Assembly: GCA_017615655.1 (NCBI GenBank) | Contig: JAFZZS010000002.1 | Span: forward strand, 195,114 to 259,113 | Source: Alphaproteobacteria bacterium | GTDB taxonomy: Bacteria; Pseudomonadota; Alphaproteobacteria; Rs-D84 | Direction: 5' to 3' | Length of the DNA stretch: 64,000 bases | Shown here: piece after piece, positions 1-64,000 of the stretch | Layout: every line of letters starts with the position of its first letter | Numbering within the stretch: the stretch's first letter is position 1 | Notes under the pieces: model-generated | The model's input: only the letters and a program-made list of their open reading frames with translations | What the model was told of the DNA's origin: nothing | Database searches by the model: none | Position numbers and translations under genes: made by a program

Positions 1-233
1 AGATAATATAAGTAATGCCCCGACAGAGAACCCTGTTGGCAAGGCGTGTTATTGTAAAGTACCGGGTTCAGCGGCTGGTTGGAAGAGGGTTAATGAATTC
101 GCTGGTAATACCGCCAAATCAGAATGCGCAAATAGATGTGCTGATTACTGTGGTTTCTTTGTTTTACAGAATCGTAATAATTTGCGTTCACTTTTGTTCG
201 TAGGACAATAGGATTTTCAGAGTATTTGAAAAA

Positions 234-257
234 CGGTTGCGTTTGCAACCGTTTTTT
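234..257. terminator. Rho-independent terminator hairpin CGGTTGC-GTTT-GCAACCG followed by T6; terminates minus-strand ccrM (A-run on the other side)
   Basis: Perfect 7-bp stem and T-run read directly from the sequence; it sits 19 nt beyond the ccrM stop. Confidence 0.6.
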
Positions 258-275
258 AGAATAGGTAATATTAAT

Positions 276-1388
276 CTAGGCGACCTTTTTCATTCCGGTC
301 TTGATATCGCGGACATATTTACGCAAATCATCAATTGAAACTAGTTGTCCATCACGTTTTTCAGCGGACCAGTAATCCCAGCCATTGTAACTGGTACAAT
401 GTTGTATACGTGCCGCCATCACATGAATAGATGCCTTGCCATACAGACTATGTACAAGATTACCATCAGATGAAATCATAACACGCTCGCCACGTGGACT
501 GACCAATGTTTGTCCAGGGTAGAGCAATCCACCATCAATAAGTTCACGAAACGCCACGCGAATTTCATCACGTTTTGGTTTAGATACTTCTATGTTCGAT
601 AAATCAATTGGTTGGACTTTTGCTACACGTTCACGTGCCGCGATAACATAAGATTCTTCGCGATCTATGCCGATAAATTGGCGACCAAGTTCCCGCGCGA
701 CTGCGGCGGTTGTGCCACTGCCAACAAATGGGTCAAGGATAATGTCCCCAGGTTTTGTGGAAGCCAAGATTACTCGACGCAACAGGTCCATTGGTTTTTG
801 TGTGTTGTGTAAACTTTTTCCGTTTGAATCTTTCAGGCGTTCTTCGCCTAGGCAAATATTCATTTCCCAATCGGACCGCATTTGTTTTCCACCATTCATG
901 CGTTTCATTGTTTCATAATTAAATGTATATTTACCAGTTTTGGTAGGAGTTGCCCATATCAACGTCTCGTGCGCATTGGTGAAACGTGTTCCCCGAAAGT
1001 TAGGCATAGGATTCGTTTTAACCCAAACGATATCATTTAATACCCAAAATCCCAGGTCTTGCAATATCGCACCGATTTGAAATATATTATGATATGTTCC
1101 AATAACCCACATTGCGCCGTCTGGACGTAAAACACGTTTGCACTCGGTAATCCATTCACGCGAAAATTTATTATATTCTGTGATAGATGCAAAAGAATCC
1201 CAATTGTCGCGTACGGCACGTGCCGCTGTTTGATCCTCGGGGCGATAGAGTGTTTTTTGTCCAAGTTGCAAGTTATAAGGAGAATCGGCAAATACGGCAT
1301 CAACCGAACCGTCGGGAATCCCGCGCATAAGTTCTATACAGTCGCCAAGCAAAATTTGGTTAATGTATTTGTTCATTCTCTCTGCCAT
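276..1388 (-). CDS. ccrM: Cell-cycle-regulated N6-adenine DNA methyltransferase CcrM (beta-class, GANTC family)
   Basis: Near full-length colinear similarity to Caulobacter CcrM. Motif IV FADSPYN precedes motif I ILDPFVGSGTT. No restriction-enzyme partner is nearby, so it is an orphan methyltransferase. Confidence 0.9.
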   Translation of the reverse strand: MAERMNKYINQILLGDCIELMRGIPDGSVDAVFADSPYNLQLGQKTLYRPEDQTAARAVRDNWDSFASITEYNKFSREWITECKRVLRPDGAMWVIGTYHNIFQIGAILQDLGFWVLNDIVWVKTNPMPNFRGTRFTNAHETLIWATPTKTGKYTFNYETMKRMNGGKQMRSDWEMNICLGEERLKDSNGKSLHNTQKPMDLLRRVILASTKPGDIILDPFVGSGTTAAVARELGRQFIGIDREESYVIAARERVAKVQPIDLSNIEVSKPKRDEIRVAFRELIDGGLLYPGQTLVSPRGERVMISSDGNLVHSLYGKASIHVMAARIQHCTSYNGWDYWSAEKRDGQLVSIDDLRKYVRDIKTGMKKVA

Positions 1389-1536
1389 ATCAGGTTAATT
1401 ATACCACATTTCGACCATAAAAAATTGCTTCTGATGGTGCGGATGATAAAAAAATGTCTTGATTTTTTATAAAAAAGCAATTTTTTGAGAATAAAATTGC
1501 TTTACACAAGACGAATAGATTGCTAAATTATTCTGC

Positions 1537-2037
1537 ATGAGATGTCCATATTGCAATTATGCTGACAGCAGGGTGGCGGATTCACGCCCAGATTTAGAAA
1601 GCGGCACTATTCGCCGCCGTCGTGTGTGTAATCAATGCGGGGCAAAGTTTACCACAGTTGAACGTGTGCAGATGCGTGATTTGGTCGTAAGAAAGAACAG
1701 TGGCAAGACAGAGGCGTTTGATCGTGACAAGTTACGGCGCAGTATTAAACTGGCGTGCCATAATCGTGATGTGGGTGACGAACAGATAGAGCGTCTTGTT
1801 GCGTCTATTCAGCGCAGATTAGAAACAGAAACAGCAGACGATATGGTAACAAGTGCCCAGATTGGTGAAATGGTTTCCGATTCGTTGTTAAATTTGGATC
1901 CAATTGCGTTTGTACGTTTCGTTTCTGTGTACCGTAAATTTTCAAAGGTTTCTGATTTCAAAAAGATTATTGATACAATCCCAGAGGTTACCGACGAAAC
2001 GATTGTTTGTAAGTTACCAAAAACCACGCTTTTCTAG
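1537..2037 (+). CDS. nrdR: Transcriptional repressor NrdR (zinc ribbon + ATP-cone)
   Basis: N-terminal MRCPYCN...CNQCG zinc ribbon plus an ATP-cone region, typical of NrdR. Confidence 0.9.
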   Translation: MRCPYCNYADSRVADSRPDLESGTIRRRRVCNQCGAKFTTVERVQMRDLVVRKNSGKTEAFDRDKLRRSIKLACHNRDVGDEQIERLVASIQRRLETETADDMVTSAQIGEMVSDSLLNLDPIAFVRFVSVYRKFSKVSDFKKIIDTIPEVTDETIVCKLPKTTLF

Positions 2038-2043
2038 GGTTAA

Positions 2044-3768
2044 ATGATGAAAAAAATTGTTGCCTTCATTTTTGCCTTGTTTGTGCCAGTTGCGTTGTTT
2101 GCGGCGCCGACGATTGATGTATTGGAAGATGCAGACGAAAGTTTATATTCACAAATTTTTATGTTGCAAGATTCAGAGAAGTTTTCTGTAGCGCAAAAGT
2201 TGGAACATCAGGTTTCTGATCCCATTTTAATGAATGAGGTTTTATATCAACGTTATTTTTCTAAGACTTATCATACTAAGGGAACCGAAGTTCAAGATTG
2301 GATGAATAAGTATAATGATATGCCTGGCGCGGCACGTATGGAAAAATTGGCTAAATTAAAGAAAGTAACGGTAAAATCGGCGCGTGTGCCAAGTATGTTG
2401 ACTGGTGGTGTGTCTATTGAAACGGCACAATCTGAAACATGGACAGCAAAACAGTATTCTGGATCAACAGATAAAAATATTACTAAATTTAAAAAGGCCA
2501 TTCGCGGTGGTAGTACGAAAACCGCACGCAATATTTTAGAAGATAAATCTTTTAAGCGTAAATTAACAGAATCTGACTATGGACGTTTGGCGGGGCGTTT
2601 ATCATATGTATATTATACTAATGGTGAATATGAATTGGCAAAAAAGTGGGGTTTTATTGCGTCTGATGCAGAGTCTGAATACGGTCTTTGGACAATGGGT
2701 TTAATTTATTTCAAAGAGCAGAAATACAAAGAAAGCGAAAAATATTTTAGTAAAATTTTGCAATTGAAGCAGATAAATAATGCACGTAAAACCGAGGCCG
2801 CTTTTTGGGCAGGGCGTGCTGCGGATATGCGAGGTGAACGTTCCAAAGCGCGTGATTATTGGCAGATTGCCGCAACCCATCCGATGGCTTTCTATGGTGC
2901 TTTGGCGGCAACTATGATGGGAAATGTTCCAGAATATGAATTTTTTGAACAAGAATTTACTTATGAAGATATCGAGGAATTGCGCCGTGACAAATATGGC
3001 AAGATGGCGTTGGCCTTGTTGCAAGTGAATCGTCGTGAACGTGCCGAAGCGTACCTAAAATATATGATAACATCCAAGGTTTCTGACAGAAATTTACATG
3101 CGATAAATGCTATTGCAACTGCATATGGGTTACCACGTGTCGCAATTCAGGCATCGGGTGTTATTCGCGATAGAGGAATTTTGGAAATTGATGACGATGT
3201 TATTTATACGGCGCAGTATCCATTGCCTGATTGGGAACCGATGGGTGGTTGGTCGATTGATAGGGCATTGCTGTTGGCAATCACAAAACAAGAAAGTGGT
3301 TTTAGAACAAATGTCACATCAAATGCAGGCGCAAATGGGTTGATGCAGATTATGCCCAGTACCGCGAAACGTGTTGCACGTGCCAACAAAGTTAATATGT
3401 CAGATATTGATATGTCGAATCCAGAGCATAACATGTTTTTGGGACAACAATATATTGTAGATTTGCTTATGCATCCGAATATAAATAATAACATTATTAA
3501 GATGTTGATAGCTTATAATGCGGGTATGGGGTCATTGGTAAAATTTGAAAAGTCTTTTGATACAAAAGATCCGTTGTTGTACATTGAAAGTTTTCCGGCA
3601 TACGAAACACGTGGATATATAAAGCGTGTGATGGCGAATTTATGGTTATATCGGGCGCGCCTGGGACAGCCATTAACCACATTGAAAGTTTTGGCTGATT
3701 CTGAATGGCCACTTTACAACAGCGAAGATGAATACGTGCGTGCCGAAGAGATTCCGTATTCTATTTAA
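2044..3768 (+). CDS. slt: Soluble lytic murein transglycosylase (Slt70-like), secreted
   Basis: Signal peptide and a superhelical N-terminal region. C-terminal SLT catalytic motif ITKQESGF...AGANGLMQIMPSTA. Confidence 0.85.
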   Translation: MMKKIVAFIFALFVPVALFAAPTIDVLEDADESLYSQIFMLQDSEKFSVAQKLEHQVSDPILMNEVLYQRYFSKTYHTKGTEVQDWMNKYNDMPGAARMEKLAKLKKVTVKSARVPSMLTGGVSIETAQSETWTAKQYSGSTDKNITKFKKAIRGGSTKTARNILEDKSFKRKLTESDYGRLAGRLSYVYYTNGEYELAKKWGFIASDAESEYGLWTMGLIYFKEQKYKESEKYFSKILQLKQINNARKTEAAFWAGRAADMRGERSKARDYWQIAATHPMAFYGALAATMMGNVPEYEFFEQEFTYEDIEELRRDKYGKMALALLQVNRRERAEAYLKYMITSKVSDRNLHAINAIATAYGLPRVAIQASGVIRDRGILEIDDDVIYTAQYPLPDWEPMGGWSIDRALLLAITKQESGFRTNVTSNAGANGLMQIMPSTAKRVARANKVNMSDIDMSNPEHNMFLGQQYIVDLLMHPNINNNIIKMLIAYNAGMGSLVKFEKSFDTKDPLLYIESFPAYETRGYIKRVMANLWLYRARLGQPLTTLKVLADSEWPLYNSEDEYVRAEEIPYSI

Positions 3769-3777
3769 TGGAGAATT

Positions 3778-4395
3778 ATGATTACTGTTGCGGATTTTTC
3801 CATTGAAAATGAAACGTGTGCAAAATTTGTTGCTGGTGTTGACGAAGCAGGGCGAGGACCACTGTGTGGACCAGTTGTTGCGGCTGCGGTGATTTTTCCT
3901 AATCGTGATATAGATATTCCAGTAATAATAAGAGATTCGAAAAAAATGTCACCACGCCAACGTGCGGTTGCATGCGATTGGATAAAAAAGAATACAATTT
4001 GGGCTACTGGTTCATGCAGTCCACAGGAGATAGATAATTTAAATATACTTTGGGCGTCTATGTGTGCGATGGAACGTGCAGTAGAAAAATTAGCCCAGTA
4101 TCCAGACTTGTGTTTGATTGATGGAAATCGTGTACCATCAGGGCTGCGTGGTCAAGCGGTGGTAAAAGGTGATGCAAAATCACTTTCTATTGCGGCGGCA
4201 TCCATTATTGCCAAAGAAACACGTGATAAAATTATGCATGATTTAGCAAAACAATTTCCGCAGTACGCATGGGATAAAAATTCTGGATATCCGACCACAG
4301 AACATTTGCAGGCAATTGAAAAATATGGTATAACACAATGGCATAGAAAAACATTTGGGCCGGTCAAAGAAAGGATAAAAAATGAAACTGCGTGA
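3778..4395 (+). CDS. rnhB: Ribonuclease HII
   Basis: GVDEAGRGPL...catalytic DE motif, typical of RNase HII; 205 aa. Confidence 0.9.
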   Translation: MITVADFSIENETCAKFVAGVDEAGRGPLCGPVVAAAVIFPNRDIDIPVIIRDSKKMSPRQRAVACDWIKKNTIWATGSCSPQEIDNLNILWASMCAMERAVEKLAQYPDLCLIDGNRVPSGLRGQAVVKGDAKSLSIAAASIIAKETRDKIMHDLAKQFPQYAWDKNSGYPTTEHLQAIEKYGITQWHRKTFGPVKERIKNETA

Positions 4396-5554
4396 TTTAA
4401 GTGGCTTGAATTTACGTGGCAAATACGTATTGCTGCGTGATGATTTTAATGTTCAGATTTTAGATGGCAAGATTACCGAAGTATTCCGTATTGAACGCAG
4501 CATGCCGACCATAGATTTTCTTCATACGGCCGGCGCACGCGTCGCAATTGTATCACACCTGGGGCGACCAAAAGGTGTACGTGATATGAAATATTCACTG
4601 CGTCCAATTGCGGATTATATGAAATTGCCGCTAATTGATGATTGCTTGTCGCGTGAATTTTTGGCAAACATGAATGATGGTGATGTGGTATTACTAGAAA
4701 ACGTCCGTTTTTATGCCGGCGAAGAGGCCAATGATCCGGAATTTTCGCGTATGTTGGCGAATGGTTTTGATTTGTTTGTAAATGATGCGTTTGCGGTTTC
4801 GCATCGTGCACACGCTAGTACCGTCGGGGTGACAAAGTTTTTGCCGTCTTATGCCGGGATGTTGTTGGAAAGCGAGATTGATAATATAACACGTGTTATG
4901 GGAAATCCAAAACATCCGGTACTGTCCATTGTTGCCGGGTCCAAGGTTTCAACAAAAATTGGTGTGTTGCGTGCGTTGGTCCGCCTGTCTGATACACTGA
5001 TTGTTGGTGGGGCATTAGGGACAACATTTAATTATGCACTGGGTGCGTCGGTTGGAAATTCGCTTTATGAACCAGATCAAAAAGAAAACGCATTAGAAAT
5101 TATAAAATATGCCACGGAAAATAATTGCAGATTGTTGGTGCCGTTGGACAAAGGGGTGGGACCAGAATTTAAACCGGATGCTAGGCGTACAGATAAAGAT
5201 ATAAATAATATCGCCCATGATGATGTTATTATTGATGGCGGTCCAAAAACCGCGGCGCGTGATGTTGATGAAATAGACCGGGCGGCAACAGTTATATGGA
5301 ATGGAACAGTTGGTATGGCAGAATGGATGCCAACATGGTCACATGGTTCATTTGCAATCGCGCGTGCCATTGCCCAGAATACTCGTGCAGGAAAATTACA
5401 CAGCATTGTTGGGGGTGGCGATACGGTCGCTGCACTGGATGCATGTGGTGTAATGAATGATATAACATATGTTTCAACAGGTGGTGGCGCCTTTCTTGAA
5501 TTTATTGAAGGTCGCCCACTGCCCGGAATAAAAGTTTTAGAAGACGGTGAGTAG
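4382..5554 (+). CDS. pgk: Phosphoglycerate kinase
   Basis: Full-length PGK similarity (N-terminal RxDFNVP-like motif; GGGA/GGGDT C-terminal motifs); 390 aa. Confidence 0.9.
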   Translation: MKLRDLSGLNLRGKYVLLRDDFNVQILDGKITEVFRIERSMPTIDFLHTAGARVAIVSHLGRPKGVRDMKYSLRPIADYMKLPLIDDCLSREFLANMNDGDVVLLENVRFYAGEEANDPEFSRMLANGFDLFVNDAFAVSHRAHASTVGVTKFLPSYAGMLLESEIDNITRVMGNPKHPVLSIVAGSKVSTKIGVLRALVRLSDTLIVGGALGTTFNYALGASVGNSLYEPDQKENALEIIKYATENNCRLLVPLDKGVGPEFKPDARRTDKDINNIAHDDVIIDGGPKTAARDVDEIDRAATVIWNGTVGMAEWMPTWSHGSFAIARAIAQNTRAGKLHSIVGGGDTVAALDACGVMNDITYVSTGGGAFLEFIEGRPLPGIKVLEDGE

Positions 5555-5574
5555 CTAACTTATAAGTATTATTT

Positions 5575-5603
5575 AACGGGGCGTTTGCCCCGTTTTAATT
5601 TTT
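5575..5603. terminator. Hairpin AACGGGGCG-TTT-GCCCCGTT plus T-rich tail between convergent pgk and ppiD
   Basis: Inverted repeat with a U-tract, read directly from the sequence. Confidence 0.5.
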
Positions 5604-5626
5604 ACACTTATTCCTAACAATAATCA

Positions 5627-7036
5627 CTATTTAACGAATCGGTTGTATGTTTTTTCGTTTATCTTGATTGGGTATTGACGTTCAAGATACGCATCGTAAT
5701 CAGCCTTGATATTTTGTGAAGATACTTTTGCAAGTTCATCTTTCAACGTGGCTAACTTTTTATCATCCACAGTCGGCACTTTTTCATCGCCAACATGCAT
5801 AACATAAAATGCGTCATCTGCATCAACAATGGTATTGTCACCGATATTCTTGTGAAATGCCTGGGTTAGCACTGGCATGGCGGCACCATCGGTTCGCGTG
5901 ACACTGATTGATTTTGCGCCATCCAATTTACCCGTTTTGTTTAAATCGACCAACAATTCATTGGCGCGTACGTATGCAGCTTTACGCTGTTCGGTGCGTG
6001 TCCAGTTGGTAACAATGTCCTTTTTCACAGAATCAAATTCCGCGTTATGTTCAGGTGTGATTTTATCAACACGGACGATTATAAAGCCCGCTTTGGTCTC
6101 GATAAGTTCACTTTCAGTATTTTCATCCATACTGAATATGCGCGCAATCATTGCATCATCAATATTTTTATCATCTGGTAATTTTGCCGATGATATATCT
6201 TTGTGTGTTTTATACTTTGCGCTATGTTTTTTCGCCGCATCCGCAAGGGTATCACCACCAATTATATCGTCTTCCAATTTTTGTGCGGACTTAAGACCTT
6301 TTTCGTACTCATCAGGTTTGTCCATTTCCACATCAATCATTACGTATGATATATCGCGTGTTTCTGCGATACGATGCGGATTTTTCGCATAGAAATCGTG
6401 CAATTCATCATCGGTTGGTGTTGGCACCTTGAAGTCTGAAAATTTTACAGTTGCCAAATCAACATTGCGTGATGCACCACGTGCATTATATGTTGCAAGC
6501 AGTGCAAATCGTGGTGTCTGTATTGCGGTTTCAATTGGGGTATTCACCATACTATTTAATGTTTTCATGCGGAGATCAGCAATAACATCCGATTCGGTTA
6601 ATCCAGAGTTCCGTAACACAACATCGTATGCCGCAGCCGAAAATTTTCCGTTTTCTTGGAATTGTGGAACGTTACGAATATCATTCGCAACATGGTGATC
6701 AGAAACCACATAGCCCAAATCACGTGCATGCTGTTCTGTTCTTTTCAACGAAGCGATATTTTTAATCACTTGGTCCTGGAAAACACTCATTGCCTTTGGA
6801 TCTGTATAAAGTGTGCGCTGCTCTTCACGCGATAACTTGGTCAACTCGTTTGATTTCATAGAGCTATATTGATTAATTGATACCTTTTCGCCACCAACAC
6901 GCATAAGTGTCGTGTCAGAAGATGTTAAACCAAACACCCATTCGGCAACACCCCACCCAACAAATGAAAAGATAAGAACACCCATTAAAATCTTTGCAAC
7001 AGGTTTATCTGCCGCATTACGTAAATATTCTAGCAT
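5627..7036 (-). CDS. ppiD: Periplasmic chaperone PpiD-like (SurA-N domain / degenerate parvulin PPIase), membrane anchored
   Basis: N-terminal TM anchor (ILMGVLIFSFVGWGV), SurA-N-like region and a C-terminal parvulin-like region. Start taken at the internal ATG (MLEYLRN) rather than the ORF-track start. Confidence 0.7.
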   Translation of the reverse strand: MLEYLRNAADKPVAKILMGVLIFSFVGWGVAEWVFGLTSSDTTLMRVGGEKVSINQYSSMKSNELTKLSREEQRTLYTDPKAMSVFQDQVIKNIASLKRTEQHARDLGYVVSDHHVANDIRNVPQFQENGKFSAAAYDVVLRNSGLTESDVIADLRMKTLNSMVNTPIETAIQTPRFALLATYNARGASRNVDLATVKFSDFKVPTPTDDELHDFYAKNPHRIAETRDISYVMIDVEMDKPDEYEKGLKSAQKLEDDIIGGDTLADAAKKHSAKYKTHKDISSAKLPDDKNIDDAMIARIFSMDENTESELIETKAGFIIVRVDKITPEHNAEFDSVKKDIVTNWTRTEQRKAAYVRANELLVDLNKTGKLDGAKSISVTRTDGAAMPVLTQAFHKNIGDNTIVDADDAFYVMHVGDEKVPTVDDKKLATLKDELAKVSSQNIKADYDAYLERQYPIKINEKTYNRFVK

Positions 7037-7102
7037 TTTGTCCCCTTTTGCGATAACATAGCAAAATATCGTGTTAAAATGCAACGGAAAAAAGGGAAAA
7101 AA

Positions 7103-7810
7103 ATGAAAATAATTGCGGGAAATTGGAAAATGAACGGTTCAGTAGGGGCTTTGGGCGAAATGACGGGGCGTTTAGCAGCAGTGAAAACAAAAAATAAGGT
7201 TATTTTGTGCGTTCCTTATACCATGTTGGGGGTCAAATCAAATAAAGTTGTCAACATCGGAGCCCAAGATATAAGCGTGCATAATCGTGGTGCCTATACG
7301 GGCGAGGTTTCTGGGGCAATGCTTGCGGAAATGGGTGTAAAATATGTGTTAGTGGGGCACAGTGAGCGTCGTATGTATCACGATGAAACCAACGATATTG
7401 TGCGTGCAAAGGCGGAAAGAGCACTGGAAAATGGCATCACACCAATTATTTGTGTTGGTGAAACCCTGGATGAGAAACGCGCAGGAAAAACACTGAAAAT
7501 TATTGAAACCGAGGTGCGGGAATCTGTGCCAGAAGAAGTACGGGGTAATATTATCGTTGCATACGAACCGCGTTGGGCAATCGGTGCGGGTCTGACGCCA
7601 ACAGCCCAAGAAATTGCCGATGCGCACAAGAGCATTGCAGATACATTGTCTTATATGGGCCTTGATGGGACCCCGATTTTATATGGTGCTAGTGTCAATG
7701 AGAATAATGTTGGGGATATTGTGTCTATTAAAAATGTGTCAGGCGTATTAGTTGGGGTTGCATCCTTGAAATCTGACGAGTTTATACCTATAATAAAGAA
7801 CGCAAAGTAA
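7103..7810 (+). CDS. tpiA: Triosephosphate isomerase
   Basis: AGNWKMNG...VGHSERR...GAS TIM signatures. Start at ATG 7103, which has an AAAGGGA RBS. Confidence 0.9.
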   Translation: MKIIAGNWKMNGSVGALGEMTGRLAAVKTKNKVILCVPYTMLGVKSNKVVNIGAQDISVHNRGAYTGEVSGAMLAEMGVKYVLVGHSERRMYHDETNDIVRAKAERALENGITPIICVGETLDEKRAGKTLKIIETEVRESVPEEVRGNIIVAYEPRWAIGAGLTPTAQEIADAHKSIADTLSYMGLDGTPILYGASVNENNVGDIVSIKNVSGVLVGVASLKSDEFIPIIKNAK

Positions 7811-7825
7811 CAAAAAGATGCTATT

Positions 7826-8365
7826 ATGGAAGACAAAGAAGTAAAAATTGAATCCGTATCCGTAAAGGATGTACAAAATACAGGTGAGCATGTCAAAAAA
7901 TCGGAATCAAAGCAAGAAACCGAATCATCAGAGCAGATGAAAATTAAAGAACTGACGGCGGAATTGGCAGATGTAAAAGATAAATATTTGCGGACGGCGG
8001 CGGAATTAGAAAATACGCGCAGGCGGGCCGCGTTGGATGCAGAATCGCGCGCACGTGTGCGGGCAATATCTGTTATTGAAAAGATTCTGCCAGTGGCGGA
8101 TGCCGTTGATGCGGCGTTAAAGCATGCGCCAGATGATGAAGGTATAAAATCTTTGGCTATGGCGTTGGAATCTGCATTTGTGACAATCGGTATTCATAAA
8201 ATGGAAACAGTAGGTAAAGCCTTGGATCCGCTGTTGCACAACGCAATTCAGGTCATAGAAGCCCCGGATGGTGTAGCGCAAAATACCGTTATAGAAGAAT
8301 TGCAGGCTGGATATATGCTTGATGATACGGTATTGAGGACCGCTATGGTAATTGTTGCAAAATAA
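7826..8365 (+). CDS. grpE: Nucleotide exchange factor GrpE
   Basis: Coiled-coil N-terminus and a GrpE C-terminal beta domain. Not linked to dnaK in this window. Confidence 0.85.
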   Translation: MEDKEVKIESVSVKDVQNTGEHVKKSESKQETESSEQMKIKELTAELADVKDKYLRTAAELENTRRRAALDAESRARVRAISVIEKILPVADAVDAALKHAPDDEGIKSLAMALESAFVTIGIHKMETVGKALDPLLHNAIQVIEAPDGVAQNTVIEELQAGYMLDDTVLRTAMVIVAK

Positions 8366-8379
8366 AATTTGTCACATAT

Positions 8380-8408
8380 TTGCGAACATGTTTTTTGTGT
8401 GGTATAAT
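8380..8408 (+). promoter_or_regulatory. Sigma70-type promoter TTGCGA-17 nt-TATAAT upstream of clpP
   Basis: Near-consensus -35 and -10 hexamers with a 17-nt spacer, 31 nt upstream of the clpP ATG. Confidence 0.5.
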
Positions 8409-8439
8409 CAAGAGTAATTAATTAGATAAGGATAGTGTT

Positions 8440-9021
8440 ATGTCGTTGATACCTGTTGTAATCGAAGAATCGCCACGTGGTGAGCGTTCTTTTGATATTT
8501 ATTCGCGTTTATTGCGGGACCGTATAGTTATGATAACTGGCGAAATTGAACCTGCGATGGCAAATACCGTTGTGGCCCAGTTGCTGTTCTTGGAATCAGA
8601 AAATCCTAATGCGGATATATCGTTGTACATTAATTCACCGGGTGGTGATGTGTCGGCCGGATGGGCAATTATGGATACTATGCAATACATTAAATCACCC
8701 GTTTCCACAATTGGTATGGGATTGGTCGCATCAATGGGTTCGGTTTTGTTGGCGGCCGGTGAAAAGGGTAAACGTTTTGCATTACCAAATGCTCAAATTA
8801 TGATTCATCAACCACTTAGTGGTATCCAGGGTCAGATTACCGATATGGAAATTGGTATGCGCAAGGCGCAAAGAATTAAAGATACAATGATAAAGCAGAT
8901 GTCTGAATTTACTGGTCGCAAGCCTAAAGAATTGCACGACGCAATGGAACGTGATAATTGGATGACGGCAGATCAGGCAAAAGATTTTGGCTTGATTGAT
9001 AGTATTTTAATCAGAAAATAA
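8440..9021 (+). CDS. clpP: ATP-dependent Clp protease proteolytic subunit ClpP
   Basis: Full-length ClpP similarity with the Ser-His-Asp triad context ([10 protein letters not shown]...HQP). Confidence 0.95.
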
Positions 9022-10296
9022 ATGGGTGTAAAAATGGGTGACGAGAAAAAGACGCCGGAAAAACAAGATGCTCATCAATTCTGTAGTTTTTGTGGCAAAG
9101 CTGTTTATGAAGTAAAAAAATTGGTCAGTGGTCGCAATGTTTGCATCTGTGACGAGTGTATCGCGCTGTGCAATGATATTATGGCTGACGATATGCGTAC
9201 CGAGGTCACGCGTGATGCAGAAAAGTTGCCAACCCCATCACAAATTTATGATTTTCTTAATGAATATATAATTGGTCAGGAATCTGCAAAGCGTACTTTG
9301 GCTGTGGCAGTTTATAACCATTATAAACGGCACAGTGTGGCGATTTCTTCTAATGTTGAAATTCAAAAGTCAAACGTACTGTTAATAGGTCCCACAGGAA
9401 CAGGTAAAACCTTGTTTGCACAAACACTTGCGCGCATATTAGATGTACCATTTGCAATTGCGGATGCAACAACTTTGACTGAGGCTGGATATGTTGGTGA
9501 TGATGTTGAAAGCGTTCTAACGCAACTTTTGCATAATGCTAATTTTGATGTTGAAAAGGCTCAGCGTGGAATAGTTTATATTGATGAAATAGACAAAATT
9601 GCGCGTAAATCTGAAAATCCGTCGTTGACGCGTGACGTGTCTGGCGAAGGTGTACAACAGGCGTTGCTTAAATTAGTGGAAGGAACAATCGCAAATGTTT
9701 CGGCTGGCGGGGCAGGGCGCAAGCATCCAGGTGAGGCGACTGTTCGACTGGATACATCAAAGATATTGTTTATATGTGGCGGTGCATTTGATGGTTTAAA
9801 TCGTGTAATTGCAAATCGCAAATGTGAACGTGCAGGCATCGGTTTCGGAGCAGAAGTTGCATCTAAAAAAGACCGCGAAGCCCAAAATCATATGGCGGAT
9901 GTTCAGCCCGAAGATTTGGTGAAGTTTGGAATCATTCCGGAATTGGTTGGGCGTTTACCAGTTGTTGCAACATTAACGGAATTGGATGAAAACGCATTGG
10001 TACGCATTTTGACCGAACCTAAAAATGCGATTGTAAAACAATATGTTGCGATGTTGGATATGGACAATGTAAAATTAACAATAACGCCTGATGGTCTGCG
10101 CGAGGTTGCACGTCTGGCATTGGCACGTAAAACAGGTGCACGTGGTTTGCGCAGTATTTTGGAAAAAATACTTTTGGAACCGATGTTCAATGCCCCAGAT
10201 AAAACTGACCTAGCCGAAATAGTCATAGACAAGAATGTTGTGCTTGGGAAAAAACCACCAGTGGAAATACTACGCGGGGCTAAAAAAGCAGCATAA
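9022..10296 (+). CDS. clpX: ATP-dependent Clp protease ATP-binding subunit ClpX
   Basis: C4 zinc finger (CSFCGK...CICDECI), Walker A GPTGTGKT and the ClpX GYVG pore loop. Confidence 0.95.
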
Positions 10297-10374
10297 TTAT
10301 TGTGTATCTTATGAATGATTTCTAATTTCTCCTTGCAGTGCAATTTTGTTTTTTGCTAGCATGTATTATCGGAG

Positions 10375-12738
10375 ATGAAAAAAGCAGTAGTTTCTATTGT
10401 TATGTGCGCATTTTGCGTAGGTTCTGCGTTGGCCGCGGTTCGCGGTTCTGACGTTGTTTTGCGTGTGCCAACGAATACCAGCAGAAGTTCGGAAAACGTT
10501 TCTTCGCGTGCGGCAACAACCAGTGTTGCGCCGCGTGCGGTTTTATCACGGTCTGGGGTCAATAATTTGCGGACCGTGTCTGGGCGTACAACAAAAACAA
10601 GGGTAATAAAATCTGCGCGAACGGCGAAGAATGTGACAAATCCGCGAGGCGCACTGATAAATGTTGATCAAACCAGTTCAGCACGTCCATCGCGCAGTGC
10701 TGTCAAGCAATCTAATGCACGCGCCGCGACAACAGACGTTAAGCCAAGTGTATTTGATGAAAATTATGAAGTGTGTCAAGTTGCGTACTTTACATGTATG
10801 GATCAATTTTGCGCATTACAGAATGAAACTTATCGCCGGTGTATTTGTTCATCAAAATTGGACAAGGTAAAATCGCGTGAGCGCGCACTATCACAAACAG
10901 CAGTTCAATTACAAGATTTCAAGGATTTGAATATAGATGCAATTCTTAAAACGCCTGCGGAAGTCAAAGCAATGTTGTCGGCAAGCGAAGGCGAACAAAA
11001 ACTGTCAATGATGCGCGATAATTCGAGTTCAATGAAGAAACTTAACGCAATAAGCGATGTTTTGGAAAATACGCGAAAAAATGCGGTTTCTACGGGGGGG
11101 CAATTAGACGTTGGGGGTGATATAAAACAAATATGGAATACTACAGATTTGATATCCGGGGCGAATATTGCAAATTTGACGGGTGAATCTTTGTATAACG
11201 CTGTACATTCGCAATGTGCCGAATTGGTCGCAGATCAATGTTCGTCACAAACCGCATTACAGATGGTTATGGCAGCGTACGGCATGTATATTGAAAATGA
11301 TTGTGCAACGTTATTATCTGCACTTGATAAACAGGCAAACAGTGCTAATACCGCAATTCGCCAAACAAATCGAGAGATGACAACTGCGCGTTTGGAAAAC
11401 TATAATGCGCATAATTCAGCGGCAATAAATGAATGTGTCGCGGGCGTACGTGAAAAATTAACTGAAGATACAGCATGTGGTGCGAATTATGTCCATTGTC
11501 TTGATTTGACGGGTCGTTACTTGAATAGGGTAACGGGCGAACCAATATATACAGCCAATTTTTATGAATTAAATGATCAGGTTTCTCTGGTTGGTGATGT
11601 GTTAACGAATACAACAAATGCAAAACTTGTTAATGAATTGAACCGCAAGCGTGAGATTGCGAAAAATGTGCTTGAAACATGTCGGGATATTGCAGATGAT
11701 GTGTGGAATGAATTCATGCGTCAGGCGATAACTGAAATTTACCAGGGTCAACAGTCCAGAATTCGCAAGGTCAAAAATGAATGCATGGATGTTGTTAATA
11801 AATGCTATGATGATACAGTAGGTCAATTGCGTGATTATAGTAATATTGAAGAACAAATGTTACTTGGGGATAGATTAGAGTTGTCCGAAGAAATGTGCAC
11901 AGAAAAAATGACAACCTGCAGCAATTTATATGGTGGGGGATCGGCAGGTTTACAATTGTTAATTGAAGAAATGCGCAGAATTACCGATCAAAAGATTTCG
12001 CAGAATTGCCTTGCGACATTAAAAGAATATTCCGAAAAATTATGTCGGGTTTCCGGATCTGATACTTTACATGCGTATCCGTATGGATGCCGCGTTTATA
12101 CGCCTGGAAATATATTCTATGCGACCAAACCTGAGTGTACGTACATAAACAATCCGACATACAGTGTGTCAAGTTTTGAACATGTTGCGCCTACTTCGCT
12201 GGGCAGTGTCAAGGTGTTAGGGACACAAACAGTTGTAAATGATCAAACCTTTTTGAATACTTATGCATGTTGGGATAACAGAATTTATTCAAGCTGTAAT
12301 GATGATTATTATTTGTGGGGTGGTAAATGTTATAAATGCCCAGAAGATTGGATATGTCAGGATGGTCAAATAAGGCCACAAAGTGTTGGGGGTGATACTT
12401 GTGGAAATTACATTGGTAGTCTATATCAGAAAATGGTTGTCTATGCATTGCAGTATTGTGTGCGTCCGTCCGAGGCTAATAATGCAATTCCAAACGAGGT
12501 TTTGGGGTACGTGAACATGACTATGGATTCTATACACGTGGATATGGCGTCTGCTTTGGCCCAGGAATGTGATAGACTTGGTGGGGAATGGGTAACAGAT
12601 TTCAAAAAGGTAGATGAAGATACTTGTGAACCCGAAGTCGACACCAAAAATTCAGATTTCTATAATCTGAGTAATGCGAATTTATGCTGGGGATTATGCA
12701 AAGAGAAAACGACAGACCAGGGCACAAACGGAGATTAA
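10375..12738 (+). CDS. Large secreted cysteine-rich protein, paralogue 1 (787 aa) of the CMDxFC family
   Basis: Signal peptide, then a Ser/Thr/Arg-rich low-complexity linker, then the conserved CQVAYFTCMDQFC...CICS core. More than 40 Cys. Colinear similarity to P2, P3 and P4 (for example CLDLTGRYLN and ETCRDIADDVWNEF blocks). Confidence 0.8.
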   Translation: MKKAVVSIVMCAFCVGSALAAVRGSDVVLRVPTNTSRSSENVSSRAATTSVAPRAVLSRSGVNNLRTVSGRTTKTRVIKSARTAKNVTNPRGALINVDQTSSARPSRSAVKQSNARAATTDVKPSVFDENYEVCQVAYFTCMDQFCALQNETYRRCICSSKLDKVKSRERALSQTAVQLQDFKDLNIDAILKTPAEVKAMLSASEGEQKLSMMRDNSSSMKKLNAISDVLENTRKNAVSTGGQLDVGGDIKQIWNTTDLISGANIANLTGESLYNAVHSQCAELVADQCSSQTALQMVMAAYGMYIENDCATLLSALDKQANSANTAIRQTNREMTTARLENYNAHNSAAINECVAGVREKLTEDTACGANYVHCLDLTGRYLNRVTGEPIYTANFYELNDQVSLVGDVLTNTTNAKLVNELNRKREIAKNVLETCRDIADDVWNEFMRQAITEIYQGQQSRIRKVKNECMDVVNKCYDDTVGQLRDYSNIEEQMLLGDRLELSEEMCTEKMTTCSNLYGGGSAGLQLLIEEMRRITDQKISQNCLATLKEYSEKLCRVSGSDTLHAYPYGCRVYTPGNIFYATKPECTYINNPTYSVSSFEHVAPTSLGSVKVLGTQTVVNDQTFLNTYACWDNRIYSSCNDDYYLWGGKCYKCPEDWICQDGQIRPQSVGGDTCGNYIGSLYQKMVVYALQYCVRPSEANNAIPNEVLGYVNMTMDSIHVDMASALAQECDRLGGEWVTDFKKVDEDTCEPEVDTKNSDFYNLSNANLCWGLCKEKTTDQGTNGD

Positions 12739-12742
12739 AAAA

Positions 12743-12768
12743 GGTTGCAATTTTTGCAACCTTTTTTA
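12743..12768. terminator. Bidirectional terminator GGTTGCAA-TTTT-TGCAACC flanked by A5/T6
   Basis: Perfect 8-bp stem between the convergent P1 gene and infA. Confidence 0.6.
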
Positions 12769-12781
12769 TAAAAACAGATAG

Positions 12782-13027
12782 TTATTCTTGGGTGTCACCT
12801 GGTGCACGTTTGCGTTCAACAAATGTTATGCGTCCCTTGGCTAAATCATAGGGGGTCATTTCAACGCGAACACGTTCGCCTACATTGACCCAAATGCGCG
12901 CTTTACGCATCTTGCCACAAACGGTTGCCAATATTTCGTGACCATTATCTAGTTTTACACGAAACATTGTGTTGGGTAATTTATCCTCGACTGTGCCGGT
13001 AAAAACAACAACATCATCTTTTGCCAT
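12782..13027 (-). CDS. infA: Translation initiation factor IF-1
   Basis: S1-like OB fold; GHEILA...GKMRK...VGDRV-type IF-1 signature; 81 aa. Confidence 0.9.
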
Positions 13028-13150
13028 ATTTATTCCTTGGGCTGTTTATTCATGAATAATATGTTGATTAGGCAAAAAAATCAAGAATTTTTTGTTGCCT
13101 GACCCCTATTGTTCTGATAAAATTATACAGAAGATGTAGGAAGGAAAAAT

Positions 13151-15298
13151 ATGAAAAAGATTCTTTTTGTCGGCCTGTTGGCTGTGATTCCATGTGTGGC
13201 ATTTACGGCGGAACGTGGTGGATCGCGCGTTGGTATTCGTGCATCTATGTCGTCGATGACGCCTGCGCCCAAGGTGCAAAGTATGCCAAAAGCAAAAGTG
13301 ACATCGAATGCGACATCAACGGTTAGCGCATCGGCACCTGTGGCTTCGCAACCCGAAGTTATTACCACAGAATCAGCAGAAGTTATCACAGAGGTTACAG
13401 AAACAAAATTAACCGTAGAAGAATGTCGTGATGCATACCGTGAATGCATGGATGAATTTTGTTTGCTGGATGAAGCTGAAGGTGGGCGCTGTTCATGTTC
13501 CGATAATATCAAGCAATCTAAGAGTTTGATTCAAACAATTCAATCTATTCAACAAGAGGCGGAATTGCTTTATACTGAAGGTGTTGAAAAAGAACGTCTT
13601 GGGGCAAAAGCAAAGTTTGTTAAATTTGGTGAAAGCGACAAGGCAAAAAAGTCTTCGCGTGTGTCGGGTATAGATTTGGTTGCGTGGATAAATGGCACCA
13701 CAAGTCAGAGTTTGGCGGCTGATGATGACATTGGTGATAATCTTTATGCTATGGCGGCGGATTCGTGTGAATATGTGTTAAGCAGTTGCGATGAAAAGCG
13801 CGCAGAAATGGAAGAAAAACTGTATCAGCGTGAAGTGGTCAAAGATTGCAAGGCTTTTGATGTATATTTGGCAGAACAGAAGAATGCCGCGGAATCGAAT
13901 AAAAGGACGGCACAGGCCGCGGTTCGTTCAGCAAAGTTAGATATGTTAGGAACCACAGAAAAATACAATCGTGGTGAGTGTTTAATTGCATATCGTGCGT
14001 GTATTGCAGACAAAGGTGGCTGTGGTGTTAATTTTGAAAACTGTTTAGATGCGGAATTGTTGGCGCGTCGTTCTAATGCTTGTGAAAACGTGCTTGATCA
14101 ATGTATGTCTGTGAAGACATATGTTTTGGAAGATTGGGAGGCGGAATCTAAAATGGTTCTTGCCGAAGCCGCAATTTACAGTGATAAAAATATGCGTTTA
14201 ACGTGTCTTGCACAAATTCAAGCATGTTTGGAAGACGGGTGCAGTACCTCTACGAATTCGGCGTGTTTGACAAACGTCCGGGTCGCTGCGGGTGTTTGCC
14301 CGATTATAACCGAATGTGAAGCTAAAATCCCGGGAATTCAAAGTGCAATTAATGACAAGTTGGCAGAATTGCGGACGCGTTTTTGTCAAAATGATGTTGA
14401 TAAATGTTTGCAAGATAAATGCGGTGTCAATTTTACTGCGCCAGAATGTGTTGGTAAGAAAACATCAGAAATTGTCGCGATGTGTCCTCAGGCTATGTTC
14501 GCGTCGTGTAAAAATGAAAAGTTTTTTGGTGTAATTGTTCAATCAACATTGTTGCAGATGGACTATCAAATGCTTGAAGGGTGTAAGAATTATTATGCCG
14601 ATGCATTGGGTAAGGTATGTGGAACAGATATGAATTGTTTGCCGGGCAGTACGGTGGTTGAGTCTTTAACAAAAACACCGGTCAGTGTTGGTGATGTTGA
14701 GGACGAAGTTCGTGCAGAAAGTAAGGCCGCGGTTAATGAATTCTTTAAACGTTTTGAAACCGAACAAACGGTTGCGGCATGTAAAAGTTCACAACAGCCT
14801 GTGGGATCTGGACGCAAGAGTTTAAAAGATGCAATGTTTACTTTCACCAAACAGGCGGCAGAAATTGCGGCTCAAAACCGTTATTTGACCGATTTGCGTT
14901 CAAAATTGGCGGAACTTTCGCGCAAGGACGATACGGCCAAGGCGGAACAAAATTGTTATGAACAATATAAAGTTGAAAAGAAGCCTGTAACCGATGATAG
15001 CGGATCTTATACGTATATTCGCAGCGTATCGTTTGAACCGTCATTGCGTAATTGTCATGTGTGTCGTATGCAACGTGTTTGCGAAGTGGGTGGCGAATCT
15101 AAAGCAACTTCCGCATTAAAAGCGGGTGCCGGTGGTTTGGCTGCGGGTGCGTCTGCAGGAACGATGATAAATGCAGGATGGGGAACCGCAATTGGTGCCG
15201 TTGTTGGTGGTGTCGGTGCCGGTGTACTGGGTGCGGTTTCGGGTGGCGAAAAAGAGTTCTGCCAAGAAATAGAATCTTGTGAAGATATAAATATGTAA
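13151..15298 (+). CDS. Large secreted cysteine-rich protein, paralogue 2 (715 aa) of the CMDxFC family
   Basis: Signal peptide, S/T/A/V-rich linker, then the EECRDAYRECMDEFC...CSCS core. A Gly/Ala-rich glycine-zipper-like tract (AGAGGLAAGASAG...GGVGAGVLGAVSGG) lies near the C-terminus, which ends ...CQEIESCEDINM. Confidence 0.8.
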   Translation: MKKILFVGLLAVIPCVAFTAERGGSRVGIRASMSSMTPAPKVQSMPKAKVTSNATSTVSASAPVASQPEVITTESAEVITEVTETKLTVEECRDAYRECMDEFCLLDEAEGGRCSCSDNIKQSKSLIQTIQSIQQEAELLYTEGVEKERLGAKAKFVKFGESDKAKKSSRVSGIDLVAWINGTTSQSLAADDDIGDNLYAMAADSCEYVLSSCDEKRAEMEEKLYQREVVKDCKAFDVYLAEQKNAAESNKRTAQAAVRSAKLDMLGTTEKYNRGECLIAYRACIADKGGCGVNFENCLDAELLARRSNACENVLDQCMSVKTYVLEDWEAESKMVLAEAAIYSDKNMRLTCLAQIQACLEDGCSTSTNSACLTNVRVAAGVCPIITECEAKIPGIQSAINDKLAELRTRFCQNDVDKCLQDKCGVNFTAPECVGKKTSEIVAMCPQAMFASCKNEKFFGVIVQSTLLQMDYQMLEGCKNYYADALGKVCGTDMNCLPGSTVVESLTKTPVSVGDVEDEVRAESKAAVNEFFKRFETEQTVAACKSSQQPVGSGRKSLKDAMFTFTKQAAEIAAQNRYLTDLRSKLAELSRKDDTAKAEQNCYEQYKVEKKPVTDDSGSYTYIRSVSFEPSLRNCHVCRMQRVCEVGGESKATSALKAGAGGLAAGASAGTMINAGWGTAIGAVVGGVGAGVLGAVSGGEKEFCQEIESCEDINM

Positions 15299-15308
15299 GG
15301 TTTTGATA

Positions 15309-17810
15309 ATGAAAAGAATCAAATATATTGCATTGATTACGGCTGTCGTTGCGCCATGTATCGCGTTGGCAGCAACAACCAAGAAACAGTCCGCAGTACA
15401 AAATGGAACTACTGTTCGTACTAAAGTTGCCGCCAAAGGTGTTTATTCTCAGGAATGTTACGATGAATACTACGGATGTATGGACCAGTTCTGTATTTCA
15501 GAAAATATCAATGGCGGTAGCTGCGCATGCAGTAACAAATCTATACAATACGAAGAAGAGTTAAAAGAGATAAATTCAATACTTGCAGAAGCAGATAGAA
15601 TCAAAACAGTAGAAGTTGAAAAGGTAAAACTTGGGGCAAACGCTGATATCGTTTTTAATGGTGAAAGAAAATATGACGAGAAGGGTAATGTTATAAGGGT
15701 ATCATCAAATTCTGATAGACCGAACAAAACTTCAAAACGTGAAGATTTGCTTAAGATGTTCGAAACAAATTTTGATGATGACGATGATGACGACGACGAT
15801 GTTATGAATAAAAGGGGCGCGGCGTTATTTAATGCGGCAAATGCGACATGTTCCAGTCAAGTTGATAGCTCTTGTGCAAAAGATTTAAAGATTTTAACCC
15901 AGATGTATCAGCGTCAAATTGAATCAGATTGTCAGGGGTTTGCAAATAGTATTGCACAACAAAAAGCCGCAGCGCAATCTGCAATGAATAGCGCGGAATC
16001 TGATGTTAGAACAGCATTAAAGGAAAGTTTTGATGCTGCGAACAAATACAACCAGGGCGAATGCATGGTTGAATTTAAAAAATGTATGACTGGTCCAGAT
16101 GCGTGTGGAACTGATTGGATAAATTGTGTTTCAACGATTGCGTCTGAGAATATGCAGAACAAGGCTGCAAAAAGTACGGCGGGAACAAAAACAAAGACAA
16201 CTGTTGCATATGACATAACACCGTCTGTTATGGAACGTTTGGAATCTAAACGAACTATTTGTGAACGCGTTCTGGATCAGTGTATGGCAGTACGTGATAC
16301 GGTTTGGACGGCATTTTTGCGAGAGGCGGCGCCAACACTTAAACTTGCGGAATTGCGCGCTGAATCAGATTTTCGTCAGTCTTGTTTAACAGAGATTACC
16401 AAGTGTATTCATACCGCGTGTAAAGATGATATTGCGGGCAAAGGTGTTGCAACAATGGATTCTTGTTTATCAAGGCCTGATATGGCACGTTCATTCTGCA
16501 AGGTTCAGATTGACCCTTGTGAACGCATGGAGCCATTAATTTGGGGATATGTTACAGACAAGTTAGCGGCGATGCGTGTCGATGCTTGTACCCAGGAAGT
16601 TAAAGATTGCTTTATGGATGATAATCGTTGTGGCAAAGACTTTATGAATTGTATAGGTATGGATTATGAATTTATACGAAATATATGTCCGTTGGATAAA
16701 TTGGTTGTTTGCAAGAAAAACAACAAGAATTTCAGTATGGCGGATATAGATTCTATGATTTCGGGACTGTATTTAAATATTGATAACAAGGCATTAGATA
16801 ATTGTCAAAAGATTGTCGAAGACAAAATGACCGAAGTTTGTGGTTCAACAACAGATTGTAATAAGTTTGCTGCTGATGACATAATGGGTACTAGCAGTTT
16901 ACGCAGCCAAAAAGATAAGAATATATATCGTATAACAGGGATGATATCGTTTGGTGTGTTACCAATTGCGACCTCGGGTGAAGATGTCGGCAAAATAGAT
17001 ATCACTGATTACATGTCAAAGGTGCGTGCAAATGCTGAAACGCAGGATGTGCCGAACAAGGATATGGTATTGGAAAATATCGAAACAGAATTAAAGAATG
17101 TTGCAAATAATATTAACCGTGTAATTGATTTAATTTCATCTGATACGAAGATACAATATTGTGTAACAGGGCGTAATCTTGCTCAAATTGTTGGGGAAAA
17201 AGATGCTCGTACAACCAAGGCACGTTTTCCAAATCTTTTGAATCAAATTAAAATTCAGATTGCAATGGCGGCGTTACGTAAAGCTCAGGATAATTATCAA
17301 GCCAAATATAATGAATATTTAGTTAAGGCGACAAAAGACGCGTCTGCGGATGTTGCGCAATATATGTGTCAGATGTTACCAGTTACAGGTGGTGCACCAG
17401 TTGGTGCGACAGGTGAAGAACAAACACAACTTGCCCCGCCGTATGCGATAAGTTACGAGGTTAGTACCGGATTAAATAACACATTGTTGTCGCAGGGGGG
17501 ACATGGGTCCTCTGCAACAGGAACAAGTGCAAAGGTTGATACTACTGCGGGTGCATCAAAGTTTGCGGGCGTTGTTGATGCGTTTACCGGGCTTGCTGGT
17601 CAAAAGGTAAAATCTGAAACCGGCAATGGAACGCGTGAAATGTGGTCTATATTTAATCGTGATACACGTATATGTCATTTCTGTACATCAACTGTGACAA
17701 AGAGCTGTTCAACTATTACAAAGAAGGGATTCCTTGGCATTGGATCCAAAGCCGAAGCGTCATGTACAGAATCTGATCCAGTTGAAAAGTGTGAAGATAT
17801 TGAAATGTAA
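15309..17810 (+). CDS. Large secreted cysteine-rich protein, paralogue 3 (about 833 aa) of the CMDxFC family
   Basis: Signal peptide, then the QECYDEYYGCMDQFC...CACS core. Poly-Asp run of 9 D followed by DV at 15773-15799. Colinear with P2. Ends ...EKCEDIEM. The ATG at 15309 is preferred over the TTG at 15303. Confidence 0.8.
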   Translation: MKRIKYIALITAVVAPCIALAATTKKQSAVQNGTTVRTKVAAKGVYSQECYDEYYGCMDQFCISENINGGSCACSNKSIQYEEELKEINSILAEADRIKTVEVEKVKLGANADIVFNGERKYDEKGNVIRVSSNSDRPNKTSKREDLLKMFETNFDDDDDDDDDVMNKRGAALFNAANATCSSQVDSSCAKDLKILTQMYQRQIESDCQGFANSIAQQKAAAQSAMNSAESDVRTALKESFDAANKYNQGECMVEFKKCMTGPDACGTDWINCVSTIASENMQNKAAKSTAGTKTKTTVAYDITPSVMERLESKRTICERVLDQCMAVRDTVWTAFLREAAPTLKLAELRAESDFRQSCLTEITKCIHTACKDDIAGKGVATMDSCLSRPDMARSFCKVQIDPCERMEPLIWGYVTDKLAAMRVDACTQEVKDCFMDDNRCGKDFMNCIGMDYEFIRNICPLDKLVVCKKNNKNFSMADIDSMISGLYLNIDNKALDNCQKIVEDKMTEVCGSTTDCNKFAADDIMGTSSLRSQKDKNIYRITGMISFGVLPIATSGEDVGKIDITDYMSKVRANAETQDVPNKDMVLENIETELKNVANNINRVIDLISSDTKIQYCVTGRNLAQIVGEKDARTTKARFPNLLNQIKIQIAMAALRKAQDNYQAKYNEYLVKATKDASADVAQYMCQMLPVTGGAPVGATGEEQTQLAPPYAISYEVSTGLNNTLLSQGGHGSSATGTSAKVDTTAGASKFAGVVDAFTGLAGQKVKSETGNGTREMWSIFNRDTRICHFCTSTVTKSCSTITKKGFLGIGSKAEASCTESDPVEKCEDIEM

Positions 17811-17824
17811 CAAAGGAAAAAATT

Positions 17825-18724
17825 ATGGAACCTAAAATTATAGAAGGTGGTGTTGTTGAAAATGCGGTAGAGGCTGTGCAGGCAGTGCCCGAAAAAGTTC
17901 AAGCCAGTGCTGCGGCATTAAAAGATATGATTTCGTCATTGACGGGAATGGCGGTGGATTTTGGTTTAAAACTGTTGGCGGCCATTGTTGTTTTGGCAGG
18001 TGGTATGTGGATTGCCAAGCGCATCGCAAAATCATTTAAAAGGATGCTGGAACGTCGTGGGGCGGATGCGTCGTTGGTGTCATTTTTGGGTTCATTTACG
18101 AACATATTGTTGCGTATTTTTGTTGTTATTATATCGCTGGCAACGGTTGGTGTTCAAATGACATCTATTGTGGCGGTACTTGGTGCGGCATCGTTAGCGG
18201 TTGGTATGGCGTTATCAGGCACGATGCAGAATTTTGCTGGCGGAATAATTATTATGTTTTTAAAACCATTTAAGGTTGATGACATTATTGTTACAACTGA
18301 TGGTAAAGTAGGTGTCGTTAAAAAGATTATGATTTTTACCACTGAATTGTACACTTTTGATAACCAGGTTGTATTGTTGCCTAATGGTGCACTTTCTAAC
18401 AGTCAGATTACAAATTTATCTATGACAGATACACGACGGGCAGATTTATCTGTGGCAATTTCTTATGGTGATGATGTTGATGTTGCACGTAAAGAAATAC
18501 TTGCCATAATCAAGGCAGATAAGCGTGTTTTGAAAAAACCGGAACCCGTGGTGTTTGTTGCAGAACTTGGGGAAAGTGCGGTTATATTGGGTGTTCGTTA
18601 TTGGACTTCATCGGCCGATATGTTACCAAGTCGTGGCATAATGATGGAAGAAATTTACAAGAAATTACCGAAAAAGAAAATACACTTCCCATTTCCGCAA
18701 ATGGATGTGCATGTGAAAAAATAG
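17825..18724 (+). CDS. mscS: Small-conductance mechanosensitive channel (MscS family)
   Basis: Three N-terminal TM helices plus the MscS beta-domain signature (NFAGGIIIM, TTDGKVGVVKKI). Confidence 0.85.
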   Translation: MEPKIIEGGVVENAVEAVQAVPEKVQASAAALKDMISSLTGMAVDFGLKLLAAIVVLAGGMWIAKRIAKSFKRMLERRGADASLVSFLGSFTNILLRIFVVIISLATVGVQMTSIVAVLGAASLAVGMALSGTMQNFAGGIIIMFLKPFKVDDIIVTTDGKVGVVKKIMIFTTELYTFDNQVVLLPNGALSNSQITNLSMTDTRRADLSVAISYGDDVDVARKEILAIIKADKRVLKKPEPVVFVAELGESAVILGVRYWTSSADMLPSRGIMMEEIYKKLPKKKIHFPFPQMDVHVKK

Positions 18725-18743
18725 TTATTAGTAAAAAAGATTT

Positions 18744-18770
18744 GGGCGCGAAATTGCGCCCTTGTTTTTT
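18744..18770 (+). terminator. Rho-independent terminator GGGCGCG-AAATT-GCGCCC + TTGTTTTTT after mscS
   Basis: GC-rich stem-loop and U-tract 20 nt after the mscS stop. Confidence 0.65.
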
Positions 18771-18801
18771 CGGAAAAAAGGTTTATAATGAGACACGATT
18801 T

Positions 18802-18878
18802 GTGCCCATGGCTCAATTGGATAGAGCAATTGCCTTCTAAGCAATAGGTTGCAGGTTCGAGTCCTGCTGGGCACGCCA
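18802..18878 (+). tRNA. tRNA-Arg (anticodon UCU)
   Basis: Manual cloverleaf: acceptor GTGCCCA/TGGGCAC, D-stem GCTC/GAGC, anticodon stem ATTGC/GCAAT with loop CTTCTAA, T-stem GCAGG/CCTGC, and an encoded CCA. Confidence 0.85.
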
Positions 18879-18986
18879 GAAATTTAAACCGGCCAATATG
18901 GTCGGTTTTTGATATCCGCTTTTCTTCCTGTGTTATGTATTGTATTGGTATGCTATAATTTTTGTATACAACCAAGGGGGGAATAT

Positions 18987-19466
18987 ATGATAAAAAAATG
19001 TATGTGGTTCATAATTGCCATAGCAATTTCTTTCTTACCGGGGATTTTTGGTGTGTTTTTTACACCGCATGGTAATTCAAATATTTGGTATAACGGATTG
19101 ATAAAATCCGGCCTTACGCCGCCGGGGTGGGTGTTTAGTATTGCGTGGACAATCTTATACATTTTGCTTGGCATTGCACTATACCTTGTTATTCGTCATA
19201 AGACCCGTGCTAATTCAGATAAAATTCGTGCGTATATTCTGTTTGCAGCGCAATTGATTTTAAATGGCCTTTGGTCATATATGTTCTTTGGTGCACATTT
19301 ACCCAGTTTTGCGTTGGTAAATTTATTATTGTTGTTTGTGGTGTCTGTTTGGATGGCACGTGTATTCAATACCATTGACAGACGGGCGGCATACCTGGTC
19401 ATTCCGTATATTTTGTGGATGATGTTTGCTTTCTATATGAATGCTTATATTGTTTTAATGAATTAA
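18987..19466 (+). CDS. tspO: Tryptophan-rich sensory protein TspO/MBR
   Basis: Five-TM Trp-rich profile (WYNGL...PPGWVFSIAWTILY). AAGGGGGGAA RBS before ATG 18987. Confidence 0.8.
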   Translation: MIKKCMWFIIAIAISFLPGIFGVFFTPHGNSNIWYNGLIKSGLTPPGWVFSIAWTILYILLGIALYLVIRHKTRANSDKIRAYILFAAQLILNGLWSYMFFGAHLPSFALVNLLLLFVVSVWMARVFNTIDRRAAYLVIPYILWMMFAFYMNAYIVLMN

Positions 19467-19819
19467 AGTTTAAGAACCTTAAAGGCCGGATCGCCGATGT
19501 TAAGGTAACGCAGCCCCAGTTCCTCAACGTAATCGGGGCTGTAACTTTGTAATAGGTGGATGTGGCGTTGCATGGTCTCAAGTTTTTGTTCTTCTTGTTT
19601 CAATTCAGTTTGCTCTGCGGAAAGATGCCATATGTTCGCTATAAAACGACCAACATTAACATCGCCATAAAATATACGAACAAACATAAATGTCGCAAAA
19701 AGTGCAAAGAATACGCCAATCTTGCCACGTATACCACCGCGCCATGCGCGTCCGATAAATCCAAATAAATTTTTGATTTTGTCTTTCATACATGGCATTA
19801 TATCACAGATGATACCCAA
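19463..19819 (-). CDS. ftsB: Septum formation initiator FtsB/DivIC-like
   Basis: Single TM followed by a coiled coil (EQTELKQEEQKLETMQRHI); small protein. The true start may be an internal ATG. Confidence 0.6.
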   Translation of the reverse strand: MGIICDIMPCMKDKIKNLFGFIGRAWRGGIRGKIGVFFALFATFMFVRIFYGDVNVGRFIANIWHLSAEQTELKQEEQKLETMQRHIHLLQSYSPDYVEELGLRYLNIGDPAFKVLKL

Positions 19820-20732
19820 GAATCAAATTTTTGCTGCGCCAATGGCGGGAATTTCTGATAAACCATTTCGTACAATGGTGCGAATGTTTGCACCAGATTT
19901 GCCAATGGTTACAGAGATGATATCGTGTCATTCACTGACGATGCAACACAAAAATTGTTTGCGTAATTTTGATAATTATGCCGACGAAGGAAACATTGGT
20001 GCCCAGATATTTGGTGCCGCACCGCGACTTATGGCGGATGCTGCGATGATGCTCCAAGATGCTGGTGCTGCGTGGATAGATATAAATATGGGGTGCCCGG
20101 TGCCAAAGGTTGCAACGCGTGCAGGCGCAGGTGCTTTTTTAATGCGTAATCATAAATTGGCAGGCGAGATAATAAATGCGGTTGTGCGTGCAGTGCAAAT
20201 TCCGGTATCAATTAAGACGCGACTTGGTTGGGACGATTCACATAAAGATTGGCAGAATTTAATACATATAGCCGCTGACAATGGTGCAAAGTTTGCGGTG
20301 TTGCATGGTCGAACACGCGCCGCGGGGTATGTTGGTTCGGCGACCCATCCTGAGATAAAGGATATGCCGATACCGATTATTGCAAATGGCGATATAAAAT
20401 CATCCCTGGATGTGCAGAATATGTTGCACTTAGGGTATGATGGTGCAATGATGGGGCGGGCAATGCTTGGTCGACCATGGATTTTTGGTCGGGTACTTGG
20501 GATTGCCAATGTTCCACAAGATATGGTAACGGTTGTTACGCGACATCTTGAGTTAATGATAGAATATTATGGCGAAAAAACCGCTGTTTCAATGTTTCGT
20601 AAGCATCTTGCGTGGTATTCGGCTGGAATGCCTAATTCTGCAGATTTTAGAACAAAAATCAATCAGTTAACTGATGTGTCCGCGATAAAGCAAGAAATTT
20701 TACAATTTTGGGGTTGCGTTGCGAATATATAG
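19809..20732 (+). CDS. dusB: tRNA-dihydrouridine synthase (DusB-like)
   Basis: Start region FAAPMAGISDKPFR, TIM-barrel FMN site, catalytic Cys context (MGCP). Start set at ATG 19809. Confidence 0.8.
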   Translation: MIPKNQIFAAPMAGISDKPFRTMVRMFAPDLPMVTEMISCHSLTMQHKNCLRNFDNYADEGNIGAQIFGAAPRLMADAAMMLQDAGAAWIDINMGCPVPKVATRAGAGAFLMRNHKLAGEIINAVVRAVQIPVSIKTRLGWDDSHKDWQNLIHIAADNGAKFAVLHGRTRAAGYVGSATHPEIKDMPIPIIANGDIKSSLDVQNMLHLGYDGAMMGRAMLGRPWIFGRVLGIANVPQDMVTVVTRHLELMIEYYGEKTAVSMFRKHLAWYSAGMPNSADFRTKINQLTDVSAIKQEILQFWGCVANI

Positions 20733-20770
20733 GTCTATTATAGAGAAAACCGAACCTAAAGAGGCCCGTT

Positions 20771-21709
20771 ATGACAGAAGAATTCCAAGAACCATCGTTT
20801 AATACCGAAATGACAGCGGGTGAAATGTTACGCGTTGCACGAACAACTGGGCGGCGTAAACGTGAAATATCGACTATTTCAAAACAGCTTTGCATACGTG
20901 AAGAATTTTTGCAGGCATTAGAAGACGGGGATTATACTGTATTACCAGAACTTGTTTACATTCTTGGGTTTGCGCGTAACTATGCAATGGAATTGGGATT
21001 AGACCCAGATGTTATCGTTTCAAAGATTAAACGGGAAATGGGGGTATATCCAACAGATTTACCAATTATCCATCAAAATGTGGCAGAGCCTGTGGATCAA
21101 AATAGATTACAGATAAAAGAAAAAATTGGTAAAAATTTTAAGCAATTTAAGGATAGCAAATCTTGCAAGTTTGTAGTTAAGTATTGGAAGTGGTTTTTAG
21201 GGGCAATAGTTTTGCTGGCTTTGGTTGGTGGAATAGTTGGGGTTTTGATGGCTACTGCCCAACCAGAAGATCCAGCAGCACCCGTTGAAATTATTGTTCC
21301 GACACCTGCTAATAGTGAGCCTGAATACAGGCAAACTGTACGTGAAAGATTTGGAACTGAAAATCGGGCAGATGCGGAAATAGTACTTCAGGCATTCGAA
21401 GAATCTTGGGTTAAAATCGAAGATGCGCGTGGCAAAACGGTGTTTAGTCGTGTTTTAGTCCCTGGTGATTTGTACTATGTACCAAGTGGAAATAAAAACA
21501 AAGCTACATTCGGTAATGTTGGTGGTGTTGATATTTGGGTGCGCGGTGAGTTGGTTCCAAAAGCTGGTAATGACCATACCCGTAAAACAGGTATTGTATT
21601 GGATCCTGATGTGTTAACAGGGAAAAGTTCTGACAAAGATACCAAAAAAGATGCGGAAAATAGCACCAAAAAAACAACTGATAACTCAGTGACAAGTAAA
21701 AAGTCTTAA
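20771..21709 (+). CDS. rodZ: RodZ-like cytoskeleton protein (XRE HTH, TM, DUF4115-like C-terminus)
   Basis: N-terminal HTH (GEMLRVARTTGRRKREISTISKQLCIREEFLQALE), a central TM helix and a Lys/Thr-rich tail. Confidence 0.6.
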   Translation: MTEEFQEPSFNTEMTAGEMLRVARTTGRRKREISTISKQLCIREEFLQALEDGDYTVLPELVYILGFARNYAMELGLDPDVIVSKIKREMGVYPTDLPIIHQNVAEPVDQNRLQIKEKIGKNFKQFKDSKSCKFVVKYWKWFLGAIVLLALVGGIVGVLMATAQPEDPAAPVEIIVPTPANSEPEYRQTVRERFGTENRADAEIVLQAFEESWVKIEDARGKTVFSRVLVPGDLYYVPSGNKNKATFGNVGGVDIWVRGELVPKAGNDHTRKTGIVLDPDVLTGKSSDKDTKKDAENSTKKTTDNSVTSKKS

Positions 21710-21764
21710 TGTAACAGTCGCTTGGTATTGAAATTCTTGATAAAAGTTCTATATTTTAGACGCT

Positions 21765-24599
21765 ATGTCCGGATTTATAAAGATTCGTGGTGCACGCGAA
21801 AACAATCTTAGAAATATTGATTTGGATCTGCCAAAAAATAAATTGGTGGTATTTACTGGTGTATCTGGATCTGGGAAATCATCACTGGCATTTAATACAA
21901 TTTATGCCGAGGGACAGCGTAGATATGTGGAGTCTTTGTCTAGTTACGCGCGGCAATTTTTGGATATGCAGAAAAAGCCGGATGTTGATTTAATCGAGGG
22001 GCTGGCGCCAGCAATTTCAATTGAGCAAAAAACTACATCAAAAAATCCGCGTTCAATTGTGGGAACTGTGACCGAAATTTATGATTATTTGCGTTTGTTA
22101 TGGGCGCGAATTGGGGTGCCGCATTCGCCTGTAACTGGTTTGCCGATTAAATCACAGACTATTTCTGAAATGGTTGATTTAACATTGAATATTCCGGCAG
22201 GTGCGCGTTTGTACATAATGGCGCCGTTAGTCCGTGATCGCAAGGGTGAATATAAAAAAGAATTGGCCTTTCTTGTAAAACAGGGTTATCAACGTGTTAT
22301 CATAGATAATGAATTATATGATTTAGCGGCACCACCCGCACTGGATAAAAATAAAAAACATAATATCTTCGTTATTATTGATAGAATGCAAATGCCAGAA
22401 ACCGATGCTGATATGGATGAATTTCGGTCACGAATGTATTCGTCATTTGAAGGGGCGTTACGGCTTGTTCCTGGTTCTGTATTGGTGCGTCGTTTGGATA
22501 CCAACGAAGATATTTTATATTCACAAAATTATGCTTGTCCGGTCAGTGGTTTCGCCGTTCCAAAAATTGAACCACGGTTATTTTCATTTAATGCGCCGAT
22601 GGGTGCATGCAGTGCCTGCGATGGCCTGGGAGTACAATTAAATATGTCCCCTGATTTGATAATTCCAGACCCATCAAAATCTATCTTGGATGGTGCAATT
22701 GCGCCATGGTCACGTGGCGGGGTGCTAAGTCAATTTACTCATTTATTGGATGCATTGCACAGGCAATATAAAATTCCACTTTCTAAACCATGGCATACAT
22801 TAACCCAAGAACAAAAGGATATTGTGCTTTATGGAACAGGTGATAAACCAATAAAAATAAATTGGAACGGGTTTGTTTATGAGAAACCTTTTGAAGGTGT
22901 CGTGCCAAACATAGAACGCAGATGGCGTGAATCTGAATCTGAAATGATGCGTTCCGAATTGGCAAAATATCAATCCGAGAAGCCATGTCCAGTGTGTCAC
23001 GGAAAACGTCTTAATATTCAGGCATTGTGTATAAAAATTAATGGTGCAGATATTATGGATGTTTGTGATATGTCCATAGATGATGCGTATAATTGGTTCG
23101 TTGATTTACCGAATCATTTAAGTAAACAAGAAAATGATATTGCACGTATGGTCTTGCGCGAAATAACCAGTCGTTTATTGTTTTTGAAAAATGTCGGATT
23201 GGGGTATTTAACTATGTCGCGGACTTCTGGGACACTTTCTGGGGGTGAAGCGCAGCGTATTCGTCTTGCATCACAAATTGGCAGTGGTTTATCTGGGGTT
23301 TTATATGTTTTAGATGAGCCATCTATTGGTCTGCATCAAAGCGACAATGATAAATTACTAGATACATTGAAAATGTTACGTGACAAGGATAATACGGTTA
23401 TCGTTGTTGAACATGATGAAGATGCTATGCGCGCAGCAGATTATCTGGTAGATATCGGTCGTGGCGCGGGTGTAAATGGTGGTAATATAATCGCCGCAGG
23501 AACACCTGATCAGGTTATAAAAAATAAAGATTCACTTACTGGACAATATTTGTCAGGTAAAAAGAAAATACCTGTGCCAAAGAAAAGACGCAATGGTAAT
23601 GGTAAATCTATTACGATATATGGTGCGCGTGAAAATAATCTTAAAAATATAGATGTTGAATTTCCGTTAGGTAAATTTATTGCATTAACCGGGGTTTCAG
23701 GTTCGGGAAAGTCAACGTTGTTATTAAATACACTTTACCCGGCATTGATGCGTGCGCTTTATGGTTCAAAAATGGAAACAGGTGCACACGATGTTATTCG
23801 CGGTATGGAAAATATCGACAAGGTTGTCGATATAGATCAATCACCAATCGGGCGCAGTCCACGCAGCAACCCTGCAACATATACAGGAGTGTTTTCTAAT
23901 ATTCGAGATTTCTTTGCCGAATTACCCGAGGCAAAAACACGTGGTTATGGCCCAGGACGTTTTTCATTTAATGTCAAAGGTGGTCGGTGCGAGGCCTGTC
24001 AGGGTGATGGTCAAATTAAAATAGAAATGAATTTCTTGGCTGATGTGTACGTAGAATGTGATAAATGCCATGGTTCGCGCTATAATGATGAAACTTTGGC
24101 TGTAAAGTATAAAGGTAAATCTATTGCTGATGTTTTAGATATGACGGTTGATGAAGCATACAGATTTTTTATCAATCATCCGCAGATAAGTCGCAAATTG
24201 GAATTATTAAAACGTGTTGGATTGGATTATATAAAACTTGGACAAAGTTCGCTTGACTTATCTGGGGGCGAGGCGCAACGTATCAAATTATCCAAAGAAC
24301 TTTCGGCGCGCAGTACTGGGCAAACACTTTATATTTTAGATGAACCGACAACAGGGCTACATTTCGAAGATATAAAACAATTACTGGGGGTTCTACATGA
24401 ATTTGTAGAGCAGGGTAATACCGTTATTGTAATCGAACATAATCTTGAAGTAATTAAAACGGCAGATTGGATAATAGATTTGGGACCAAATGGTGGTGCT
24501 GATGGTGGAACTGTTGTTGCAACTGGGACACCAGAACAAATTGCACAAATACCGGAATCTTTGACGGGAAAATATCTTAAGAAGTATCTGGACAAGTAA
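21765..24599 (+). CDS. uvrA: Excinuclease ABC subunit A
   Basis: Two ABC ATPase modules ([11 protein letters not shown] / [10 protein letters not shown]; LSGGE x2) and zinc-finger cysteines; 944 aa. Confidence 0.95.
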
Positions 24600-24642
24600 G
24601 ATTTTATCGCATAATATTAATCTAAATATCAAGGAGTAAAAA

Positions 24643-25137
24643 ATGTTTGGATTTGGTAAAAAGAAAAAAGCAGCCGCAGAAAATGTAACTAATGAAACCC
24701 AAGAACCTAAAATGCCAAAGGGTATGAAGGAAACTGCTGAACGTATGATGAATGGTCAATTTGATATGAATGATATGTTGGCGCAATTAAAGCAAATCAA
24801 AAAGATGAGCAATTTTAGTGGGTTGCTTAAAATGGTTCCTGGTATGTCAGGTGCCGTTAGTGCGATGAAAGAAAAAATCAAAGATGGCAGTGTGGATGCA
24901 CAAATTAAAATATTAGAGGCGATGACTGTTGCAGAACGTGCTGACCCAGAAAAAATATTTGCAAATGCCAAGACGCGTATTGCAGAAACTGCGGGTGTTA
25001 CAGTTCGTGATGTTGAGCATATTATTAAGCAATATACAAAAATGAAACAGCAGATGGCAATGATTCAGCGTATGGGCGGCATGGAGGCTGTTATGCAACG
25101 TATGCAATCCCAAGGTGGTGTGCCGGGTGCAAAGTAA
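24643..25137 (+). CDS. Stand-alone SRP54/Ffh M-domain-like protein (164 aa)
   Basis: Colinear similarity to the Ffh M domain: FDMNDMLAQLKQIKKMSNFSGLLKMVPGMSG aligns with the Ffh finger-loop region and RIAETAGVTVRDVEHIIKQYTKMKQQM with the C-terminal helices; Met-rich. Strong AAGGAG RBS 6 nt upstream. No NG domain upstream, because uvrA ends at 24599. Confidence 0.65.
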   Translation: MFGFGKKKKAAAENVTNETQEPKMPKGMKETAERMMNGQFDMNDMLAQLKQIKKMSNFSGLLKMVPGMSGAVSAMKEKIKDGSVDAQIKILEAMTVAERADPEKIFANAKTRIAETAGVTVRDVEHIIKQYTKMKQQMAMIQRMGGMEAVMQRMQSQGGVPGAK

Positions 25138-25151
25138 AAAAGGATTAAGTA

Positions 25152-25361
25152 ATGTTAAAGTATACTGATATAAAATCTGAACCAGTGTATTCTAAAAATT
25201 CAAAAAAATTAATAGGCTGGCGATTGTTCTGGACGGTAGAGACAGGCTATTATGATATTGATGGTCGTCGTTTTTTCAAAGAAACATGGTTTAGAAACAG
25301 TTACAAATCAATGTGTCGGTTTCAAAATAGATTATTAAAGCATAATGAAAATCACAAATAA
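25152..25361 (+). CDS. Hypothetical small protein (69 aa); doubtful
   Basis: ORF only, Trp/Tyr-rich, overlaps the rlmE start by 17 nt. No recognisable similarity. Confidence 0.2.
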   Translation: MLKYTDIKSEPVYSKNSKKLIGWRLFWTVETGYYDIDGRRFFKETWFRNSYKSMCRFQNRLLKHNENHK

Positions 25362-26004
25362 GAAAATCGCTAAACATAAATCTTCGGTTGCATGGATTCA
25401 GCGCCAGGCCGCCGATCCATATGTTGCGCGTGCGCATGCAGATGGATATCGGGCGCGGGCAGCGTATAAACTTATCGAGATAAATGAAAAATATAAATTC
25501 CTGGAAAATGGGCAAACGGTTGTTGACTTGGGCGCGGCGCCGGGTTCATGGTCGCAATTTATTGCACGAACTTTTCCCAAGACTAAAATATTTGCAATGG
25601 ATTTATTGAAAATAACCCCGATAAATAATGTTGAATTTTATCAGGGTGATTTTACGACTGATGCGGCATTGGATTGGTTGGAAGAAAAATTGAAACTGAA
25701 AGCTAATGCAGATGGTGTTGTTGATGTTGTCGTTTCTGATATGGCGCCGAATACCGTTGGCCATCAAAAGACTGACCATCTGCGTCAGATGGTTTTGTTG
25801 GAATATGCATTTGATTTCGCATGTCGCGCATTAAAGCCAGGTGGGGTTTTTGTAGCCAAATCTTTTACTGGTGGAACGACAAACGAATTGTTGAAACAGA
25901 TAAAAGAGCGTTTCGATGTCGTGCACCATGTAAAGCCAAATGCATCACGTAAAGATTCTGTAGAAATGTTTATTGTTGCATTGGGGTATAAAAATAAGAT
26001 ATAA
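25345..26004 (+). CDS. rlmE: 23S rRNA (uridine2552-2'-O)-methyltransferase RlmE/FtsJ
   Basis: Motifs WIQRQAADPYV, GYRARAAYKL, VVDLGAAPGSWSQ and DMAPN. Confidence 0.9.
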   Translation: MKITNKKIAKHKSSVAWIQRQAADPYVARAHADGYRARAAYKLIEINEKYKFLENGQTVVDLGAAPGSWSQFIARTFPKTKIFAMDLLKITPINNVEFYQGDFTTDAALDWLEEKLKLKANADGVVDVVVSDMAPNTVGHQKTDHLRQMVLLEYAFDFACRALKPGGVFVAKSFTGGTTNELLKQIKERFDVVHHVKPNASRKDSVEMFIVALGYKNKI

Positions 26005-26033
26005 TAAGACCATACAAAAAAGGGAGAATATTT

Positions 26034-26546
26034 ATGCCAACAGTTAAGAAAACAAAAACAACAACACGTCGGACGACAACACGCAAAACAACGACACGCA
26101 GGGTCACAAAGCCGGTTGTTACCGCGACACCACGTCGCACAATGGTTGGACCATTAACTGCGATTAAAAATTTCTGGGTGAAATATTTTGATTTCATGGG
26201 GCGTTCCACACGCAGCGAATTTTGGTTTGGACTTTTGTTCGTTCTGATTATGCATGCGTTATTCTATCGTTTTGGTGGCGCGTTGGCTGCGAATATTGCG
26301 GACGCGGTTATGTTTATACCGTTGATTGCACTGTTTGTACGTCGTTTTCGTGATGCAGGACTTTCGGTATGGTGGTATTTGATACCCGCATTATTGGTGT
26401 TTGCAATACCAGTTGTTCGTGGTGCTACATGGTATCGTATGTTGGCGGTTAATTATGTATCAAGCGGAATGTTAATGTACTCGTTTTTCTTTTTTGCGTT
26501 CTTGATATTCGAAATTGTGGTGGCATGTCTGCCGACTCAAAAGTAA
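26034..26546 (+). CDS. DUF805-family inner-membrane protein with a Thr/Arg/Lys-rich N-terminal extension
   Basis: RSEFWFGLLFVL and RRFRDAG motifs with TM helices (DUF805/YhaH-like). The first ~35 aa are MPTVKKTKTTTRRTTTRKTTTRRVTKP. Confidence 0.6.
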   Translation: MPTVKKTKTTTRRTTTRKTTTRRVTKPVVTATPRRTMVGPLTAIKNFWVKYFDFMGRSTRSEFWFGLLFVLIMHALFYRFGGALAANIADAVMFIPLIALFVRRFRDAGLSVWWYLIPALLVFAIPVVRGATWYRMLAVNYVSSGMLMYSFFFFAFLIFEIVVACLPTQK

Positions 26547-26565
26547 AAAGTATGCTTGGTTATTT

Positions 26566-26590
26566 AACGGCTGCGGGTGCAGCCGTTTTT
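26566..26590. terminator. Bidirectional terminator ACGGCTGC-GGGT-GCAGCCGT + T5 between the DUF805 gene and rnhA
   Basis: Perfect 8-bp stem; member of the AACGGTTGC hairpin family. Confidence 0.6.
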
Positions 26591-26595
26591 AGTTG

Positions 26596-27024
26596 CTATT
26601 TAAATTGTTCGGCGGCGGTACGTGCAAGTTCATCACAACGTTCATTTAATTCTTCGCCGTTATGACCGCGCACCCATACCCAATGAATTTTCATAGTGTT
26701 GGCAATTTCATCTAACTTTTGCCACAGATCTTGGTTCTTTACAGGTTTTTTATCCGCAGTACGCCAATTATTTTTACGCCAATTTTTTATCCACGTTTGC
26801 ATACCATTTTTTACATATTGGCTATCGGTGTGAATTTCAATTTCGTTATGTCGATGTGCCGCCGTGACCGCGCATAGAACGGCCATAAGTTCCATGCGAT
26901 TATTTGTCGTGTTTTTTTCGCCTCCGCTGCGTTCAGCACTGTGTACACCATCGGTTGCAACAAATGCCCAACCGCCCGGGCCAGGATTTCCAAGGCAACT
27001 GCCGTCTGTCCAAATTTTTAACAT
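26596..27024 (-). CDS. rnhA: Ribonuclease HI
   Basis: IWTDGSCLGNPGPGGWA...HTDSQY...WVKGHNG...NERCDELA; the canonical RNase H fold. Confidence 0.9.
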   Translation of the reverse strand: MLKIWTDGSCLGNPGPGGWAFVATDGVHSAERSGGEKNTTNNRMELMAVLCAVTAAHRHNEIEIHTDSQYVKNGMQTWIKNWRKNNWRTADKKPVKNQDLWQKLDEIANTMKIHWVWVRGHNGEELNERCDELARTAAEQFK

Positions 27025-27060
27025 TTATTTAACCTTTTGTTTATGATATAATATCACAAA

Positions 27061-28839
27061 ATGAACATAGATTCCAAGAATTTACACGAAATGTCAAATG
27101 TCGTGCGCGCGGATGCGTTGCGTGCGGTTCTTGGTGCGAAAAGTGGTCATATTGGAATTATTCTTGGGGCTGCTGATATTATCACCTTGGTTTATGCAGT
27201 TTTGTTGAATCCAACGCGTGATCGATTCGTTTTGTCGGCGGGACATGGGTCGGCTATGCTTTATGCGGTGTTAAAACTTGCCGGGTATAAAGTTGGTAAT
27301 TTAAATTCGTTTCGGCAATTAGGCGGGCTGCCCGGGCATCCGGAATTTGGCATTGATGGTGTTACTGCGACAACTGGACCACTGGGGCAGGGGGTTGCAA
27401 ATGCGGTTGGTATGGCTATCGCTGCAAAGCACAATAAAACAGGGGGAACGATATATTGCCTTTGTGGTGATGGGGATTTAATGGAGGGTGTCGCTCAAGA
27501 AGCTATCGCCTTTGCAGGACGCTATAACCTGGATAACTTGGTACTGTTATGGGATAATAATGGTATTAGTATGGATGGTGTTGCACAGGTTGATGTTGAT
27601 GTTTCAATGCGTATGCGTGCAGCAGGGTGGTCTGTCCGCAGTGCAAATGGTAACGATTTTGATGAAATGTACGATGCGATTGTTAAACCAGCGGTGGGTC
27701 CACGCTTTGTTAAGTGTGATACTATACTGGGATTAGGGTTAACAGTATCAGGGACGCCCAGGGCGCATGGCCTTGGAATAAGTGAGACTGAAATAGAACA
27801 ATTAATAGACTGTTTCGATTCTTTGCAAGGGCGTGAATTTTGGCGCATTTTGGCGCATGGGTATTCTGGGGCATATGCAATACATTACAAAAATCCTCCG
27901 AATATCACATTACCGGATGCACCACGTTTTATATCCACGCGTGAGATGTCTGGCATATGTCTTGATCGAATGATACGGCATGGTTTGAGTGCAATTATCG
28001 GCAGTGCGGATCTTGGGTCAAATACGAAAGTACACACTGATTCTGTGCGTGAAATAACCGCAGATAATTTTTCTGGTAACTATATCAATTATGGGGTGCG
28101 CGAACATGCGATGGCGGCGATTATGAATGGTATGGCGTATGTGGGTGTTCGTGCGGTTGGTTCAACGTTTTTGGTGTTCAGTGACTATATGCGTGGTGCA
28201 ATACGTTTGTCGGCATTGTCGGGATTACCCGTAGTGTATGTATTTAGTCATGATAGTATCGCAGTTGGTCCCGATGGTCCGACGCATCAACCTGTTGAAC
28301 AAATTGCAGGATTACGATTGATTCCGAATATGAATGTTTTTCGTCCGTATAATATGACCGAGGTTTTATGGTCTTGGCGAGTCGCACTTTCAGAAACAAA
28401 CCGTCCATCATGCATCATACTATCACGTCAAAAAATTTCTGGAATTGGTGGATGTGTATGGGGGTATGTGGACGCGGGTGGATATTTGGTATACCGGTCA
28501 AAATCAAAGCATATTCGTATTACGCTTGTTGCCACCGGATCTGAGGTTCCATTAGCAATATCTGTTGCGCGCAGGTTAAAGTGCGGAGTTCAGGTTGCGA
28601 GTATCCCATCGGTTGCACATTTCAGAAACAACAGCCGGGAATATAAACAAGAAATTCTGCGGGGGCATGTAATTGCTATCGAGGCAGGCGCAACATCATC
28701 TTGGTTTGAGTTCGCTGATGATGTTATCGGGGTTGATAGTTTTGGGGCATCTGGGGCAGGAGATGATATTTATCGTGAATATGGCTTTGATGCCGATGAA
28801 ATTGTGATGGCTATAAAAGCCAAGATAAAATATGTCTGA
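27061..28839 (+). CDS. tkt: Transketolase (compact, 592 aa)
   Basis: TPP-binding GHIG, GDGDLMEG, GHGS...Y and C-terminal domain motifs. Shorter than the canonical ~660 aa through several internal deletions. Confidence 0.85.
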   Translation: MNIDSKNLHEMSNVVRADALRAVLGAKSGHIGIILGAADIITLVYAVLLNPTRDRFVLSAGHGSAMLYAVLKLAGYKVGNLNSFRQLGGLPGHPEFGIDGVTATTGPLGQGVANAVGMAIAAKHNKTGGTIYCLCGDGDLMEGVAQEAIAFAGRYNLDNLVLLWDNNGISMDGVAQVDVDVSMRMRAAGWSVRSANGNDFDEMYDAIVKPAVGPRFVKCDTILGLGLTVSGTPRAHGLGISETEIEQLIDCFDSLQGREFWRILAHGYSGAYAIHYKNPPNITLPDAPRFISTREMSGICLDRMIRHGLSAIIGSADLGSNTKVHTDSVREITADNFSGNYINYGVREHAMAAIMNGMAYVGVRAVGSTFLVFSDYMRGAIRLSALSGLPVVYVFSHDSIAVGPDGPTHQPVEQIAGLRLIPNMNVFRPYNMTEVLWSWRVALSETNRPSCIILSRQKISGIGGCVWGYVDAGGYLVYRSKSKHIRITLVATGSEVPLAISVARRLKCGVQVASIPSVAHFRNNSREYKQEILRGHVIAIEAGATSSWFEFADDVIGVDSFGASGAGDDIYREYGFDADEIVMAIKAKIKYV

Positions 28840-29539
28840 ATTTGAATTTGTAACTTCGTGGGGTGAAAAGATCCCGATTGTCATAAATGTAAGACGCGGT
28901 CTGCGTAATATAACGTTGCGTCCACATTCTGGCGACAGCCGGCATATCAGCATATCACGACCTTGGTTATCATCAAATACAGCCGCCATGAAGTTTGTTG
29001 AACAAAAGCGACGTTGGTTAGAAAAATTTTTCATAAATGCTCCACAGAAAGTTCGTATAAAATCTGGTGATACAATCGAATTTCTAGATCGGCGGGTCGG
29101 TATCGTGTATGATGGAACTATTCATGCGAACAATTTTGTGTTGAATAATAATGGAACGTATACGCTATTTGTTGGTGGGGATGAAAAGATGCTAGAAAGT
29201 CGTGTTCGTAATTTTGTCAAGGCGGAATTATTAAAAGAAATAAAAAAATTAATACGCGGTGTGCCACGTGATTTCTGGCCACGACGAATTTGCCTGCGTG
29301 ATACAACATCGCGATGGGGGTCATGTTCCAGTACTGGAACAATGTCTTTTTCGTGGCGGTTAGCGTTTGCGCCGTATGATGTTATGCGGTATGTGGTCAT
29401 GCATGAATTATCGCATGTCAAACACATGGATCATTCTCCAGAATTCTGGGCGCAGGTAAGGGCACTTTATGGTTTTGGTGTTGAACGTGCAAAGCGATGG
29501 TTAAATCAAAACGGTTCGAAATTACATCAATACCTTTAA
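28832..29539 (+). CDS. YgjP/DUF45 (M48-like) zinc metallohydrolase
   Basis: C-terminal HELSHVKHMDHSPEFW (HExxH-type) motif characteristic of the YgjP family. Overlaps the tkt stop by 8 nt. Confidence 0.7.
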   Translation: MSEFEFVTSWGEKIPIVINVRRGLRNITLRPHSGDSRHISISRPWLSSNTAAMKFVEQKRRWLEKFFINAPQKVRIKSGDTIEFLDRRVGIVYDGTIHANNFVLNNNGTYTLFVGGDEKMLESRVRNFVKAELLKEIKKLIRGVPRDFWPRRICLRDTTSRWGSCSSTGTMSFSWRLAFAPYDVMRYVVMHELSHVKHMDHSPEFWAQVRALYGFGVERAKRWLNQNGSKLHQYL

Positions 29540-29781
29540 CGAGAAAGACTATTCAAAACAAATGTATTTGGTAATGTTGAGTCTCTCTTTGCGGTAATTG
29601 TATCAGATTGAAAGTTTCTGCGATCATTTTCAAGGCGAATTTGCGAGCGTTTACATTCATTAACCATAATTCCAGCAATCGCAGCAAGTATTATAACTGT
29701 TAGACAACCATTCAGTGGTATTGAAAATAATGTTCGTGTGGGTTGTTTTTGATTGTTTTCAGACTGTATAGTTTCTTTCAT
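29536..29781 (-). CDS. Hypothetical small membrane protein (81 aa)
   Basis: ORF with one TM helix (LTVIILAAIAGIMV); no recognisable similarity. Confidence 0.3.
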   Translation of the reverse strand: MKETIQSENNQKQPTRTLFSIPLNGCLTVIILAAIAGIMVNECKRSQIRLENDRRNFQSDTITAKRDSTLPNTFVLNSLSR

Positions 29782-29932
29782 ATTTTATTCTCCTTTTTCA
29801 TCCGCAAGTGTAGCATATTTTTATTGAATTTCAAGGAAAGGTGCCGAAACCATACCTAAACCCTTTTATCGCGCCTTACGGTATAATGCATATGTGTTAA
29901 AAAACACAGAATTACAACCAAAGGAAGAAAAA

Positions 29933-30301
29933 ATGAAGAAACTATCAATCATTGCAATTGCAGGTGTGATTGCGTCCGTCTCAGCATATGCGGGCTCAAA
30001 CAATACGATGAACAATAATACGAACAATACCGGTAATATGATGGAGGTTATGACCATAGAACAAGTCAGGGGTTTGTCTGATAATACACCGGTGATTATG
30101 CGCGGGTACCTGTTGCGCCAGAATGGTGAAAATTCTTATGTTTTTCAGGATACAACCGGCACAATCAATTTAGAAATTGACGAAGAAGATTGGGGTGGTT
30201 TGACTGTTTCACCTAATGATTTTATTGAAGTTTGGGGCGAGGTAGATAAAAATGGTACCTCTATGATAGAAGTTGATGTATCAGCGATGAAAAAATTATA
30301 A
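29933..30301 (+). CDS. ygiW: Periplasmic OB-fold protein, YgiW/BOF (DUF388) family
   Basis: Signal peptide plus TIEQVRGLSDNTPVIMRGYLLRQNGENSYVFQDTTGTINLEIDEEDWGGLTVSPNDFIEVWGEVD, colinear with BOF proteins. AAAGGAAG RBS before ATG 29933 (the ORF-track start is a GTG). Confidence 0.8.
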   Translation: MKKLSIIAIAGVIASVSAYAGSNNTMNNNTNNTGNMMEVMTIEQVRGLSDNTPVIMRGYLLRQNGENSYVFQDTTGTINLEIDEEDWGGLTVSPNDFIEVWGEVDKNGTSMIEVDVSAMKKL

Positions 30302-30323
30302 GAAATTTTCTAATGAAGCGATA

Positions 30324-30352
30324 AAAAACGGTTGCGTATGCAACCGTTTTTA
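30324..30352. terminator. Bidirectional terminator AAAAACGGTTGC-GTAT-GCAACCGTTTTT between the convergent ygiW-like gene and the motB-like gene
   Basis: Perfect 9-bp stem flanked by A5 and T5. Confidence 0.65.
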
Positions 30353-30365
30353 TCAACTTTAACCT

Positions 30366-31481
30366 CTATTTATTTGTTAACTGTAACTCAATGCGCCGGT
30401 TCTTTTGCAGGCTGACTGCATCGGTTCCAAGTTCAATTGGGTGCAAATCACCAAAGCCACTGGGGACCAAGCGTCTTGCCGATACACCATCGCGAATCAA
30501 TTCGTTCATGACCGCGCGTGCGCGCAAAATTGATAACTGCATATTATCAGCATAGGCACGATTTCCTGGGACAACAGGCTTTTTGTCAGTATGCCCATCA
30601 ATGCGAATAATCCAATTTATATCGGTTGGGATTTTTTCCTCTAGTCCTTTGATTACATTTGATATAAGGCGAACCTGATTCTTTCCTTCGGTTGATAATT
30701 TGTATGATCCTGTTTGGAACAGAATATCACTGGGGACAATGAATCTGTCGCCATCGGCCTGAACCGATGATGTATTACCAAGTGCGATTTTTATTGCTCT
30801 ATAAAATTCCGATTGATATTCTTCCATGGCTTTTAATTCGGCAACTTTGTCCGCCAGGGCTTTGTTAAGACGCGTTGACATTTCAATATATCTAACTTCC
30901 TGTTCCTTGGCAGATTTTTCTGCGATGGAAAGCGCATAAGTTAATTTGTCCAGTTCTTCTTGGTATTCTGCATCATATTCTTCAAGCTTCTGGGCTTGTA
31001 GTCGCATGGTTTCTTGCAGTTCAGCCTGTTTCTTGGCCAGTCCATCAGCCAGTTCACGTTGCGCGTTTTGTGAGGCATTTAACTGAGCTACCAGGTTCAG
31101 CATTTGTTGCTTGGTTGCCTCGTCTTGGGCCTGAAGGTCATTTACTTTGTTTTCATATGCGGTAATTAAATCTATGATAGAAAGGTCTTTTGATTCTAAA
31201 TCAGTTTGTGCGGATTCCAAACGGGCACGTGCCTGAATCAACAGACGCATTGCTTCCTGTTCGTCTGCGGTCATTTGGCGGATTTTTTCGCTTTGTTCTG
31301 CATTAGTTTGCTGTAATTCAGCGATAGTTTTCATTCCAGTTCTTTTGTTAAAGACACTTGTGGTTGTCCATAAAAACACGAATACAATCAACAAAAATAT
31401 CAATATGATGACCAGGTTCGAAAACAAATCGACGAACGCCGGCCATGTGTTTGTTCTATCACGAAATCTAAAGTTAAACAT
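30366..31481 (-). CDS. MotB/OmpA-like stator subunit with a ~200-aa coiled coil
   Basis: N-terminal TM/plug region (WPAFVDLFSNLVIILIFLLIVF), a long heptad-rich coiled coil, and a C-terminal OmpA-like peptidoglycan-binding domain (RIDGHTD...ILRARAV...RRIEL). Start taken at ATG 31481. Confidence 0.75.
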   Translation of the reverse strand: MFNFRFRDRTNTWPAFVDLFSNLVIILIFLLIVFVFLWTTTSVFNKRTGMKTIAELQQTNAEQSEKIRQMTADEQEAMRLLIQARARLESAQTDLESKDLSIIDLITAYENKVNDLQAQDEATKQQMLNLVAQLNASQNAQRELADGLAKKQAELQETMRLQAQKLEEYDAEYQEELDKLTYALSIAEKSAKEQEVRYIEMSTRLNKALADKVAELKAMEEYQSEFYRAIKIALGNTSSVQADGDRFIVPSDILFQTGSYKLSTEGKNQVRLISNVIKGLEEKIPTDINWIIRIDGHTDKKPVVPGNRAYADNMQLSILRARAVMNELIRDGVSARRLVPSGFGDLHPIELGTDAVSLQKNRRIELQLTNK

Positions 31482-31513
31482 TGTTTTCCTCTCTCGTTTT
31501 CTTATGCAGACAC

Positions 31514-32293
31514 CTAATTTTCTTCTTCGCAAACAGTATGAACGGTGTCATCAATGCGTTTAATAGAATTGACTATTTTGTCTAAACTGGACTCGATTCT
31601 TGGCCACATTCCTATTTCTGGGTGAGCAACATTGGTGCGCTTGGATAGGAAGTCTTCTAGTTCACGTATAATAGATCCCTGGGCCATATTTAGTTGTAAT
31701 GATAAAAATCCGACAACCAAGCTGCCCCCAAGGCCAAGTAACGAACTTGTAAATGCGGTAGCCATTCCACCAAGCGGACGGGTTAAACCAGACTGCATGG
31801 TTTCAAGAACCGTTTCATCATTAAAGTTAAGATTTCCAATTAATTCAGCAAAGCCACCAACCGTCAAAATCAATCCCCAAAATGTTCCCAATAGCCCCAA
31901 GAATACCAATGTGTTAGTAATATATCGGACGGATTCTCTATCATCTTCGAATCTAACAAGAACCGCATCTAATACACTGCGTAGACCACTTTCGGTCAAT
32001 TGATTCGGACGCGTCCGTAACATTAATGCAACGGAACTTAAAATACGGGGTTTAGGCATGTAACGGCGGGACCCGCCCGTATACGCATTTATCCAGCGAT
32101 GTTCCGGCAAAAGAGCAAACATTTTGATAAAACAAAGGATTATGCCGAATAGCGTTGTTCCAATAATTATGCCGTTAAGGTAAATATTTGCGGTCGCAAT
32201 TTCAAAAAAGGTGCGATAAAAGAATACTATTACGCACAGAATTATTGCCGTAAAAAGCGCCATTCTATTAAGGTTTCCGTGAAAAGTGCTCAT
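31514..32293 (-). CDS. MotA/TolQ/ExbB-family proton-channel subunit (259 aa, 4 TM)
   Basis: Two N-terminal TM helices, a ~70-aa cytoplasmic loop, then the family signature TFWGLILTVGGF...GGMATAFTSSLLGLGGSLVVGF. Lies immediately upstream of the motB-like gene. Confidence 0.75.
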   Translation of the reverse strand: MSTFHGNLNRMALFTAIILCVIVFFYRTFFEIATANIYLNGIIIGTTLFGIILCFIKMFALLPEHRWINAYTGGSRRYMPKPRILSSVALMLRTRPNQLTESGLRSVLDAVLVRFEDDRESVRYITNTLVFLGLLGTFWGLILTVGGFAELIGNLNFNDETVLETMQSGLTRPLGGMATAFTSSLLGLGGSLVVGFLSLQLNMAQGSIIRELEDFLSKRTNVAHPEIGMWPRIESSLDKIVNSIKRIDDTVHTVCEEEN

Positions 32294-32454
32294 ATGTCTT
32301 CCCCCATTACAATTGCATATTAGTAAAAAATTAAAACCCGTGTCAACAGGGATTATTATAAAATACTTGATTTTTTATAAAAAATTGCAATAATTGCGTC
32401 TGTTCCTGCTGTAGTCAATGGTGGTTACGGCTGATATAAACCAAAGGAAATAAA

Positions 32455-32793
32455 ATGGCTTACTATGAAAGTGTCCTGGTTTTTCGCCAGGATTTGACCG
32501 AGCCGCAGGTCAAAGAAAAAGCGGACAAATATGCTAGTATTATTAAAGAACTGGGTGGGGATGTTAAATCTACCGAATTTTGGGGATTGAAAAATCTTGC
32601 CTATATTATTCGTAAAAACCGCAAGGCGCACTATGTTATGATGAACGTAGAAATGCCAGGAACTGCGGTTGCTGAATTAGAACGTCGCTGCCGCATTGAC
32701 GAAGATATTATTCGTTTCTTGAATGTGCGTGTCGAAAAATTGGCAGATGGTCCATCTATCATGATGAAAAAGAATACCGAGGAGGCAGAATAA
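32455..32793 (+). CDS. rpsF: 30S ribosomal protein S6
   Basis: [14 protein letters not shown]... is the canonical S6 N-terminus. Confidence 0.9.
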
Positions 32794-33020
32794 TGGCAGT
32801 TCGTGCAGCAATTTATCGTAAAAAAGCCAACCCATTAAAGGGCAAGGTTATCGATTACAAAGATGTTAAAATGTTGGGACACTATATCACAGAACGTGGT
32901 AAGATTGTTCCAAGTCGTATCAGTGGCGTTTCTCAGAAAGATCAACGTTTGTTGACACGTGCGATCAAACGCGCACGTCATTTAGGGTTGTTGCCATTTG
33001 TTCGTAATAACATTGGTTAA
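32793..33020 (+). CDS. rpsR: 30S ribosomal protein S18
   Basis: [46 protein letters not shown] is the S18 signature. Confidence 0.9.
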
Positions 33021-33069
33021 TTAAAATATTTGGGTTTTACCCTAACTTACAACAATAAGGACAGATAAA

Positions 33070-33678
33070 ATGAAAGTTATTTTGACAGAAAAAATTACTC
33101 GTTTAGGAAATATTGGTGACACAGTAGAGGTAAAGACTGGTTATGCGCGTAATTTCTTGTTGCCAAACAACAAGGCTTTGCGCTGGTCACGTGAAAATGT
33201 TGCATTGTTCGAAGCACAAAAAGCGGAACTTCAGGCACGTCACGAGGCAGCTAAGAAATCCGCAGAATCCAAGGTCGATGCTGTCAAGAATGCCAAGATG
33301 TATATGATTCGTCAGGCTGGGGATACGGGTCAACTTTATGGTTCTGTATCTAGTCGCGACATTGCACGTACATTGAAAGAAATTGCAAATGTTGACATTT
33401 CTTCTGCTCAGGTTTTGCTAGGCGCACCAATCAAATCGATTGGGGCATTTGATACAAAAATTGCATTACACCCTGATGTTGTTGTCCCAATCAAAGTCTA
33501 TGTTGCGCGGACCAATGATGAAATTGAAGCGTTGGTTGCAGGCAAGGTTTTGACTTTCGGAACCAAGAAAGTTGAAGAAGATGCAAAAGAAGAAGTCAAA
33601 GAAGTAGCGGAAACACCCGAAAAACCAAAAGCGGATAACGTTGAATCTGCGGAACCAGTTGCGGATGTTGCGGAATAA
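33070..33678 (+). CDS. rplI: 50S ribosomal protein L9
   Basis: MKVILTEKITRLGNIGDTVEVKTGYARNFLLP is the canonical L9 N-domain, plus an acidic C-terminal tail. Confidence 0.9.
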   Translation: MKVILTEKITRLGNIGDTVEVKTGYARNFLLPNNKALRWSRENVALFEAQKAELQARHEAAKKSAESKVDAVKNAKMYMIRQAGDTGQLYGSVSSRDIARTLKEIANVDISSAQVLLGAPIKSIGAFDTKIALHPDVVVPIKVYVARTNDEIEALVAGKVLTFGTKKVEEDAKEEVKEVAETPEKPKADNVESAEPVADVAE

Positions 33679-33780
33679 TATCTTGTTATAAATACCCCAC
33701 ATTTGTGGGGTATTTGCACTATTTTTTATATTAAAGCGATAATGTGATGCGGATAATTTCAAATTAGGAGTTTAATAAAC

Positions 33781-34869
33781 ATGGTTAAAGAAAAATGCCC
33801 GAAAGTTTCTGTATTGGTACCATGCTATAACTCTGAGCGTTATATTGACGAATGCATCACCAGCATTATAAATCAATCTTTAAAAGATATAGAAGTTATC
33901 TGTATAAATGACGGATCGACTGATAATACCCTGGATATAATCAAAAAATATGCCGATTTAGATAGTCGGGTTTTGGTTATTGATAAACCAAACGAAGGCT
34001 ATGGTAAGACCATGAATCGTGGTCTGAACATTGCAAGTGGCGAGTATATCGCGATTGTTGAGTGCGATGATTGGATTGAAAAAAATGCACTGGAATTACT
34101 TTATACAACCGCAAAACAAAATGATGCCGATATGGTAAAAGCGGATTTTGTTTTGTTTGATAATGATACTCGTGTTGAAACGCCATCAAGGTGTTTCGGG
34201 GTCAGCCCAAAAATGTATGGCAAGGTATTTTGCCCGATGACAGATAATTCGGATGTCGCATGGACCGGTCACCCAAGTATTTGGACATGTTTATATCGAA
34301 ATGATATGATTCAGAAATATAAAATACGTTTTGCAGAAACACCTGGTGCGTCGTTTCAGGATATGGGATTTAAACCTAAAACTTTTATAGCCGCACGTTC
34401 ATTTGTATACATACCAAATGTTATACTGCATTATCGCAAACACGCCAATAATTCCGATAAGACAAATAGCAAGATTTTTGAAGTTTGCGAAGTTCATAAT
34501 GATGCGGACAGATGGTTACAGCAAAGCGGGTTGGAATCAAAACGTGCGTGGGATATACTGAATGTCTCACGATTTTCCAATTATGTTTGGAATTTGCGTC
34601 GATTAAGTGGTGATGCCAAGGCGCAATTTACACAAAGATTTCAATCTGATTTTGACAAGATTTTATCCGCAGGAAAACTTAATAGGAATTTCTTCAACGA
34701 TAAATTATGGTTAAAAGTGTGTATAATGGTATATCCAAATAATCCTTGGTGGCGAATTTTGCGTACACTGACCACTTTAATTTGGCCGATATACCGCAAT
34801 AAAGTAGTGTTTGGACACAAAGTATATTACTTGTTCGGGGGGATTGTTTTGAGAAAGGTAAAAGTGTAA
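33781..34869 (+). CDS. Family 2 glycosyltransferase
   Basis: GT-A fold: VSVLVPCYNSERYIDECITSI...ICINDGSTDNT...VECDDW (DxD-like). Confidence 0.8.
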   Translation: MVKEKCPKVSVLVPCYNSERYIDECITSIINQSLKDIEVICINDGSTDNTLDIIKKYADLDSRVLVIDKPNEGYGKTMNRGLNIASGEYIAIVECDDWIEKNALELLYTTAKQNDADMVKADFVLFDNDTRVETPSRCFGVSPKMYGKVFCPMTDNSDVAWTGHPSIWTCLYRNDMIQKYKIRFAETPGASFQDMGFKPKTFIAARSFVYIPNVILHYRKHANNSDKTNSKIFEVCEVHNDADRWLQQSGLESKRAWDILNVSRFSNYVWNLRRLSGDAKAQFTQRFQSDFDKILSAGKLNRNFFNDKLWLKVCIMVYPNNPWWRILRTLTTLIWPIYRNKVVFGHKVYYLFGGIVLRKVKV

Positions 34870-34885
34870 AGGTTGGTATGATAAA

Positions 34886-35719
34886 ATGAACAAGAAAATC
34901 GCAGTTATTGGTGCCAGTGCTTATTTGGCCGAAAATATATCAAATATATCAAAAAATGTTTTGTTGTTTTCACGCGCAGATGATTGGGCTAAGTCTGGTA
35001 ATGCTGATGATTTTGATTGGGTTATAAATTTTTCTATTCAGCCAGAATTTCAGAAAAAAATTTTACCGGAATCTGAATTGATTGATGTTAATATCGCCAA
35101 GATAATTCAAGGCATGAAGACAAAATTCGTAATGATTTCGTCAAGAAAAGTGTATGGGACTTGTAAAACATTAAATATTTTCTATGAAACCGACGAGTGT
35201 CATCCAGCCGATTTTTATGCGAAAAACAAATTAGCAACCGAGCATAAAGTACTAGATTTATTGCCCGAACAATCACTGATTGTGCGTGTATCAAATATTA
35301 TTGATTTTCCATCTAGGCGTCCTGAACAACGTGTGTTTATGGGATGGATTAGGGATTCTATGCGCGAAAAAGGTGAATTGAATATCACTGAAAATCCAGA
35401 TGTAAAAAAAGATTTTATAACACGAGATTATTTTCAACGCGCATTGCGTGATTTAATGAACAAAGACGAATTGGGAATATTTAATGTCGGTGCCGGATTT
35501 GCGGTCAGTCTGCGTGAATTGTTACCTAGGATAGTTGGACGTGGTAACTGTGTGTTTAGTGGCAAGAACAAGGAACTAGCAGATCAATTTATATTAAATA
35601 CTGACAAATTGCATATGGTAATGAAAGCTTTTTCTGTGGACGAATTATATACAAAGTGTGATAATATTCGCAAGGTGATGTTTGATAATATGGGGGCGCA
35701 TGATAATGGCAAAAATTAA
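34886..35719 (+). CDS. NAD(P)-binding sugar-nucleotide epimerase/reductase-like protein (RmlD-like)
   Basis: N-terminal Rossmann motif (IAVIGASAYLA); SDR-like architecture; located inside the glycan locus. Confidence 0.5.
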   Translation: MNKKIAVIGASAYLAENISNISKNVLLFSRADDWAKSGNADDFDWVINFSIQPEFQKKILPESELIDVNIAKIIQGMKTKFVMISSRKVYGTCKTLNIFYETDECHPADFYAKNKLATEHKVLDLLPEQSLIVRVSNIIDFPSRRPEQRVFMGWIRDSMREKGELNITENPDVKKDFITRDYFQRALRDLMNKDELGIFNVGAGFAVSLRELLPRIVGRGNCVFSGKNKELADQFILNTDKLHMVMKAFSVDELYTKCDNIRKVMFDNMGAHDNGKN

Positions 35720-36893
35720 ACACCTTGTTGTTGGCGCCGGAATTTCTGGGGCGACATTGGCGGAAAGAATTGCGAATGTTCTGCATGAACCAGTTGTCGT
35801 TATTGATTCCAGAAATCATATCGGTGGAAATTGTTTTGACTATGTTGATAAAACCGGAATCCGTATTCACAAATATGGTCCGCATATTTTTCATACCAAT
35901 AATCAGGATGTTTGGGATTATTTATCCCAATTTACGTCATGGCATCCGTTTTTCCTGCGTGTACGTGCATATATAGATGGCAAAACTGTTCCTTTTTCGT
36001 TTAATTTGAATAGTATTGCAGAATCTTTTCCACCAACCATGGCACAGCGGTTAACAGAAAAATTGATAGAAAAGTTAGGTTATGGACATAGGATTTCTAT
36101 TTTGCAATTGCGTGAATCTAAAGATGCGGATTTGGCGTTTTTGGCAGATTTTATTTATAACAAAGGTTTTTTAAATTATTATAAAAAACAATGGGGTTGT
36201 ACCCCCGAGGAACTTGATGCATCGGTTGCGGAACGGGTTCCAATTAGTATTTCTACATCGGATGATTATTTTATTGATAGGTATCAAGGTATACCGTCAA
36301 ATGGATGGACACCGATGATTAGGAAAATGCTGGATAATCCATTAATAACAGTTCGTTTGAATACCCCATTTGATAAATCAATGGAATATGAGAACTTATA
36401 TTACACGGGTCCAATTGATGAGTTTTTTAATTTCGAATTCGGCGAATTACCATACAGAAGTTTGACATTTGATATTCGTACATATAATCAGGAATATTTT
36501 CAAAATAATGTTGTGGTTAGTTATCCTAATAATTACGATTTTACGCGTATTTGTGAACATAAGTACTTTCTGGATGATAAATCTGATAAGACAGTTGTAT
36601 CTTTTGAGTATCCATCGGCGTTTGTAAACGGAAAAAATGAACGCTATTATCCGATACCACGTCCGGAAAATGCACGGTTATACGAAAAATATTTGGTTAA
36701 GGCACAAACAGAGTGTGGGAATACGTTCTTCTTTGGTCGGTTGGGGGATTACAAGTATTATAACATTGATATGGCAGTTGCCAGGGCATTAAATTTATTT
36801 GACGAGATAAAAAAACGTGAGGGTGGGAATGTCCAACAAACCAAAAGTTTCGGTTGTTGTGCCAATTTATGGTGGCGAAAAATATTTAAGTAA
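35706..36893 (+). CDS. glf: UDP-galactopyranose mutase
   Basis: FAD-binding VVGAGISGATLA...IDSRNHIGGNCFD...KYGPHIFHTNN, colinear with Glf. Confidence 0.9.
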   Translation: MAKIKHLVVGAGISGATLAERIANVLHEPVVVIDSRNHIGGNCFDYVDKTGIRIHKYGPHIFHTNNQDVWDYLSQFTSWHPFFLRVRAYIDGKTVPFSFNLNSIAESFPPTMAQRLTEKLIEKLGYGHRISILQLRESKDADLAFLADFIYNKGFLNYYKKQWGCTPEELDASVAERVPISISTSDDYFIDRYQGIPSNGWTPMIRKMLDNPLITVRLNTPFDKSMEYENLYYTGPIDEFFNFEFGELPYRSLTFDIRTYNQEYFQNNVVVSYPNNYDFTRICEHKYFLDDKSDKTVVSFEYPSAFVNGKNERYYPIPRPENARLYEKYLVKAQTECGNTFFFGRLGDYKYYNIDMAVARALNLFDEIKKREGGNVQQTKSFGCCANLWWRKIFK

Positions 36894-37971
36894 GTGTGTT
36901 GATTCTATATTGGATCAGACCCTTGCCAATATAGAAGTAATTTTAGTTGATGATGGGTCGCCTGATAAATGTCCAGAAATTATTGATAAATATGCCGAAA
37001 GTGATAGTCGTGTTGTCGCGCTGCACAAAGAAAATGGTGGCTACGGTTCCGCAGTCAATATGGGTATTGCGCATGCCAGGGGTGAATATATTGGTATTGT
37101 AGAAGGTGATGATTGGATTGAACCGACAATGTATAAGAAATTATATACAAATGCGGTTAAAAATGATTCGGATGTCGTTAAGTGTGGATTCTATAAATAT
37201 AATTCTTTGGCCCAAAAAGCAAAAAATATAAATAGAAAATGGCATGTTTCATACATGAATTTATTTGATGCCCCAAGTGGTACTTTTACAATTGCTGATT
37301 GGCCAAAGATAATGATGTGGCACGCGAGTGTTTGGGCGGCACTGTATAAAGCAGATTTTGTTAAAAATATAAAGATGCCAGAAACCAAATCTGCGGCATA
37401 CCAAGATTTTCCGTTTACTTGTGAAGTTATGGCGCGTGCAGCACGAATATCAGTTGTAAAAGAATATCTGGTTCATTATCGTATGGAACAAGGGCAGGGA
37501 AATTCCGCAGTTTGCAGAAATAAACGTGGCATTATGATGGCAACGCAATCAATCGCAGGTATAGATATTTTGTGTAAATACAATGTGTTAGATTTATGCA
37601 AAGAAGAAATATACTATCATGCGTATATTGCATCACGCGGATTTTTTGACAGGATAATGTGGCAATATAAATCTGAATTTTTTGATGAACTTTACAGGTT
37701 ATTGGAACCATTACGTAAAGATAAAAAATTTAAATGGCAGTATTTTAATTCTGCGGACAGGTATTTCTGTAACCATGTGATAATGAATGATTTAATTGGT
37801 GCGGTGCGTGTATGGTATCCACTGACGATTGCGTCATTACGTAAAGTGTTGATATCGGTACGTATGCCGCAAAAGGATTATTTTTCTGGTTGGCGAATTC
37901 AGTTGCTGGGTATCCAAATTGGGTCGCATCTAGATTATTCTGTACCCGCACTTATTAGAATAAAAATGTAG
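36829..37971 (+). CDS. Family 2 glycosyltransferase
   Basis: VSVVVPIYGGEKYLSKCVDSI...ILVDDGSPDKC...VEGDDW. Overlaps the glf 3' end by 65 nt if ATG 36829 is the start. Confidence 0.8.
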   Translation: MSNKPKVSVVVPIYGGEKYLSKCVDSILDQTLANIEVILVDDGSPDKCPEIIDKYAESDSRVVALHKENGGYGSAVNMGIAHARGEYIGIVEGDDWIEPTMYKKLYTNAVKNDSDVVKCGFYKYNSLAQKAKNINRKWHVSYMNLFDAPSGTFTIADWPKIMMWHASVWAALYKADFVKNIKMPETKSAAYQDFPFTCEVMARAARISVVKEYLVHYRMEQGQGNSAVCRNKRGIMMATQSIAGIDILCKYNVLDLCKEEIYYHAYIASRGFFDRIMWQYKSEFFDELYRLLEPLRKDKKFKWQYFNSADRYFCNHVIMNDLIGAVRVWYPLTIASLRKVLISVRMPQKDYFSGWRIQLLGIQIGSHLDYSVPALIRIKM

Positions 37972-38043
37972 CATTATAGAAAAAAATATGATAGTTTTCC
38001 TTGTGTGCGATTATAATGTTTTTATTAACCAAGGAAAACGTTT

Positions 38044-38949
38044 ATGCCGAAAAAACAAAAACCAATAAATATATTGTTTGCTGCAACATCGGATTATTTA
38101 CCTTATGCCATTGTTACGGCACGTTCCGCGATTGAACGTGCAAATGGTCGGCCAGTAAATATACATTTTATGTATGCGGATATTGTTAAACCAATTCCCG
38201 ATCAGGTAAGGGAATGTTGCTTTGAAATGGCGCGACGCAGTTTGGATGATGTAGATGCGACAATAAATTTCTATGATATTTCTGATAAAATGTTTTTGTT
38301 AGAAGGACAGAATGTCGGCATGTGGGGCCAGGCGATTTCTATGACGCATTATTTTTATCTGTTGTCGCCACTGGTGTTACCAAAAGATGTGGACAAAGTA
38401 ATCTATCTTGATACAGATATGATAGTTAACTGTGATTTAGGTGTCGCCTATGATACCAAGATGAGTTCTCATTTGATTGCGATGGGTGCTCCGCGTGGGG
38501 TTGAAGAAATGGGTGATGATGTTTCAAATTCGGGATTTTCGGTTTTGAATTTGAAAATGTGGCGTGCTGAAAATACGTTAGATACATTATTGGCGTTTGG
38601 GCGTGCATTACCACGTGCGCGTTTTTGTGACCAATACTTGTTGCATGAATATTTCAAGAAAAATCATGTTGATAGAATGATGTTTTTGGCACCCGAATAC
38701 AATTTGTTTCCGCAGTGTGCGATGCATGTTGCATTACAAGATATTAAGATACTGCATTTTACTGGTTACGGTGCATTTAAACCATGGCAAGATGTTTGTG
38801 GACGTCAGCGTGGTGCGCATTTGTGGTGGCGCAGTGCACGCCATACAGAGTTTTATGAAAAATTCATTATGGATATGGTTGCGGTGGGGTATAAAAGCAA
38901 ATCACAACATCATTCATTTTGGTGGCATTTAGTAAGAATGAAATTCTAA
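38044..38949 (+). CDS. Family 8 glycosyltransferase (LPS alpha-1,3-galactosyl/glucosyltransferase-like)
   Basis: NILFAATSDYLPY... and the YLDTDMIV DxD motif typical of GT8. Confidence 0.75.
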   Translation: MPKKQKPINILFAATSDYLPYAIVTARSAIERANGRPVNIHFMYADIVKPIPDQVRECCFEMARRSLDDVDATINFYDISDKMFLLEGQNVGMWGQAISMTHYFYLLSPLVLPKDVDKVIYLDTDMIVNCDLGVAYDTKMSSHLIAMGAPRGVEEMGDDVSNSGFSVLNLKMWRAENTLDTLLAFGRALPRARFCDQYLLHEYFKKNHVDRMMFLAPEYNLFPQCAMHVALQDIKILHFTGYGAFKPWQDVCGRQRGAHLWWRSARHTEFYEKFIMDMVAVGYKSKSQHHSFWWHLVRMKF

Positions 38950-38966
38950 CTATGGGATAAAAAGCA

Positions 38967-39910
38967 ATGCGTTTTTTTAATTTTAAACGAAAAACAGAAA
39001 AATCAAGTGCGGTTGTATCTGACCCAATTCGTATCATTGCCGAAAATGTTTTTACGCATGATGGTTGTGATGAATTTGAATATGAATTCTTGAAACACGT
39101 TTTTCAAAACAAACGCGTTTTGGCAAGTTATGATAACAAGGTGGCGTGGCTGGTTTGTATAACGGCATTGGCGTTGCATGATGATATTGCTGCGGCAAGA
39201 AGTCTTTTCTTGATGTATTATAAACGTTTCGGAATGAATGGTGTTGAATCTTATGAACCAATTTGCCGAATTGCAAAATCACTAGGACTGGGAAATGATT
39301 TAACTAATAAAACCATCGCGGTATATGACAAGGTTAAAAAAATTCGTTCAAAAAAGCGTTTTGAAAATATTATTAAAAAGGCAAAATCTGTTGCAATAGT
39401 CGGGCGTTCACCGGCATTGATTGGTAAAAAATTGGGGCATGAAATTGTGATGCACATGATGTCGTTATTCGGTTTAATATGGCGGATGTTTCCGGCAAAT
39501 ATTCGGTTGATTTTGGCGTAAAAAACGATGTGATGGTTATAAATTGTTGGAATAAAACTGACAATAACGCATTTTATTTATACAAAGATTTTCGGTTATA
39601 TGGTGCATTTTCGGGTGTTATGGATTCTGTTTATAATGATGAGTGTAAAAATGCAGATTTCCTTGATTTTGGGCTAAAGGCGGAATGTTGTCGTGAATCT
39701 GGATTGGTTGATCCGACAAGTGGGGCACTTGCAATAATGTGGGTTAAGAAAATATTGGGTAATTTAGACAAAGTGGACATATATGGCTTTGCGTTCCAGG
39801 ATGAAAATATGAATCTTGGGCATTATGATGGTAAATATGTCATAAATGATGACATTCACAATATGCGAGCAGAAGTAGAATACTTGCGGCAGATTGCAAA
39901 CAAAGATTAA
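38967..39910 (+). pseudogene. GT29-type (animal-like) sialyltransferase homologue interrupted by a 2-bp insertion
   Basis: Frame 1 gives the sialylmotif-L start VAIVGRSPALIGKKLGHEI. Frame 2 (from 39449) continues DAHDVVIRFN, then motif S PTSGALAIMWVKKILGNLDKVDIYGFAF, motif III HYDG and motif VS HNMRAE. Removing TG at 39447-39448 (TTG[TG]ATG) restores a single ~314-aa ORF. Confidence 0.65.
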
Positions 39911-39927
39911 CTGGTTGGTAATTTTAA

Positions 39928-40467
39928 ATGAAGCGGCTAATTTCTAAATTTTCATTGTTGTCACGAATAATATATGGTCAGTCCAAACGTGAACTGCAAC
40001 GCGATATTTACACCCGGTCAATTCAAAAACAGGTTAAATCATGTGGTCTTGGGTTGCGGGTAAATGCGCCGTGTTCTATGACACATAACACAATTTTAGG
40101 TGACCATTGTAATTTTAATGGGATGCGAATAACTGGTTCTGGAATGTGCAAAATTGGAAATTATTTTCATTTTGGTGATGGGTGTCGTATATTGACCGAA
40201 AATCATAATTACGAAGGGGATGAAATACCATACGATTCCACATACATTTCCAAAGATGTAATTATTGGTGATTTTGTGTGGTTGGGTATAAATGTAATAA
40301 TTTTGCCCGGAACCGAGATAGGCGATGGTGCCATTATTCAGGCGGGGGCGGTTGTTCACGGGAAAATACCACCATATGCAATTGTTGGTGGTAATCCTGC
40401 GGTTGTGTTCAAATACCGTGATAAAGAACATTTTGAAAAACTAAGAAAATCAAAGAAATTTCATTAA
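39928..40467 (+). CDS. Hexapeptide-repeat sugar O-acetyltransferase (NeuD/WbbJ/LacA-like)
   Basis: Left-handed beta-helix hexapeptide repeats (IGDFVWLGINVIILPGTEIGDGAIIQAGAVV). Confidence 0.75.
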   Translation: MKRLISKFSLLSRIIYGQSKRELQRDIYTRSIQKQVKSCGLGLRVNAPCSMTHNTILGDHCNFNGMRITGSGMCKIGNYFHFGDGCRILTENHNYEGDEIPYDSTYISKDVIIGDFVWLGINVIILPGTEIGDGAIIQAGAVVHGKIPPYAIVGGNPAVVFKYRDKEHFEKLRKSKKFH

Positions 40468-40482
40468 ACAAAAGGATGAAAA

Positions 40483-41364
40483 ATGACAAGACCAGTAGTC
40501 GTTGCCGAAGTCGGCTGTAATCACAAAGGGGATATGGAAATTGCCCACCGTATGATTAAACTTTTGGGTTGTTTTAAAACATTAAATCCAGATGCAGCGA
40601 TTGATATTGTTAAGTTTCAAAAGCGGACTAACAAGGAACTTTTGACCCCCGAAGAATATAATGCGCCGCATCCACATCCGGAAAATAGTTATGGTAAAAC
40701 ATATGGCGAGCATCGTGAATTTTTGGAATTTAGTGCCGATCAACATAAACTGTTGAAGCAATGGTGCGAAGAAGAAGGGTTAACATATTCTACATCAACG
40801 TGGGATTTAACCGCGGCCAAAGAAATTGTGGCGTTGCATCCGTCATTAATCAAGGTTCCATCAGCAAGTAATTTAGACTTTGATATGTTGGGTTACTTAC
40901 GGGACAACTATGATGGCGAAGTGCATTTGTCTTTTGGTATGACGACCAAAGAAGAAGAAAAAAAGATTGTGAATTTCTTTAAAGAGAAAAACCGTGCCAA
41001 AGATTTGGTTCTTTACGCATGCACGTCGGGTTATCCGGTACCGTTTGAAGATATTTGCCTTAATGAAATAACACGTTTGCGTGAAACATTCGGTAATGAT
41101 GTCAAGGCAATCGGTTTTTCGGGACATCATTTGGGTATTGCGGTTGATATTGCTGCATTGGCATTGGGTGCAACATATTTTGAACGCCATTTCACACTTG
41201 ATCGCACATGGAAAGGAACCGATCATGCGGCGTCGTTGGAACCAACAGGTATGCTAAAGTTAGCACGTGATTTGCGTAATGTGTCCAAGGCATTAACATC
41301 AAAATCCGAAGATATTTTGGATATTGAAAAGGTTCAACGTAAAAAACTGAAACGGAAAATCTGA
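40483..41364 (+). CDS. neuB: Nonulosonic (sialic/legionaminic/pseudaminic) acid synthase, NeuB family, lacking the C-terminal SAF/antifreeze-like domain
   Basis: TIM-barrel NeuB signature (VVAEVGCNHKGDMEIA...IKFQKRTN...GFSGHHLGIAVDIAALALGATYFERHFTLDR). Only 293 aa. Confidence 0.8.
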   Translation: MTRPVVVAEVGCNHKGDMEIAHRMIKLLGCFKTLNPDAAIDIVKFQKRTNKELLTPEEYNAPHPHPENSYGKTYGEHREFLEFSADQHKLLKQWCEEEGLTYSTSTWDLTAAKEIVALHPSLIKVPSASNLDFDMLGYLRDNYDGEVHLSFGMTTKEEEKKIVNFFKEKNRAKDLVLYACTSGYPVPFEDICLNEITRLRETFGNDVKAIGFSGHHLGIAVDIAALALGATYFERHFTLDRTWKGTDHAASLEPTGMLKLARDLRNVSKALTSKSEDILDIEKVQRKKLKRKI

Positions 41365-42377
41365 TGTCTAATATTGCGTTTATTCCAGTACGAGGTGGGT
41401 CAAAATCAATACCACTGAAAAATATCAAATTGCTGGCGGGGCGGCCATTGGTTTATTGGACCGCGGCGGCGGCGAATAATGCAAGGTGTGTCGATCGCGT
41501 AATAATCGCAACCGACAGTGATGAAATTCGTGCCGCAGTTCGCACATTTGCCAATTTGAAAAAAGTGGAACTGTATAATCGTGATGCCGAAAATGCGACT
41601 GATACTGCATCAACTGAAAGTGTTATGTTGGAATATATCAATAAATCAAATTTGAAAAATGATGATATGTTTTTCTTGATTCAGGCGACATCACCATTGT
41701 TGAAATCAGAACATATTGATGAAATGTTCGCAAAAATGCATCGTGATGGCGCGGATTCGGCGTTGTCGTGTGTGCGGAATAAACGTTTTTTCTGGGGCGC
41801 TGATGGAAAATCAATGAACTATGATTATTGTGCACGTCCACGTCGCCAGGATTTTGAAGGTATGCTGATGGAAAATGGGGCGTGTTATATAAATTCTGTG
41901 GGAAATATTCTGTGTAATAAAAATCGGTTATCAGGAAAAATATCGGTTTATGAAATGCCAGAATATACCGCAACAGAAATTGATGAACCTGATGACTTTT
42001 TGATAATTGAAAAGTTAATGGCAAAGTATAACAAACCGCAATTACCCACCGGTAAGACATTTTGTTTTGATATAGATGGGGTGTTGGGGCTGTTTGCAGA
42101 TATCAAAGATATGGCAGGCGATTATGCAAATAATGTGCCAAATATCGAAATGATAGAAATCTGTAATAAATTATATGATGCAGGAAACAAAATTGTTCTG
42201 CATACCGCACGGGGCAGTGGCAGCGGAATTGATTGGTCTGATAAAACCAAGGCGCAGTTGGCGCGATGGGGGGTGCGTTATCATGCATTGACCTTTGGCA
42301 AGCCCGCTGCCGATTTTTATATTGATGATAAAATGTTATCATTGGAACGCTTGAGAATGATGACAAAGTCGCGATAG
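41364..42377 (+). CDS. neuA: CMP-nonulosonate (acylneuraminate) cytidylyltransferase with a C-terminal HAD-like phosphatase domain
   Basis: N-terminal IAFIPVRGGSKSIPLKNIKLLAGRPLVYW (CMP-NeuAc/KDO synthetase fold). C-terminal FCFDIDGVLG...GKP..DFYIDD HAD motifs I-IV. Confidence 0.8.
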   Translation: MSNIAFIPVRGGSKSIPLKNIKLLAGRPLVYWTAAAANNARCVDRVIIATDSDEIRAAVRTFANLKKVELYNRDAENATDTASTESVMLEYINKSNLKNDDMFFLIQATSPLLKSEHIDEMFAKMHRDGADSALSCVRNKRFFWGADGKSMNYDYCARPRRQDFEGMLMENGACYINSVGNILCNKNRLSGKISVYEMPEYTATEIDEPDDFLIIEKLMAKYNKPQLPTGKTFCFDIDGVLGLFADIKDMAGDYANNVPNIEMIEICNKLYDAGNKIVLHTARGSGSGIDWSDKTKAQLARWGVRYHALTFGKPAADFYIDDKMLSLERLRMMTKSR

Positions 42378-42384
42378 AATAATA

Positions 42385-43239
42385 TTATTCAGTGGTTGCT
42401 GCGATACCTTTTACTTCCCATAGGATTGAACTGTTGGCACTGGAATAAACCCTGACCACAAACGTGGTTGTGGTAAGGTTCCAAACTGAATCCGTTTGTT
42501 CGTTTGCGGAACCACTGCCGGGGGTTGTTGTTCCAAAGTTTCTTTGTTTTGTGATAAAGTAATTATTATCCGCCATTTCTATGGGCATTGTAACAGTTAA
42601 ATTTGTCGCGCTGGATTGCGCTGGTAAACGTCCGCCTTGTTCAACCCAACCACTTTTGTATTTGCGATACCATGTATAATTATTCTCGGCAGTTGGATTT
42701 TGCGATGCCACAACATAATCGTAACCGTTTAAAGTGTTTATCGCCGTGGTATGTCCACTAACAGTATCGTTTAATGTTGTTAAATTATCCGTGGTAACAA
42801 AACCAGTCAATTGAGTATGTATTGTTGTCAATTCAGATAATAATTCCGCCAAGGTCGGTGTCGTCGCCAACGAAATCAAATTGTTTATTTTAGTTGTTAA
42901 TTCTTTTAATATTTCAATACATTGATTGAAATCTTGGTTTAGTTGATGTGATTGTAGTTGGGCGGTTGGTTGATAGTCAATATGTCGTGTTAAATCAATA
43001 TCACGCCACACTTTGATAGTGGAATTATTTGTTGGGGCAACCGCGAAATCTATGCGCCCCCCGGTATATGGGATATCTGGTGCGTCGCCAGATGTAGTAT
43101 TTGGGTAAACCGTGAAAGCATCAGATGTTTGTGTGACGTTATTTATACTAACGTGAATATCATTTGTTCCAAAGAACGCAAATGTAAAATAAAAACTGGT
43201 GGTGTTTCCATCGCCATTAAAAGTTTGTGTATTAGCCAT
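42385..43239 (-). CDS. Orphan phage tail-fibre protein with a T7 gp17-type N-terminal tail-attachment domain
   Basis: N-terminal ~120 aa (FNGDGNTTSFYFTFAFF...IHVSINNV...IDFAVAPTNNSTIKVWRDIDLTRHIDYQ...LNQDFNQ) is colinear with the T7 tail-fibre N-domain pattern. A Thr/Asn-rich fibrous middle and a distinct C-terminal domain follow. AAGGAAAAC RBS. Confidence 0.6.
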   Translation of the reverse strand: MANTQTFNGDGNTTSFYFTFAFFGTNDIHVSINNVTQTSDAFTVYPNTTSGDAPDIPYTGGRIDFAVAPTNNSTIKVWRDIDLTRHIDYQPTAQLQSHQLNQDFNQCIEILKELTTKINNLISLATTPTLAELLSELTTIHTQLTGFVTTDNLTTLNDTVSGHTTAINTLNGYDYVVASQNPTAENNYTWYRKYKSGWVEQGGRLPAQSSATNLTVTMPIEMADNNYFITKQRNFGTTTPGSGSANEQTDSVWNLTTTTFVVRVYSSANSSILWEVKGIAATTE

Positions 43240-43279
43240 GATATGTTTTCCTTTCTTTGTTTAATATTAAATAAAAAAA

Positions 43280-43299
43280 GTCTGAACACGGGTTCAGAC
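43280..43299 (-). terminator. Terminator hairpin GTCTGAAC-ACGG-GTTCAGAC with a T7 tract on the minus strand (downstream of dsbA)
   Basis: Perfect 8-bp stem. The A7 run on the plus strand at 43273-43279 is the U-tract on the minus strand. Confidence 0.5.
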
Positions 43300-43398
43300 A
43301 AAATACAAACGGTGACGCAAATTCGTCACCATCTTGGGCAGAATTATATCAAAAAAAGCTCCAAAAGTCAATATGTTTTAATCAAATAAAAACAAAAA

Positions 43399-43417
43399 AT
43401 CCGCCATATTGGCGGAT
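43399..43417. terminator. Bidirectional terminator ATCCGCCA-TATT-GGCGGAT flanked by A6/T5, immediately after the dsbA stop
   Basis: Perfect 7-8-bp stem with flanking A/T runs. Confidence 0.55.
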
Positions 43418-43438
43418 TTTTAACTTGGTATCCAATCA

Positions 43439-44254
43439 TTATCTATCCAGGGCATCGATAATCTGATCATAAGGAATCGCGCCAGGAAACGCTTTTTCAC
43501 CGATAATCAAATATGGTGTTCCGCTGATGTCAAATTTCTGTGCCAAATCACGGACGTTTTTAAGTTCACGTGCGACGACTGGTCCCTTCATATCACGTTC
43601 TAATTGTGCGGTGTCCAAACCGACTTCGGCAGCCATAGCCATAACATTCTTGTGGACTCTATCACCCAATTTTGAACGATCTTTCATATCATCTTGGCTG
43701 TAATATTCTTTTTCCATCAACTTTCTATCCAATGCAGCCGCTTTATCATTGCCTTGCAATTTTGCAGCGATAACTGCTTTGGCAGGTGCATCAGACAAAT
43801 CGCCATGAATCGAGAAGTTCTTTAATACAACGCGAACATCATTGCGGCTTTCCATTACACGTGCCAATTCGCTGTGAACACGACGGCAATATGGGCATGA
43901 ATAGTCAGACCACAAAAAGATTGTCTTTTTGGCATCTTCGTTGCCCCAAACCGGTGCATCTGCGATCATTTCGCCCATGTTGGAACGGACATATGCGCGA
44001 ACAGCTTTATTCTTTTCGGCATTTTGTTGTTCCTGCATAGCGGTAACCATTTCTTGCAAGATTGATGGATTTGTATGCGTCAGATAGATTGGTGTGTAAA
44101 GACGGCATACACAGCCAGCAATCAACAAAATGGAAACCAATTTGATTAATTTTGTTGTAAGAGTTGTAGGCTTTTTACCATCTTGCTTGGCAATCATATC
44201 GCCAAACAAAAACAGTGCAACGCCAACAATCAGAACGACTATTGTCCAAAACAT
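43439..44254 (-). CDS. dsbA: DsbA-family thiol:disulfide oxidoreductase (membrane-anchored)
   Basis: N-terminal TM helix and a thioredoxin fold with the CPYC active site (WSDYSCPYCRRVH). AAGGAG RBS. Confidence 0.85.
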   Translation of the reverse strand: MFWTIVVLIVGVALFLFGDMIAKQDGKKPTTLTTKLIKLVSILLIAGCVCRLYTPIYLTHTNPSILQEMVTAMQEQQNAEKNKAVRAYVRSNMGEMIADAPVWGNEDAKKTIFLWSDYSCPYCRRVHSELARVMESRNDVRVVLKNFSIHGDLSDAPAKAVIAAKLQGNDKAAALDRKLMEKEYYSQDDMKDRSKLGDRVHKNVMAMAAEVGLDTAQLERDMKGPVVARELKNVRDLAQKFDISGTPYLIIGEKAFPGAIPYDQIIDALDR

Positions 44255-44322
44255 GTTTTTCTCCTTTGCTTGTTGAACGGTGTTATCTTAGCAAAAAAAA
44301 AATCGAAATTGCAACAAAAATG

Positions 44323-44985
44323 TTAAATTTTTTTGTTATTTAAAAATATGCGTGCGTTGGGGACCCGGGCACCCTGGGTTGTACAGATTTTTTCAAGAAA
44401 TTTTAATGTGATATCCAATGTTACCGGCATTTTATAAAGTTGTGCCAGATATGGCGCTGCGCAATTATCGCATACCGCACGTGCCGTTTTTGGTGATATG
44501 TAATGTAGGTCTGATGTTTTTCCGCACCCCGAACAATGTGATAAATCCATTGCGTATCCCAATTCCCCAAGCAATTCGATTTCCCACTTTAGATATTCAG
44601 AATATGCATCAGTTGTATCAGATAAATCGTTTAGTAATTTAACTGTACCGTTGTATAAGTTTATATATGGTTCGCGTTCAGGTAACATTGTGCATATTAA
44701 ATCAAATGCGGCATTCATATAAGACAGTGCCAGTGAATTCATCATAATCGGTACAGCCAGGTTTTTTTCACTTTCCCAATGAAAGACACCCAATGCAGAA
44801 TCTAGTCGCGCATTCCATGTCATCGAACCAATTTGTCCTACAAGCGGTTTGTTTGTTTTCGTTGTAATTGCGCCACGTAACATTCCGGTCATTAAACCGC
44901 AATCGCGCGTAAGTATATGTGCGATAGCATTTTTTTCGTCAAACGGTCGCAATGCAACCAAAATTCCAATGGATTCAAGTTTCAT
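44323..44985 (-). CDS. recO: DNA repair protein RecO
   Basis: N-terminal OB fold (GILVALRPFDEKNAIAHILTRDCGLMTGMLRG) and a C-terminal Cys4 zinc motif (CSGCG...CDNC). Confidence 0.85.
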   Translation of the reverse strand: MKLESIGILVALRPFDEKNAIAHILTRDCGLMTGMLRGAITTKTNKPLVGQIGSMTWNARLDSALGVFHWESEKNLAVPIMMNSLALSYMNAAFDLICTMLPEREPYINLYNGTVKLLNDLSDTTDAYSEYLKWEIELLGELGYAMDLSHCSGCGKTSDLHYISPKTARAVCDNCAAPYLAQLYKMPVTLDITLKFLEKICTTQGARVPNARIFLNNKKI

Positions 44986-45082
44986 CGGACAACATTATAT
45001 AAACTTTGGTTATATTGTAGCAAGTGAATAGTGGGAAGAGGGTAGTTGTTAGTGATTAGTGTAAGTTGTAAGTGGTAAATGA

Positions 45083-45112
45083 AAACGGTTGCAGAAATGC
45101 AACCGTTTTTTA
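45083..45112 (-). terminator. groEL terminator AAAACGGTTGC-AGAAA-TGCAACCGTTTTTT
   Basis: Perfect 10-bp stem with flanking A/T runs, 20 nt after the groEL stop. Confidence 0.65.
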
Positions 45113-45131
45113 ACTAACCACTAACACTAAC

Positions 45132-46751
45132 CTACATCATTCCTGGCATGCCACCCGGCATTTGTGGGGTGGATGATTTTTCTTCTGGAATTTCAGACAT
45201 CACCGCACCAGTCGTTAACAACACGCCTGCGGTGGATGCCGCTGCCATAATTGCAGTTTTGACCACTTTTGCTGGGTCAATAATCCCTGCTTTCATCATA
45301 TCGACATATTCGTCAGTTTGTGCATTATAACCAAAATTGTAATCTTTAGATTCAGATACTTTACCTACGACAATCTCGCCTGATACGCCGGCATTTTCAG
45401 CAATTTGTGCGCATGGCGCAACAATTGCACGGCGAACAATGTCGATGCCAACATTTTGATCGGTATTTTCACCTTTGACTTTATCCAAGGCGGTTGTTGC
45501 ACGAACCAATGCGACGCCACCACCGGCGACAATACCATCCGCGACTGCGGCACGTGTTGCCGCCAATGCGTCATCAACACGGTCTTTCTTTTCTTTGACT
45601 TCTACTTCGGTCATGCCGCCAACCTTAATCACCGCGACACCACCAACCAATTTAGCCAGACGTTCTGCTAATTTTTCACGGTCATAATCACTGGTGCTTT
45701 CTTTGATTTGTTTACGGATTTCATCAGCACGATTTGCAATTGTGACTTTGTCACCCGTGCCACCGACAATAAGGGTCGAAGATTTATCAACCACTATACG
45801 TTTAGCAGAGCCCAAAACCGCCGGTGTTATATTGTCAAATGTCATACCCATATCATCAGATATAACCGTTGCGCCGGTTACTATTGCTATATCTTGTAAC
45901 ATTGCTTTGCGGCGGTCGCCGAATCCCGGGGCTTTGACCGCGCATACTTTTAGGCCACCGCGCAGGCGGTTCAGAACTAATGTCGCCAATGCTTCGGATT
46001 CGACATCCTCGGCAATAATAAGTAATGGGCGACCCTGTTGTGCGATTGGTTCCAATATAGGTAACAATGCCTGGAGACCAGTAATTTTCTTTTCTGATAC
46101 CAAAACTTGTGCGCCATCTAATTCGGCCAGCATTTTTTCACTGTTGCTGACGAAATAGGGCGACATGAATCCTTGATCAAACTGCATACCCTCGACAACG
46201 TCAATTTCGGTGTCCAAACCTTTTGCTTCTTCAACGGTAATGACGCCTTCTTTGCCAACTTTCTCCATTGCGTCTGCAATCTTTTTACCAATATCAGAAT
46301 CACCGTTTGCAGAAATTGTTGCGACCTGTGCTATCTCGGAACTGTTTTTGACAGGACGCGCATGTGATTCAATATCGGCAACGACCGCGTTTGTGGCAAG
46401 GTCAATTCCGCGTTTAATATCCATTGGGTTCATGCCAGCTGCGATAACGCGACGCCCTTCGCGGACAATCTTTTGTGCAAGTACTGTTGCAGTTGTTGTC
46501 CCGTCCCCAGCATCATCGCCCGCCTTTTTGGCAACTTCTTGAATCATGCGAGCCCCGATATTTTCTGCCGGATCTTTTAGCGATACAGCCTTGGCCACCG
46601 TAACACCATCTTTGGTTGCGACTGGGGCACCATAAGATTTATCTATAACAACGGTGCGTCCCTTTGGACCCATCGTAATTTTGACCGCATTGGCTAATTT
46701 ATCAACGCCTGCGGCAAGTTTATCTGTATCAAATGCAATATCTTTTGCCAT
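45132..46751 (-). CDS. groEL: Chaperonin GroEL
   Basis: Full-length GroEL similarity, including the C-terminal GGM-type tail (GGMPGMM); 539 aa. Confidence 0.97.
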
Positions 46752-46764
46752 AATCTATACCTCT

Positions 46765-47052
46765 TTATTCAATAATACCCAAAATGTCAGATTCTTTGAT
46801 AAGAACATATTCGTTTCCATCTATTTTGACCTCGTTGGCCGAAGATGCCCATTTTGCAAATAAAACCGTATCATTTGGTTTAACCGTCATTGGTACGCGT
46901 GCACCATGGTCAAATATTCCATCACCAACCGCAATTACACGACCGCGTGATGGTTTTTCCTTGGCAGTGTCAGGAATAATGATTCCACCGGCGGTTTTGT
47001 TTTCTTCTTCAATTCTTTGGATTAAAACATAGTTATTTAATGGTTTAAACAT
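46765..47052 (-). CDS. groES: Co-chaperonin GroES
   Basis: MFKPLNNYVLIQRIEEENKTAGGIIIPD... is canonical GroES; 95 aa. Confidence 0.95.
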   Translation of the reverse strand: MFKPLNNYVLIQRIEEENKTAGGIIIPDTAKEKPSRGRVIAVGDGIFDHGARVPMTVKPNDTVLFAKWASSANEVKIDGNEYVLIKESDILGIIE

Positions 47053-47093
47053 AATAACTCCTTTTTATATACATATATTATGCCGTTGCACAA

Positions 47094-47122
47094 AATATAG
47101 GGCATAAAAATATAATTTCAAG
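47094..47122 (-). promoter_or_regulatory. RpoH (sigma32)-type promoter CTTGAA-14 nt-CCCTATAT upstream of groES
   Basis: The minus strand reads CTTGAAattatatttttatgCCCTATAT, which matches the sigma32 consensus CTTGAA-N13-15-CCCCATnT. No CIRCE inverted repeat was found. Confidence 0.5.
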
Positions 47123-47201
47123 TGAGCATTTCTTGAATATACCCCCAGAATATGATAACATTCATGTCGGGTTGGGTTATTATGTAAAGAAAGGAGAGAT
47201 T

Positions 47202-48452
47202 ATGAAAACCAAGTTAGGTCTGTTTGTAAGTATGATTGCGGCGGTTGCGGTAACAGGTGCATTTGGTGCGGCATCTATTCGTACAGGTGCCCCAACGAAT
47301 ACAGTGAAAACACAGGCAATAACAATGCCGACAAATACGGGGGTAGCACGTGCGGGTTCGTTGAAAGTATCGCCAAATATTGTAAATAGTGACCAGCCAG
47401 TAGCCGATTCAACAAATGCACGTTTGGCGTTATCTAAATCAATGTTAAGCAAGTTAAAAGAAACGTCTACTAAAACAGACAATAATGCTCGTGATAATTC
47501 TGGTACAGCGGTTAAACCAAATCCAACTACTATCCAATCGTCTGATATAGCCGAATTGGACAAGCGGGTTACCGAAGTCGAGAAAAAAATGGATAAAATG
47601 GAAGATGTAACCGGTGATTTACCAATCGTTATAGATGATGAATTGTCAACAACCAGTACGAATCCTGTTCAGAATCGGGTTGTAACGAATGCATTGGATG
47701 GTAAACAGAATAAATCAACAGCATCGACTAGTATAGCCGGACCGAATGGAACATGGATTCCTGTGGGAGATGGCGATTACGTGAATAAACAATTTGCTGA
47801 TGGCGGTCCAGCAGCAATGAGATTTGATATAAGACCAGATAGAGTTATACGAACCGTTAATGGTATAACATCGGATGCAACAGGTTTGGTTCAGGGTAGG
47901 GCGGTATACGAGGCATTACAGGCACTTAGCACAGATTCGAATATAAAAATCGCGGAAGTGACGTATACTGAACCACAGTTTATAAGCGGTGGAATAGTGG
48001 GGTCAATAAGGGGGTATACTACACTGATTGTTGTAGTACCAGATTGCACAGCACCGGGTACGGCTTGCAGACAACGAGTGCGGATCAATGATGAATGCAA
48101 ATTGACACGTATTTACGATGGACTTGCCCGTTATGAGTGCATTCGTGAAGATATGAGACCTGATGAGCCAGGTGCACGCTATGTCATTATTGATAGTGTG
48201 CCTTCTGATTATACAACTTATTTGTACGGAACGGATGGAACAGAAGAAAATCTTGCATCAGATGGTTTGTTGTATCAAATGAACGAGGTCCGCAATACAC
48301 TGTATGGCGAGAATGGTTCAGTGACCGAGCCTGCACTGGATAGTGTCGCGTATGATATACATGATTTGTTATTAAGGGTGCATTACGCGGAACAGACGAT
48401 ACAAGATTTGGCAACAAGGGTATCTGCATTAGAAAATCCCGCTAGTAAATAA
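47202..48452 (+). CDS. Secreted hypothetical protein (~416 aa) with central and C-terminal coiled coils
   Basis: Signal peptide (MKTKLGLFVSMIAAVAVTGAFGAAS), a Thr/Asn-rich N-terminal region, coiled coils (IAELDKRVTEVEKKMDKMEDV; IHDLLLRVHYAEQTIQDLATRVSALE) and four Cys near the C-terminus. AAAGGAGAG RBS before ATG 47202. Confidence 0.55.
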   Translation: MKTKLGLFVSMIAAVAVTGAFGAASIRTGAPTNTVKTQAITMPTNTGVARAGSLKVSPNIVNSDQPVADSTNARLALSKSMLSKLKETSTKTDNNARDNSGTAVKPNPTTIQSSDIAELDKRVTEVEKKMDKMEDVTGDLPIVIDDELSTTSTNPVQNRVVTNALDGKQNKSTASTSIAGPNGTWIPVGDGDYVNKQFADGGPAAMRFDIRPDRVIRTVNGITSDATGLVQGRAVYEALQALSTDSNIKIAEVTYTEPQFISGGIVGSIRGYTTLIVVVPDCTAPGTACRQRVRINDECKLTRIYDGLARYECIREDMRPDEPGARYVIIDSVPSDYTTYLYGTDGTEENLASDGLLYQMNEVRNTLYGENGSVTEPALDSVAYDIHDLLLRVHYAEQTIQDLATRVSALENPASK

Positions 48453-48596
48453 ATCTGGTATATAAATTTAGACACACATCTTTGTGGTGTGTGTTTTTTG
48501 TTGTCAAATTGGCGTGTAACACCATGTTTTAGTGGTAAGATATTTGCATATGTTGCGAAAAAGTGATACAATGCAAAGAACCGAGGAGATATGCCA

Positions 48597-49625
48597 ATGG
48601 ATTACATTTATAAGTATCCGGATGTTCGTGATGTTTTGATGGTATTGACTGCAAGTTTATTCAATGGTAACGATTTGTTAAATGAAAATATGGCTCTGCG
48701 TGGTTGGGCTGTTTTGACGTCACGTGATAAACAATCTAGCGAAGATTTGCAAAAATTCTTAGATTTAAATAATGTTAAATTTCAGGCTATTCCCGGGGTG
48801 TTTGGTGATGAAATAAAATTCAAATTTGGTCAAAATGTGAAAATAGATGATACTGTTCAGCAAATGTGTGACGACCGGGCTACGAAACGGGTAAATCAAA
48901 TTCTGTTAACCGCAAAAAATCACAGAATTAAAGCGGCGGAAGAAAATGTGGTAGATACTGAAATCAGTAAACAAGAAATATTAAATCAGTTAAAAGTGGG
49001 CGGGCGCGAAGTTTCCAAAAAGGATGCTGTGGCACGATTAAAAGAGTTAATGCGAGATGTTGGACGTTTGCCATATAAAGAAGAGTCAACACAGCCAGAA
49101 AATCTATTTTATTGCTTCTATTTTGATGAAGATGTATTGGACGAGGCACAAAATTTGATGAATCAAGTTGGAATTCCAACACATAAAAAACGCAATCACG
49201 ATGGTAATGCATACTTATTATATGCTGTCCCAAAGGGGCAATTGTCAGACGAAGTTGTCGACATAGTAAATGAATTTATTGATACAATCATAGAAAAGGA
49301 AAAAAATACTAGGCAGGAAGCACTTGATAAATTAAAAACAATGATAATGAGTGTTAAATACGCTGGATACGAAAATAGACCTGATAAATACTATTATTTC
49401 TATTTTCCGCTGCGCAGTATTTCCGAGGCGAAATCTTTGATGCAAATCTATACTGGGGTTGCCCCAGAAGAGCATATTAGTAATGGAACAGGAATCCAAA
49501 CAACAGTTTTGCGGTACAAAACAGAACCAAAATCCCAAGATGTACAGACATTGGTTGAAGAATTGAAAAAAACGGTTGCGCTGCGGGCAAGTGCGCATCA
49601 CAAAGGTGGTAGGTTTGAAATATAG
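48597..49625 (+). CDS. Hypothetical protein built from three ~100-aa internal repeats
   Basis: Repeat B (LKELMRDVGRLPYKEESTQPENLFYCFYFDE...EAQNLM) is colinear with repeat C (LKTMIMSVKYAGYENRPDKYYYFYFPLRSISEAKSLM). A weaker repeat A lies upstream. GAGGAG RBS. Confidence 0.5.
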   Translation: MDYIYKYPDVRDVLMVLTASLFNGNDLLNENMALRGWAVLTSRDKQSSEDLQKFLDLNNVKFQAIPGVFGDEIKFKFGQNVKIDDTVQQMCDDRATKRVNQILLTAKNHRIKAAEENVVDTEISKQEILNQLKVGGREVSKKDAVARLKELMRDVGRLPYKEESTQPENLFYCFYFDEDVLDEAQNLMNQVGIPTHKKRNHDGNAYLLYAVPKGQLSDEVVDIVNEFIDTIIEKEKNTRQEALDKLKTMIMSVKYAGYENRPDKYYYFYFPLRSISEAKSLMQIYTGVAPEEHISNGTGIQTTVLRYKTEPKSQDVQTLVEELKKTVALRASAHHKGGRFEI

Positions 49626-49696
49626 AATTCTTTTTAATTGAATTTGGCTTTGTATTTTTGATAAAATCCCCGATTGGAAACCAAAAGGGGATTTTT

Positions 49697-50083
49697 ATGT
49701 ATGATTCAAATAATATTTTTGCAAAGATAATTCGTGGTGAGATTCCATCAAAAAAAGTTGTCGAAAACGAATATGCAATATCTTTTTATGATGTTAACCC
49801 AATGTGTGAAAAACATGTGCTGATTGTGCCACGTGGTGAATACGAGAATATTCTTGATTTTGCAAAAAACGCATCCGCAGCCGAACAGGCGGGTTTTTGG
49901 GATTGCTTTGTTAAGACTGCTGCGGCACTTGGGGTTGATGGTGAATTTAATGTGTTTGCAAATGCGGGGTTATCGGCACCACTTTTCAACCAAAGTGTGT
50001 TCCATTTTCACCTGCATTTGATTGCTGGTGAAAAAACATCTGCATGCATAACGCTTATGAAGGATATGTTATGCGAAAAATAA
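49697..50083 (+). CDS. HIT-family (histidine triad) nucleotide hydrolase
   Basis: IFAKIIRGEIP N-terminus and the HFHLHLI triad motif. Confidence 0.85.
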   Translation: MYDSNNIFAKIIRGEIPSKKVVENEYAISFYDVNPMCEKHVLIVPRGEYENILDFAKNASAAEQAGFWDCFVKTAAALGVDGEFNVFANAGLSAPLFNQSVFHFHLHLIAGEKTSACITLMKDMLCEK

Positions 50084-50295
50084 ATGTGCGGGTAATTCCG
50101 CGCGCCCGTCAGAATAAAATAGATATTGATGAAAATGGTGTTTATCGGGTGCATATAACCGCTGCACCAGTTGATGGCGCGGCAAATGTTGCGGTTATTA
50201 AAATGATGGCGGAATACTTTGGGGTACCAAAATCGCAGATAAAAATCATTCGTGGTGAAACATCACGTGATAAAATTATCGAAATTCCCGGATAA
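50071..50295 (+). CDS. yggU: DUF167/YggU-family protein
   Basis: VRVIPRARQNKID...VHITAAPVDGAANVAVIKMMAEYFGVPKSQIKIIRGETSRDKIIEI is colinear with UPF0235. AAGGA RBS. Confidence 0.75.
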   Translation: MRKINVRVIPRARQNKIDIDENGVYRVHITAAPVDGAANVAVIKMMAEYFGVPKSQIKIIRGETSRDKIIEIPG

Positions 50296-50297
50296 AA

Positions 50298-50855
50298 TTA
50301 TTTATTGTAATTTGTAATTTGTTTAAATAATTCTTCGGGGGTGTCCGCCACATGAACGTGGTAATCGTCGACACTTTCGATAAAACCATTGTCTTGCATA
50401 GTTAAAAATACACGTGAAAAAGATTCCCAAAATTTCGCGGTGTTCATAAAGAATAATGGCTTTGCGGACTCACCGATTTGCTGCATGGTTAAAATATCAG
50501 TAAACTCATTTAGGGTTCCAATACCCCCTGGTAATATAATAAACCCATCAGATAATTCATACATTCTTTGTTTACGCTCGTTAACTCCGCTGACAACCTC
50601 TACCGCGATTTCATCATGTGCGGGTTCTTGTTTGGCAACAACATTATGGGTTGTTACACCAAGGACAAGACCGCCATTACGCAATGCGGATGTCGCCGTT
50701 GCGCCCATCAGACCAACATTGCCACCACCAAATATCATACGAATTTTATTACGTGCTAATAATTCGCCAACACGAACTGCATCACGTTCAAATTGGGGAT
50801 TAGTTCCAAATTCGTGTCCGCAATATACCGCCAAAGAATTTAATTTATGTGCCAT
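50298..50855 (-). CDS. LOG-family protein (TIGR00730; cytokinin riboside 5'-monophosphate phosphoribohydrolase-like)
   Basis: AVYCGHEFG...MIFGGGNVGLMGATA...ILPGGIGTLNEF (the PGGxGTxxE motif). Confidence 0.8.
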   Translation of the reverse strand: MAHKLNSLAVYCGHEFGTNPQFERDAVRVGELLARNKIRMIFGGGNVGLMGATATSALRNGGLVLGVTTHNVVAKQEPAHDEIAVEVVSGVNERKQRMYELSDGFIILPGGIGTLNEFTDILTMQQIGESAKPLFFMNTAKFWESFSRVFLTMQDNGFIESVDDYHVHVADTPEELFKQITNYNK

Positions 50856-50901
50856 ATTTTTCCCTTTATTTTTCAGAATTATAGCATAAAATGTTCTGGT
50901 T

Positions 50902-51885
50902 ATGAACAAAAACTTTGTCGATTTTATGGATAGATACCGCGGTCAAAAAATGGCCGTTGGTGTCAGTGGCGGTGTTGATTCTGTTGCATTGTTACACTGG
51001 TTGGTTGAAATGGGTATGGATGTAGTTTGTTTACATGTAAATCACTGTTTGCGGGCTGCCGCTGATACCGAGGCCACATATGTTCAAGATTTATGCAAGA
51101 AATTAAATGTTCCATGTCATATTTTCCGGTGGTGTGGTGAAAAGCCGGATACAGGAATCGAGGATGCCGCGCGCCTTGCACGATATAAATTCATGACAGA
51201 CTTTTGTCATGAAAATAACATTAAATATATTGTCACTGCTCACCAAGCTGATGATCAAATTGAAACTTTCTGGATGAATCTTGCCAGGGGCAGTGGGGTT
51301 TATGGGCTTGCCGCGATGCGAGGTGTTGGAATGAACGATGGGGTTACTATTTTACGACCGTTGTTGAATGTATTTAGAATGGAATTGAAAAAGTATTGTG
51401 ATGATAACAAAATTAAGTATTTTTCCGATGAAATGAATGATGATCCGCATTATACCCGGGTAAAAATCCGACAAAATCGTCACATGCTTCAGGATGCTAT
51501 TGGGGTATCTGATGAGCGTATGTTGCTTGCTATCCAGAATCTTGGGCGTGTGCGGACAAGTTTGGAAAAAAATGTGGCATATTTGGTGCGTCGGGTTATG
51601 AAAAATAATTATGCGTTGTTCGATGACACTTTTCTGTTTGACCTTGGACCTGATATTAGGCTAAAGTTTCTTGGTAGCATTATTCAAAAAATTGGGGGGG
51701 GCAGATATCAGGCGCGCTTGAATTCTTTATCTGGGGCACTAAGTAAATTACGTGCAGATTGTAAATTTACACTTGGACATTGCACAGTAAGACGCCTGCG
51801 TGGTCAAATCTTGATTGTTCCCGAAGGTGAAAAAACAAGTTTTAGAAAAAGAAATGGGAAAAGATATGTTAAACAAAAAAAATAA
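50902..51885 (+). CDS. tilS: tRNA(Ile)-lysidine synthetase (short form, 327 aa)
   Basis: PP-loop VGVSGGVDSVALLHWL and the TilS N-domain. Lacks the long C-terminal domain found in E. coli TilS. Confidence 0.8.
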   Translation: MNKNFVDFMDRYRGQKMAVGVSGGVDSVALLHWLVEMGMDVVCLHVNHCLRAAADTEATYVQDLCKKLNVPCHIFRWCGEKPDTGIEDAARLARYKFMTDFCHENNIKYIVTAHQADDQIETFWMNLARGSGVYGLAAMRGVGMNDGVTILRPLLNVFRMELKKYCDDNKIKYFSDEMNDDPHYTRVKIRQNRHMLQDAIGVSDERMLLAIQNLGRVRTSLEKNVAYLVRRVMKNNYALFDDTFLFDLGPDIRLKFLGSIIQKIGGGRYQARLNSLSGALSKLRADCKFTLGHCTVRRLRGQILIVPEGEKTSFRKRNGKRYVKQKK

Positions 51886-53728
51886 ATCGTGGAATAATTC
51901 AACAATTTTTCTTGTTTTATTTGCTGGTCTGTTTGCGGTTGTGATTGGGCACGCATTTATGGCGCATAATGCGGAAACAGTTACCTCTGATGGTGTGGTG
52001 GTTTCGACGGAACCTGTAAAGTTATCTTTTTCTGATGTGTTGCGTCGCGCCCACGACATAAAAACAATGAATATTCGCGGTGATAATGCCACAGGTGTTA
52101 TGAATGATGGAACGAAATACACCGCTGTTATGGTGTATAATCCGGAATTGTTGGAAAAATTTTCTAATGACGGAACCGCAGTTTCAATAGATACATCGCG
52201 TGGTTGGGTGGGATACCTTGAAACATGGGTTCCAATTCTGATGGGTGTGTTATTTATTTTGTGGATTTTCCGTGGCATGCGTGGTGCAGGGGGTGGTATA
52301 GGACGCGCGTTGTTGGGGCAAAATCCAACCAAGATTGTGACTGGAAAGCCCAAGACCACGTTCAAAGATGTTGCAGGTATAGATTCAGAAAAGCAGGAAT
52401 TGATGGAGGTTGTAGATTTTCTGCGTGATAAATCTAAATTTGCGGCGCTGGGTGCACGTGTTCCACGTGGTATACTGCTTTCTGGAGAACCGGGAACCGG
52501 AAAGACATTATTGGCGCGCGCCATTGCGGGCGAGGCGAATGTACCGTTCTTTGCGGCATCGGGCAGTGATTTTTCTGGTATTATCGTGGGTCTTGGCGTT
52601 GCAAAAATTAAAGAAATATTTGAAATGGCAAAACGGAATGCTCCGTGCTTGCTGTTCATAGATGAAATTGACGCAATTGGGCAAAGACGCAGTCAAAATT
52701 CATATAATGATCAAGACCGTGAACAAACACTGAATCAATTATTGATTGAAATGGACGGTTTCTCGAATGAAACTGGAATAATCGTTATTGGTGCAACGAA
52801 TCGTCAAGATATGTTAGACCCAGCGTTGTTGCGCCCGGGTCGTTTTGATAGGCAGGTCTATATCGAGTTGCCCGATATGAATGGTCGACGCGAGATTTTG
52901 GAATTGCACGCAAAAAAAATTAAAATGGAAAAGGACGTGAACCTTGGAGATTTAGCGCGTGGAACGACCGGATTTTCGGGGGCGGATTTGGAAAACCTGT
53001 TAAACGAATCTGCATTGCATGCAGTACGGGCAGGACACAAGTTGGTTAACCAGGAAGATATAGAAGAGGCACGTGATAAATTGATGATGGGGCCACGCAA
53101 GTTCCGTAAAATGCGTCCAGAAGATATTAAATTGACCGCCTATCACGAAGCGGGCCACGCATTTGTTAGTACAATTTATTCTGATGTTACAGACCCAATT
53201 CACAAAGCGACAATTATTCCGCGTGGACGTGCGTTGGGTATGGTTCAGCATCTGCCCCTAGATGATAAAGTGTCAATGTCCATTGCTGAAGTGCGTGCGA
53301 CTTTGGCTATTGAAATGGCTGGTCGTGCGTCCGAGGAAGTTTTCTTTGGCCCCGATAAAATTACCACTGGTGCCGAGGCTGATATTGCGATGGCGACGCG
53401 TCTTGCACGGCGTTCTATTACAACCGCGGGTATGTCTAGTAAGATCGGTATGGTTGCGGTAAATCAGGTACAAAATTTTGGACACAGACTACCGTTGGAA
53501 AGTGCGTCTGAGAAAACTGCGGAAAAAGTTGATGCAGAAATCAAAGAATGGACTGATAATGCATATCGTGATGCAGTAAAAATTATTAGTAAAAATAAAT
53601 CTGTTGTAAAAAAGTTAGCCGAAGAATTGTTGGAACGCGAAACACTTACAGGTGAAGAAATCAAGGAAATTGTTTTGGGCAAGAAGGCAAAATCTGTAAC
53701 TAAAAAGAAAAAAGTTGCCAGAAAATAA
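51866..53728 (+). CDS. ftsH: ATP-dependent zinc metalloprotease FtsH
   Basis: Two N-terminal TM helices, AAA+ Walker A GEPGTGKTLLARAIAGEA, SRH, and the HEAGHA zinc site. An alternative start at ATG 51854 is possible. Confidence 0.95.
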   Translation: MLNKKNKSWNNSTIFLVLFAGLFAVVIGHAFMAHNAETVTSDGVVVSTEPVKLSFSDVLRRAHDIKTMNIRGDNATGVMNDGTKYTAVMVYNPELLEKFSNDGTAVSIDTSRGWVGYLETWVPILMGVLFILWIFRGMRGAGGGIGRALLGQNPTKIVTGKPKTTFKDVAGIDSEKQELMEVVDFLRDKSKFAALGARVPRGILLSGEPGTGKTLLARAIAGEANVPFFAASGSDFSGIIVGLGVAKIKEIFEMAKRNAPCLLFIDEIDAIGQRRSQNSYNDQDREQTLNQLLIEMDGFSNETGIIVIGATNRQDMLDPALLRPGRFDRQVYIELPDMNGRREILELHAKKIKMEKDVNLGDLARGTTGFSGADLENLLNESALHAVRAGHKLVNQEDIEEARDKLMMGPRKFRKMRPEDIKLTAYHEAGHAFVSTIYSDVTDPIHKATIIPRGRALGMVQHLPLDDKVSMSIAEVRATLAIEMAGRASEEVFFGPDKITTGAEADIAMATRLARRSITTAGMSSKIGMVAVNQVQNFGHRLPLESASEKTAEKVDAEIKEWTDNAYRDAVKIISKNKSVVKKLAEELLERETLTGEEIKEIVLGKKAKSVTKKKKVARK

Positions 53729-53744
53729 ATTTGAAATCTTTCGT

Positions 53745-54353
53745 ATGCCACCAGAAAACACCAATTCGGTTTTGGTGACATCAGGTGGGCATTGTGTAAT
53801 ATTTGATGCGTGGGGTCGTGCAGACGATTGGGACAACATATTAAAAAATCGTGGGTTGCAACTTGCCGCAATTTATTCAACCCATGGACACAGTGATCAT
53901 ATTTCGGCGGCACCGGAATTGGCACGTCGGCATAATGTTCCATGGTTTCTGAAAAAAGAAGATTTATCTTTGATACTTTGGGGAAATCAGATACTGGATT
54001 TTTGGGAGTTACCGCATATTTCCGATAATTTTATACAACCACAGGATTTGAATGCAGGAAAGGTTAAAATCCTGAATGACATAGATATGGAGGTTATATT
54101 ATCCCCTGGACATTCACGTGGTGGTGTTATGTTTTATTTTCCAGAATATAAGATACTTTTAACGGGTGATACAATTTTTCATGACAGTATAGGACGTAAT
54201 GATTTGCCAGGTGGCGATATCGCGCAATTACAAGAATCTATATCGAATTTAATTGGGCGCGATTTACCAGATGACACATATGTTGTTCATGGACACGGCG
54301 AAGATTCAATGATTGGGACATTGAAAAAATGTAACCCGTATTTCAAAGCGTAA
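53745..54353 (+). CDS. MBL-fold metallo-hydrolase (glyoxalase II-like)
   Basis: STHGHSDHISAAPEL is an HxHxDH motif; further H/D ligands lie downstream. Confidence 0.75.
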   Translation: MPPENTNSVLVTSGGHCVIFDAWGRADDWDNILKNRGLQLAAIYSTHGHSDHISAAPELARRHNVPWFLKKEDLSLILWGNQILDFWELPHISDNFIQPQDLNAGKVKILNDIDMEVILSPGHSRGGVMFYFPEYKILLTGDTIFHDSIGRNDLPGGDIAQLQESISNLIGRDLPDDTYVVHGHGEDSMIGTLKKCNPYFKA

Positions 54354-55107
54354 ATATTAATACGCGTTTTATACCGCCAAGGTCTGATTCGCCGCGAACA
54401 AATTTCCAACCATGTGATATAAATATTTTCTTTACGGCATTATATTGTCCCATGCCGATTTCAAGATATATTTTCCCGGTTTTCTTTATCCAATTTTTTG
54501 CATTGGTTGCAATTTGTTCATATGCGGCAAGGCCATTATTTTTCGCATAAAGTGCAATTTTAGGATCGTGCATTGCACTAGCATTGACCCTATTATCACC
54601 ATATGCAATGTATGGCGGGTTGGATACAATAATATCAAACTTTTCTGTTGTTAGATTTTTATTTGCAAAAGATTGATGTACTAGATCTATTTTTTTATTC
54701 AATTTCAGATTTGTTACATTACGTTGCGCAACGCGCAATGCTCTGCGGGATGTGTCAATTCCCAGTCCTGTTGAATTTTGTATATTTTTTACAAGTGCGA
54801 TAATTATGCAACCTGTGCCCGTTCCAAGATCCAGTATTCTGGGGCGCTGTGGATTATCTGATATAACCGCAGCGACTAATGTTTCCGTATCTGGTCTGGG
54901 ATCCAGTGTATATTTATTTGTGTAAAATGGCAGTCCATAAAACCATTTTTTATGAATTAATTTGGCCACAGGCACACCATGTCGTAATTTATGTGCGAAA
55001 TAATACACACGCCACCATGGCAAATATTTTATGTTATCTGTGATAATTCGGGCGGTTCGAATATCCCCCGCGTTTTTTAAAAGGTCAAATGCTTGATTTA
55101 TTGTCAT
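54343..55107 (-). CDS. prmC: Release-factor glutamine N5-methyltransferase PrmC (HemK)
   Basis: SAM motif LDLGTGTGCI and the catalytic IVSNPPYI. Confidence 0.85.
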   Translation of the reverse strand: MTINQAFDLLKNAGDIRTARIITDNIKYLPWWRVYYFAHKLRHGVPVAKLIHKKWFYGLPFYTNKYTLDPRPDTETLVAAVISDNPQRPRILDLGTGTGCIIIALVKNIQNSTGLGIDTSRRALRVAQRNVTNLKLNKKIDLVHQSFANKNLTTEKFDIIVSNPPYIAYGDNRVNASAMHDPKIALYAKNNGLAAYEQIATNAKNWIKKTGKIYLEIGMGQYNAVKKIFISHGWKFVRGESDLGGIKRVLIFTL

Positions 55108-55119
55108 AAAACTATTATA

Positions 55120-56397
55120 ATGGACGCCATGGAAAAAGCAAAAAATATTATTTTGTCACGCAAAGTTGTGCGTGCTGTTTTGTGGCTGGCGGGGGTTCTT
55201 GCCATTGTTGCAGTTGTTGGGGTTTTGGTGTTTTCTGGCGGACGTACTGATAGTGGCGATACTGATTTGGTTTCAGATAATACAACTGTGGTTCAGGTCG
55301 CCGCAGGGGACACTTTGTCAAAAATTCTTGCAGATAAAGGTTTTTCGGGCGCAGATATAAATAAGATTGCTGATATTTTAAAAACCAAGGCAAATATAAC
55401 GGGGTTACGCGCCGATAAAGATAAAATTGAATTTACTCGTGATGGTGGACCTGATACCCCTATAACAAAAATAACACTTTTGCCGGGGCCATGGCGTCGT
55501 GTGGAATTAACCTGTGATGACGGTGGCGTTTGGAATTGTAACGCAATTGATATAGAACGTGATACACGTCTTGTTTATCGTCAGGGCGAGATTTTGGATG
55601 GTGATAGTTTTTATCTTGCCGGGATGCGTGCCGATATTCCCGCGGGAATTTTGGCAGATGTTTATGATTTGTTAGCATTCGAAATGGATTTTGAACGCGA
55701 TGTTCGGGCTGGTCAAAAATTTTCGGTGGTTTTTGAAGAAAACTACTCTAATAACAAAAAAATTGATAATGGTTCAGTAATTGCAGTGTCTTTTGATGCT
55801 TTGCGCGGAAATGTTAAAATGTACCGATACAGAAAGTCAGATAAGATAGTTGGTTATTATGATCCGGATGGTAACGGTGCTATTAAATCTTTAAAACGTA
55901 CGCCGATAAATAATGCCAAGGTTACCAGTAGTTTTTCTACGCGCCGCAAACATCCGGTCCTTGGGTTCACACGTGCGCACAAAGGGGTTGATTTTCGTGC
56001 ATCCACAGGAACACCAATTCCAGCAGCGGGCGCAGGGCGTGTCGTCGCGCGCGGATTTAATCGTGGTCATGGTAATTTTGTTAAGATTCGGCATAATAAA
56101 ACATTTGAAACGCTTTATGCACATATGTCAAAGTTTGCTAAAAATGTAAATGTTGGAACTGCGGTAAGACAGGGCCAAACCATTGGATATGTTGGTTCAA
56201 CGGGGTTGTCAACGGGACCGCATTTGCATTATGAGGTCATTAAAGATGGCAAACATGTAAATCCGTTGACGGTTAAATTACCGGCTATAGATAATTTGGA
56301 TGCAACCAATAAAAAGAAGTTTTTGGAATATCGAAAAACTTTGGACAAAGCCATAGAAGAATTGGTCAAAAATCCAAAATTATTTATTCAAATGTAA
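55120..56397 (+). CDS. M23-family (LytM-domain) peptidase, membrane anchored
   Basis: N-terminal TM helix and a C-terminal LytM domain (HKGVDFRAS...GHGNFVKIRH...HLHYEV). Confidence 0.85.
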   Translation: MDAMEKAKNIILSRKVVRAVLWLAGVLAIVAVVGVLVFSGGRTDSGDTDLVSDNTTVVQVAAGDTLSKILADKGFSGADINKIADILKTKANITGLRADKDKIEFTRDGGPDTPITKITLLPGPWRRVELTCDDGGVWNCNAIDIERDTRLVYRQGEILDGDSFYLAGMRADIPAGILADVYDLLAFEMDFERDVRAGQKFSVVFEENYSNNKKIDNGSVIAVSFDALRGNVKMYRYRKSDKIVGYYDPDGNGAIKSLKRTPINNAKVTSSFSTRRKHPVLGFTRAHKGVDFRASTGTPIPAAGAGRVVARGFNRGHGNFVKIRHNKTFETLYAHMSKFAKNVNVGTAVRQGQTIGYVGSTGLSTGPHLHYEVIKDGKHVNPLTVKLPAIDNLDATNKKKFLEYRKTLDKAIEELVKNPKLFIQM

Positions 56398-56403
56398 TTG
56401 ATT

Positions 56404-59172
56404 TTATTTACCCCAGAATGGTGCAATGACATAATCCGCGCGCAACGGAACAGAAATAGTTGTTGCATTTTCCATAATGTTTTTGATTTTTTCTGCGAAG
56501 TCTTGAGCCAAGTTTTTATCACATTCAAAAACCATTTCATCATGAACCTGCATAATAAGTTTTATTTTGTCGTGGTTTGGAACGACTATTTCATTATATG
56601 TTTTTATCATGGCAAGGCGCATTAAATCTGCTTCGAACCCCTGAATTGGCGCATTGATTGCGGCACGCATCGCGTATGCACGCATACGTGGATTCTTGGC
56701 TTCGGGCAATTCGATTCGCCGTCCCCATGGTGTGTAAACGCAGGCATGCTCGGATGCGTATTTTTTTACAGAATCTATATAGTCTTTGATTTCTGGTAAT
56801 CCAGCGAGGTAGGAGTCTATGATTTCTTGGGCTTTGGTACGTGACATATTTAATTGTGCGGCCAACCCAAAGGATGAAATTCCATATATAATTGAAAAGT
56901 TTACTGTTTTGGCAGCACGACGTAAGTCTTTTGGTACGATTGTGGATTCTGGGATGTTGAAAATTTTGCGCGCGGTCTGTTCATGAATGTCATGACCTGC
57001 GATAAACGTATCTTTGAATGTCTTGATGTTTGCTACATCGGCCAGCAGGCGTAACTGAATCTGGGAATAATCGGCGGCGATAAGTACGCGTCCCGATGGT
57101 GCAACAAAACATCTACGTATTTCTTCGCCTAGGTTAGTTTTTATTGGAATATTTTGCAGATTGGGGTCACGACTGGACAGACGACCTGTATTTGTACTTG
57201 TTTGTAAGTATGTAGTGTGTATGCGCCCATCTGCTCCTATCTGATGGGGCAGGGAATCCGCATAAGTTCCAGCAAGTTTCGCAATTGAACGCCAATTTAG
57301 TATTTTTTCAATAATTGGGTGATTGTCTATTAATTCATTTAATGTGTCGGCATCCGTAGAACGTTTTCTGTTTTCGGGCAAATGCATTTCATCAAAAAGC
57401 ACGGTTGCCAATTGCTTTGGACTGGCGATATTAAATTCGTGTCCTGTCATTTCCCAAATCTCGTTGCTTATGTCAGTAAGTTGTTGGTGAAATACACCAG
57501 ACAATTGGTTAAGGCGCGCACGATCAACCAAAACGCCGGCCCGTTCCATCATGGTAAGTACCATAAGCAGTGGGCGATCACATTTATCGTATAAATCAGC
57601 CAGTTTTTTGTTTGAATCTAATTTTGGGCGCATGTGTTTATAAAGGGCCATTGTAACAGCGGCATCTTCGGCGGCATATGGATAGGCCTTGTCAATGGGT
57701 AATATATCAAAGTGCATATCAGCATCGCGCGTTTTTGGTGGAAATAATGATGCAAAAGTTATGTTGTTGTGATTAAGGTATTTTACCGCCAGTTCATCCA
57801 AGCTGTGTGAATGCAGGGTTCCGTTTAATGCGTACGATATCAACATAGTATCATCAATTGGTGATATTTGTTCTATGTCCCAGCCTTCATTTGCCATGAT
57901 ATGCAGGTCGAATTTTATATTATGTCCGACCTTGGTAATTTTTTTATTGGTCAGTATTGGCCATATTTTTTTATATAGGTCTTTTACAGAAATTTGGTTG
58001 GGTGCCATTTGTGTATTACCGAACAAATCTGCGGTACCTGTTTGATGGCGCAGGGGAATATATACCCCGTGGTCAGAATTTATTGATAAAGACATGCCGA
58101 CCATCTTGTCGTTTTCTTGGTTCAGACCAGTTGTCTCGGTATCCAATGCAATTACATCGCGGACATTCGCCAAAAAATTTTCAAGTTCGGGTATGGTTGA
58201 AATTTTACTAAACGTCATGTTAAGTTCATTTTTTGGGGTGACACTGGTTACAGGGATTTCTGTTGGGCAAACAGAACCCGGAAAATCAAATGCCGGCGTT
58301 GTGTCACATCTTTTTGCGTCTGCAAACGTACGTGATATCTTGTCATATAAAGAATTACTTTCCAATTCGTTACGAACAAATGCCAAGGCCCCATCGCGAT
58401 TAAAACAAAACGGTGCAATGGAAAGTCCTGATAAATCAACATCGCGTTTCAGCGTTACAAGTTGTTTAGATATATATGCCATATCGTGTGCATCACGTAA
58501 CATGTTGCGGGTTCGTTCATTTTTTATCTTGTCAATATTTGCATATAAATTATCCAGTGTACCAAATTCATTGATAAGTTCAGCGGCTTTCTTGGGACCG
58601 ATTCCGCGAACACCGGGGACATTATCTGACGAATCGCCCATCAGTGATTGGACATCAATAACTTGTTCTGGGGTGACACCAAATTTTTCTAAAACTTCGG
58701 TGCGACCTATGGTTTTTTGCTTCATGCCATCATACAGGTATATGCAATCAGATACTAATTGCATTAAATCTTTGTCGCCGGTCATAATGCGTGTTTTATC
58801 GGCAATTTGACAACTCTGTGTGGCAAGTGTTGCGATAACATCGTCTGCTTCGACACCGGGAATGCATAGAACCGGAACCCCCATTTCACCAAGTGCACGT
58901 TGCACCATTATTGATTGTGATATTAAATCAGCAGGTGTTTCATCACGGTTTGCCTTATATTCTGGATATATTTTTTGGCGAAATGTTTGACGTGATGCAT
59001 CAAATACACATACAAATTTGTCGTTTGGTTTTGCCGCCGCAAACACTGGCAACATCATGTTAAGGAACGTATACACCGCACCAGTAGGGGTGCCATCAGA
59101 TCGCGTAAGTCTACTGTGAACACCATAATATGCACGGAATAAAATTGAGTTTCCATCAATCAGTGTCAGCAT
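56404..59172 (-). CDS. polA: DNA polymerase I
   Basis: 5'-3' exonuclease N-domain, 3'-5' exo/Klenow linker, and the polymerase motifs (DYSQIQLRLLA, RRAAKTVNFSIIYG, QVHDE); 922 aa. Confidence 0.95.
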   Translation of the reverse strand: MLTLIDGNSILFRAYYGVHSRLTRSDGTPTGAVYTFLNMMLPVFAAAKPNDKFVCVFDASRQTFRQKIYPEYKANRDETPADLISQSIMVQRALGEMGVPVLCIPGVEADDVIATLATQSCQIADKTRIMTGDKDLMQLVSDCIYLYDGMKQKTIGRTEVLEKFGVTPEQVIDVQSLMGDSSDNVPGVRGIGPKKAAELINEFGTLDNLYANIDKIKNERTRNMLRDAHDMAYISKQLVTLKRDVDLSGLSIAPFCFNRDGALAFVRNELESNSLYDKISRTFADAKRCDTTPAFDFPGSVCPTEIPVTSVTPKNELNMTFSKISTIPELENFLANVRDVIALDTETTGLNQENDKMVGMSLSINSDHGVYIPLRHQTGTADLFGNTQMAPNQISVKDLYKKIWPILTNKKITKVGHNIKFDLHIMANEGWDIEQISPIDDTMLISYALNGTLHSHSLDELAVKYLNHNNITFASLFPPKTRDADMHFDILPIDKAYPYAAEDAAVTMALYKHMRPKLDSNKKLADLYDKCDRPLLMVLTMMERAGVLVDRARLNQLSGVFHQQLTDISNEIWEMTGHEFNIASPKQLATVLFDEMHLPENRKRSTDADTLNELIDNHPIIEKILNWRSIAKLAGTYADSLPHQIGADGRIHTTYLQTSTNTGRLSSRDPNLQNIPIKTNLGEEIRRCFVAPSGRVLIAADYSQIQLRLLADVANIKTFKDTFIAGHDIHEQTARKIFNIPESTIVPKDLRRAAKTVNFSIIYGISSFGLAAQLNMSRTKAQEIIDSYLAGLPEIKDYIDSVKKYASEHACVYTPWGRRIELPEAKNPRMRAYAMRAAINAPIQGFEADLMRLAMIKTYNEIVVPNHDKIKLIMQVHDEMVFECDKNLAQDFAEKIKNIMENATTISVPLRADYVIAPFWGK

Positions 59173-59224
59173 GTATAGTCCTTTTTAGATGTCAAGTTCG
59201 GGGCGTTTTGCCGCCCCGTTATCT

Positions 59225-59764
59225 TTAAAAAACATATCTGATTTTAATTCTTGCATCATAGTGCAATAAATCGGGTTTATCATCGCCGACCTTGGCAATA
59301 TCAGGAATATAAAGTGCGCGTCCTTCGACATCGAATTTGAATGGCAACGCAGGCACGCTAAATGTTACACCAAGCATTCCTTGGTATGCGGCGGATGTAT
59401 CTAAATCAATATGGGTTTTATCATTTTCACCATTAAACATTGCGCCAACGCCAAGTCCAAAATATGGTTTAACAACAGTTGATGTCATTTTGAAATATGC
59501 GTTTAACATTGCTAAATTAGCATGAGAATCAGATTCATTAATGTAATTATATTCTGCCTCGATACGAAAGACCGGTAAATCAAGTCCGAACATCGCGCCG
59601 AATGATTGTGCAGAATTAGTTTCGTCCTTGTCATCAATAAATACAGTTTGTCCCCCGGCACCAACGAAAACCCCCGCGTATAAGTCCCATACAGGATTAG
59701 CAATTGCTGGGGCAGATGTTGCGGTAATTAAAGAACATAAAATAATTGACGTTTTTAACTTCAT
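59225..59764 (-). CDS. Small outer-membrane beta-barrel protein (OmpW/OmpA-like porin family)
   Basis: Signal peptide (MKLKTSIILCSLITATSAPAIA), alternating amphipathic beta-strands and a C-terminal aromatic residue (RYVF). AAGGAG RBS before ATG 59764. Confidence 0.65.
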   Translation of the reverse strand: MKLKTSIILCSLITATSAPAIANPVWDLYAGVFVGAGGQTVFIDDKDETNSAQSFGAMFGLDLPVFRIEAEYNYINESDSHANLAMLNAYFKMTSTVVKPYFGLGVGAMFNGENDKTHIDLDTSAAYQGMLGVTFSVPALPFKFDVEGRALYIPDIAKVGDDKPDLLHYDARIKIRYVF

Positions 59765-59810
59765 CTTTATCTCCTTTGTGTGATAATATAATATAAAAAG
59801 AGAGTTATAT

Positions 59811-60335
59811 ATGCAAGAAAATAAACCGATTTTAATTGTTGGACTTGGCAATCCCGGGACGGAATATGCCCGTACACGTCATAATGTTGGATTTATGGCG
59901 GTTCAGTATTTGGCTGGCAATGATGCTACATGGAAAAGCGAACATTTTGCAAAAACATCCGCGGTAAATATAGATGGCCATCGTATTATCTTTGCAATGC
60001 CACAAACATTCATGAATGACAGTGGTCGCGCAGTTCGTGCGATAATGGGTTTCTATAAGATACCTGTTGAAAATCTTGTTGTGATACATGATGATATGGA
60101 TTTAAAAACTGGGGATGTTCGAACCAAGGTTGGTGGTGGCAGTGCGGGGCACAACGGTATAAAATCGATTGATGCAAATGTTGGTCGTGAATATTTGCGA
60201 ATTCGAATCGGTATTGATCATCCGCGTAATTTTGGGTTGTCTATGGATCCAGCCGATTGGGTTTTGGGTAAATTTACTGATGAACAATTATCAATAATCC
60301 AAGATACAATCAAGAATATAAACTATAATATGTAA
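59811..60335 (+). CDS. pth: Peptidyl-tRNA hydrolase
   Basis: ILIVGLGNPG..Y..TRHNVGF...HNG signature; 174 aa. Confidence 0.9.
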   Translation: MQENKPILIVGLGNPGTEYARTRHNVGFMAVQYLAGNDATWKSEHFAKTSAVNIDGHRIIFAMPQTFMNDSGRAVRAIMGFYKIPVENLVVIHDDMDLKTGDVRTKVGGGSAGHNGIKSIDANVGREYLRIRIGIDHPRNFGLSMDPADWVLGKFTDEQLSIIQDTIKNINYNM

Positions 60336-60340
60336 GTTTT

Positions 60341-61321
60341 TTACATCGGACTCCAACCGCCACCGGCAATACTGCTTATAGATTTACAATTTGTTCCATC
60401 GCCATCACATATTTGCGCATTAGCACTATATTGACACGCTTGGGCAGTGGTTGACCCTGCTGGTGATGTCGTACCACGTGGACATTGTGTCGGAACACAA
60501 TTTGGCATACTGTTCAGGTTCTGGGCATTCCACGTACACTGTTGCGTCAAATATGTTCCAGCGGGGCTCTGGTCGCATTGACATACAACTACACTGGCCC
60601 CCGCAGGTGGCGTACAATCGGTGTTTGGCGCGTTATTTGGTATGTATCCATTATCACAACTTGTACAGTAATAAGAACCGACAGAAAAACTAATAGACCC
60701 ACCCCCCAGGGTAGTAGGACCGTTTGGACCGGTTGCAGTGTAACGTTCTGTTGCGGTACAGTGTTCACTTGCCATAGATTGGTTAGTCTGATCGTAATAA
60801 CAGTTCAATACATTCCAATATCTGTGGGTTTCGTCCCATTGCGCCTGACCACTATATGTTGTAACCCATGAAGAACAGGCCGCTGTATTCGATTCACATG
60901 AATAATTGGTACCCCCCTCATAATGATAATTAGTTGGGGCACTGCCAAATGTATTACCGTTGATAGTTAATAATTCTGGATTGTTATCATTATATCTGAC
61001 CGCCGCACCTGTTTCCCCACAAGTTACACTTGCATAACAATCATCAATACTTTCTGTGCCAAGAAAACTGTTGTTAAATTGTGCAGGACAATTACATTTT
61101 CCATCCGAACTGCCACATCCTGCATCTTGAGGTGGACAATAATAACCATGATCACCACTTGTTTGAGGACATTTATTACAATTAGTTCCATCAAAATAAC
61201 ACCCCGCTTCGTCTATGCAACCTTGTGAATTGTTTGTTTGATTAAAACCGCCACAAAGGGTGGCGTCAGCGCTTGCAACTAGTGGTATAAACAATGAAAT
61301 TAATAAAAGAAACATCCTCAT
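60341..61321 (-). CDS. Secreted cysteine-rich protein (326 aa) resembling the C-terminal module of the large CMDxFC-family proteins
   Basis: Signal peptide and ~40 Cys in CxxC/CxC spacing (GCYFDGTNCNKCPQTSGDHGYYCPP). Compare P1 CNDDYYLWGGKCYKCPEDWIC and the C-terminal third of P4. Confidence 0.65.
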   Translation of the reverse strand: MRMFLLLISLFIPLVASADATLCGGFNQTNNSQGCIDEAGCYFDGTNCNKCPQTSGDHGYYCPPQDAGCGSSDGKCNCPAQFNNSFLGTESIDDCYASVTCGETGAAVRYNDNNPELLTINGNTFGSAPTNYHYEGGTNYSCESNTAACSSWVTTYSGQAQWDETHRYWNVLNCYYDQTNQSMASEHCTATERYTATGPNGPTTLGGGSISFSVGSYYCTSCDNGYIPNNAPNTDCTPPAGASVVVCQCDQSPAGTYLTQQCTWNAQNLNSMPNCVPTQCPRGTTSPAGSTTAQACQYSANAQICDGDGTNCKSISSIAGGGWSPM

Positions 61322-61412
61322 GCTCTAGAATTTAGCAAATTGTTTTGCGGGTTTCAATAATAAAAAGGCGAGATCGCCTTTTTATATTTGTTATTTTATG
61401 ACAATCAATAAT

Positions 61413-61922
61413 TTACCTGGTTTTATCTGGAAATACAAATCTGCATCCTTGTTTTTCAAACCACTCTTTGTCATAAGGTGTGATTCCTACCTCTTGTTGT
61501 CCCCAATCATGACCGGGTGCATTCGCATAAAGTACATAAAAACTGCCAGAAAGCTTTACTTTTGTTGAATCAATATTAATACGGGTTTGCAGGCTATCAC
61601 GTGCTTGATGAAATGCCCCAGGGTAAAAACCGCTGCAATTTATTGGAAAACCGACACCATCATTACCAATTAAACTTATCGTTACAAATTTTACACTATC
61701 CTGATCCGTATAATATTTGACTGTATCTTTCGGTGGGGCGCGTCCGACCCCAGCATCCCAGTTCCAAAGAATAGTAATCTCTTTTGTTGGAATTATTGGG
61801 GTCGGACCAGGGTCTGGCGTTGGAATTGGATCTTTGTTGCACGCATTCGCCAATGCCATAAGACCGGTTAATGTCAGAATTTTACCTAATTTATACGGGA
61901 TCTTTTTCTTCATAAGTTTCAT
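61413..61922 (-). CDS. Lipoprotein with a Pro-rich linker (169 aa)
   Basis: Lipobox LANAC, then PIPTPDPGPTPIIP, then a beta-rich domain. Lies between two Cys-rich family genes on the same strand. Confidence 0.55.
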   Translation of the reverse strand: MKLMKKKIPYKLGKILTLTGLMALANACNKDPIPTPDPGPTPIIPTKEITILWNWDAGVGRAPPKDTVKYYTDQDSVKFVTISLIGNDGVGFPINCSGFYPGAFHQARDSLQTRINIDSTKVKLSGSFYVLYANAPGHDWGQQEVGITPYDKEWFEKQGCRFVFPDKTR

Positions 61923-62004
61923 AAAGAATCCTTTTGTTTGTCAATATGTATTATGTGCCAAAATATCAACTTTGTCAAGATTTTACGAGAGCCACAATTG
62001 ACCC

Positions 62005-64000
62005 TTAGTTACCGTATCGTATAAATCCACCACTAGTTGTATCCTGGGGCAGCGAATGTGTATTATTACCGCTGTTGTAATAAACGTGGTGTGGTGTATT
62101 GGCATCTATTGTTTGACTTGTGGGGGTTGAATATGTGTGCGAGTCCTTGTTAATTAACACAAATCTACCACCGGTGCATGTTATACTATCGCCACTGGTA
62201 TTGACGGTGCCACCAACACAAACTATATAATGGGTGCCATTTTTCATTACTGGATCTAAATTGGTATTTTGTGGCAGGCAGACATAAAATGCGTCATTGT
62301 CAATTGCCTCGGTTCGACCTGTTTCACAACATGGTCCATTGTTACTCATTGGTATATGCCCCCAGCTATTACTTTGTGCGTAACAACAATTTGTAATACC
62401 GCCAGGAACCGACATTTGTATGTTTGACGGGTTTGTATTGGTGGGGCAATACATCCCATCACTGGTCATATCACTTGGGCTGTAATTAAGTGGCATACAT
62501 ATTGCTGCCCCGTTTGCCCCTGTTGCGTATTCGCCAGACGAACAACGTGTGTTCACACAACTGCGTGAATCAGCAATAACGGTCGTTCCATTTACAGTTG
62601 CAGTTCCAGTATTGATCGCAAACCATGCCAACAATGTTGATTGTGGTGATGTTGGAATAAGTATTCGGTTGGTCCCCTTGTTTTGTGGGGTTTGTTCACA
62701 GTTACCCCAAATACGTTCAGCAATACGACATTTTGCGCATTCGGCGTCTGATACTGTATCATCACACGTGCACATATTCCAAATCGGATTTGGGTTTCGT
62801 GTATTATACATTTCATCATAGAATGCGTATTTATTGATGCCACTTTGTGGTTTATTCAATAGTTCAATAATTTTTATTAATGCGTCATCGCCCGCCGCAC
62901 CAACACATTCATTCAATTCGGGCCAGCATGATGTGCGTTCAAGAATTGCGTGACGATTCGCCGAAAAATCGATGTCATCGCACAAATCAAAGTTTCCAGA
63001 AATGGATTTGCACGCCTGAATAATGCAATTACGACCAACCTGAGTACAACTGGATATAATAGAATCATATGTTTTTTGGGTGGCAATATCTGTCATCCCG
63101 GTTTCCCACGTAATCGATTCGTTTTGCGTTTCTAAATCCATATCAATCAATTTTGCACAGGCGGTTTGGACGCTGGCACATATTGAATTTACCGTTCTGT
63201 CCGCAGAAACCCCAAATATTGAAAGTGCACGTGCATCAAACCCCTCGATTGTTTCAGCCGCCGATGTTAAACATTCGGTGGTTAATGTGGTGCATGCCTG
63301 ACGTACTTCTTCAAGTTTCGAAATTTGGGCCAATTTAATCTGTGCTAGTGCATCTTCAATAAAGGCATCCCATACAGAATCGGCAATGTCTTGACAATTT
63401 TCCATTGCAGATGCCAAATAGTTCTTTTTCCCGCGCAGGTATGTTAAAAATGGACTGGAACCATTGGCGGATGTCCACGTTTGGTTCACGCCAGGGCGTA
63501 TAATCAAGTCCGCCAAATCGGCCAGATTTACCGTTAAAAATGCGCTGCCTGTGGTGGGGTCAATATATTTACCGGTCATATCAAGGCAGTTTTGCAGGTT
63601 TTTACCACAGACGCTTTGATCGGTTAGCATATCTAACATTTTACGTTTACATGTTAACATGTCATCTGAATTGCGAGTCTGGTATGCATCAAGGCGCGAC
63701 ATATCTAATAGTGCGCTGCTTTCAAAAACCTTGGTTCGTGCGGCATCTACCTGGGTCTGATATGATTTGTATACCGTATTGCAATCTTGTTCCATTAACA
63801 TTTGATAGCCACTGATGGCAAGTGACAGTTCGTCTTCGGTGCAAACCTCAGTTGCAATTTCACGACATACTGGAATTGCCGCATTATACAGTGCCGGTCC
63901 AGATTTCGATGTTGTGTCGGAACCCATAAATGAATCAACAGTATCAAATGCAGAATCTATGTTTAATGACAATGACACCGGCGCCAGTGATCCACTGGAA
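62005..64000 (-). CDS. Large secreted cysteine-rich protein, paralogue 4 of the CMDxFC family (5' end beyond the window)
   Basis: Open reading frame from the window edge to the stop at 62005, with no in-frame stop. Colinear with P1 (CLDMTGKYIDPTTG vs CLDLTGRYLNRVTG; ENCQDIADSVWDAF vs ETCRDIADDVWNEF). Highly Cys-rich C-terminal third. Confidence 0.75.
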   Translation of the reverse strand, partial: SSGSLAPVSLSLNIDSAFDTVDSFMGSDTTSKSGPALYNAAIPVCREIATEVCTEDELSLAISGYQMLMEQDCNTVYKSYQTQVDAARTKVFESSALLDMSRLDAYQTRNSDDMLTCKRKMLDMLTDQSVCGKNLQNCLDMTGKYIDPTTGSAFLTVNLADLADLIIRPGVNQTWTSANGSSPFLTYLRGKKNYLASAMENCQDIADSVWDAFIEDALAQIKLAQISKLEEVRQACTTLTTECLTSAAETIEGFDARALSIFGVSADRTVNSICASVQTACAKLIDMDLETQNESITWETGMTDIATQKTYDSIISSCTQVGRNCIIQACKSISGNFDLCDDIDFSANRHAILERTSCWPELNECVGAAGDDALIKIIELLNKPQSGINKYAFYDEMYNTRNPNPIWNMCTCDDTVSDAECAKCRIAERIWGNCEQTPQNKGTNRILIPTSPQSTLLAWFAINTGTATVNGTTVIADSRSCVNTRCSSGEYATGANGAAICMPLNYSPSDMTSDGMYCPTNTNPSNIQMSVPGGITNCCYAQSNSWGHIPMSNNGPCCETGRTEAIDNDAFYVCLPQNTNLDPVMKNGTHYIVCVGGTVNTSGDSITCTGGRFVLINKDSHTYSTPTSQTIDANTPHHVYYNSGNNTHSLPQDTTSGGFIRYGN

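Follow-up and report, generated by a model that had tools for sequence, protein, structure and literature searches.

An undescribed family of exported cysteine-rich helical proteins in Rs-D84 Alphaproteobacteria and its possible role as an envelope scaffold

P1, P2, and P3, three large paralogous proteins encoded in a 64,000-nucleotide stretch of Rs-D84 DNA (hereafter the window), and their relative Q3 belong to an undescribed family, to which no known domain, homologue or solved fold could be matched. The constraint on P1–P3 is like that on neighboring housekeeping genes, and because of this level of selection the three proteins probably build a core envelope component. We tentatively propose, with less than even confidence, that they are Sec-exported, DsbA-oxidized, disulfide-stapled elongated helical proteins that would build a hetero-oligomeric envelope scaffold, with P2 as its membrane-anchored member. 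Housekeeping-level constraint in combination with the absence of any known domain or fold makes them prime candidates for lineage-specific lifestyle machinery.

The ORF calls place three plus-strand genes exactly where the original prediction had them: P1 at 10375..12738 (787 aa, J5742_01110; 100% identical to a hypothetical protein at NCBI), P2 at 13151..15298 (715 aa, J5742_01120) and P3 at 15303..17810 (835 aa from a TTG codon, J5742_01125), each with its translation. At 715–835 aa the proteins are large; "giant", as they had been called, is too strong. An alternative ATG at 15309 gives a P3 of 833 aa and, since this is the NCBI model, it is probably the true start. The genes do not form the contiguous array that had been described. 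P1 is followed by a terminator hairpin and then, still ahead of P2, by infA on the minus strand (12782..13027; translation initiation factor IF-1, 81 aa by translation; PF01176, E 3e-23). infA is outside the P1–P3 family, and it separates P1 from P2 in at least 39 related loci too, as seen by ORF clustering. The hairpin (12736..12768, unstranded), found by folding, has an A-run and a T-run on its flanks and a free energy of -17.2 kcal/mol (z -6.5; 0 of 200 shuffles equally good); it is a bidirectional intrinsic terminator for the convergent P1 and infA. A consensus scan for promoters and terminators performed at chance level and missed this real terminator, because its stem reaches into the A and T runs. 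P1 is a transcription unit apart from P2–P3, and the obvious operon consists of P2 and P3 only, with P3 starting 4 nt past the P2 stop.

The paralogy of the three proteins is borne out by BLASTP (P2–P3, 28% identity over 486 aa, E 1e-48; P1–P3, E 1e-19; P1–P2, E 4e-10). Translations and alignments locate the family signature as CQVAYFTCMDQFCALQNETYRRCICS in P1 (10774..10851, plus strand), CRDAYRECMDEFCLLDEAEGGRCSCS in P2 (13424..13501, plus strand) and CYDEYYGCMDQFCISENINGGSCACS in P3 (15456..15533, plus strand). Its CMDxFC and CxCS elements are present as predicted, but the spacing is C-x3-Y-x2-C-M-D-x-F-C-x9-C-x-C-S, and not the x2 and x6-7 given at the time. The signature ranks among the five most conserved 25-mers in the P2 conservation profile, and a CMDxFC-like motif occurs in 139 of the 152 family representatives. 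The same count (139/152) was obtained for CG-x-[DNQE]-[FWYL]-x2-C, which is related to an internal 23-aa motif of P3, C-x6-C-x6-CG-x-[DN]-[FWY]-x-N-C. Copy 1 of this motif spans aa 254–276 (CMVEFKKCMTGPDACGTDWINCV; 16062..16130, plus strand) and copy 2 aa 429–451 (CTQEVKDCFMDDNRCGKDFMNCI; 16587..16655, plus strand); hhalign on the sub-alignments matches one to the other with a probability of 79% and E 1.7e-5. Classification as a repeat protein was rejected, as self-comparison gives this single motif pair and nothing further.

Cysteine makes up 4.2–5.2% of P1–P3, compared to 1.1% of the window's other ORFs. In agreement with the colinearity that had been noticed, about 24 Cys columns align across all paralogue groups, and the peptides quoted for it, KYNQGECMVEFKKCM and KYNRGECLIAYRACI, are found in the translations. 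All 36 mature Cys of P2 (74 species) and all 36 of P3 (79 species) are conserved at 99–100%; the conserved mature Cys of P1 number 29, which is odd. Spacing of the C-x6-C type occurs 10 times in P3, eight times in P2 and four times in P1, with about 1.2 expected, and on the helices of P1–P3 the Cys spacing is heptad-like, with many i/i+7 pairs. No CxxC-type or Cys/His cluster signature is seen in P1–P3, and the His residues of P3 are poorly conserved (0.41). The P1-like subfamily is devoid of Cys 261, 320, 373, 388, and 436 (P3 numbering), which are missing as one block. We discarded the assignment of disulfide partners from covariation of Cys presence and absence, as the whole signal is this one subfamily split and carries no statistical weight.

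Signal peptides were rightly predicted for P1, P2, and P3: each protein has an N-terminal hydrophobic segment and a small-x-small (AxA-type) cleavage site, the latter kept in the orthologues. The proteins were considered as lipoproteins and rejected: the signal-peptide Cys is conserved in just 9–14% of species (14% for the sole Cys in that of P2), and there is no conserved lipobox Cys. The predicted Ser/Thr-rich low-complexity linker is evident in composition (S+T 25–31%, versus 13–15% in the bodies), but the linker of P3 is short, conserved and not of low complexity. In P1, the signal peptide (aa 1–20) is followed by a basic disordered linker (aa 21–125; 10435..10749, plus strand), defined by the model, composition and conservation profile, and by a helical Cys core (aa 126–590). 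This linker is rich in Arg, Ser, Thr, and Ala (pI 12.0; K+R 19 versus D+E 4; S+T 29%), and a few of its Arg positions are near-invariant among 80 orthologues. The pI-12 basic tails of P1 and Q3 sit on acidic bodies of pI 4.7–5.0. The conservation profile of P1 also reveals a hypervariable stretch at aa 576–675 (conservation 0.05–0.33); the C-terminal domain, to aa 787, is confidently mixed alpha/beta in the AlphaFold model, and the C-terminal extensions of the orthologues are variable.

P2 is composed of the signal peptide, a 68-aa linker, the helical Cys core, a CHxC module, a glycine-zipper segment and the tail ...CQEIESCEDINM. The module, SVSFEPSLRNCHVCRMQRVCEVGGE (aa 625–649; 15023..15097, plus strand), has a conservation of 0.88 across 74 species and is common to the P3 C-terminus in the alignment (CHFC...C). 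The glycine-zipper-like hydrophobic segment, ...AGAGGLAAGASAGTMINAGWGTAIGAVVGGVGAGVLGAVSGG (aa 650–699; 15098..15247, plus strand), was recognized from its hydrophobicity and from the names and Pfam matches of relatives; with hydrophobic 19-mers at aa 679–681, it is a putative two-helix membrane hairpin. P3 presents, after its signal peptide, a conserved KKQSAxQNGTxVR peptide, the signature, an acidic disordered stretch (residues 113–165), the helical Cys core and a beta-rich C-terminal region (aa 717–835; 17451..17807, plus strand), seen by DSSP on the model and in the alignments. This region has five invariant Cys (791, 794, 802, 821, and 830) and ends in CEDIEM, as does P2. The AlphaFold models of P1 (pLDDT 72; residues 15–123 disordered; helices 292–362, 437–488, and 523–556) and of P3 (pLDDT 65.5), which are independent of each other, share a long-helix core.

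The view that these proteins have no recognizable domain stood in nearly all respects: searches of Pfam, NCBIfam, PHROGs, PADLOC, and PDB were empty, but for a weak glycine-zipper segment near the P2 C-terminus. No Pfam match at E<=1 was obtained for P1–P3, nothing significant came from the Pfam, NCBIfam, PHROGs, and PADLOC scans of P1–P3, Q1, Q3, and the small linked gene cl1 (the anti-phage defence models of PADLOC gave no match for P1–P3), and PDB searches with the single proteins and with the family profile returned no match. The sole PHROGs match, phrog_18476 (unknown function; E 1.3e-4), falls on the Gly-rich segment of P2. For the P2 of the window, NCBIfam gave only a sub-threshold match (YiaD_Gzip_OmpA, E 0.74). 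Some P2 orthologues are named "glycine zipper family protein" at NCBI, and a few P2-type relatives show weak Pfam matches to Gly-zipper_Omp (E 1.7e-4), Gly-zipper_YMGG (E 0.009), Rick_17kDa_Anti (E 0.024) and C19orf12. These relatives come from a Pfam scan of 57 diverse members taken individually, in which none of the proteins showed a domain of a secretion system, an enzyme or a toxin; with nine long members included, the scan also gave one obvious DnaA fusion or mis-call. A single family member weakly matches the putative redox-active family C_GCAxxG_C_C (E 0.0033). Foldseek with the C-terminal beta-hairpins of P3 returned gasdermin, perforin, and MAC pores at noise level (E 2.6–5.5, probability <=0.33). 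The family comprises 1,041 clusters at 50% identity in a global protein library, none of them annotated, and a literature search found no paper that ties Rs-D84 or Enterousia to cysteine-rich proteins; a paper on rumen fractionation was uninformative about lifestyle. The P1–P3 family probably represents a new fold and merits a new family entry.

A second locus, at 60341..64000, had been grouped with P1–P3, which is correct for one of its genes. Q3 (62005..64000, minus strand; cut by the window end) is a fourth, P1-like paralogue (BLASTP to P1, E 1e-31). Its ORF in the window spans 62005..63978, and the full gene (L081:3524-6334) encodes 936 aa with its own signal peptide, a pI-12 basic linker and the CMDEFC motif CRQIYYECMDEFC...CACS. 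In contrast, Q1 (60341..61321) is Cys-rich (8%) yet has no sequence similarity to P1–P3 by BLASTP. A Pom-family outer-membrane protein adjoins Q3, and in relatives Chlam_PMP-repeat autotransporters lie near family genes. The window also encodes a membrane-anchored DsbA-like thiol:disulfide oxidoreductase (43439..44254, minus strand; PF01323, E 1.1e-18; PF13462, E 1.3e-17), whose orthologue in a related locus (cluster cl10, paired by tblastn) has a CPYC motif. We infer that this enzyme is a candidate for introducing the disulfides of P1–P3. No DsbB or VKOR was seen within the window.

Holosporales and Rickettsiales, the search space first suggested, are not where the family was found; gut and rumen MAGs of Candidatus Enterousia (order Rs-D84) are the source of the window and of each of the 80 related loci, and the organism is an Enterousia-like member of this order. 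The lineage, which has so far escaped cultivation, is widespread across the guts of humans, livestock, birds, and termites; it has neither a respiratory chain nor ordinary transporters, and its genomes, at 0.75–1.0 Mb, contain few pseudogenes (PMC12306168). Its metabolism is anaerobic and fermentative, and the organism retains MreB, RodA, and MrdA for peptidoglycan and rod shape. The P1-P2-P3 genes are syntenic, with intact ORFs, in about 80 species: P2 and P3 are neighbors on one strand in 78 of 81 loci, and P1 is linked to them in 67. Most species have P1 in divergent orientation, together with a fourth small Cys-containing gene (cl1), which the window's genome has lost. P1, P2, and P3 constitute three ancient orthologue groups, and not the recent duplicates that a tandem array had implied. 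Values of dN/dS are 0.04–0.08 for P2, 0.04–0.07 for P3 and 0.10–0.20 for P1 (unsaturated dS), compared to 0.02–0.07 for MscS, 0.02–0.03 for ClpX and 0.06–0.13 for ClpP; P2 and P3 are free of repeats and variable cassettes. With such housekeeping-like values, P1–P3 are not genes in decay, nor are they rapidly evolving antigens; purifying selection of this strength argues against a classical fast-evolving host-interaction antigen, for P2 and P3 at least. The four conserved genes of 2.1–2.8 kb account for about 1% of the streamlined Rs-D84 DNA, and their retention in a genome of 0.75–1.0 Mb implies an important function.

These features can be combined in a model of the proposed scaffold. P1, P2, P3, and Q3 would be one large family of Sec-exported proteins with an all-alpha core of about 470 residues and 24–29 invariant Cys. 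The core Cys would most likely be oxidized in the periplasm to intramolecular disulfides, with the window's DsbA-like enzyme as candidate oxidant, and the resulting cross-links would lock long helices, which reach about 70 residues or about 10 nm, into stiff rods. The glycine-zipper hairpin at the P2 C-terminus would anchor P2 in a membrane, most plausibly the outer membrane at its periplasmic face. P3 appears translationally coupled to P2 and has the C-terminal CHxC...CEDIxM module in common with it, which makes a P2–P3 heteromer probable. P1 and Q3 would each bring a disordered tail of pI 12, suited to binding anionic polymers of the envelope, as well as a distinct head rich in Cys. The assembly of P1, P2, P3, and Q3 would then be a hetero-oligomeric envelope scaffold belonging to the core biology of Rs-D84 (Enterousia). 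Should the proteins be structural periplasmic components and nothing more, this would still be a useful annotation; as a probably envelope-located, disulfide-stabilized, abundant antigen, the family could offer a handle for localization, enrichment, and structure. Several observations go against the scaffold. The number of conserved mature Cys in P1 is odd, the glycine-zipper match of the window's P2 is sub-threshold, and the hypervariable stretch and variable C-terminal extensions of P1 would suit an exposed protein. With MreB, RodA, and MrdA retained, an extra scaffold is not obviously needed. Moreover, the lineage is without a respiratory chain (PMC12306168) through which DsbA might be re-oxidized.

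Comparison with known systems delimits the family further. Like chlamydial OmcB and OmcA, P1–P3 have a signal peptide, are Cys-rich (4–6%) and have a proposed envelope role through disulfides. In OmcB a basic N-terminal region likewise precedes the Cys-rich body. Both lineages have small genomes, are associated with a host or partner, and have Chlamydia-type Pom or Chlam_PMP families nearby. However, P1–P3 match neither the chlamydial Cys-rich OMP families nor DUF11-type repeats in Pfam and PDB searches, their AlphaFold models are predicted all-alpha rods in place of beta-sandwich repeats, and the Rs-D84 lineage retains peptidoglycan and rod-shape genes. The resemblance to OmcB and OmcA is an analogy, not homology. 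A detergent-insoluble outer-membrane complex cross-linked by intermolecular disulfides, as in Chlamydia, is disfavored, as the neighboring Pom-like and autotransporter proteins are not Cys-rich. Helicobacter Hcp (Sel1-like) proteins are secreted and made of helical hairpins, with adjacent helices bridged by Cys pairs. P1–P3 share with them a regular Cys spacing, but are three to four times larger, have very long helices and no 36-residue repeat, and gave no match to Sel1, TPR-type or other repeat families, either themselves or among the 57 members. The Gly/Ala-rich hydrophobic segment of P2 recalls the glycine-zipper 2TM lipoproteins (Rickettsia 17-kDa antigen, SlyB/Pcp; PF05433, PF13488, PF13441), but comprises only about 50 of the 715 residues, comes with no lipobox and is absent from P1 and P3. 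Type V secretion is a poor fit, as neither P1–P3 nor the 57 members have an Autotransporter or YadA_anchor match whereas the true autotransporters nearby are readily detected; unlike type V barrels, the C-terminal strands of P3 include charged residues as well as Cys, and the final residues are CEDIEM, with no terminal aromatic.

The main rival of the scaffold, possible but on balance doubtful, is a surface attachment apparatus, in which P1–P3 are displayed on the surface and attach the bacterium to a partner cell or to the mucosa of a host. Anionic glycans would be the ligands of the basic tails on P1 and Q3, and the disulfides would protect against gut proteases. An analogy for these tails may be found in chlamydial OmcB, whose N-terminus is basic and binds heparan sulfate. 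A partner dependence proposed for Rs-D84 bacteria, the pI-12 disordered tails, the nearby surface proteins (Chlam_PMP-repeat autotransporters in relatives, the Pom-family protein beside Q3) and, in P1, the higher dN/dS, the hypervariable stretch and the variable extensions would all favor attachment. But no device for outer-membrane translocation (autotransporter barrel, T1SS, T2SS, T9SS signal or lipobox) was detected, and P2 and P3 evolve at housekeeping pace. Unlikely, in our estimate, is the bolder reading that the family supplies the material for an envelope or contact organelle not seen before. This would be a hetero-oligomeric assembly of rods whose disulfide-stapled helical fold is new, confined to the genome-reduced, partner-dependent Rs-D84 bacteria of animal guts and needed for partner attachment or nutrient exchange; if true, it would parallel, in Alphaproteobacteria, the contact structures of Patescibacteria, which are themselves poorly understood. 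A true contact or uptake apparatus would account for the reliance of a common gut lineage on partners.

Uptake could also be served by a multi-component membrane-inserting translocon or pore, by analogy with the tripartite alpha-pore-forming toxins of the ClyA superfamily (Hbl, Nhe, AhlABC, SmhABC), assembled in the bacterium's own or a target membrane and bringing partner-cell nutrients into a transporter-poor bacterium, which we consider improbable. As in those toxins, three divergent secreted helical paralogues are kept together and one of them, P2, has a hydrophobic element; the lineage is without standard uptake systems, and the C-terminus of P3 is predicted to form long beta-hairpins, the source of the very weak pore matches from Foldseek. 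These matches are at noise level, however, and on inspection of the sequence the P3 strands are not amphipathic membrane strands. P1–P3 have no meaningful match in sequence or fold to ClyA, Hbl or any other pore-former, are about twice the size, and show housekeeping-like evolution and gene neighborhood. The tripartite toxins are not known to be Cys-rich, and dense disulfide stapling would impede the refolding of a pore-former. Slimmer still are the chances that the Cys serve as functional thiols in place of disulfides, for metal binding, sulfur carrying or as a redox or oxygen-stress buffer during transmission. The very high and invariant Cys content, an anaerobic fermentative lineage with no respiratory chain for driving DsbB, and the one weak C_GCAxxG_C_C match would be consistent with thiols. 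Against them stand the heptad-like spacing with no CxxC-type or Cys/His cluster signature, the poor His conservation in P3, and the export of the proteins in an organism that encodes a DsbA-like oxidase; the block loss of Cys in the P1-like subfamily fits bonded partners, but is a single event of no statistical weight. We give almost no credence to P1–P3 being non-functional, decaying or mis-called genes, for which only their unannotated status and the loss of cl1 could be cited. The dN/dS check recommended in the original prediction refutes this alternative, with values of 0.04–0.2 and invariant Cys in about 75 species, alongside intact syntenic ORFs in about 80 species and the 1,041 clusters of the family.

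Three plus-strand open reading frames lie exactly where the original prediction placed them: P1 (10375-12738, 787 aa), P2 (13151-15298, 715 aa) and P3 (15303-17810, 835 aa from a TTG; the NCBI model starts at the ATG at 15309 and has 833 aa). Their products are 100% identical to J5742_01110, J5742_01120 and J5742_01125, "hypothetical proteins" of an uncultured alphaproteobacterial MAG. Judged from their alignments, the three are true paralogues: P2 and P3 share 28% identity across 486 residues (BLASTP, E 1e-48), while P1 matches P3 at E 1e-19 and P2 at E 4e-10. Cysteine content is 4.2-5.2%, compared with 1.1% in the 47 other ORFs of the window. The genes had been described as a tandem array, which holds for the three paralogous ORFs but not for their contiguity, since infA (IF-1; 12782-13027), on the minus strand, divides P1 from P2. 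Next to P1, before infA, stands a strong hairpin (12736-12768; -17.2 kcal/mol, z -6.5), a bidirectional terminator overlooked by the consensus terminator scan. This position of infA is kept in at least 39 related species. The gap between P2 and P3 is 4 nt, and among the three genes only these two look like one operon. A fourth paralogue, Q3 (62005-63978, minus strand), matches P1 (BLASTP, E 1e-31). Directly downstream of it on the same strand are Q2 (61413-61922; 169 aa, with a lipobox-like LANAC and no Pfam match) and Q1 (60341-61321), which encodes a secreted protein of 326 aa with 26 cysteines (8%) and CxxC-containing stretches, without similarity to P1-P3 or a match in Pfam, PHROGs or PADLOC.

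A hydrophobic signal sequence opens each of P1, P2 and P3, and its small-x-small cleavage site is found again in orthologues; serine and threonine make up 25-31% of the post-signal linkers, in agreement with the signal peptides and Ser/Thr-rich linkers originally proposed. The conserved core motif exists as well; its spacing is corrected to C-x3-Y-x2-CMDxFC-x9-CxCS. A lipoprotein identity is ruled out, as only 9-14% of species conserve the cysteine inside the signal peptide.

When one genome per GTDB species was scanned, 138 species had a P3 relative; 80 loci were kept. All 80 come from MAGs of gut, rumen or termite origin, whose labels are Candidatus Enterousia, Alphaproteobacteria or "Rickettsiales". 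The taxon is thereby corrected from Holosporales/Rickettsiales, the genomes first proposed for a motif search, to Enterousia, a member of the uncultured order Rs-D84. Enterousia genomes measure 0.75-1.0 Mb and their coding density is normal; they lack the TCA cycle, respiratory chain, flagella and standard transporters, possess MreB, RodA and MrdA, and are proposed to belong to partner-dependent organisms (PMC12306168). Among the papers searched, none ties Enterousia or Rs-D84 to these proteins. Searching 1.84 billion representative proteins exhaustively with a profile gives 1,041 clusters at 50% identity with E<=1e-3, and 558 with E<=1e-30. Among the best 152 representatives, 139 carry a CMDxFC-like motif, and P3 is the closest window paralogue for 95, at a median identity of only 32%; the diversity of the family therefore far exceeds that of the four groups found in the window. 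The few members with a name are called "hypothetical protein" and stem from MAGs of Proteobacteria or Rickettsiales. An extra P3-like copy (L076:100-2331), 30% identical to P3, precedes the P1-P2-P3 cluster by about 8 kb in at least one related species, so paralogue number differs between species.

In 78 of 81 loci P2 and P3 are direct neighbors with the same orientation, and P1 is linked to them in 67. The commonest order among species is cl1(-) P1(-) infA(-) / P2(+) P3(+), where cl1, which lies 3' of P1 and shares its strand in 61 loci (e.g. L001:6688-7392), encodes a secreted product of about 237 aa with 9-11 cysteines and no Pfam match. In the window's clade (the window and L001-L003) P1 is inverted relative to most species, and the window genome additionally lacks the segment of about 790 bp bearing cl1 (absent from 12739-12781). 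In 31 related loci P3 is directly followed by the gene for a BOF/YgiW-type OB-fold periplasmic protein (PF04076), which in this genome is 12 kb away from P3 (29933-30298, plus strand).

All 36 mature cysteines in P2, and likewise in P3, are 99-100% conserved (74 and 79 species, respectively); P1 has 29 conserved and two clade-specific cysteines. About 24 cysteine columns are invariant across representatives less than 50% identical to each other. Nei-Gojobori dN/dS for locus pairs with dS of 0.2-0.6 is 0.04-0.08 for P2, 0.04-0.07 for P3, 0.10-0.20 for P1 and 0.05-0.13 for cl1; for reference, MscS has 0.02-0.07, ClpX 0.02-0.03 and ClpP 0.06-0.13. P1-P3 are therefore ancient, strongly constrained genes, neither recent duplicates nor hypervariable antigens, and the decay that had been raised as a possibility is refuted. 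Conservation is highest in the Cys-rich core and the P2 segment SVSFEPSLRNCHVCRMQRVCEVGGE, and lowest in the linkers (0.09-0.28) and P1 residues 576-675 (0.05-0.33).

AlphaFold2 models built with orthologue alignments are of moderate quality (P3: pLDDT 65.5, pTM 0.38; P1: pLDDT 72, pTM 0.47, with the core and C-terminal domain mostly at 85-95). Aligned via their shared cysteines, the P1 and P3 models present the same architecture: the CMDxFC motif sits on a short helix, followed by very long helices (residues 292-362, 437-488 and 523-556 in P1; 189-246, 328-377 and 645-691 in P3). A 71-residue helix measures about 10 nm. P1 is predicted to be disordered at residues 15-123, and P3 at residues 113-165, where it has an Asp run. 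Consecutive cysteines stand seven residues apart 10 times in P3, 8 in P2 and 4 in P1 (random expectation 1.2, 1.3 and 1.0), a spacing that amounts to two turns along the same side of a helix. The sole internal repeat is a 23-residue C-x6-C-x6-CG-x-[DN]-[FWY]-x-N-C (P3 254-276 and 429-451). P1 and Q3 have a Cys-rich C-terminal domain and tails of 104-142 residues with a pI of 12; their bodies are acidic (pI 4.7-5.0). P2 and P3 share a C-terminal CHxC...C...CEDIxM module, which in P2 harbors a glycine-zipper-like hydrophobic insert of about 50 residues. This zipper is the only element with a database echo, through weak Pfam matches for a small number of P2-type members, and some orthologues bear the NCBI name "glycine zipper family protein". 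By comparison with solved structures the fold is probably new, and the claim of an undescribed family, large and conserved, is supported. Once motif spacing, contiguity and taxon are corrected, the original description stands in essence.

It is plausible that these are exported disulfide-rich envelope proteins with a putative envelope role. Our tentative reading, the simplest one, is that they form disulfide-stapled hetero-oligomeric rods with a core structural role; apart from the export signal, the Cys skeleton, the predicted helices, the synteny and the selection, we infer all of it. P1-P3 would be exported by Sec and oxidised by DsbA, with intramolecular disulfides fixing the long helices as rigid rods that join into a fixed hetero-oligomer. 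P2 would be the member anchored via a glycine-zipper hairpin, and P3 would be coupled to it as a partner. P1/Q3, joined by cl1 in most species, would be accessory members and may bind anionic envelope polymers through their basic tails. The window encodes a membrane-anchored DsbA-like thiol:disulfide oxidoreductase (43439-44254, minus strand; PF01323, E 1e-18). The lineage reportedly has no respiratory chain, and neither a DsbB nor a VKOR partner is seen in the window.

We favor the structural role over an enzyme, a toxin or a variable adhesin because constraint is at housekeeping level, the neighbors (clpPX, infA, mscS) are housekeeping genes, a translocation domain is absent and the cost is about 1% of a streamlined genome. 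Attachment to a partner or host at the cell surface is possible but somewhat less likely. In its favor are the partner dependence proposed for the lineage, the basic tails, P1's variable region and the surface proteins nearby (Pom-family beside Q3, Chlam_PMP autotransporters in relatives); slow evolution of P2 and P3 and the absence of any route found across the outer membrane speak against it. The missing transporters make a tripartite translocon or pore an attractive analogy, but an improbable one, given that noise-level pore matches are its only support. Thiol or metal chemistry by the cysteines fits poorly with their spacing, the export and the DsbA gene, and is very improbable. The closest functional analogy is the chlamydial cysteine-rich outer-membrane complex, although membership fails by sequence and by fold, and the outer-membrane neighbors of P1-P3/Q3 are not Cys-rich. 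It is rather unlikely that the family builds a truly new contact or envelope structure, and since conserved hypothetical families are common in uncultured lineages, surprise is tempered. Its size, four paralogues, invariant Cys skeleton and constraint inside a sub-megabase genome make it a worthwhile target.

The Pom-family protein, a match to the Protochlamydia outer membrane protein family (PF17251, 41 bits, cutoff 22.4) that is unexpected in an alphaproteobacterium, has 522 aa and only 4 cysteines and lies just past window position 64000 (L081:1692-3257). Autotransporters with Chlam_PMP repeats and 0 cysteines occur near the trio in 34 related loci (including L022:23-2986), and in 9 (including L056:13831-15978) there is a different protein nearby, 715 aa long and Cys-rich (4.1%), with an OmpA domain. 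Within the window, two overlapping minus-strand ORFs (30366-31532 and 31514-32293) encode, respectively, a MotB-like protein and a 259-aa multi-pass membrane protein with no Pfam match. The MotB-like protein combines a membrane segment at its N-terminus with a long coiled coil and an OmpA domain (PF00691). Together the two look like a stator-like pair; flagella are reported to be absent from this lineage. Another three ORFs (42385-43239, minus; 47133-48452 and 48591-49625, plus), 284-439 aa long, have no Pfam match and are not Cys-rich. A block of lower G+C (about 34000-40000; 0.36-0.37 against about 0.41) coincides with a series of plus-strand ORFs (33781-41364) that look like glycosyltransferases in their N-terminal sequences, and could be a horizontally acquired surface-polysaccharide cluster.

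Follow-up and report, generated by a model that had tools for sequence, protein, structure and literature searches.

The window, by which we mean the whole 64,000-nucleotide stretch of DNA that was analyzed, carries on its minus strand a two-gene operon whose products, A and B, probably form an ion-driven complex of the inner membrane, non-flagellar and tied to peptidoglycan, within the MotAB/ExbBD/TolQR/ZorAB (5:2) superfamily, belonging to an alphaproteobacterial housekeeping family. A sequence-only reading of the window had proposed a MotA/MotB-like pair at this site with a 259-aa A subunit of four transmembrane (TM) helices, and the open reading frames, hydrophobic segments, and profile matches agree with it. 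The B subunit, which that reading gave as 372 aa, is 371 aa long and is identical over its full length to NCBI entry MBO4480228.1, named "OmpA family protein." The description of B as a TM helix, a long heptad coiled coil, and an OmpA-like anchor was borne out by a TM segment carrying Asp18, a coil of ~190 aa, and a Pfam OmpA match. The features of the operon are as follows.

30323..30351, no strand assigned: bidirectional intrinsic terminator (A-run, ACGGTTGC-GTAT-GCAACCGT, T-run)
30366..31481, minus strand: gene B, open reading frame for a 371-aa MotB/ZorB-like subunit
30396..30722, minus strand: OmpA/MotB-type peptidoglycan-binding domain of B, residues ~254-362 (Pfam OmpA, E 5.7e-15)
30777..31349, minus strand: periplasmic helical/coiled-coil spacer of B, residues ~45-235 (AlphaFold2 helices, heptad periodicity)
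31368..31439, minus strand: TM helix of B, residues 15-38, with the WPAFVD motif and invariant Asp18
31482..31513, minus strand: A-B spacer of 32 nt, with the Shine-Dalgarno sequence GAGAGAGGA (31495-31487) ending 5 nt before the B ATG
31514..32293, minus strand: gene A, open reading frame for a 259-aa four-TM MotA/ExbB/TolQ/ZorA-type channel subunit, short-tailed form
31517..31696, minus strand: cytoplasmic tail of A, residues 200-259, helical, 59 aa (AlphaFold2 helices 171-219 and 225-258)
31697..31921, minus strand: A residues 125-199, comprising TM3 (LGLLGTFWGLILTVGG), periplasmic loop 151-180, and TM4 (GMATAFTSSLLGLGGSL)
32317..32346, minus strand: promoter-like site, TTGACA-18 nt-TAATAT, 24 nt upstream of the A ATG

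The start codon of B is the ATG at 31481, with GAGAGAGGA in front. A scan for sequence signals reported no terminator-like site in the A-B spacer, which argues for co-transcription of the two genes. The promoter-like site sits within a 161-bp region divergent from rpsF and, judged from the consensus match alone, would act as the promoter of the operon, and ribosomes probably bind the A transcript at GGGGGAAG (32305-32298). The terminator is located between the B stop codon and a convergent BOF/YgiW-like gene; its RNA fold has a stability of -20.3 kcal/mol (z -5.84), and none of 200 shuffles was equally stable. These signals agree with the bracketing by an rpsF-divergent promoter region and a bidirectional terminator that had been read from the letters. 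Rfam and tRNA scans gave no RNA element in or next to the operon.

The A protein is deposited at NCBI as MBO4480229.1 under the label "hypothetical protein." It has four hydrophobic segments (residues 12-30, 42-60, 125-152, and 181-199), and its AlphaFold2 model is helical throughout with a mean pLDDT of 79.9. Of the two Pfam profiles that the sequence-only reading had suggested as a check, OmpA was recovered in B, but MotA_ExbB matched A at 18.1 bits, under its gathering score of 22.9. The PADLOC ZorA1 profile matched A with E 1.1e-13 and NCBIfam ZorA_2 with E 4e-5 (22.9 bits; cut-off 100), and the best Foldseek matches were ZorA (PDB 8vvn), TolQ, and ExbB. Judged by the ZorA profiles together with the matches of the predicted structure to ZorA, TolQ, and ExbB, the homology of A to the superfamily is clear despite the weak Pfam score. 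By profile, ZorA is closest to A, ExbB/TolQ come next, and MotA comes last.

Residues 125-199 of A are presumed to constitute the ion-conducting core. They align to the TM core of ZorA (8vvn being the best PDB profile match) and also to the GLFGTVWG...GIAEAL segments of ExbB/TolQ. Within this region, T137, T144, T179, T182, S183, and S184 are invariant among the 48 relatives compared, the LGLLGT motif is invariant, and the periplasmic loop 151-180 connecting TM3 and TM4 is conserved. The TM4 motif recurs in 75 of 81 members of the family. A 64-aa loop, residues 61-124, joins TM2 to TM3.

In B, the N-terminal TM helix carries a W-P-x-[FYW]-V-D motif shared by 76 of the 78 B proteins of the family, and Asp18 within it is presumed to be the ion-binding residue. 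The ~190 residues of the spacer include no proline and only two glycines. Its power at the heptad period is twice that of shuffled sequences (z 2.4; reached by 25 of 1000 shuffles), and insertions and deletions among relatives mostly amount to 7, 14, 21, 35, 11, or 18 residues, which are heptad- or hendecad-sized. The spacer sequence is variable except for a conserved helix at residues ~195-235, directly before the OmpA domain. An AlphaFold2 monomer model of B, in which pLDDT is low, places helices at 13-116, 123-221, and 225-234, with a break at 117-122. In close relatives, the first arm of the spacer measures 80 or 87 aa and the second 99 to 159 aa; a fixed first arm joined to a variable second arm argues against folding of the coil as a symmetric hairpin.

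The GHTD, LSxxRA, and NRRIE motifs are invariant in the OmpA domain of B, for which MotS, YiaD, MotB, and PomB were the best PDB profile matches (E 1e-11 to 1e-9). Similarly, Foldseek matched the domain to PomB, MotS, and MotB. OmpA was the sole significant Pfam domain in B and the ExbD/TolR domain was absent, in keeping with the earlier claim that this subunit is unlike the B subunits of Tol/Exb systems. B is also matched by PADLOC ZorB3 (E 3.7e-23) and by the NCBIfam MotB, MotS, and MotD models.

Adjacent A-B pairs were found in hundreds of alphaproteobacterial genomes, amounting to at least 583 genome loci; the size of the family can also be given as 384 clusters at 50% identity (E<=1e-30). 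The genomes were scanned with the A motifs [VI]FLGLLGTF and T[VI]GGFA[EDN][LI]I, so the conservation of those two motifs is partly circular, and the search-independent conservation is that of the TM4 motif of A, the Asp motif of B, and A-B adjacency. The start of B lies -500 to +150 nt from the end of A in 74 of the 77 loci that have both genes, and housekeeping synteny extends across Alphaproteobacteria, which bears out the neighborhood conservation that the sequence-only reading had proposed to look for. The spacer of B ranges from 124 to 855 aa in the family and is at least 124 aa long in all 76 proteins measured; a helical spacer of this minimum length is what defines the family. With such a range, the coil cannot act as a simple ruler that spans the periplasm. 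One Rhodobacteraceae homolog of B, 1091 aa in length, gave crescentin- and tropomyosin-like matches. The A protein is typically 350-420 aa long, with a cytoplasmic tail of 87-192 aa in sampled members, versus 259 and 59 aa here; by this comparison of lengths, the 259-aa A has been shortened, as is usual in the gut clade.

The NCBIfam model NF006543 (PRK09039) aligns with B from end to end, residues 11-371 falling on model positions 14-349 of 350 (E 2.1e-67). The score of 228.4 bits is under the curated cut-off of 305, which marks B as a divergent homolog of the model rather than an equivalog and accounts for the PGAP name being just "OmpA family protein." NCBIfam names PRK09039 a "peptidoglycan-binding protein"; in Alphaproteobacteria its gene adjoins one for a "MotA/TolQ/ExbB proton channel family protein," as in the Sinorhizobium meliloti pair downstream of suhB/smc03994. 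The window pair aligns with that pair at 39% identity for A (E 2e-40) and at 29% over the full length for B (E 6e-44), which supports orthology. From these matches, the B subunit is already modeled and named by NCBI, and the architecture is the norm for a large family. The earlier statement that the architecture stands apart from the defined families holds with respect to flagellar and Tol/Exb systems, but it is not peculiar to the window, being the norm in at least 583 loci. Some relatives are publicly labeled "flagellar motor protein MotA" or "chemotaxis protein MotB"; these labels are probably wrong and due for correction.

A full-text literature search found no functional study of the PRK09039 pair family, and the pair is unmentioned in the S. 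meliloti Rgs/Tol-Pal paper, the Rhodobacter CenKR paper, and the Brucella envelope review. The S. meliloti orthologs are presumably smc03993 and smc03992. In the accessible part of the S. meliloti Tn-seq essential-gene lists, neither of these two tags appears, and smc03994 and smc03995 are present; provided that both tags are correct, this would speak weakly against the pair being essential, as far as that part of the lists goes.

In the window, the pair is flanked by rpsF-rpsR-rplI on one side and by the BOF-family gene on the other, and its GC content is the same as that of its surroundings. The gene order elsewhere in Alphaproteobacteria is thiE-(rgsF)-efp-suhB-A-B, and only the gut "Enterousia" clade has the arrangement divergent from rpsF. 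When ~30 open reading frames of the window were examined with Pfam and the others judged by N-terminal sequence only, no flagellar, Tol, Ton, or gliding genes were seen, as the sequence-only reading had stated. The genes tolA, tolB, pal, ybgC, and tonB are absent from the window and from the conserved neighborhoods at 80 loci, and tolQ-tolR/tolA synteny, which would have counted against novelty, was looked for and not found in the window or these loci. Among the conserved neighbors of the pair at the 80 loci, there is no family-wide conserved partner.

The gene rgsF (SMc03995), an essential periplasmic growth-zone gene, stands two genes upstream of the pair in S. meliloti. Eleven of 80 loci have an rgsF homolog 1.6-4.2 kb upstream; this link is one of synteny only, and efp and suhB intervene. 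SMc03997-SMc04002 of S. meliloti are genes near the pair, not the pair itself.

Cys-rich envelope proteins encoded in the window had been suggested as partners of the pair. They are real, and three close relatives encode orthologs at a distance of 1.4-2.7 kb from B, but no counterparts occur among the conserved neighbors of the pair in other Alphaproteobacteria. A role as general partner is therefore unlikely, and we rejected these proteins as such because they do not accompany the pair outside close relatives.

In both Sinorhizobium sp. C101 and Shinella sp. PSBB067, the replicon that bears the pair also encodes a distinct MotA (42-44% identity to Escherichia coli MotA) and a distinct TolQ. 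Coexistence with a true MotA and a true TolQ implies that the family is neither the flagellar stator nor Tol, as had been supposed from the window.

The anatomy of the genes, their homology, the conserved residues, the conservation of the pair, and its coexistence with MotA and TolQ are observed here. For the A-B pair we infer a 5:2 stoichiometry, ion flow, and rotation, and the biological role outlined here is of the same standing. A ring of A subunits would receive the TM helices of two B subunits, and the Asp18 of these helices would be faced by the conserved ring of Thr/Ser residues on TM3 and TM4 of A. Flow of protons or Na+ at the A-B interface would then drive rotation or a conformational cycle of A versus B. 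A dimeric OmpA/MotB-type domain would fix B to the wall, with a long coiled coil as the tether in place of a short linker. The output would most likely be exerted in the cell envelope, or the state of the envelope would be signaled to the cytoplasm. The conserved cytoplasmic tail of A could serve such signaling in most family members; in the window lineage the tail is nearly lost, at 59 aa, so a tail-mediated output would not be universal. Moreover, the 124-855 aa range of the spacer and the restriction of length change to its second half in close relatives make a perpendicular tether of fixed length unlikely.

It is possible, though we doubt it, that the pair is instead a static wall-to-membrane tether or periplasmic scaffold, in which B would be structural (spacing, organizing, or forming filaments) and A would only anchor it in the membrane or serve as a gated leak channel, producing no rotation. 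No other part is as elaborate or as variable as the coiled coil, for which the 1091-aa homolog gave crescentin- and tropomyosin-like matches; the A tail can go missing, and the pair has no conserved downstream partner, all of which are consistent with a scaffold. However, Asp18 of B and the Thr/Ser ring and LGLLGT of A vary little or not at all within a divergent family, and such retention of ion-path residues is not expected of a pure scaffold. In addition, A and B adjoin in almost all loci that have both genes.

Returning to the ion-driven complex, a more tentative extension is that the family makes up an additional class of 5:2 ion motors with a function of its own, related to Zorya as a housekeeping sister. 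The coil might act as a mechanical sensor or torsion element, so that wall-membrane geometry, for example at growth zones or sites of damage, would gate rotation of A and the signal would pass through the A tail; Zorya would be a derived, effector-coupled offshoot. If this is true, Zorya defense would descend from an envelope-surveillance motor of such a kind. The 5:2 ion motors are well studied in flagellar rotation, Ton uptake, Tol envelope maintenance, gliding/type IX secretion, and Zorya defense, and the pair would add a further large, evolutionarily stable class beside MotAB and TolQR in model Alphaproteobacteria such as Sinorhizobium. As a distinctive feature, 124-855 aa of coil separate the wall anchor from the ion-binding helix, which raises the question of how a motor acts with its axle on a long leash. 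As the family occurs in genetically tractable species, direct testing is possible.

Zorya ZorAB (PDB 8vvn, 8qyd) is the closest characterized relative of A by profile, and ZorAB is itself a peptidoglycan-binding 5:2 motor (bioRxiv 10.1101/2023.12.18.572097; PMC11890865). The ZorA1, ZorA_2, and ZorB3 models gave the best profile matches to the pair, and ZorA 8vvn is the best PDB match of A. Like ZorA, A has no proline before G-x-x-G-T in TM3, shares AF-x-TS in TM4, and in most family members bears a helical cytoplasmic tail; likewise, B resembles ZorB in its N-terminal TM Asp and C-terminal peptidoglycan-binding domain. These likenesses would fit a Zorya-like anti-phage sensor, namely an effector-less or trans-acting motor that detects perturbation of the envelope by phage, which we nevertheless consider improbable here. 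The A protein scores far under the NCBIfam ZorA cut-off, no ZorC/D/E/F/G-like effector genes are near the pair, and its neighbors are ribosomal-protein and BOF-family genes. The ZorA tail has several hundred residues, extending roughly 700 Å (bioRxiv 10.1101/2023.12.18.572097), whereas that of A has 59 aa in the window and ~90-190 aa in most of its relatives. The family B proteins contain a helical insertion of at least 124 aa, whereas the whole ZorB3 model has 215 positions. Finally, the pair is core and shows stable, class-wide housekeeping synteny, rather than residing in a variable defense island. The sequence-only reading had contrasted the pair with Zorya by the long tail on the A subunit of the latter; the contrast is weaker than that reading held, as A is nearest to ZorA by profile, most of its relatives are tailed, and the short tail in the window is a reduced form.

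Tol- and Ton-type systems (TolQR-TolA and ExbBD-TonB) share with the pair a compact ExbB/TolQ-like A fold, a GLxGTxWG motif, and a non-flagellar envelope setting. A could accordingly be viewed as a TolQ/ExbB paralog, with the helical region of B acting as TolA/TonB to deliver force to the outer envelope. The fold of A fits TolQ and ExbB as well as ZorA (Foldseek TM-scores 0.44-0.53), its GLLGTFWG resembles GLFGTVWG of ExbB/TolQ, and the long helical periplasmic segment of B recalls TolA domain II. Against single E. coli sequences, hhalign gave weak alignments of A with ExbB (E 3.6e-4) and TolQ (E 2e-3) over two core helices only. Such an energizer is nonetheless very improbable: B has an OmpA/MotB domain, not the TolR/ExbD fold, a TolA/TonB transducer and tol-pal synteny are lacking in the window and the conserved neighborhoods, the annotated tolQ of S. 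meliloti Ak57 sits 38 kb from the pair, and A drew no match at E<=0.1 from the TolQ and ExbB models of NCBIfam.

MotAB/PomAB likewise combine a four-TM A subunit with a B subunit that has a TM Asp and an OmpA-like domain, and by sequence the domain of B is nearest to those of MotS, MotB, and PomB. The 64-aa TM2-TM3 loop of A is too short for a flagellar torque-generating domain. A large cytoplasmic torque-generating interface is diagnostic of flagellar stators (PMC12505986), and A has no such domain; the window B has its coiled coil of ~190 aa in place of the plug and short linker of MotB. An ordinary flagellar stator, as the MotA/MotB names on some relatives and the MotB-type features of B would have it, is hardly tenable, since no NCBIfam MotA model matched A at E<=0.1, hhalign with E. 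coli MotA gave a probability of 5% (E 7.8e-3) with TM helices out of register, MotA/PomA are missing from the best 50 Foldseek matches, C101 and PSBB067 carry their own MotA, and no flagellar genes were seen in the window.

The long dimeric periplasmic extension of GldM, the "B-like" subunit of GldLM/PorLM, is similar in architecture to that of B, but this likeness is an analogy only: Pfam gave no GldL or GldM domain match for A or B at E<=0.1, and GldM contacts outer-membrane machinery with its distal end, whereas the window B ends in a peptidoglycan-binding domain. The PRK09039 pair, on the other hand, has the same two-gene layout, the same order in B of TM (WPxFVD), spacer, pre-OmpA helix, and OmpA domain, and the same A core with LGLLGTF in TM3 and AF(T/S)(S/A)S in TM4.

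The pair consists of two minus-strand genes, referred to here as A and B, and the signals that flank them.

31514-32293, minus strand: gene A, a 259-aa four-TM subunit of the MotA/ExbB/TolQ/ZorA type
31514-31516, minus strand: stop codon of A, from the sequence
30366-31481, minus strand: gene B, a TM-coiled coil-OmpA protein (open frame 30366-31532)
30323-30351: bidirectional terminator (fold -20.3 kcal/mol, z -5.8)
24 nt upstream of A, within the 161-bp rpsF-divergent region: promoter-like TTGACA-18-TAATAT

Both open reading frames described in the sequence-only reading are present, with a four-TM A and a B made up of a TM helix, a long helix, and an OmpA domain. The rpsF-divergent promoter region and the bidirectional terminator that it had placed beside the operon were also found, the latter clearly. 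The start of B at 31481 was set by its homologs and by a Shine-Dalgarno sequence (GAGAGAGGA) ending 5 nt short of the ATG, which gives a protein of 371 aa and corrects the 372 aa first counted. We looked for a terminator in the 32-nt gap between A and B and found none. A is identical to MBO4480229.1, labelled "hypothetical protein," and B to MBO4480228.1, labelled "OmpA family protein," both from an alphaproteobacterial MAG (locus tags J5742_). The closest genome relatives of the window are rumen and gut MAGs, several of which are called Candidatus Enterousia.

A contains four hydrophobic segments with the charge pattern of an N-in, four-TM protein, and its AlphaFold2 model is helical throughout (pLDDT 79.9). 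The TM3-TM4 core is matched best by ZorA models (PADLOC ZorA1, 1.1e-13), and the NCBIfam ZorA subfamilies match A at 4e-5 to 2.5e-3. None of the NCBIfam MotA, TolQ, and ExbB models matched A at E ≤ 0.1, and Pfam MotA_ExbB scored 18.1 bits, under its 22.9 cut-off. Likewise, ZorA (8vvn) ranks first in the PDB for a profile of A built from 15 relatives. A and ZorA have in common the motif G-x-x-GTF-x-GL, which lacks a preceding proline in both, and AF-x-TS in the last helix. Against single Escherichia coli sequences, the same profile matched ExbB (3.6e-4), TolQ (2e-3), and MotA (7.8e-3), the last with its helices out of register. Foldseek returned ZorA, TolQ, and ExbB with TM-scores of 0.44-0.54, and no flagellar MotA or PomA appeared among its top 50 matches. 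Stators with a torque-generating domain have been set apart from compact non-flagellar forms (PMC12505986), and the TM2-TM3 cytoplasmic loop of A, at 64 residues, groups it with the compact forms rather than with the torque-domain stators.

B carries a single TM helix, and Asp18 sits in a WPAFVD motif. The TM is followed by about 190 helical residues without proline, in which hydrophobic power at the heptad period reaches twice the shuffled value (z 2.4); AlphaFold2 places helices at residues 13-116 and 123-221, and indels among relatives are mostly of 7, 14, 21, 35, 11, or 18 residues. The C-terminal end is an OmpA domain (Pfam E 5.7e-15) with invariant GHTD, LSxxRA, and NRRIE motifs; among solved structures, it is closest to the peptidoglycan-binding domains of MotS, MotB, and PomB. 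By homology with solved 5:2 motors (PMC11890865; bioRxiv 10.1101/2023.12.18.572097), two B helices bearing Asp18 would lie inside a ring of A subunits, where TM3 and TM4 of A would supply invariant Thr/Ser residues to them. Ion passage would then move A relative to B, which its MotB-type domain would fix to peptidoglycan. We lean toward placing the pair in this mechanism class. The anatomy, the conserved residues, the conservation of the pair, and its separateness from MotAB and TolQR are shown by the analysis; the stoichiometry, ion flow, and rotation of an A-B complex are ones we infer from the solved motors. A scaffold with no motor function is unlikely.

The tether of the putative motor varies greatly in length. 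The helical spacer of B has a minimum of 124 aa, a median of 174 aa, and a maximum of 855 aa. The maximum occurs in Rhodobacteraceae, in which crescentin and tropomyosin rod models are matched by a 1091-aa B. The spacer is poorly conserved in sequence, and the pre-OmpA helix and OmpA domain are conserved. In close relatives, the spacer is constant in length over its first 80 (or 87) residues, and its second half spans 99 to 159 residues. This variation makes a fixed-length rod bridging a fixed gap unlikely; it is more in keeping with a tether that is flexible or lies laterally, or with a folded bundle. B homologs of 800-1091 aa, at L057:11058-14333 and in the Rhodobacteraceae loci L022, L062, L063, L072, and L078 (L-numbers denote homologous loci fetched from other genomes), are nearly all coiled coil followed by the OmpA domain, with crescentin/tropomyosin-like rod matches. 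If extended, such a coil would measure about 100 nm, far more than the width of the periplasm.

The cytoplasmic end of A also varies. In most family members, A extends into the cytoplasm as a helical tail of 90-190 aa with a conserved terminal motif (…EIRLLARTIAALAEE), and the gut clade, including the window, has a tail of only about 55-60 aa. It had been proposed that Zorya carries its tail on A whereas this pair carries a coil on B; the coil on B is borne out, but the contrast is only partly right because most family A proteins are tailed as well. In two close relatives of A, from horse-faeces and ruminal MAGs (L006:9992-11179 and L007:10001-11149), about 190 aa form an additional C-terminal domain, which had no match in a Pfam scan and bears no relation to the helical tail seen in other members. 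Thus, the cytoplasmic end of A appears modular.

The A-B family is large and old, and the window pair is no isolated case. A genome scan confirmed at least 583 loci, and in an exhaustive profile search, 384 clusters (50% identity) reached E ≤ 1e-30 and 1194 reached E ≤ 1e-10. Both genes are present in 77 of the 80 fetched loci, with B directly after A in 74 of these 77. In the genome scan, hosts belong to Rhodobacterales, Hyphomicrobiales, Rhodospirillales, Sphingomonadales, Kordiimonadales, and SAR116, together with a few Gammaproteobacteria such as the isolate Dokdonella ginsengisoli. The pair also occurs on contigs of MAGs labelled Patescibacteria, Variovorax paradoxus, and Mycobacteriaceae (L017, L039, and L079), and a Rhodobacteraceae-type neighborhood surrounds it in L039; these occurrences probably reflect contamination during binning and not a truly wider range. 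The proteins are already catalogued in public databases under generic names. B can be aligned along its full length with the NCBIfam PRK09039 "peptidoglycan-binding protein" models (E 2e-67, below curated cut-offs), and the 3.72-Mb record of Sinorhizobium meliloti Ak57 labels the pair "MotA/TolQ/ExbB proton channel family protein" and "peptidoglycan -binding protein." The window proteins share 39% identity (A, E 2e-40) and 29% full-length identity (B, E 6e-44) with those of Ak57. The labels "flagellar motor protein MotA" and "chemotaxis protein MotB" on some relatives are probably wrong. A literature search on the function or structure of the family found no paper.

The genes around the window pair are housekeeping genes. 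One flank holds dus, a RodZ-like gene, uvrA, rlmE, rnhA, tkt, a YgjP-like gene, and a BOF-family gene, and the other holds rpsF-rpsR-rplI followed by a polysaccharide/sialic-acid-type cluster. A Zorya-like defence role is quite improbable in such surroundings, and we favor an envelope-related housekeeping role. Other features of the window are as follows.

33781-42377, plus strand, directly after rplI: surface-polysaccharide cluster (two GT2 enzymes, epimerase, UDP-galactopyranose mutase, GT8 enzyme, hexapeptide acyltransferase, NeuB-type synthase, CMP-sugar cytidylyltransferase)
24643-25137, plus strand: 164-aa ORF matching the SRP54/Ffh M domain alone (Pfam SRP_SPB, E 9.5e-23)
18802-18878, plus strand: tRNA-Arg(TCT), the sole RNA gene in the window by Rfam and ARAGORN
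10375-12738, 13151-15298, and 15303-17810, plus strand, and 60341-61321 and 62005-63978, minus strand: secreted Cys-rich paralogs

The M-domain ORF begins 44 nt past uvrA, which leaves too little upstream space for an NG GTPase domain; its product may be a protein made of the M domain alone, or the ORF may be a remnant. The secreted paralogs are extremely Cys-rich, with 26-37 Cys apiece in 326-835 aa, and a Pfam scan of two of them gave no match. The first three have orthologs with exactly 37 Cys each in L001, L004, and L008, located only 1.4-2.7 kb from gene B, beyond its 3' end; the window copies are set apart from B by a block of about 12 kb.

In the family beyond the gut clade, the genes keep the order tkt-gap-pgk … thiE-(Sel1/RgsF)-efp-suhB-A-B, often with a convergent ABC exporter downstream. 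Two neighbors recur upstream of the pair.

L016:8870-9976, L066:8851-9903, and about eight other Rhodospirillales loci: proline-rich protein with a C-terminal OmpA domain
L084 (CP090106.1 3076235-3095092), 6430-7575: rgsF (SMc03995), Sel1-repeat, S. meliloti

The former is secreted, its gene lies directly upstream of A and co-oriented in about 10 Rhodospirillales loci, and it may be a third component there. In S. meliloti, rgsF lies two genes before the pair (thiE2-rgsF-suhB-A-B), and 11 of 80 loci have a homolog of it 1.6-4.2 kb upstream. RgsF, an essential periplasmic protein, belongs to the polar-growth and septation machinery and copurifies with RgsA, along with TolQ and TolR (PMC7327166). 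The A-B pair is not in the copurification tables of that study, nor in the searchable S. meliloti essential-gene lists when looked up by inferred gene tags, and the link to RgsF is only a positional lead.

The pair had been proposed to be neither a Tol nor a flagellar motor, and both proposals hold at the family level. No flagellar, Tol, Ton, or gliding genes were seen within the 64-kb window, as first noted. In a single record of Sinorhizobium sp. C101, TolQ (2.80 Mb) and a MotA ortholog (0.57 Mb) are separate from family A (2.84 Mb); likewise, Shinella sp. PSBB067 has TolQ at 2.50 Mb, MotA at 4.50 Mb, and family A at 2.53 Mb, and in Ak57 the annotated tolQ is 38 kb away from the pair. Five PLSDB records (CP090106.1, NZ_CP104131.1, NZ_CP104127.1, NZ_CP104135.1, and NZ_CP069303.1) of 3.5-4.6 Mb, one titled "plasmid pSymB," bear tolQ, motA, ribosomal-protein, and purine genes and are evidently chromosomes stored as plasmids. 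With a separate TolQ in C101, PSBB067, and Ak57, a Tol/Ton-like energizer is very improbable. A flagellar stator, which the MotB-like domain of B might suggest, is scarcely credible beside the separate MotA of C101 and PSBB067.

Overall, the analysis provides a solid lead on a class of motor that is unstudied and occurs in model organisms, so far with no surprising mechanism and no feature unique to the window. We rate the pair as a distinct system of the 5:2 type, ZorAB-like yet housekeeping, in which B is tethered by a coiled coil.

Follow-up and report, generated by a model that had tools for sequence, protein, structure and literature searches.

A GT29 glycosyltransferase gene broken by a 2-bp insertion, with intact nonulosonate genes alongside, in a ruminant-gut alphaproteobacterium

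The window, the whole 64-kb stretch of alphaproteobacterial DNA analysed here, very probably holds one gene for a cytoplasmic bacterial GT29 enzyme of a surface-glycan locus, killed by a real and recent 2-bp insertion, with the genes for its donor sugar intact. The genes of the glycan locus described below lie on the + strand. Two overlapping ORFs, 38967–39521 (184 aa, frame 0) and 39479–39910 (143 aa, in frame -1 relative to the first), are halves of one GT29-like gene. The 5′ part (38967–39446, residues 1–160) encodes in frame 0 a helical domain and the first half of sialylmotif L (KSVAIVGRSPALIGKKLGHEI). The 3′ part (39449–39910, residues 161–313) carries on in frame -1 with DAHDVVIRFN and motifs S, III and VS. 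The break reads GAA ATT G TG ATG CAC, with a tandem TGTG at 39446–39449 that holds one extra TG. Uncorrected, frame 0 continues through 23 junk codons after the break and stops at 39519–39521. Deletion of one TG gives a 313-aa protein, reading ...GHEIDAHDVVIRFN... / ...KSVAIVGRSPALIGKKLGHEIDAHDVVIRFN... across the break like the intact orthologues.

The direction of the change was read from orthologue DNA. The break site is GAA ATT GAT TCA in locus L007 and GAG ATT GAT GCT in locus L013; both have a single TG, so the window gene has two bases extra rather than one missing. All 12 full-length homologues (44–65% identity) read EID[AS]HD across the break position. The first-pass annotation had proposed disruption by a 2-bp TG insertion at 39447–39448, and the ORF overlap, the in-frame repair and the orthologue DNA all bear this out; those two bases are the GT within TGTG, and deleting either pair is equivalent. 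Its repaired length of 314 aa should read 313. The insertion lies inside motif L and interrupts the reading frame of the catalytic domain. Because it divides motif L, an in-frame DAHDVVIRFN can come from neither fragment, and the transferase is dead. A 17-sequence alignment revealed one further difference: the window gene has no counterpart of the ~20-residue N-terminal extension (MKIFRKERLPNGRR...) found in most orthologues.

The truncated 184-aa product is recorded on nine contigs, six of which were compared with the window. TGTG was identical in all six, which come from six sample or run accessions and are 99.92–100% identical to the window over 3.5–12.6 kb. Three are from XIEF21 ruminant metagenome samples, two are Logan assemblies of SRR runs, and one is a further ENA assembly. 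An NCBI alphaproteobacterial MAG that the window matches has the truncated fragment annotated as MBO4480238.1. The finding of the same TGTG in six separately assembled contigs makes an assembly artefact very unlikely. What could still favor a sequencing or assembly artefact, with the gene intact in the organism, is that the evidence consists of assemblies and not raw reads, largely from the one XIEF21 study and from one near-clonal strain. Yet the six contigs derive from at least three assembly sources (ENA XIEF21 scaffolds, Logan and a k141 assembly), a dinucleotide duplication in non-repetitive sequence is atypical of short-read error, and no intact allele of >90% identity was present among the 5.8 billion proteins searched, where the best full-length match was 65% identical. 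We give the artefact very little credence. The first pass had left the choice between pseudogenization and assembly error open; the evidence falls on the side of a recent pseudogene. The 2-bp insertion is real, recent, and fixed in a near-clonal strain found in several ruminant-gut samples.

The inactivation itself also looks recent, judging from both halves remaining open, from retention of the family residue at 16/16 invariant columns of the 17-sequence alignment, and from a dN/dS of ∼0.11 between the repaired gene and its L007 orthologue (Nei–Gojobori), a rough figure because dS was saturated at 2.5. Orthologues had been suggested as a source of an intact frame for comparison. The 5.8-billion-protein search did supply twelve intact full-length homologues, 12/12 with PF00777, but none exceeding 90% identity.

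Repeat tracts often make the sialyltransferase genes of mucosal bacteria phase-variable, as for Campylobacter cstII and Haemophilus lic3A. Given such precedents, and given that a -1 shift is what would be needed here, we considered whether the frameshift might be bypassed or switchable, by programmed -1 frameshifting, transcriptional slippage or phase variation, so that some cells have the full-length enzyme. We rejected each of these. For phase variation, slipped-strand switching would need more than two TG units, and the six contigs were all in the same state with no heterogeneity at the site. For recoding or slippage, the overlap at 39443–39521 was inspected by eye and has no slippery heptamer of the form X XXY YYZ, a frame -1 TGA at 39440–39442 stands between the A6 run upstream and the break, and a -1 shift would moreover insert an extra residue within the invariant EID of motif L. 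Bypass or switching is therefore highly improbable, and we treat the gene as inactivated.

By its sequence, the repaired gene belongs to the GT29 family. The repaired protein matched Pfam PF00777 (Glyco_transf_29) at E 1.4e-17 and 64.5 bits, against a cut-off of 23, and this was the only Pfam family with E ≤ 1; no NCBIfam model matched it. Searching the PDB with a profile of the 17-sequence alignment returned mammalian GT29 enzymes only, ST6Gal1 (1.3e-14) and ST3Gal1 (7.8e-14) followed by ST6GalNAc2 and ST8Sia3. Similarity to GT42 (Cst-I/Cst-II type) was not stronger than similarity to GT29, and no other bacterial glycosyltransferase family scored better. The four sialylmotifs noted in the first-pass annotation were located as follows. 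Motif L (KSVAIVGRS...EIDAHDVVIRFN) occupies residues 140–170 at 39384–39478 and spans the break; motif S (PTSG...VDIYGFAF) occupies residues 249–276 at 39713–39796. These two are in the right order and align to those of ST6Gal1 and ST3Gal1, with core residues invariant in the 17 homologues. The remaining two were found as sequence motifs: HYDG of motif III at residues 285–288 (39821–39832), and H297-x4-E302 of motif VS at residues 297–302 (39857–39874). H297 and E302, both invariant, fall on the HPLLFE of ST6Gal1; by homology with the animal enzymes, H297 would be the putative catalytic base. The GT29 assignment of the first pass thus stands.

The AlphaFold model of the repaired protein (pLDDT 87.4, pTM 0.84) has at its N-terminus a helical, TPR-like domain of ∼120 residues (model helices at residues 20–138), followed by a catalytic domain with the GT-A variant fold of the solved GT29 enzymes. 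Sequence and model agree that the N-terminus is this soluble helical domain and that a type II membrane anchor is absent. The conserved cysteines that form the disulfide between motifs L and S are also absent, replaced by Ser141 in motif L and Leu266 in motif S. The lack of anchor and cysteines excludes the label "eukaryote-type" that had been attached to the gene, which was too strong for a protein with such an N-terminal helical domain, but does not exclude GT29 membership.

A GT29 gene in a bacterium had been regarded as highly unusual, with bacterial sialyltransferases assigned to GT38, GT42, GT52 and GT80 only. This view is outdated. Petit et al. (2018, Sci Rep 8:2946, PMC5811610) described 23 bacterial GT29-like sequences, 19 of them from alpha-proteobacteria, that are without membrane anchor and without the motif L/S cysteines, and argued that the eukaryotic enzymes derive from bacteria. 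An intact orthologue of the window gene, P0002 (GCA_017543505.1), has already been named [quoted passage not shown] by NCBI. Our family profile matched 8,856 protein clusters at E ≤ 0.001 and 135 at E ≤ 1e-30. Species-representative genomes yielded 33 GT29 loci, in Alpha- and Gamma-proteobacteria, Desulfarculales, Firmicutes, Elusimicrobia, Planctomycetes, Cyanobacteria and candidate phyla. Many family members are multidomain, with GT29 joined to GT4, GT8, DUF4422, MptE-like or other transferase domains. With the members found in genomes of Rhodobacteraceae, Rhizobium and Colwellia, the repaired protein shares only 25–34% identity. Ten of its nearest family members, taken as a sample, are metagenomic proteins without a name. 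In the searchable literature we found no biochemically characterized bacterial GT29, nor a donor, acceptor or structure for one.

The same results bear on the earlier suggestion that the gene was acquired from a eukaryote or a giant virus. Its best matches among solved structures are indeed animal enzymes; this is because no bacterial GT29 has been solved. GT29 genes do occur in Mimiviridae, herpesviruses, poxviruses and phage contigs, and the CMP-synthetase encoded nearby resembles haptophyte and mouse enzymes more than it does the solved bacterial NeuA. However, the viral relatives in IMG/VR share ≤33% identity and match over the catalytic domain only, and the best BFVD match, a Mimiviridae GT29, is 25% identical. 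The nearest sequences are instead bacterial metagenome-assembled proteins at 44–65% identity, with further relatives across many bacterial phyla. The GC content of the gene (35.6%), its GC3 and its codon usage are like those of neighboring genes, and the missing anchor and cysteines are as in the published bacterial group, for which the proposed direction of transfer is from bacteria to eukaryotes (PMC5811610). On composition, bacterial distribution and low viral identity we reject a eukaryotic or giant-virus origin; a recent acquisition of this kind is very unlikely. We interpret the window gene as a new, inactivated example of an already described bacterial GT29 branch.

The surrounding glycan locus measures 8.6 kb and lies between rplI and a dsbA/recO/groEL block. 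It opens at 33781–37971 with a GT2 gene, an epimerase/dehydratase-like gene, a UDP-galactopyranose mutase gene (glf) and a second GT2 gene. A GT8-family glycosyltransferase gene follows at 38044–38949 (PF01501, E 1.9e-23), directly upstream of the broken GT29 gene. GT8–GT29 fusion proteins in other metagenomic sequences (P0013, P0015, P0017 and P0037) support a functional link between these adjoining genes. Downstream of the GT29 gene come a hexapeptide-repeat acetyltransferase gene (39928–40467), an intact gene for a 293-aa NeuB-family nonulosonate synthase (40483–41364; PF03102, E 1.8e-67), in which no C-terminal SAF domain was detected, and an intact gene (41364–42377) for a CMP-nonulosonate synthetase (residues 1–225) with a small HAD phosphatase domain (∼230–337). 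The first-pass annotation had described a neuB/neuA neighborhood, and NeuB-like and CMP-transferase genes do lie there. A flippase, polymerase or exporter was not identified anywhere in the 8.6-kb locus, so the glycan would be of lipooligosaccharide type and built up step by step, presumably in the cytoplasm.

Three of these genes recur together. The GT29, NeuB (293 aa) and CMAS/HAD (337 aa) trio is conserved as a cassette in loci L007–L012, in a neighborhood different from that of the window and without the hexapeptide acetyltransferase; in L013 as well, NeuB and CMAS genes adjoin the GT29 gene. The window NeuB and CMAS-HAD proteins equal their orthologues in length. Identities between the window and L007 are 95% for NeuB, 86% for CMAS and 64% for GT29. 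An integrase was noted near the cassette in one locus carrying P0002. A 284-aa tail-fibre-like ORF was considered as a possible relative of a 726-aa gene at the same position in L007, and no relationship was found.

GT29 membership alone does not fix the sugar transferred, since plant members of the family have been linked to CMP-Kdo-type donors and to Kdo or Dha transfer. The donor genes are more informative, and from them the donor of the GT29 enzyme appears most likely to be CMP-Kdn, a proposal to which we assign about an even chance. The best PDB match of the cytidylyltransferase domain is PpNeuA, the Kdn-specific CMP-Kdn synthetase of Prymnesium parvum (9t4z, 1.4e-37), compared with 6e-29 for mouse CMAS and 8e-20 to 2e-16 for bacterial NeuA. 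Its Arg188 (NKN-R-LSGK; codon at 41925) aligns to Arg196 of PpNeuA, a position that is Leu in mouse CMAS. Arg196 is reported as a gatekeeper for Kdn over Neu5Ac: it would clash with the C5 N-acetyl group, and the R196L change switches preference from Kdn to Neu5Ac (PMC12934254). The fused HAD domain retains an intact motif I (DIDG, residue 236) and motif IV (YIDDK, residue 319) and is most like PDB 9iqw, a "capsule biosynthesis protein" (2.9e-12); as a putative Kdn-9-P phosphatase, it would fit the route from Man-6-P through Kdn-9-P to Kdn established in B. thetaiotaomicron and P. parvum (PMC6200933).

There is a substantial minority chance that the gene and its pseudogenization are as described and that the donor was another: CMP-Neu5Ac, legionaminic, pseudaminic or other nonulosonate, or a Kdo-like sugar. 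With the NeuB equivalog the NeuB-like protein reaches 184 bits, more than the 125 bits it has with PseI, though both are below cut-off, and the best NCBIfam match of the cytidylyltransferase is PseF, also sub-threshold. The gatekeeper rule has exceptions, as trout CMAS has Leu and yet prefers Kdn (PMC12934254); the locus includes an acetyltransferase gene; and the plant precedent points to Kdo or Dha. Against such donors are the Arg at the Kdn-specific position, the fused and apparently active HAD phosphatase, which would point to a 9-phosphate route, and the gene content. No NeuC-like UDP-GlcNAc 2-epimerase is annotated in the conserved cassette or the rest of the locus, and the three-gene cassette has none of the NeuC, aminotransferase and dehydratase genes needed for Neu5Ac, legionaminic and pseudaminic acid.

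Taking CMP-Kdn as the preferred donor, the pathway would run as follows. The NeuB-like synthase would condense mannose-6-P with PEP to give Kdn-9-P, the fused HAD phosphatase would release Kdn, and the cytidylyltransferase with its Kdn gatekeeper Arg would activate this to CMP-Kdn. By homology, the intact GT29 enzyme would then transfer the CMP-activated nonulosonic acid onto the sugar added by the neighboring transferases. In the window lineage, the tandem TG insertion in motif L has shifted the frame and cost the cell this transferase, leaving the donor-synthesis genes still intact. A family HMM search of all six frames found no second GT29 copy in the 64-kb window; another transferase elsewhere in the genome, beyond the window, could be the user of the CMP-sugar.

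What the window copy shows directly is that one ruminant-gut strain has lost or varied a surface glycan, as bacteria commonly do, and it gives no evidence for gene transfer from eukaryotes or giant viruses. The main lead is rather the cassette of the intact orthologues, with the Kdn chemistry that it probably performs. Through intact orthologues such as P0002, the GT29 gene is linked to a compact donor module that probably makes Kdn, a concrete gene set, and the locus is relevant to the published proposal of an alphaproteobacterial origin for eukaryotic sialyltransferases. We suggest, as a speculation that is rather less likely to be right than wrong, that the intact locus is a self-contained three-gene "Kdn-ylation" cassette of gut alphaproteobacteria, comprising GT29, Kdn-9-P synthase and a bifunctional phosphatase/CMP-Kdn synthetase. 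If true, no living prokaryotic system would stand closer to the eukaryotic sialylation pathway; the cassette would offer a model in which the alphaproteobacterial origin proposed for that pathway could be tested directly, and the first case of a bacterial GT29 with an assignable donor.

Of known systems, the bacterial GT29 set of Petit et al. (PMC5811610) is by description like the window gene in having motifs L, S, III and VS, no transmembrane domain and no motif L/S cysteines, and in being mainly alphaproteobacterial. The window copy differs in being frameshifted, in belonging to a ruminant-gut alphaproteobacterial subgroup and in its N-terminal helical domain of ∼120 residues; set against the same descriptions, it also has NeuB-like and CMAS-HAD genes as partners in a compact cassette. 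Identity to the animal GT29 enzymes (ST3Gal-I 2wnf, ST6GalNAc-II 6apj, ST6Gal-I 4js1 and ST8Sia-III 5bo8) is only 19–20%. By contrast with these, the bacterial protein has no type II anchor, stem, L–S disulfide or Golgi context; the N-terminal helical domain takes the place of the stem, and the stretch between motifs L and S is shorter.

Two further systems share features with the locus. The GT42 enzymes of Campylobacter (Cst-I/Cst-II) have a related GT-A-variant fold, are cytoplasmic, belong to lipooligosaccharide loci and use as donor the CMP-sialic acid supplied by adjacent neuB/neuA genes. The Kdn pathway of B. thetaiotaomicron and P. parvum (PMC6200933, PMC12934254) likewise combines a NeuB-family synthase, a CMP-synthetase with the gatekeeper Arg and an implied phosphatase step; unlike in that pathway, the phosphatase here, of predicted activity, forms the C-terminal part of the CMP-synthetase chain as a small fused HAD domain.

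Within the cassette of GT29 gene, NeuB-family synthase and CMAS/HAD fusion (a CMP-nonulosonate synthetase joined to a HAD phosphatase domain), divergence is uneven. We compared window 38967-42377 with positions 8001-10983 of L007, a locus from a genome carrying the intact GT29 orthologue P0002. NeuB is 95% identical in protein sequence, with 82% DNA identity over 1.9 kb, and the CMAS and HAD parts are 86% and 79% identical. By contrast, GT29 identity is only 64% (70% for DNA). The transferase thus changes much faster than the donor-synthesis genes of the same cassette, as diversifying acceptor specificity would predict.

GT29 homologues also vary at their start. A conserved basic extension of about 20 residues (MKIFRKERLPNGRRHIYFMG) opens most orthologues in columns 1-120 of A1, our alignment of 17 homologues; the window gene lacks it, as does the homologue P0010. 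In the window gene its absence could be natural variation or a further lesion. An in-frame TAA lies upstream of the window GT29 ATG, at 38958-38960, and only 17 nt (38950-38966) separate that ATG from the stop of the preceding GT8 gene. This adjacency of GT8 and GT29 is mirrored in metagenomic GT8-GT29 fusion proteins of about 390 aa (P0013, P0015, P0017 and P0037). In larger proteins of 700-1250 aa, GT29 is joined to GT4, DUF4422, MptE-like and Nucleotid_trans domains (P0033, P0038, P0040, P0049, P0060 and P0101).

On the other side, GT29 is separated from the NeuB-like gene by a hexapeptide-repeat acetyltransferase (39928-40467, + strand), WbbJ/Vat/maltose-O-acetyltransferase-like, an insert limited to the window lineage. 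Its product may O-acetylate the nonulosonate or an adjacent sugar.

The cassette sits in a different neighbourhood in the six loci from P0002 genomes (L007-L012). Nearby in those genomes are a GIY-YIG gene and a gene for a phage-lysozyme-domain protein, joined in L011 by a phage-type integrase (L011 1-312). The differing neighbourhood together with these nearby genes hints that the cassette is mobile as one unit.

In the window, the glycan locus is immediately followed by a 284-aa tail-fibre-like ORF (42385-43239, - strand). Over the N-terminal ~170 residues this ORF resembles phage tail-fibre families: PHROG 32829 (E 2.5e-8) and, weakly, Pfam Phage_T7_tail (E 0.087). No further phage genes are visible next to it, and beyond it come dsbA-like, recO and groEL genes. 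The ORF is kept in L001 and L002, two loci among the contigs with the truncated GT29 product, and shows no relationship to the 726-aa gene at the equivalent position of L007. Rfam and ARAGORN searches of the 64-kb window gave a single RNA gene, a tRNA-Arg(TCT) at 18802-18878 (+ strand).

Both donor-synthesis genes are on the + strand. The NeuB-family synthase (40483-41364) has only 293 aa, with no C-terminal SAF (antifreeze-like) domain detected. It falls well short of the NCBIfam equivalogs for NeuB (184 bits, cut-off 399.65) and PseI (125.5 bits, cut-off 340.25), and its top PDB match is 6ncs, a 290-aa 'sialic acid synthetase'. The next gene (41364-42377) is predicted from its sequence to encode the CMP-nonulosonate synthetase with a small fused C-terminal HAD phosphatase domain. 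That domain scores below the threshold of all Pfam and NCBIfam HAD models; it is closest to PDB 9iqw, a 'capsule biosynthesis protein' (2.9e-12), and its DIDG and DD motifs are both intact. In mammalian CMAS the C-terminus likewise bears a HAD-like domain, which is inactive there.
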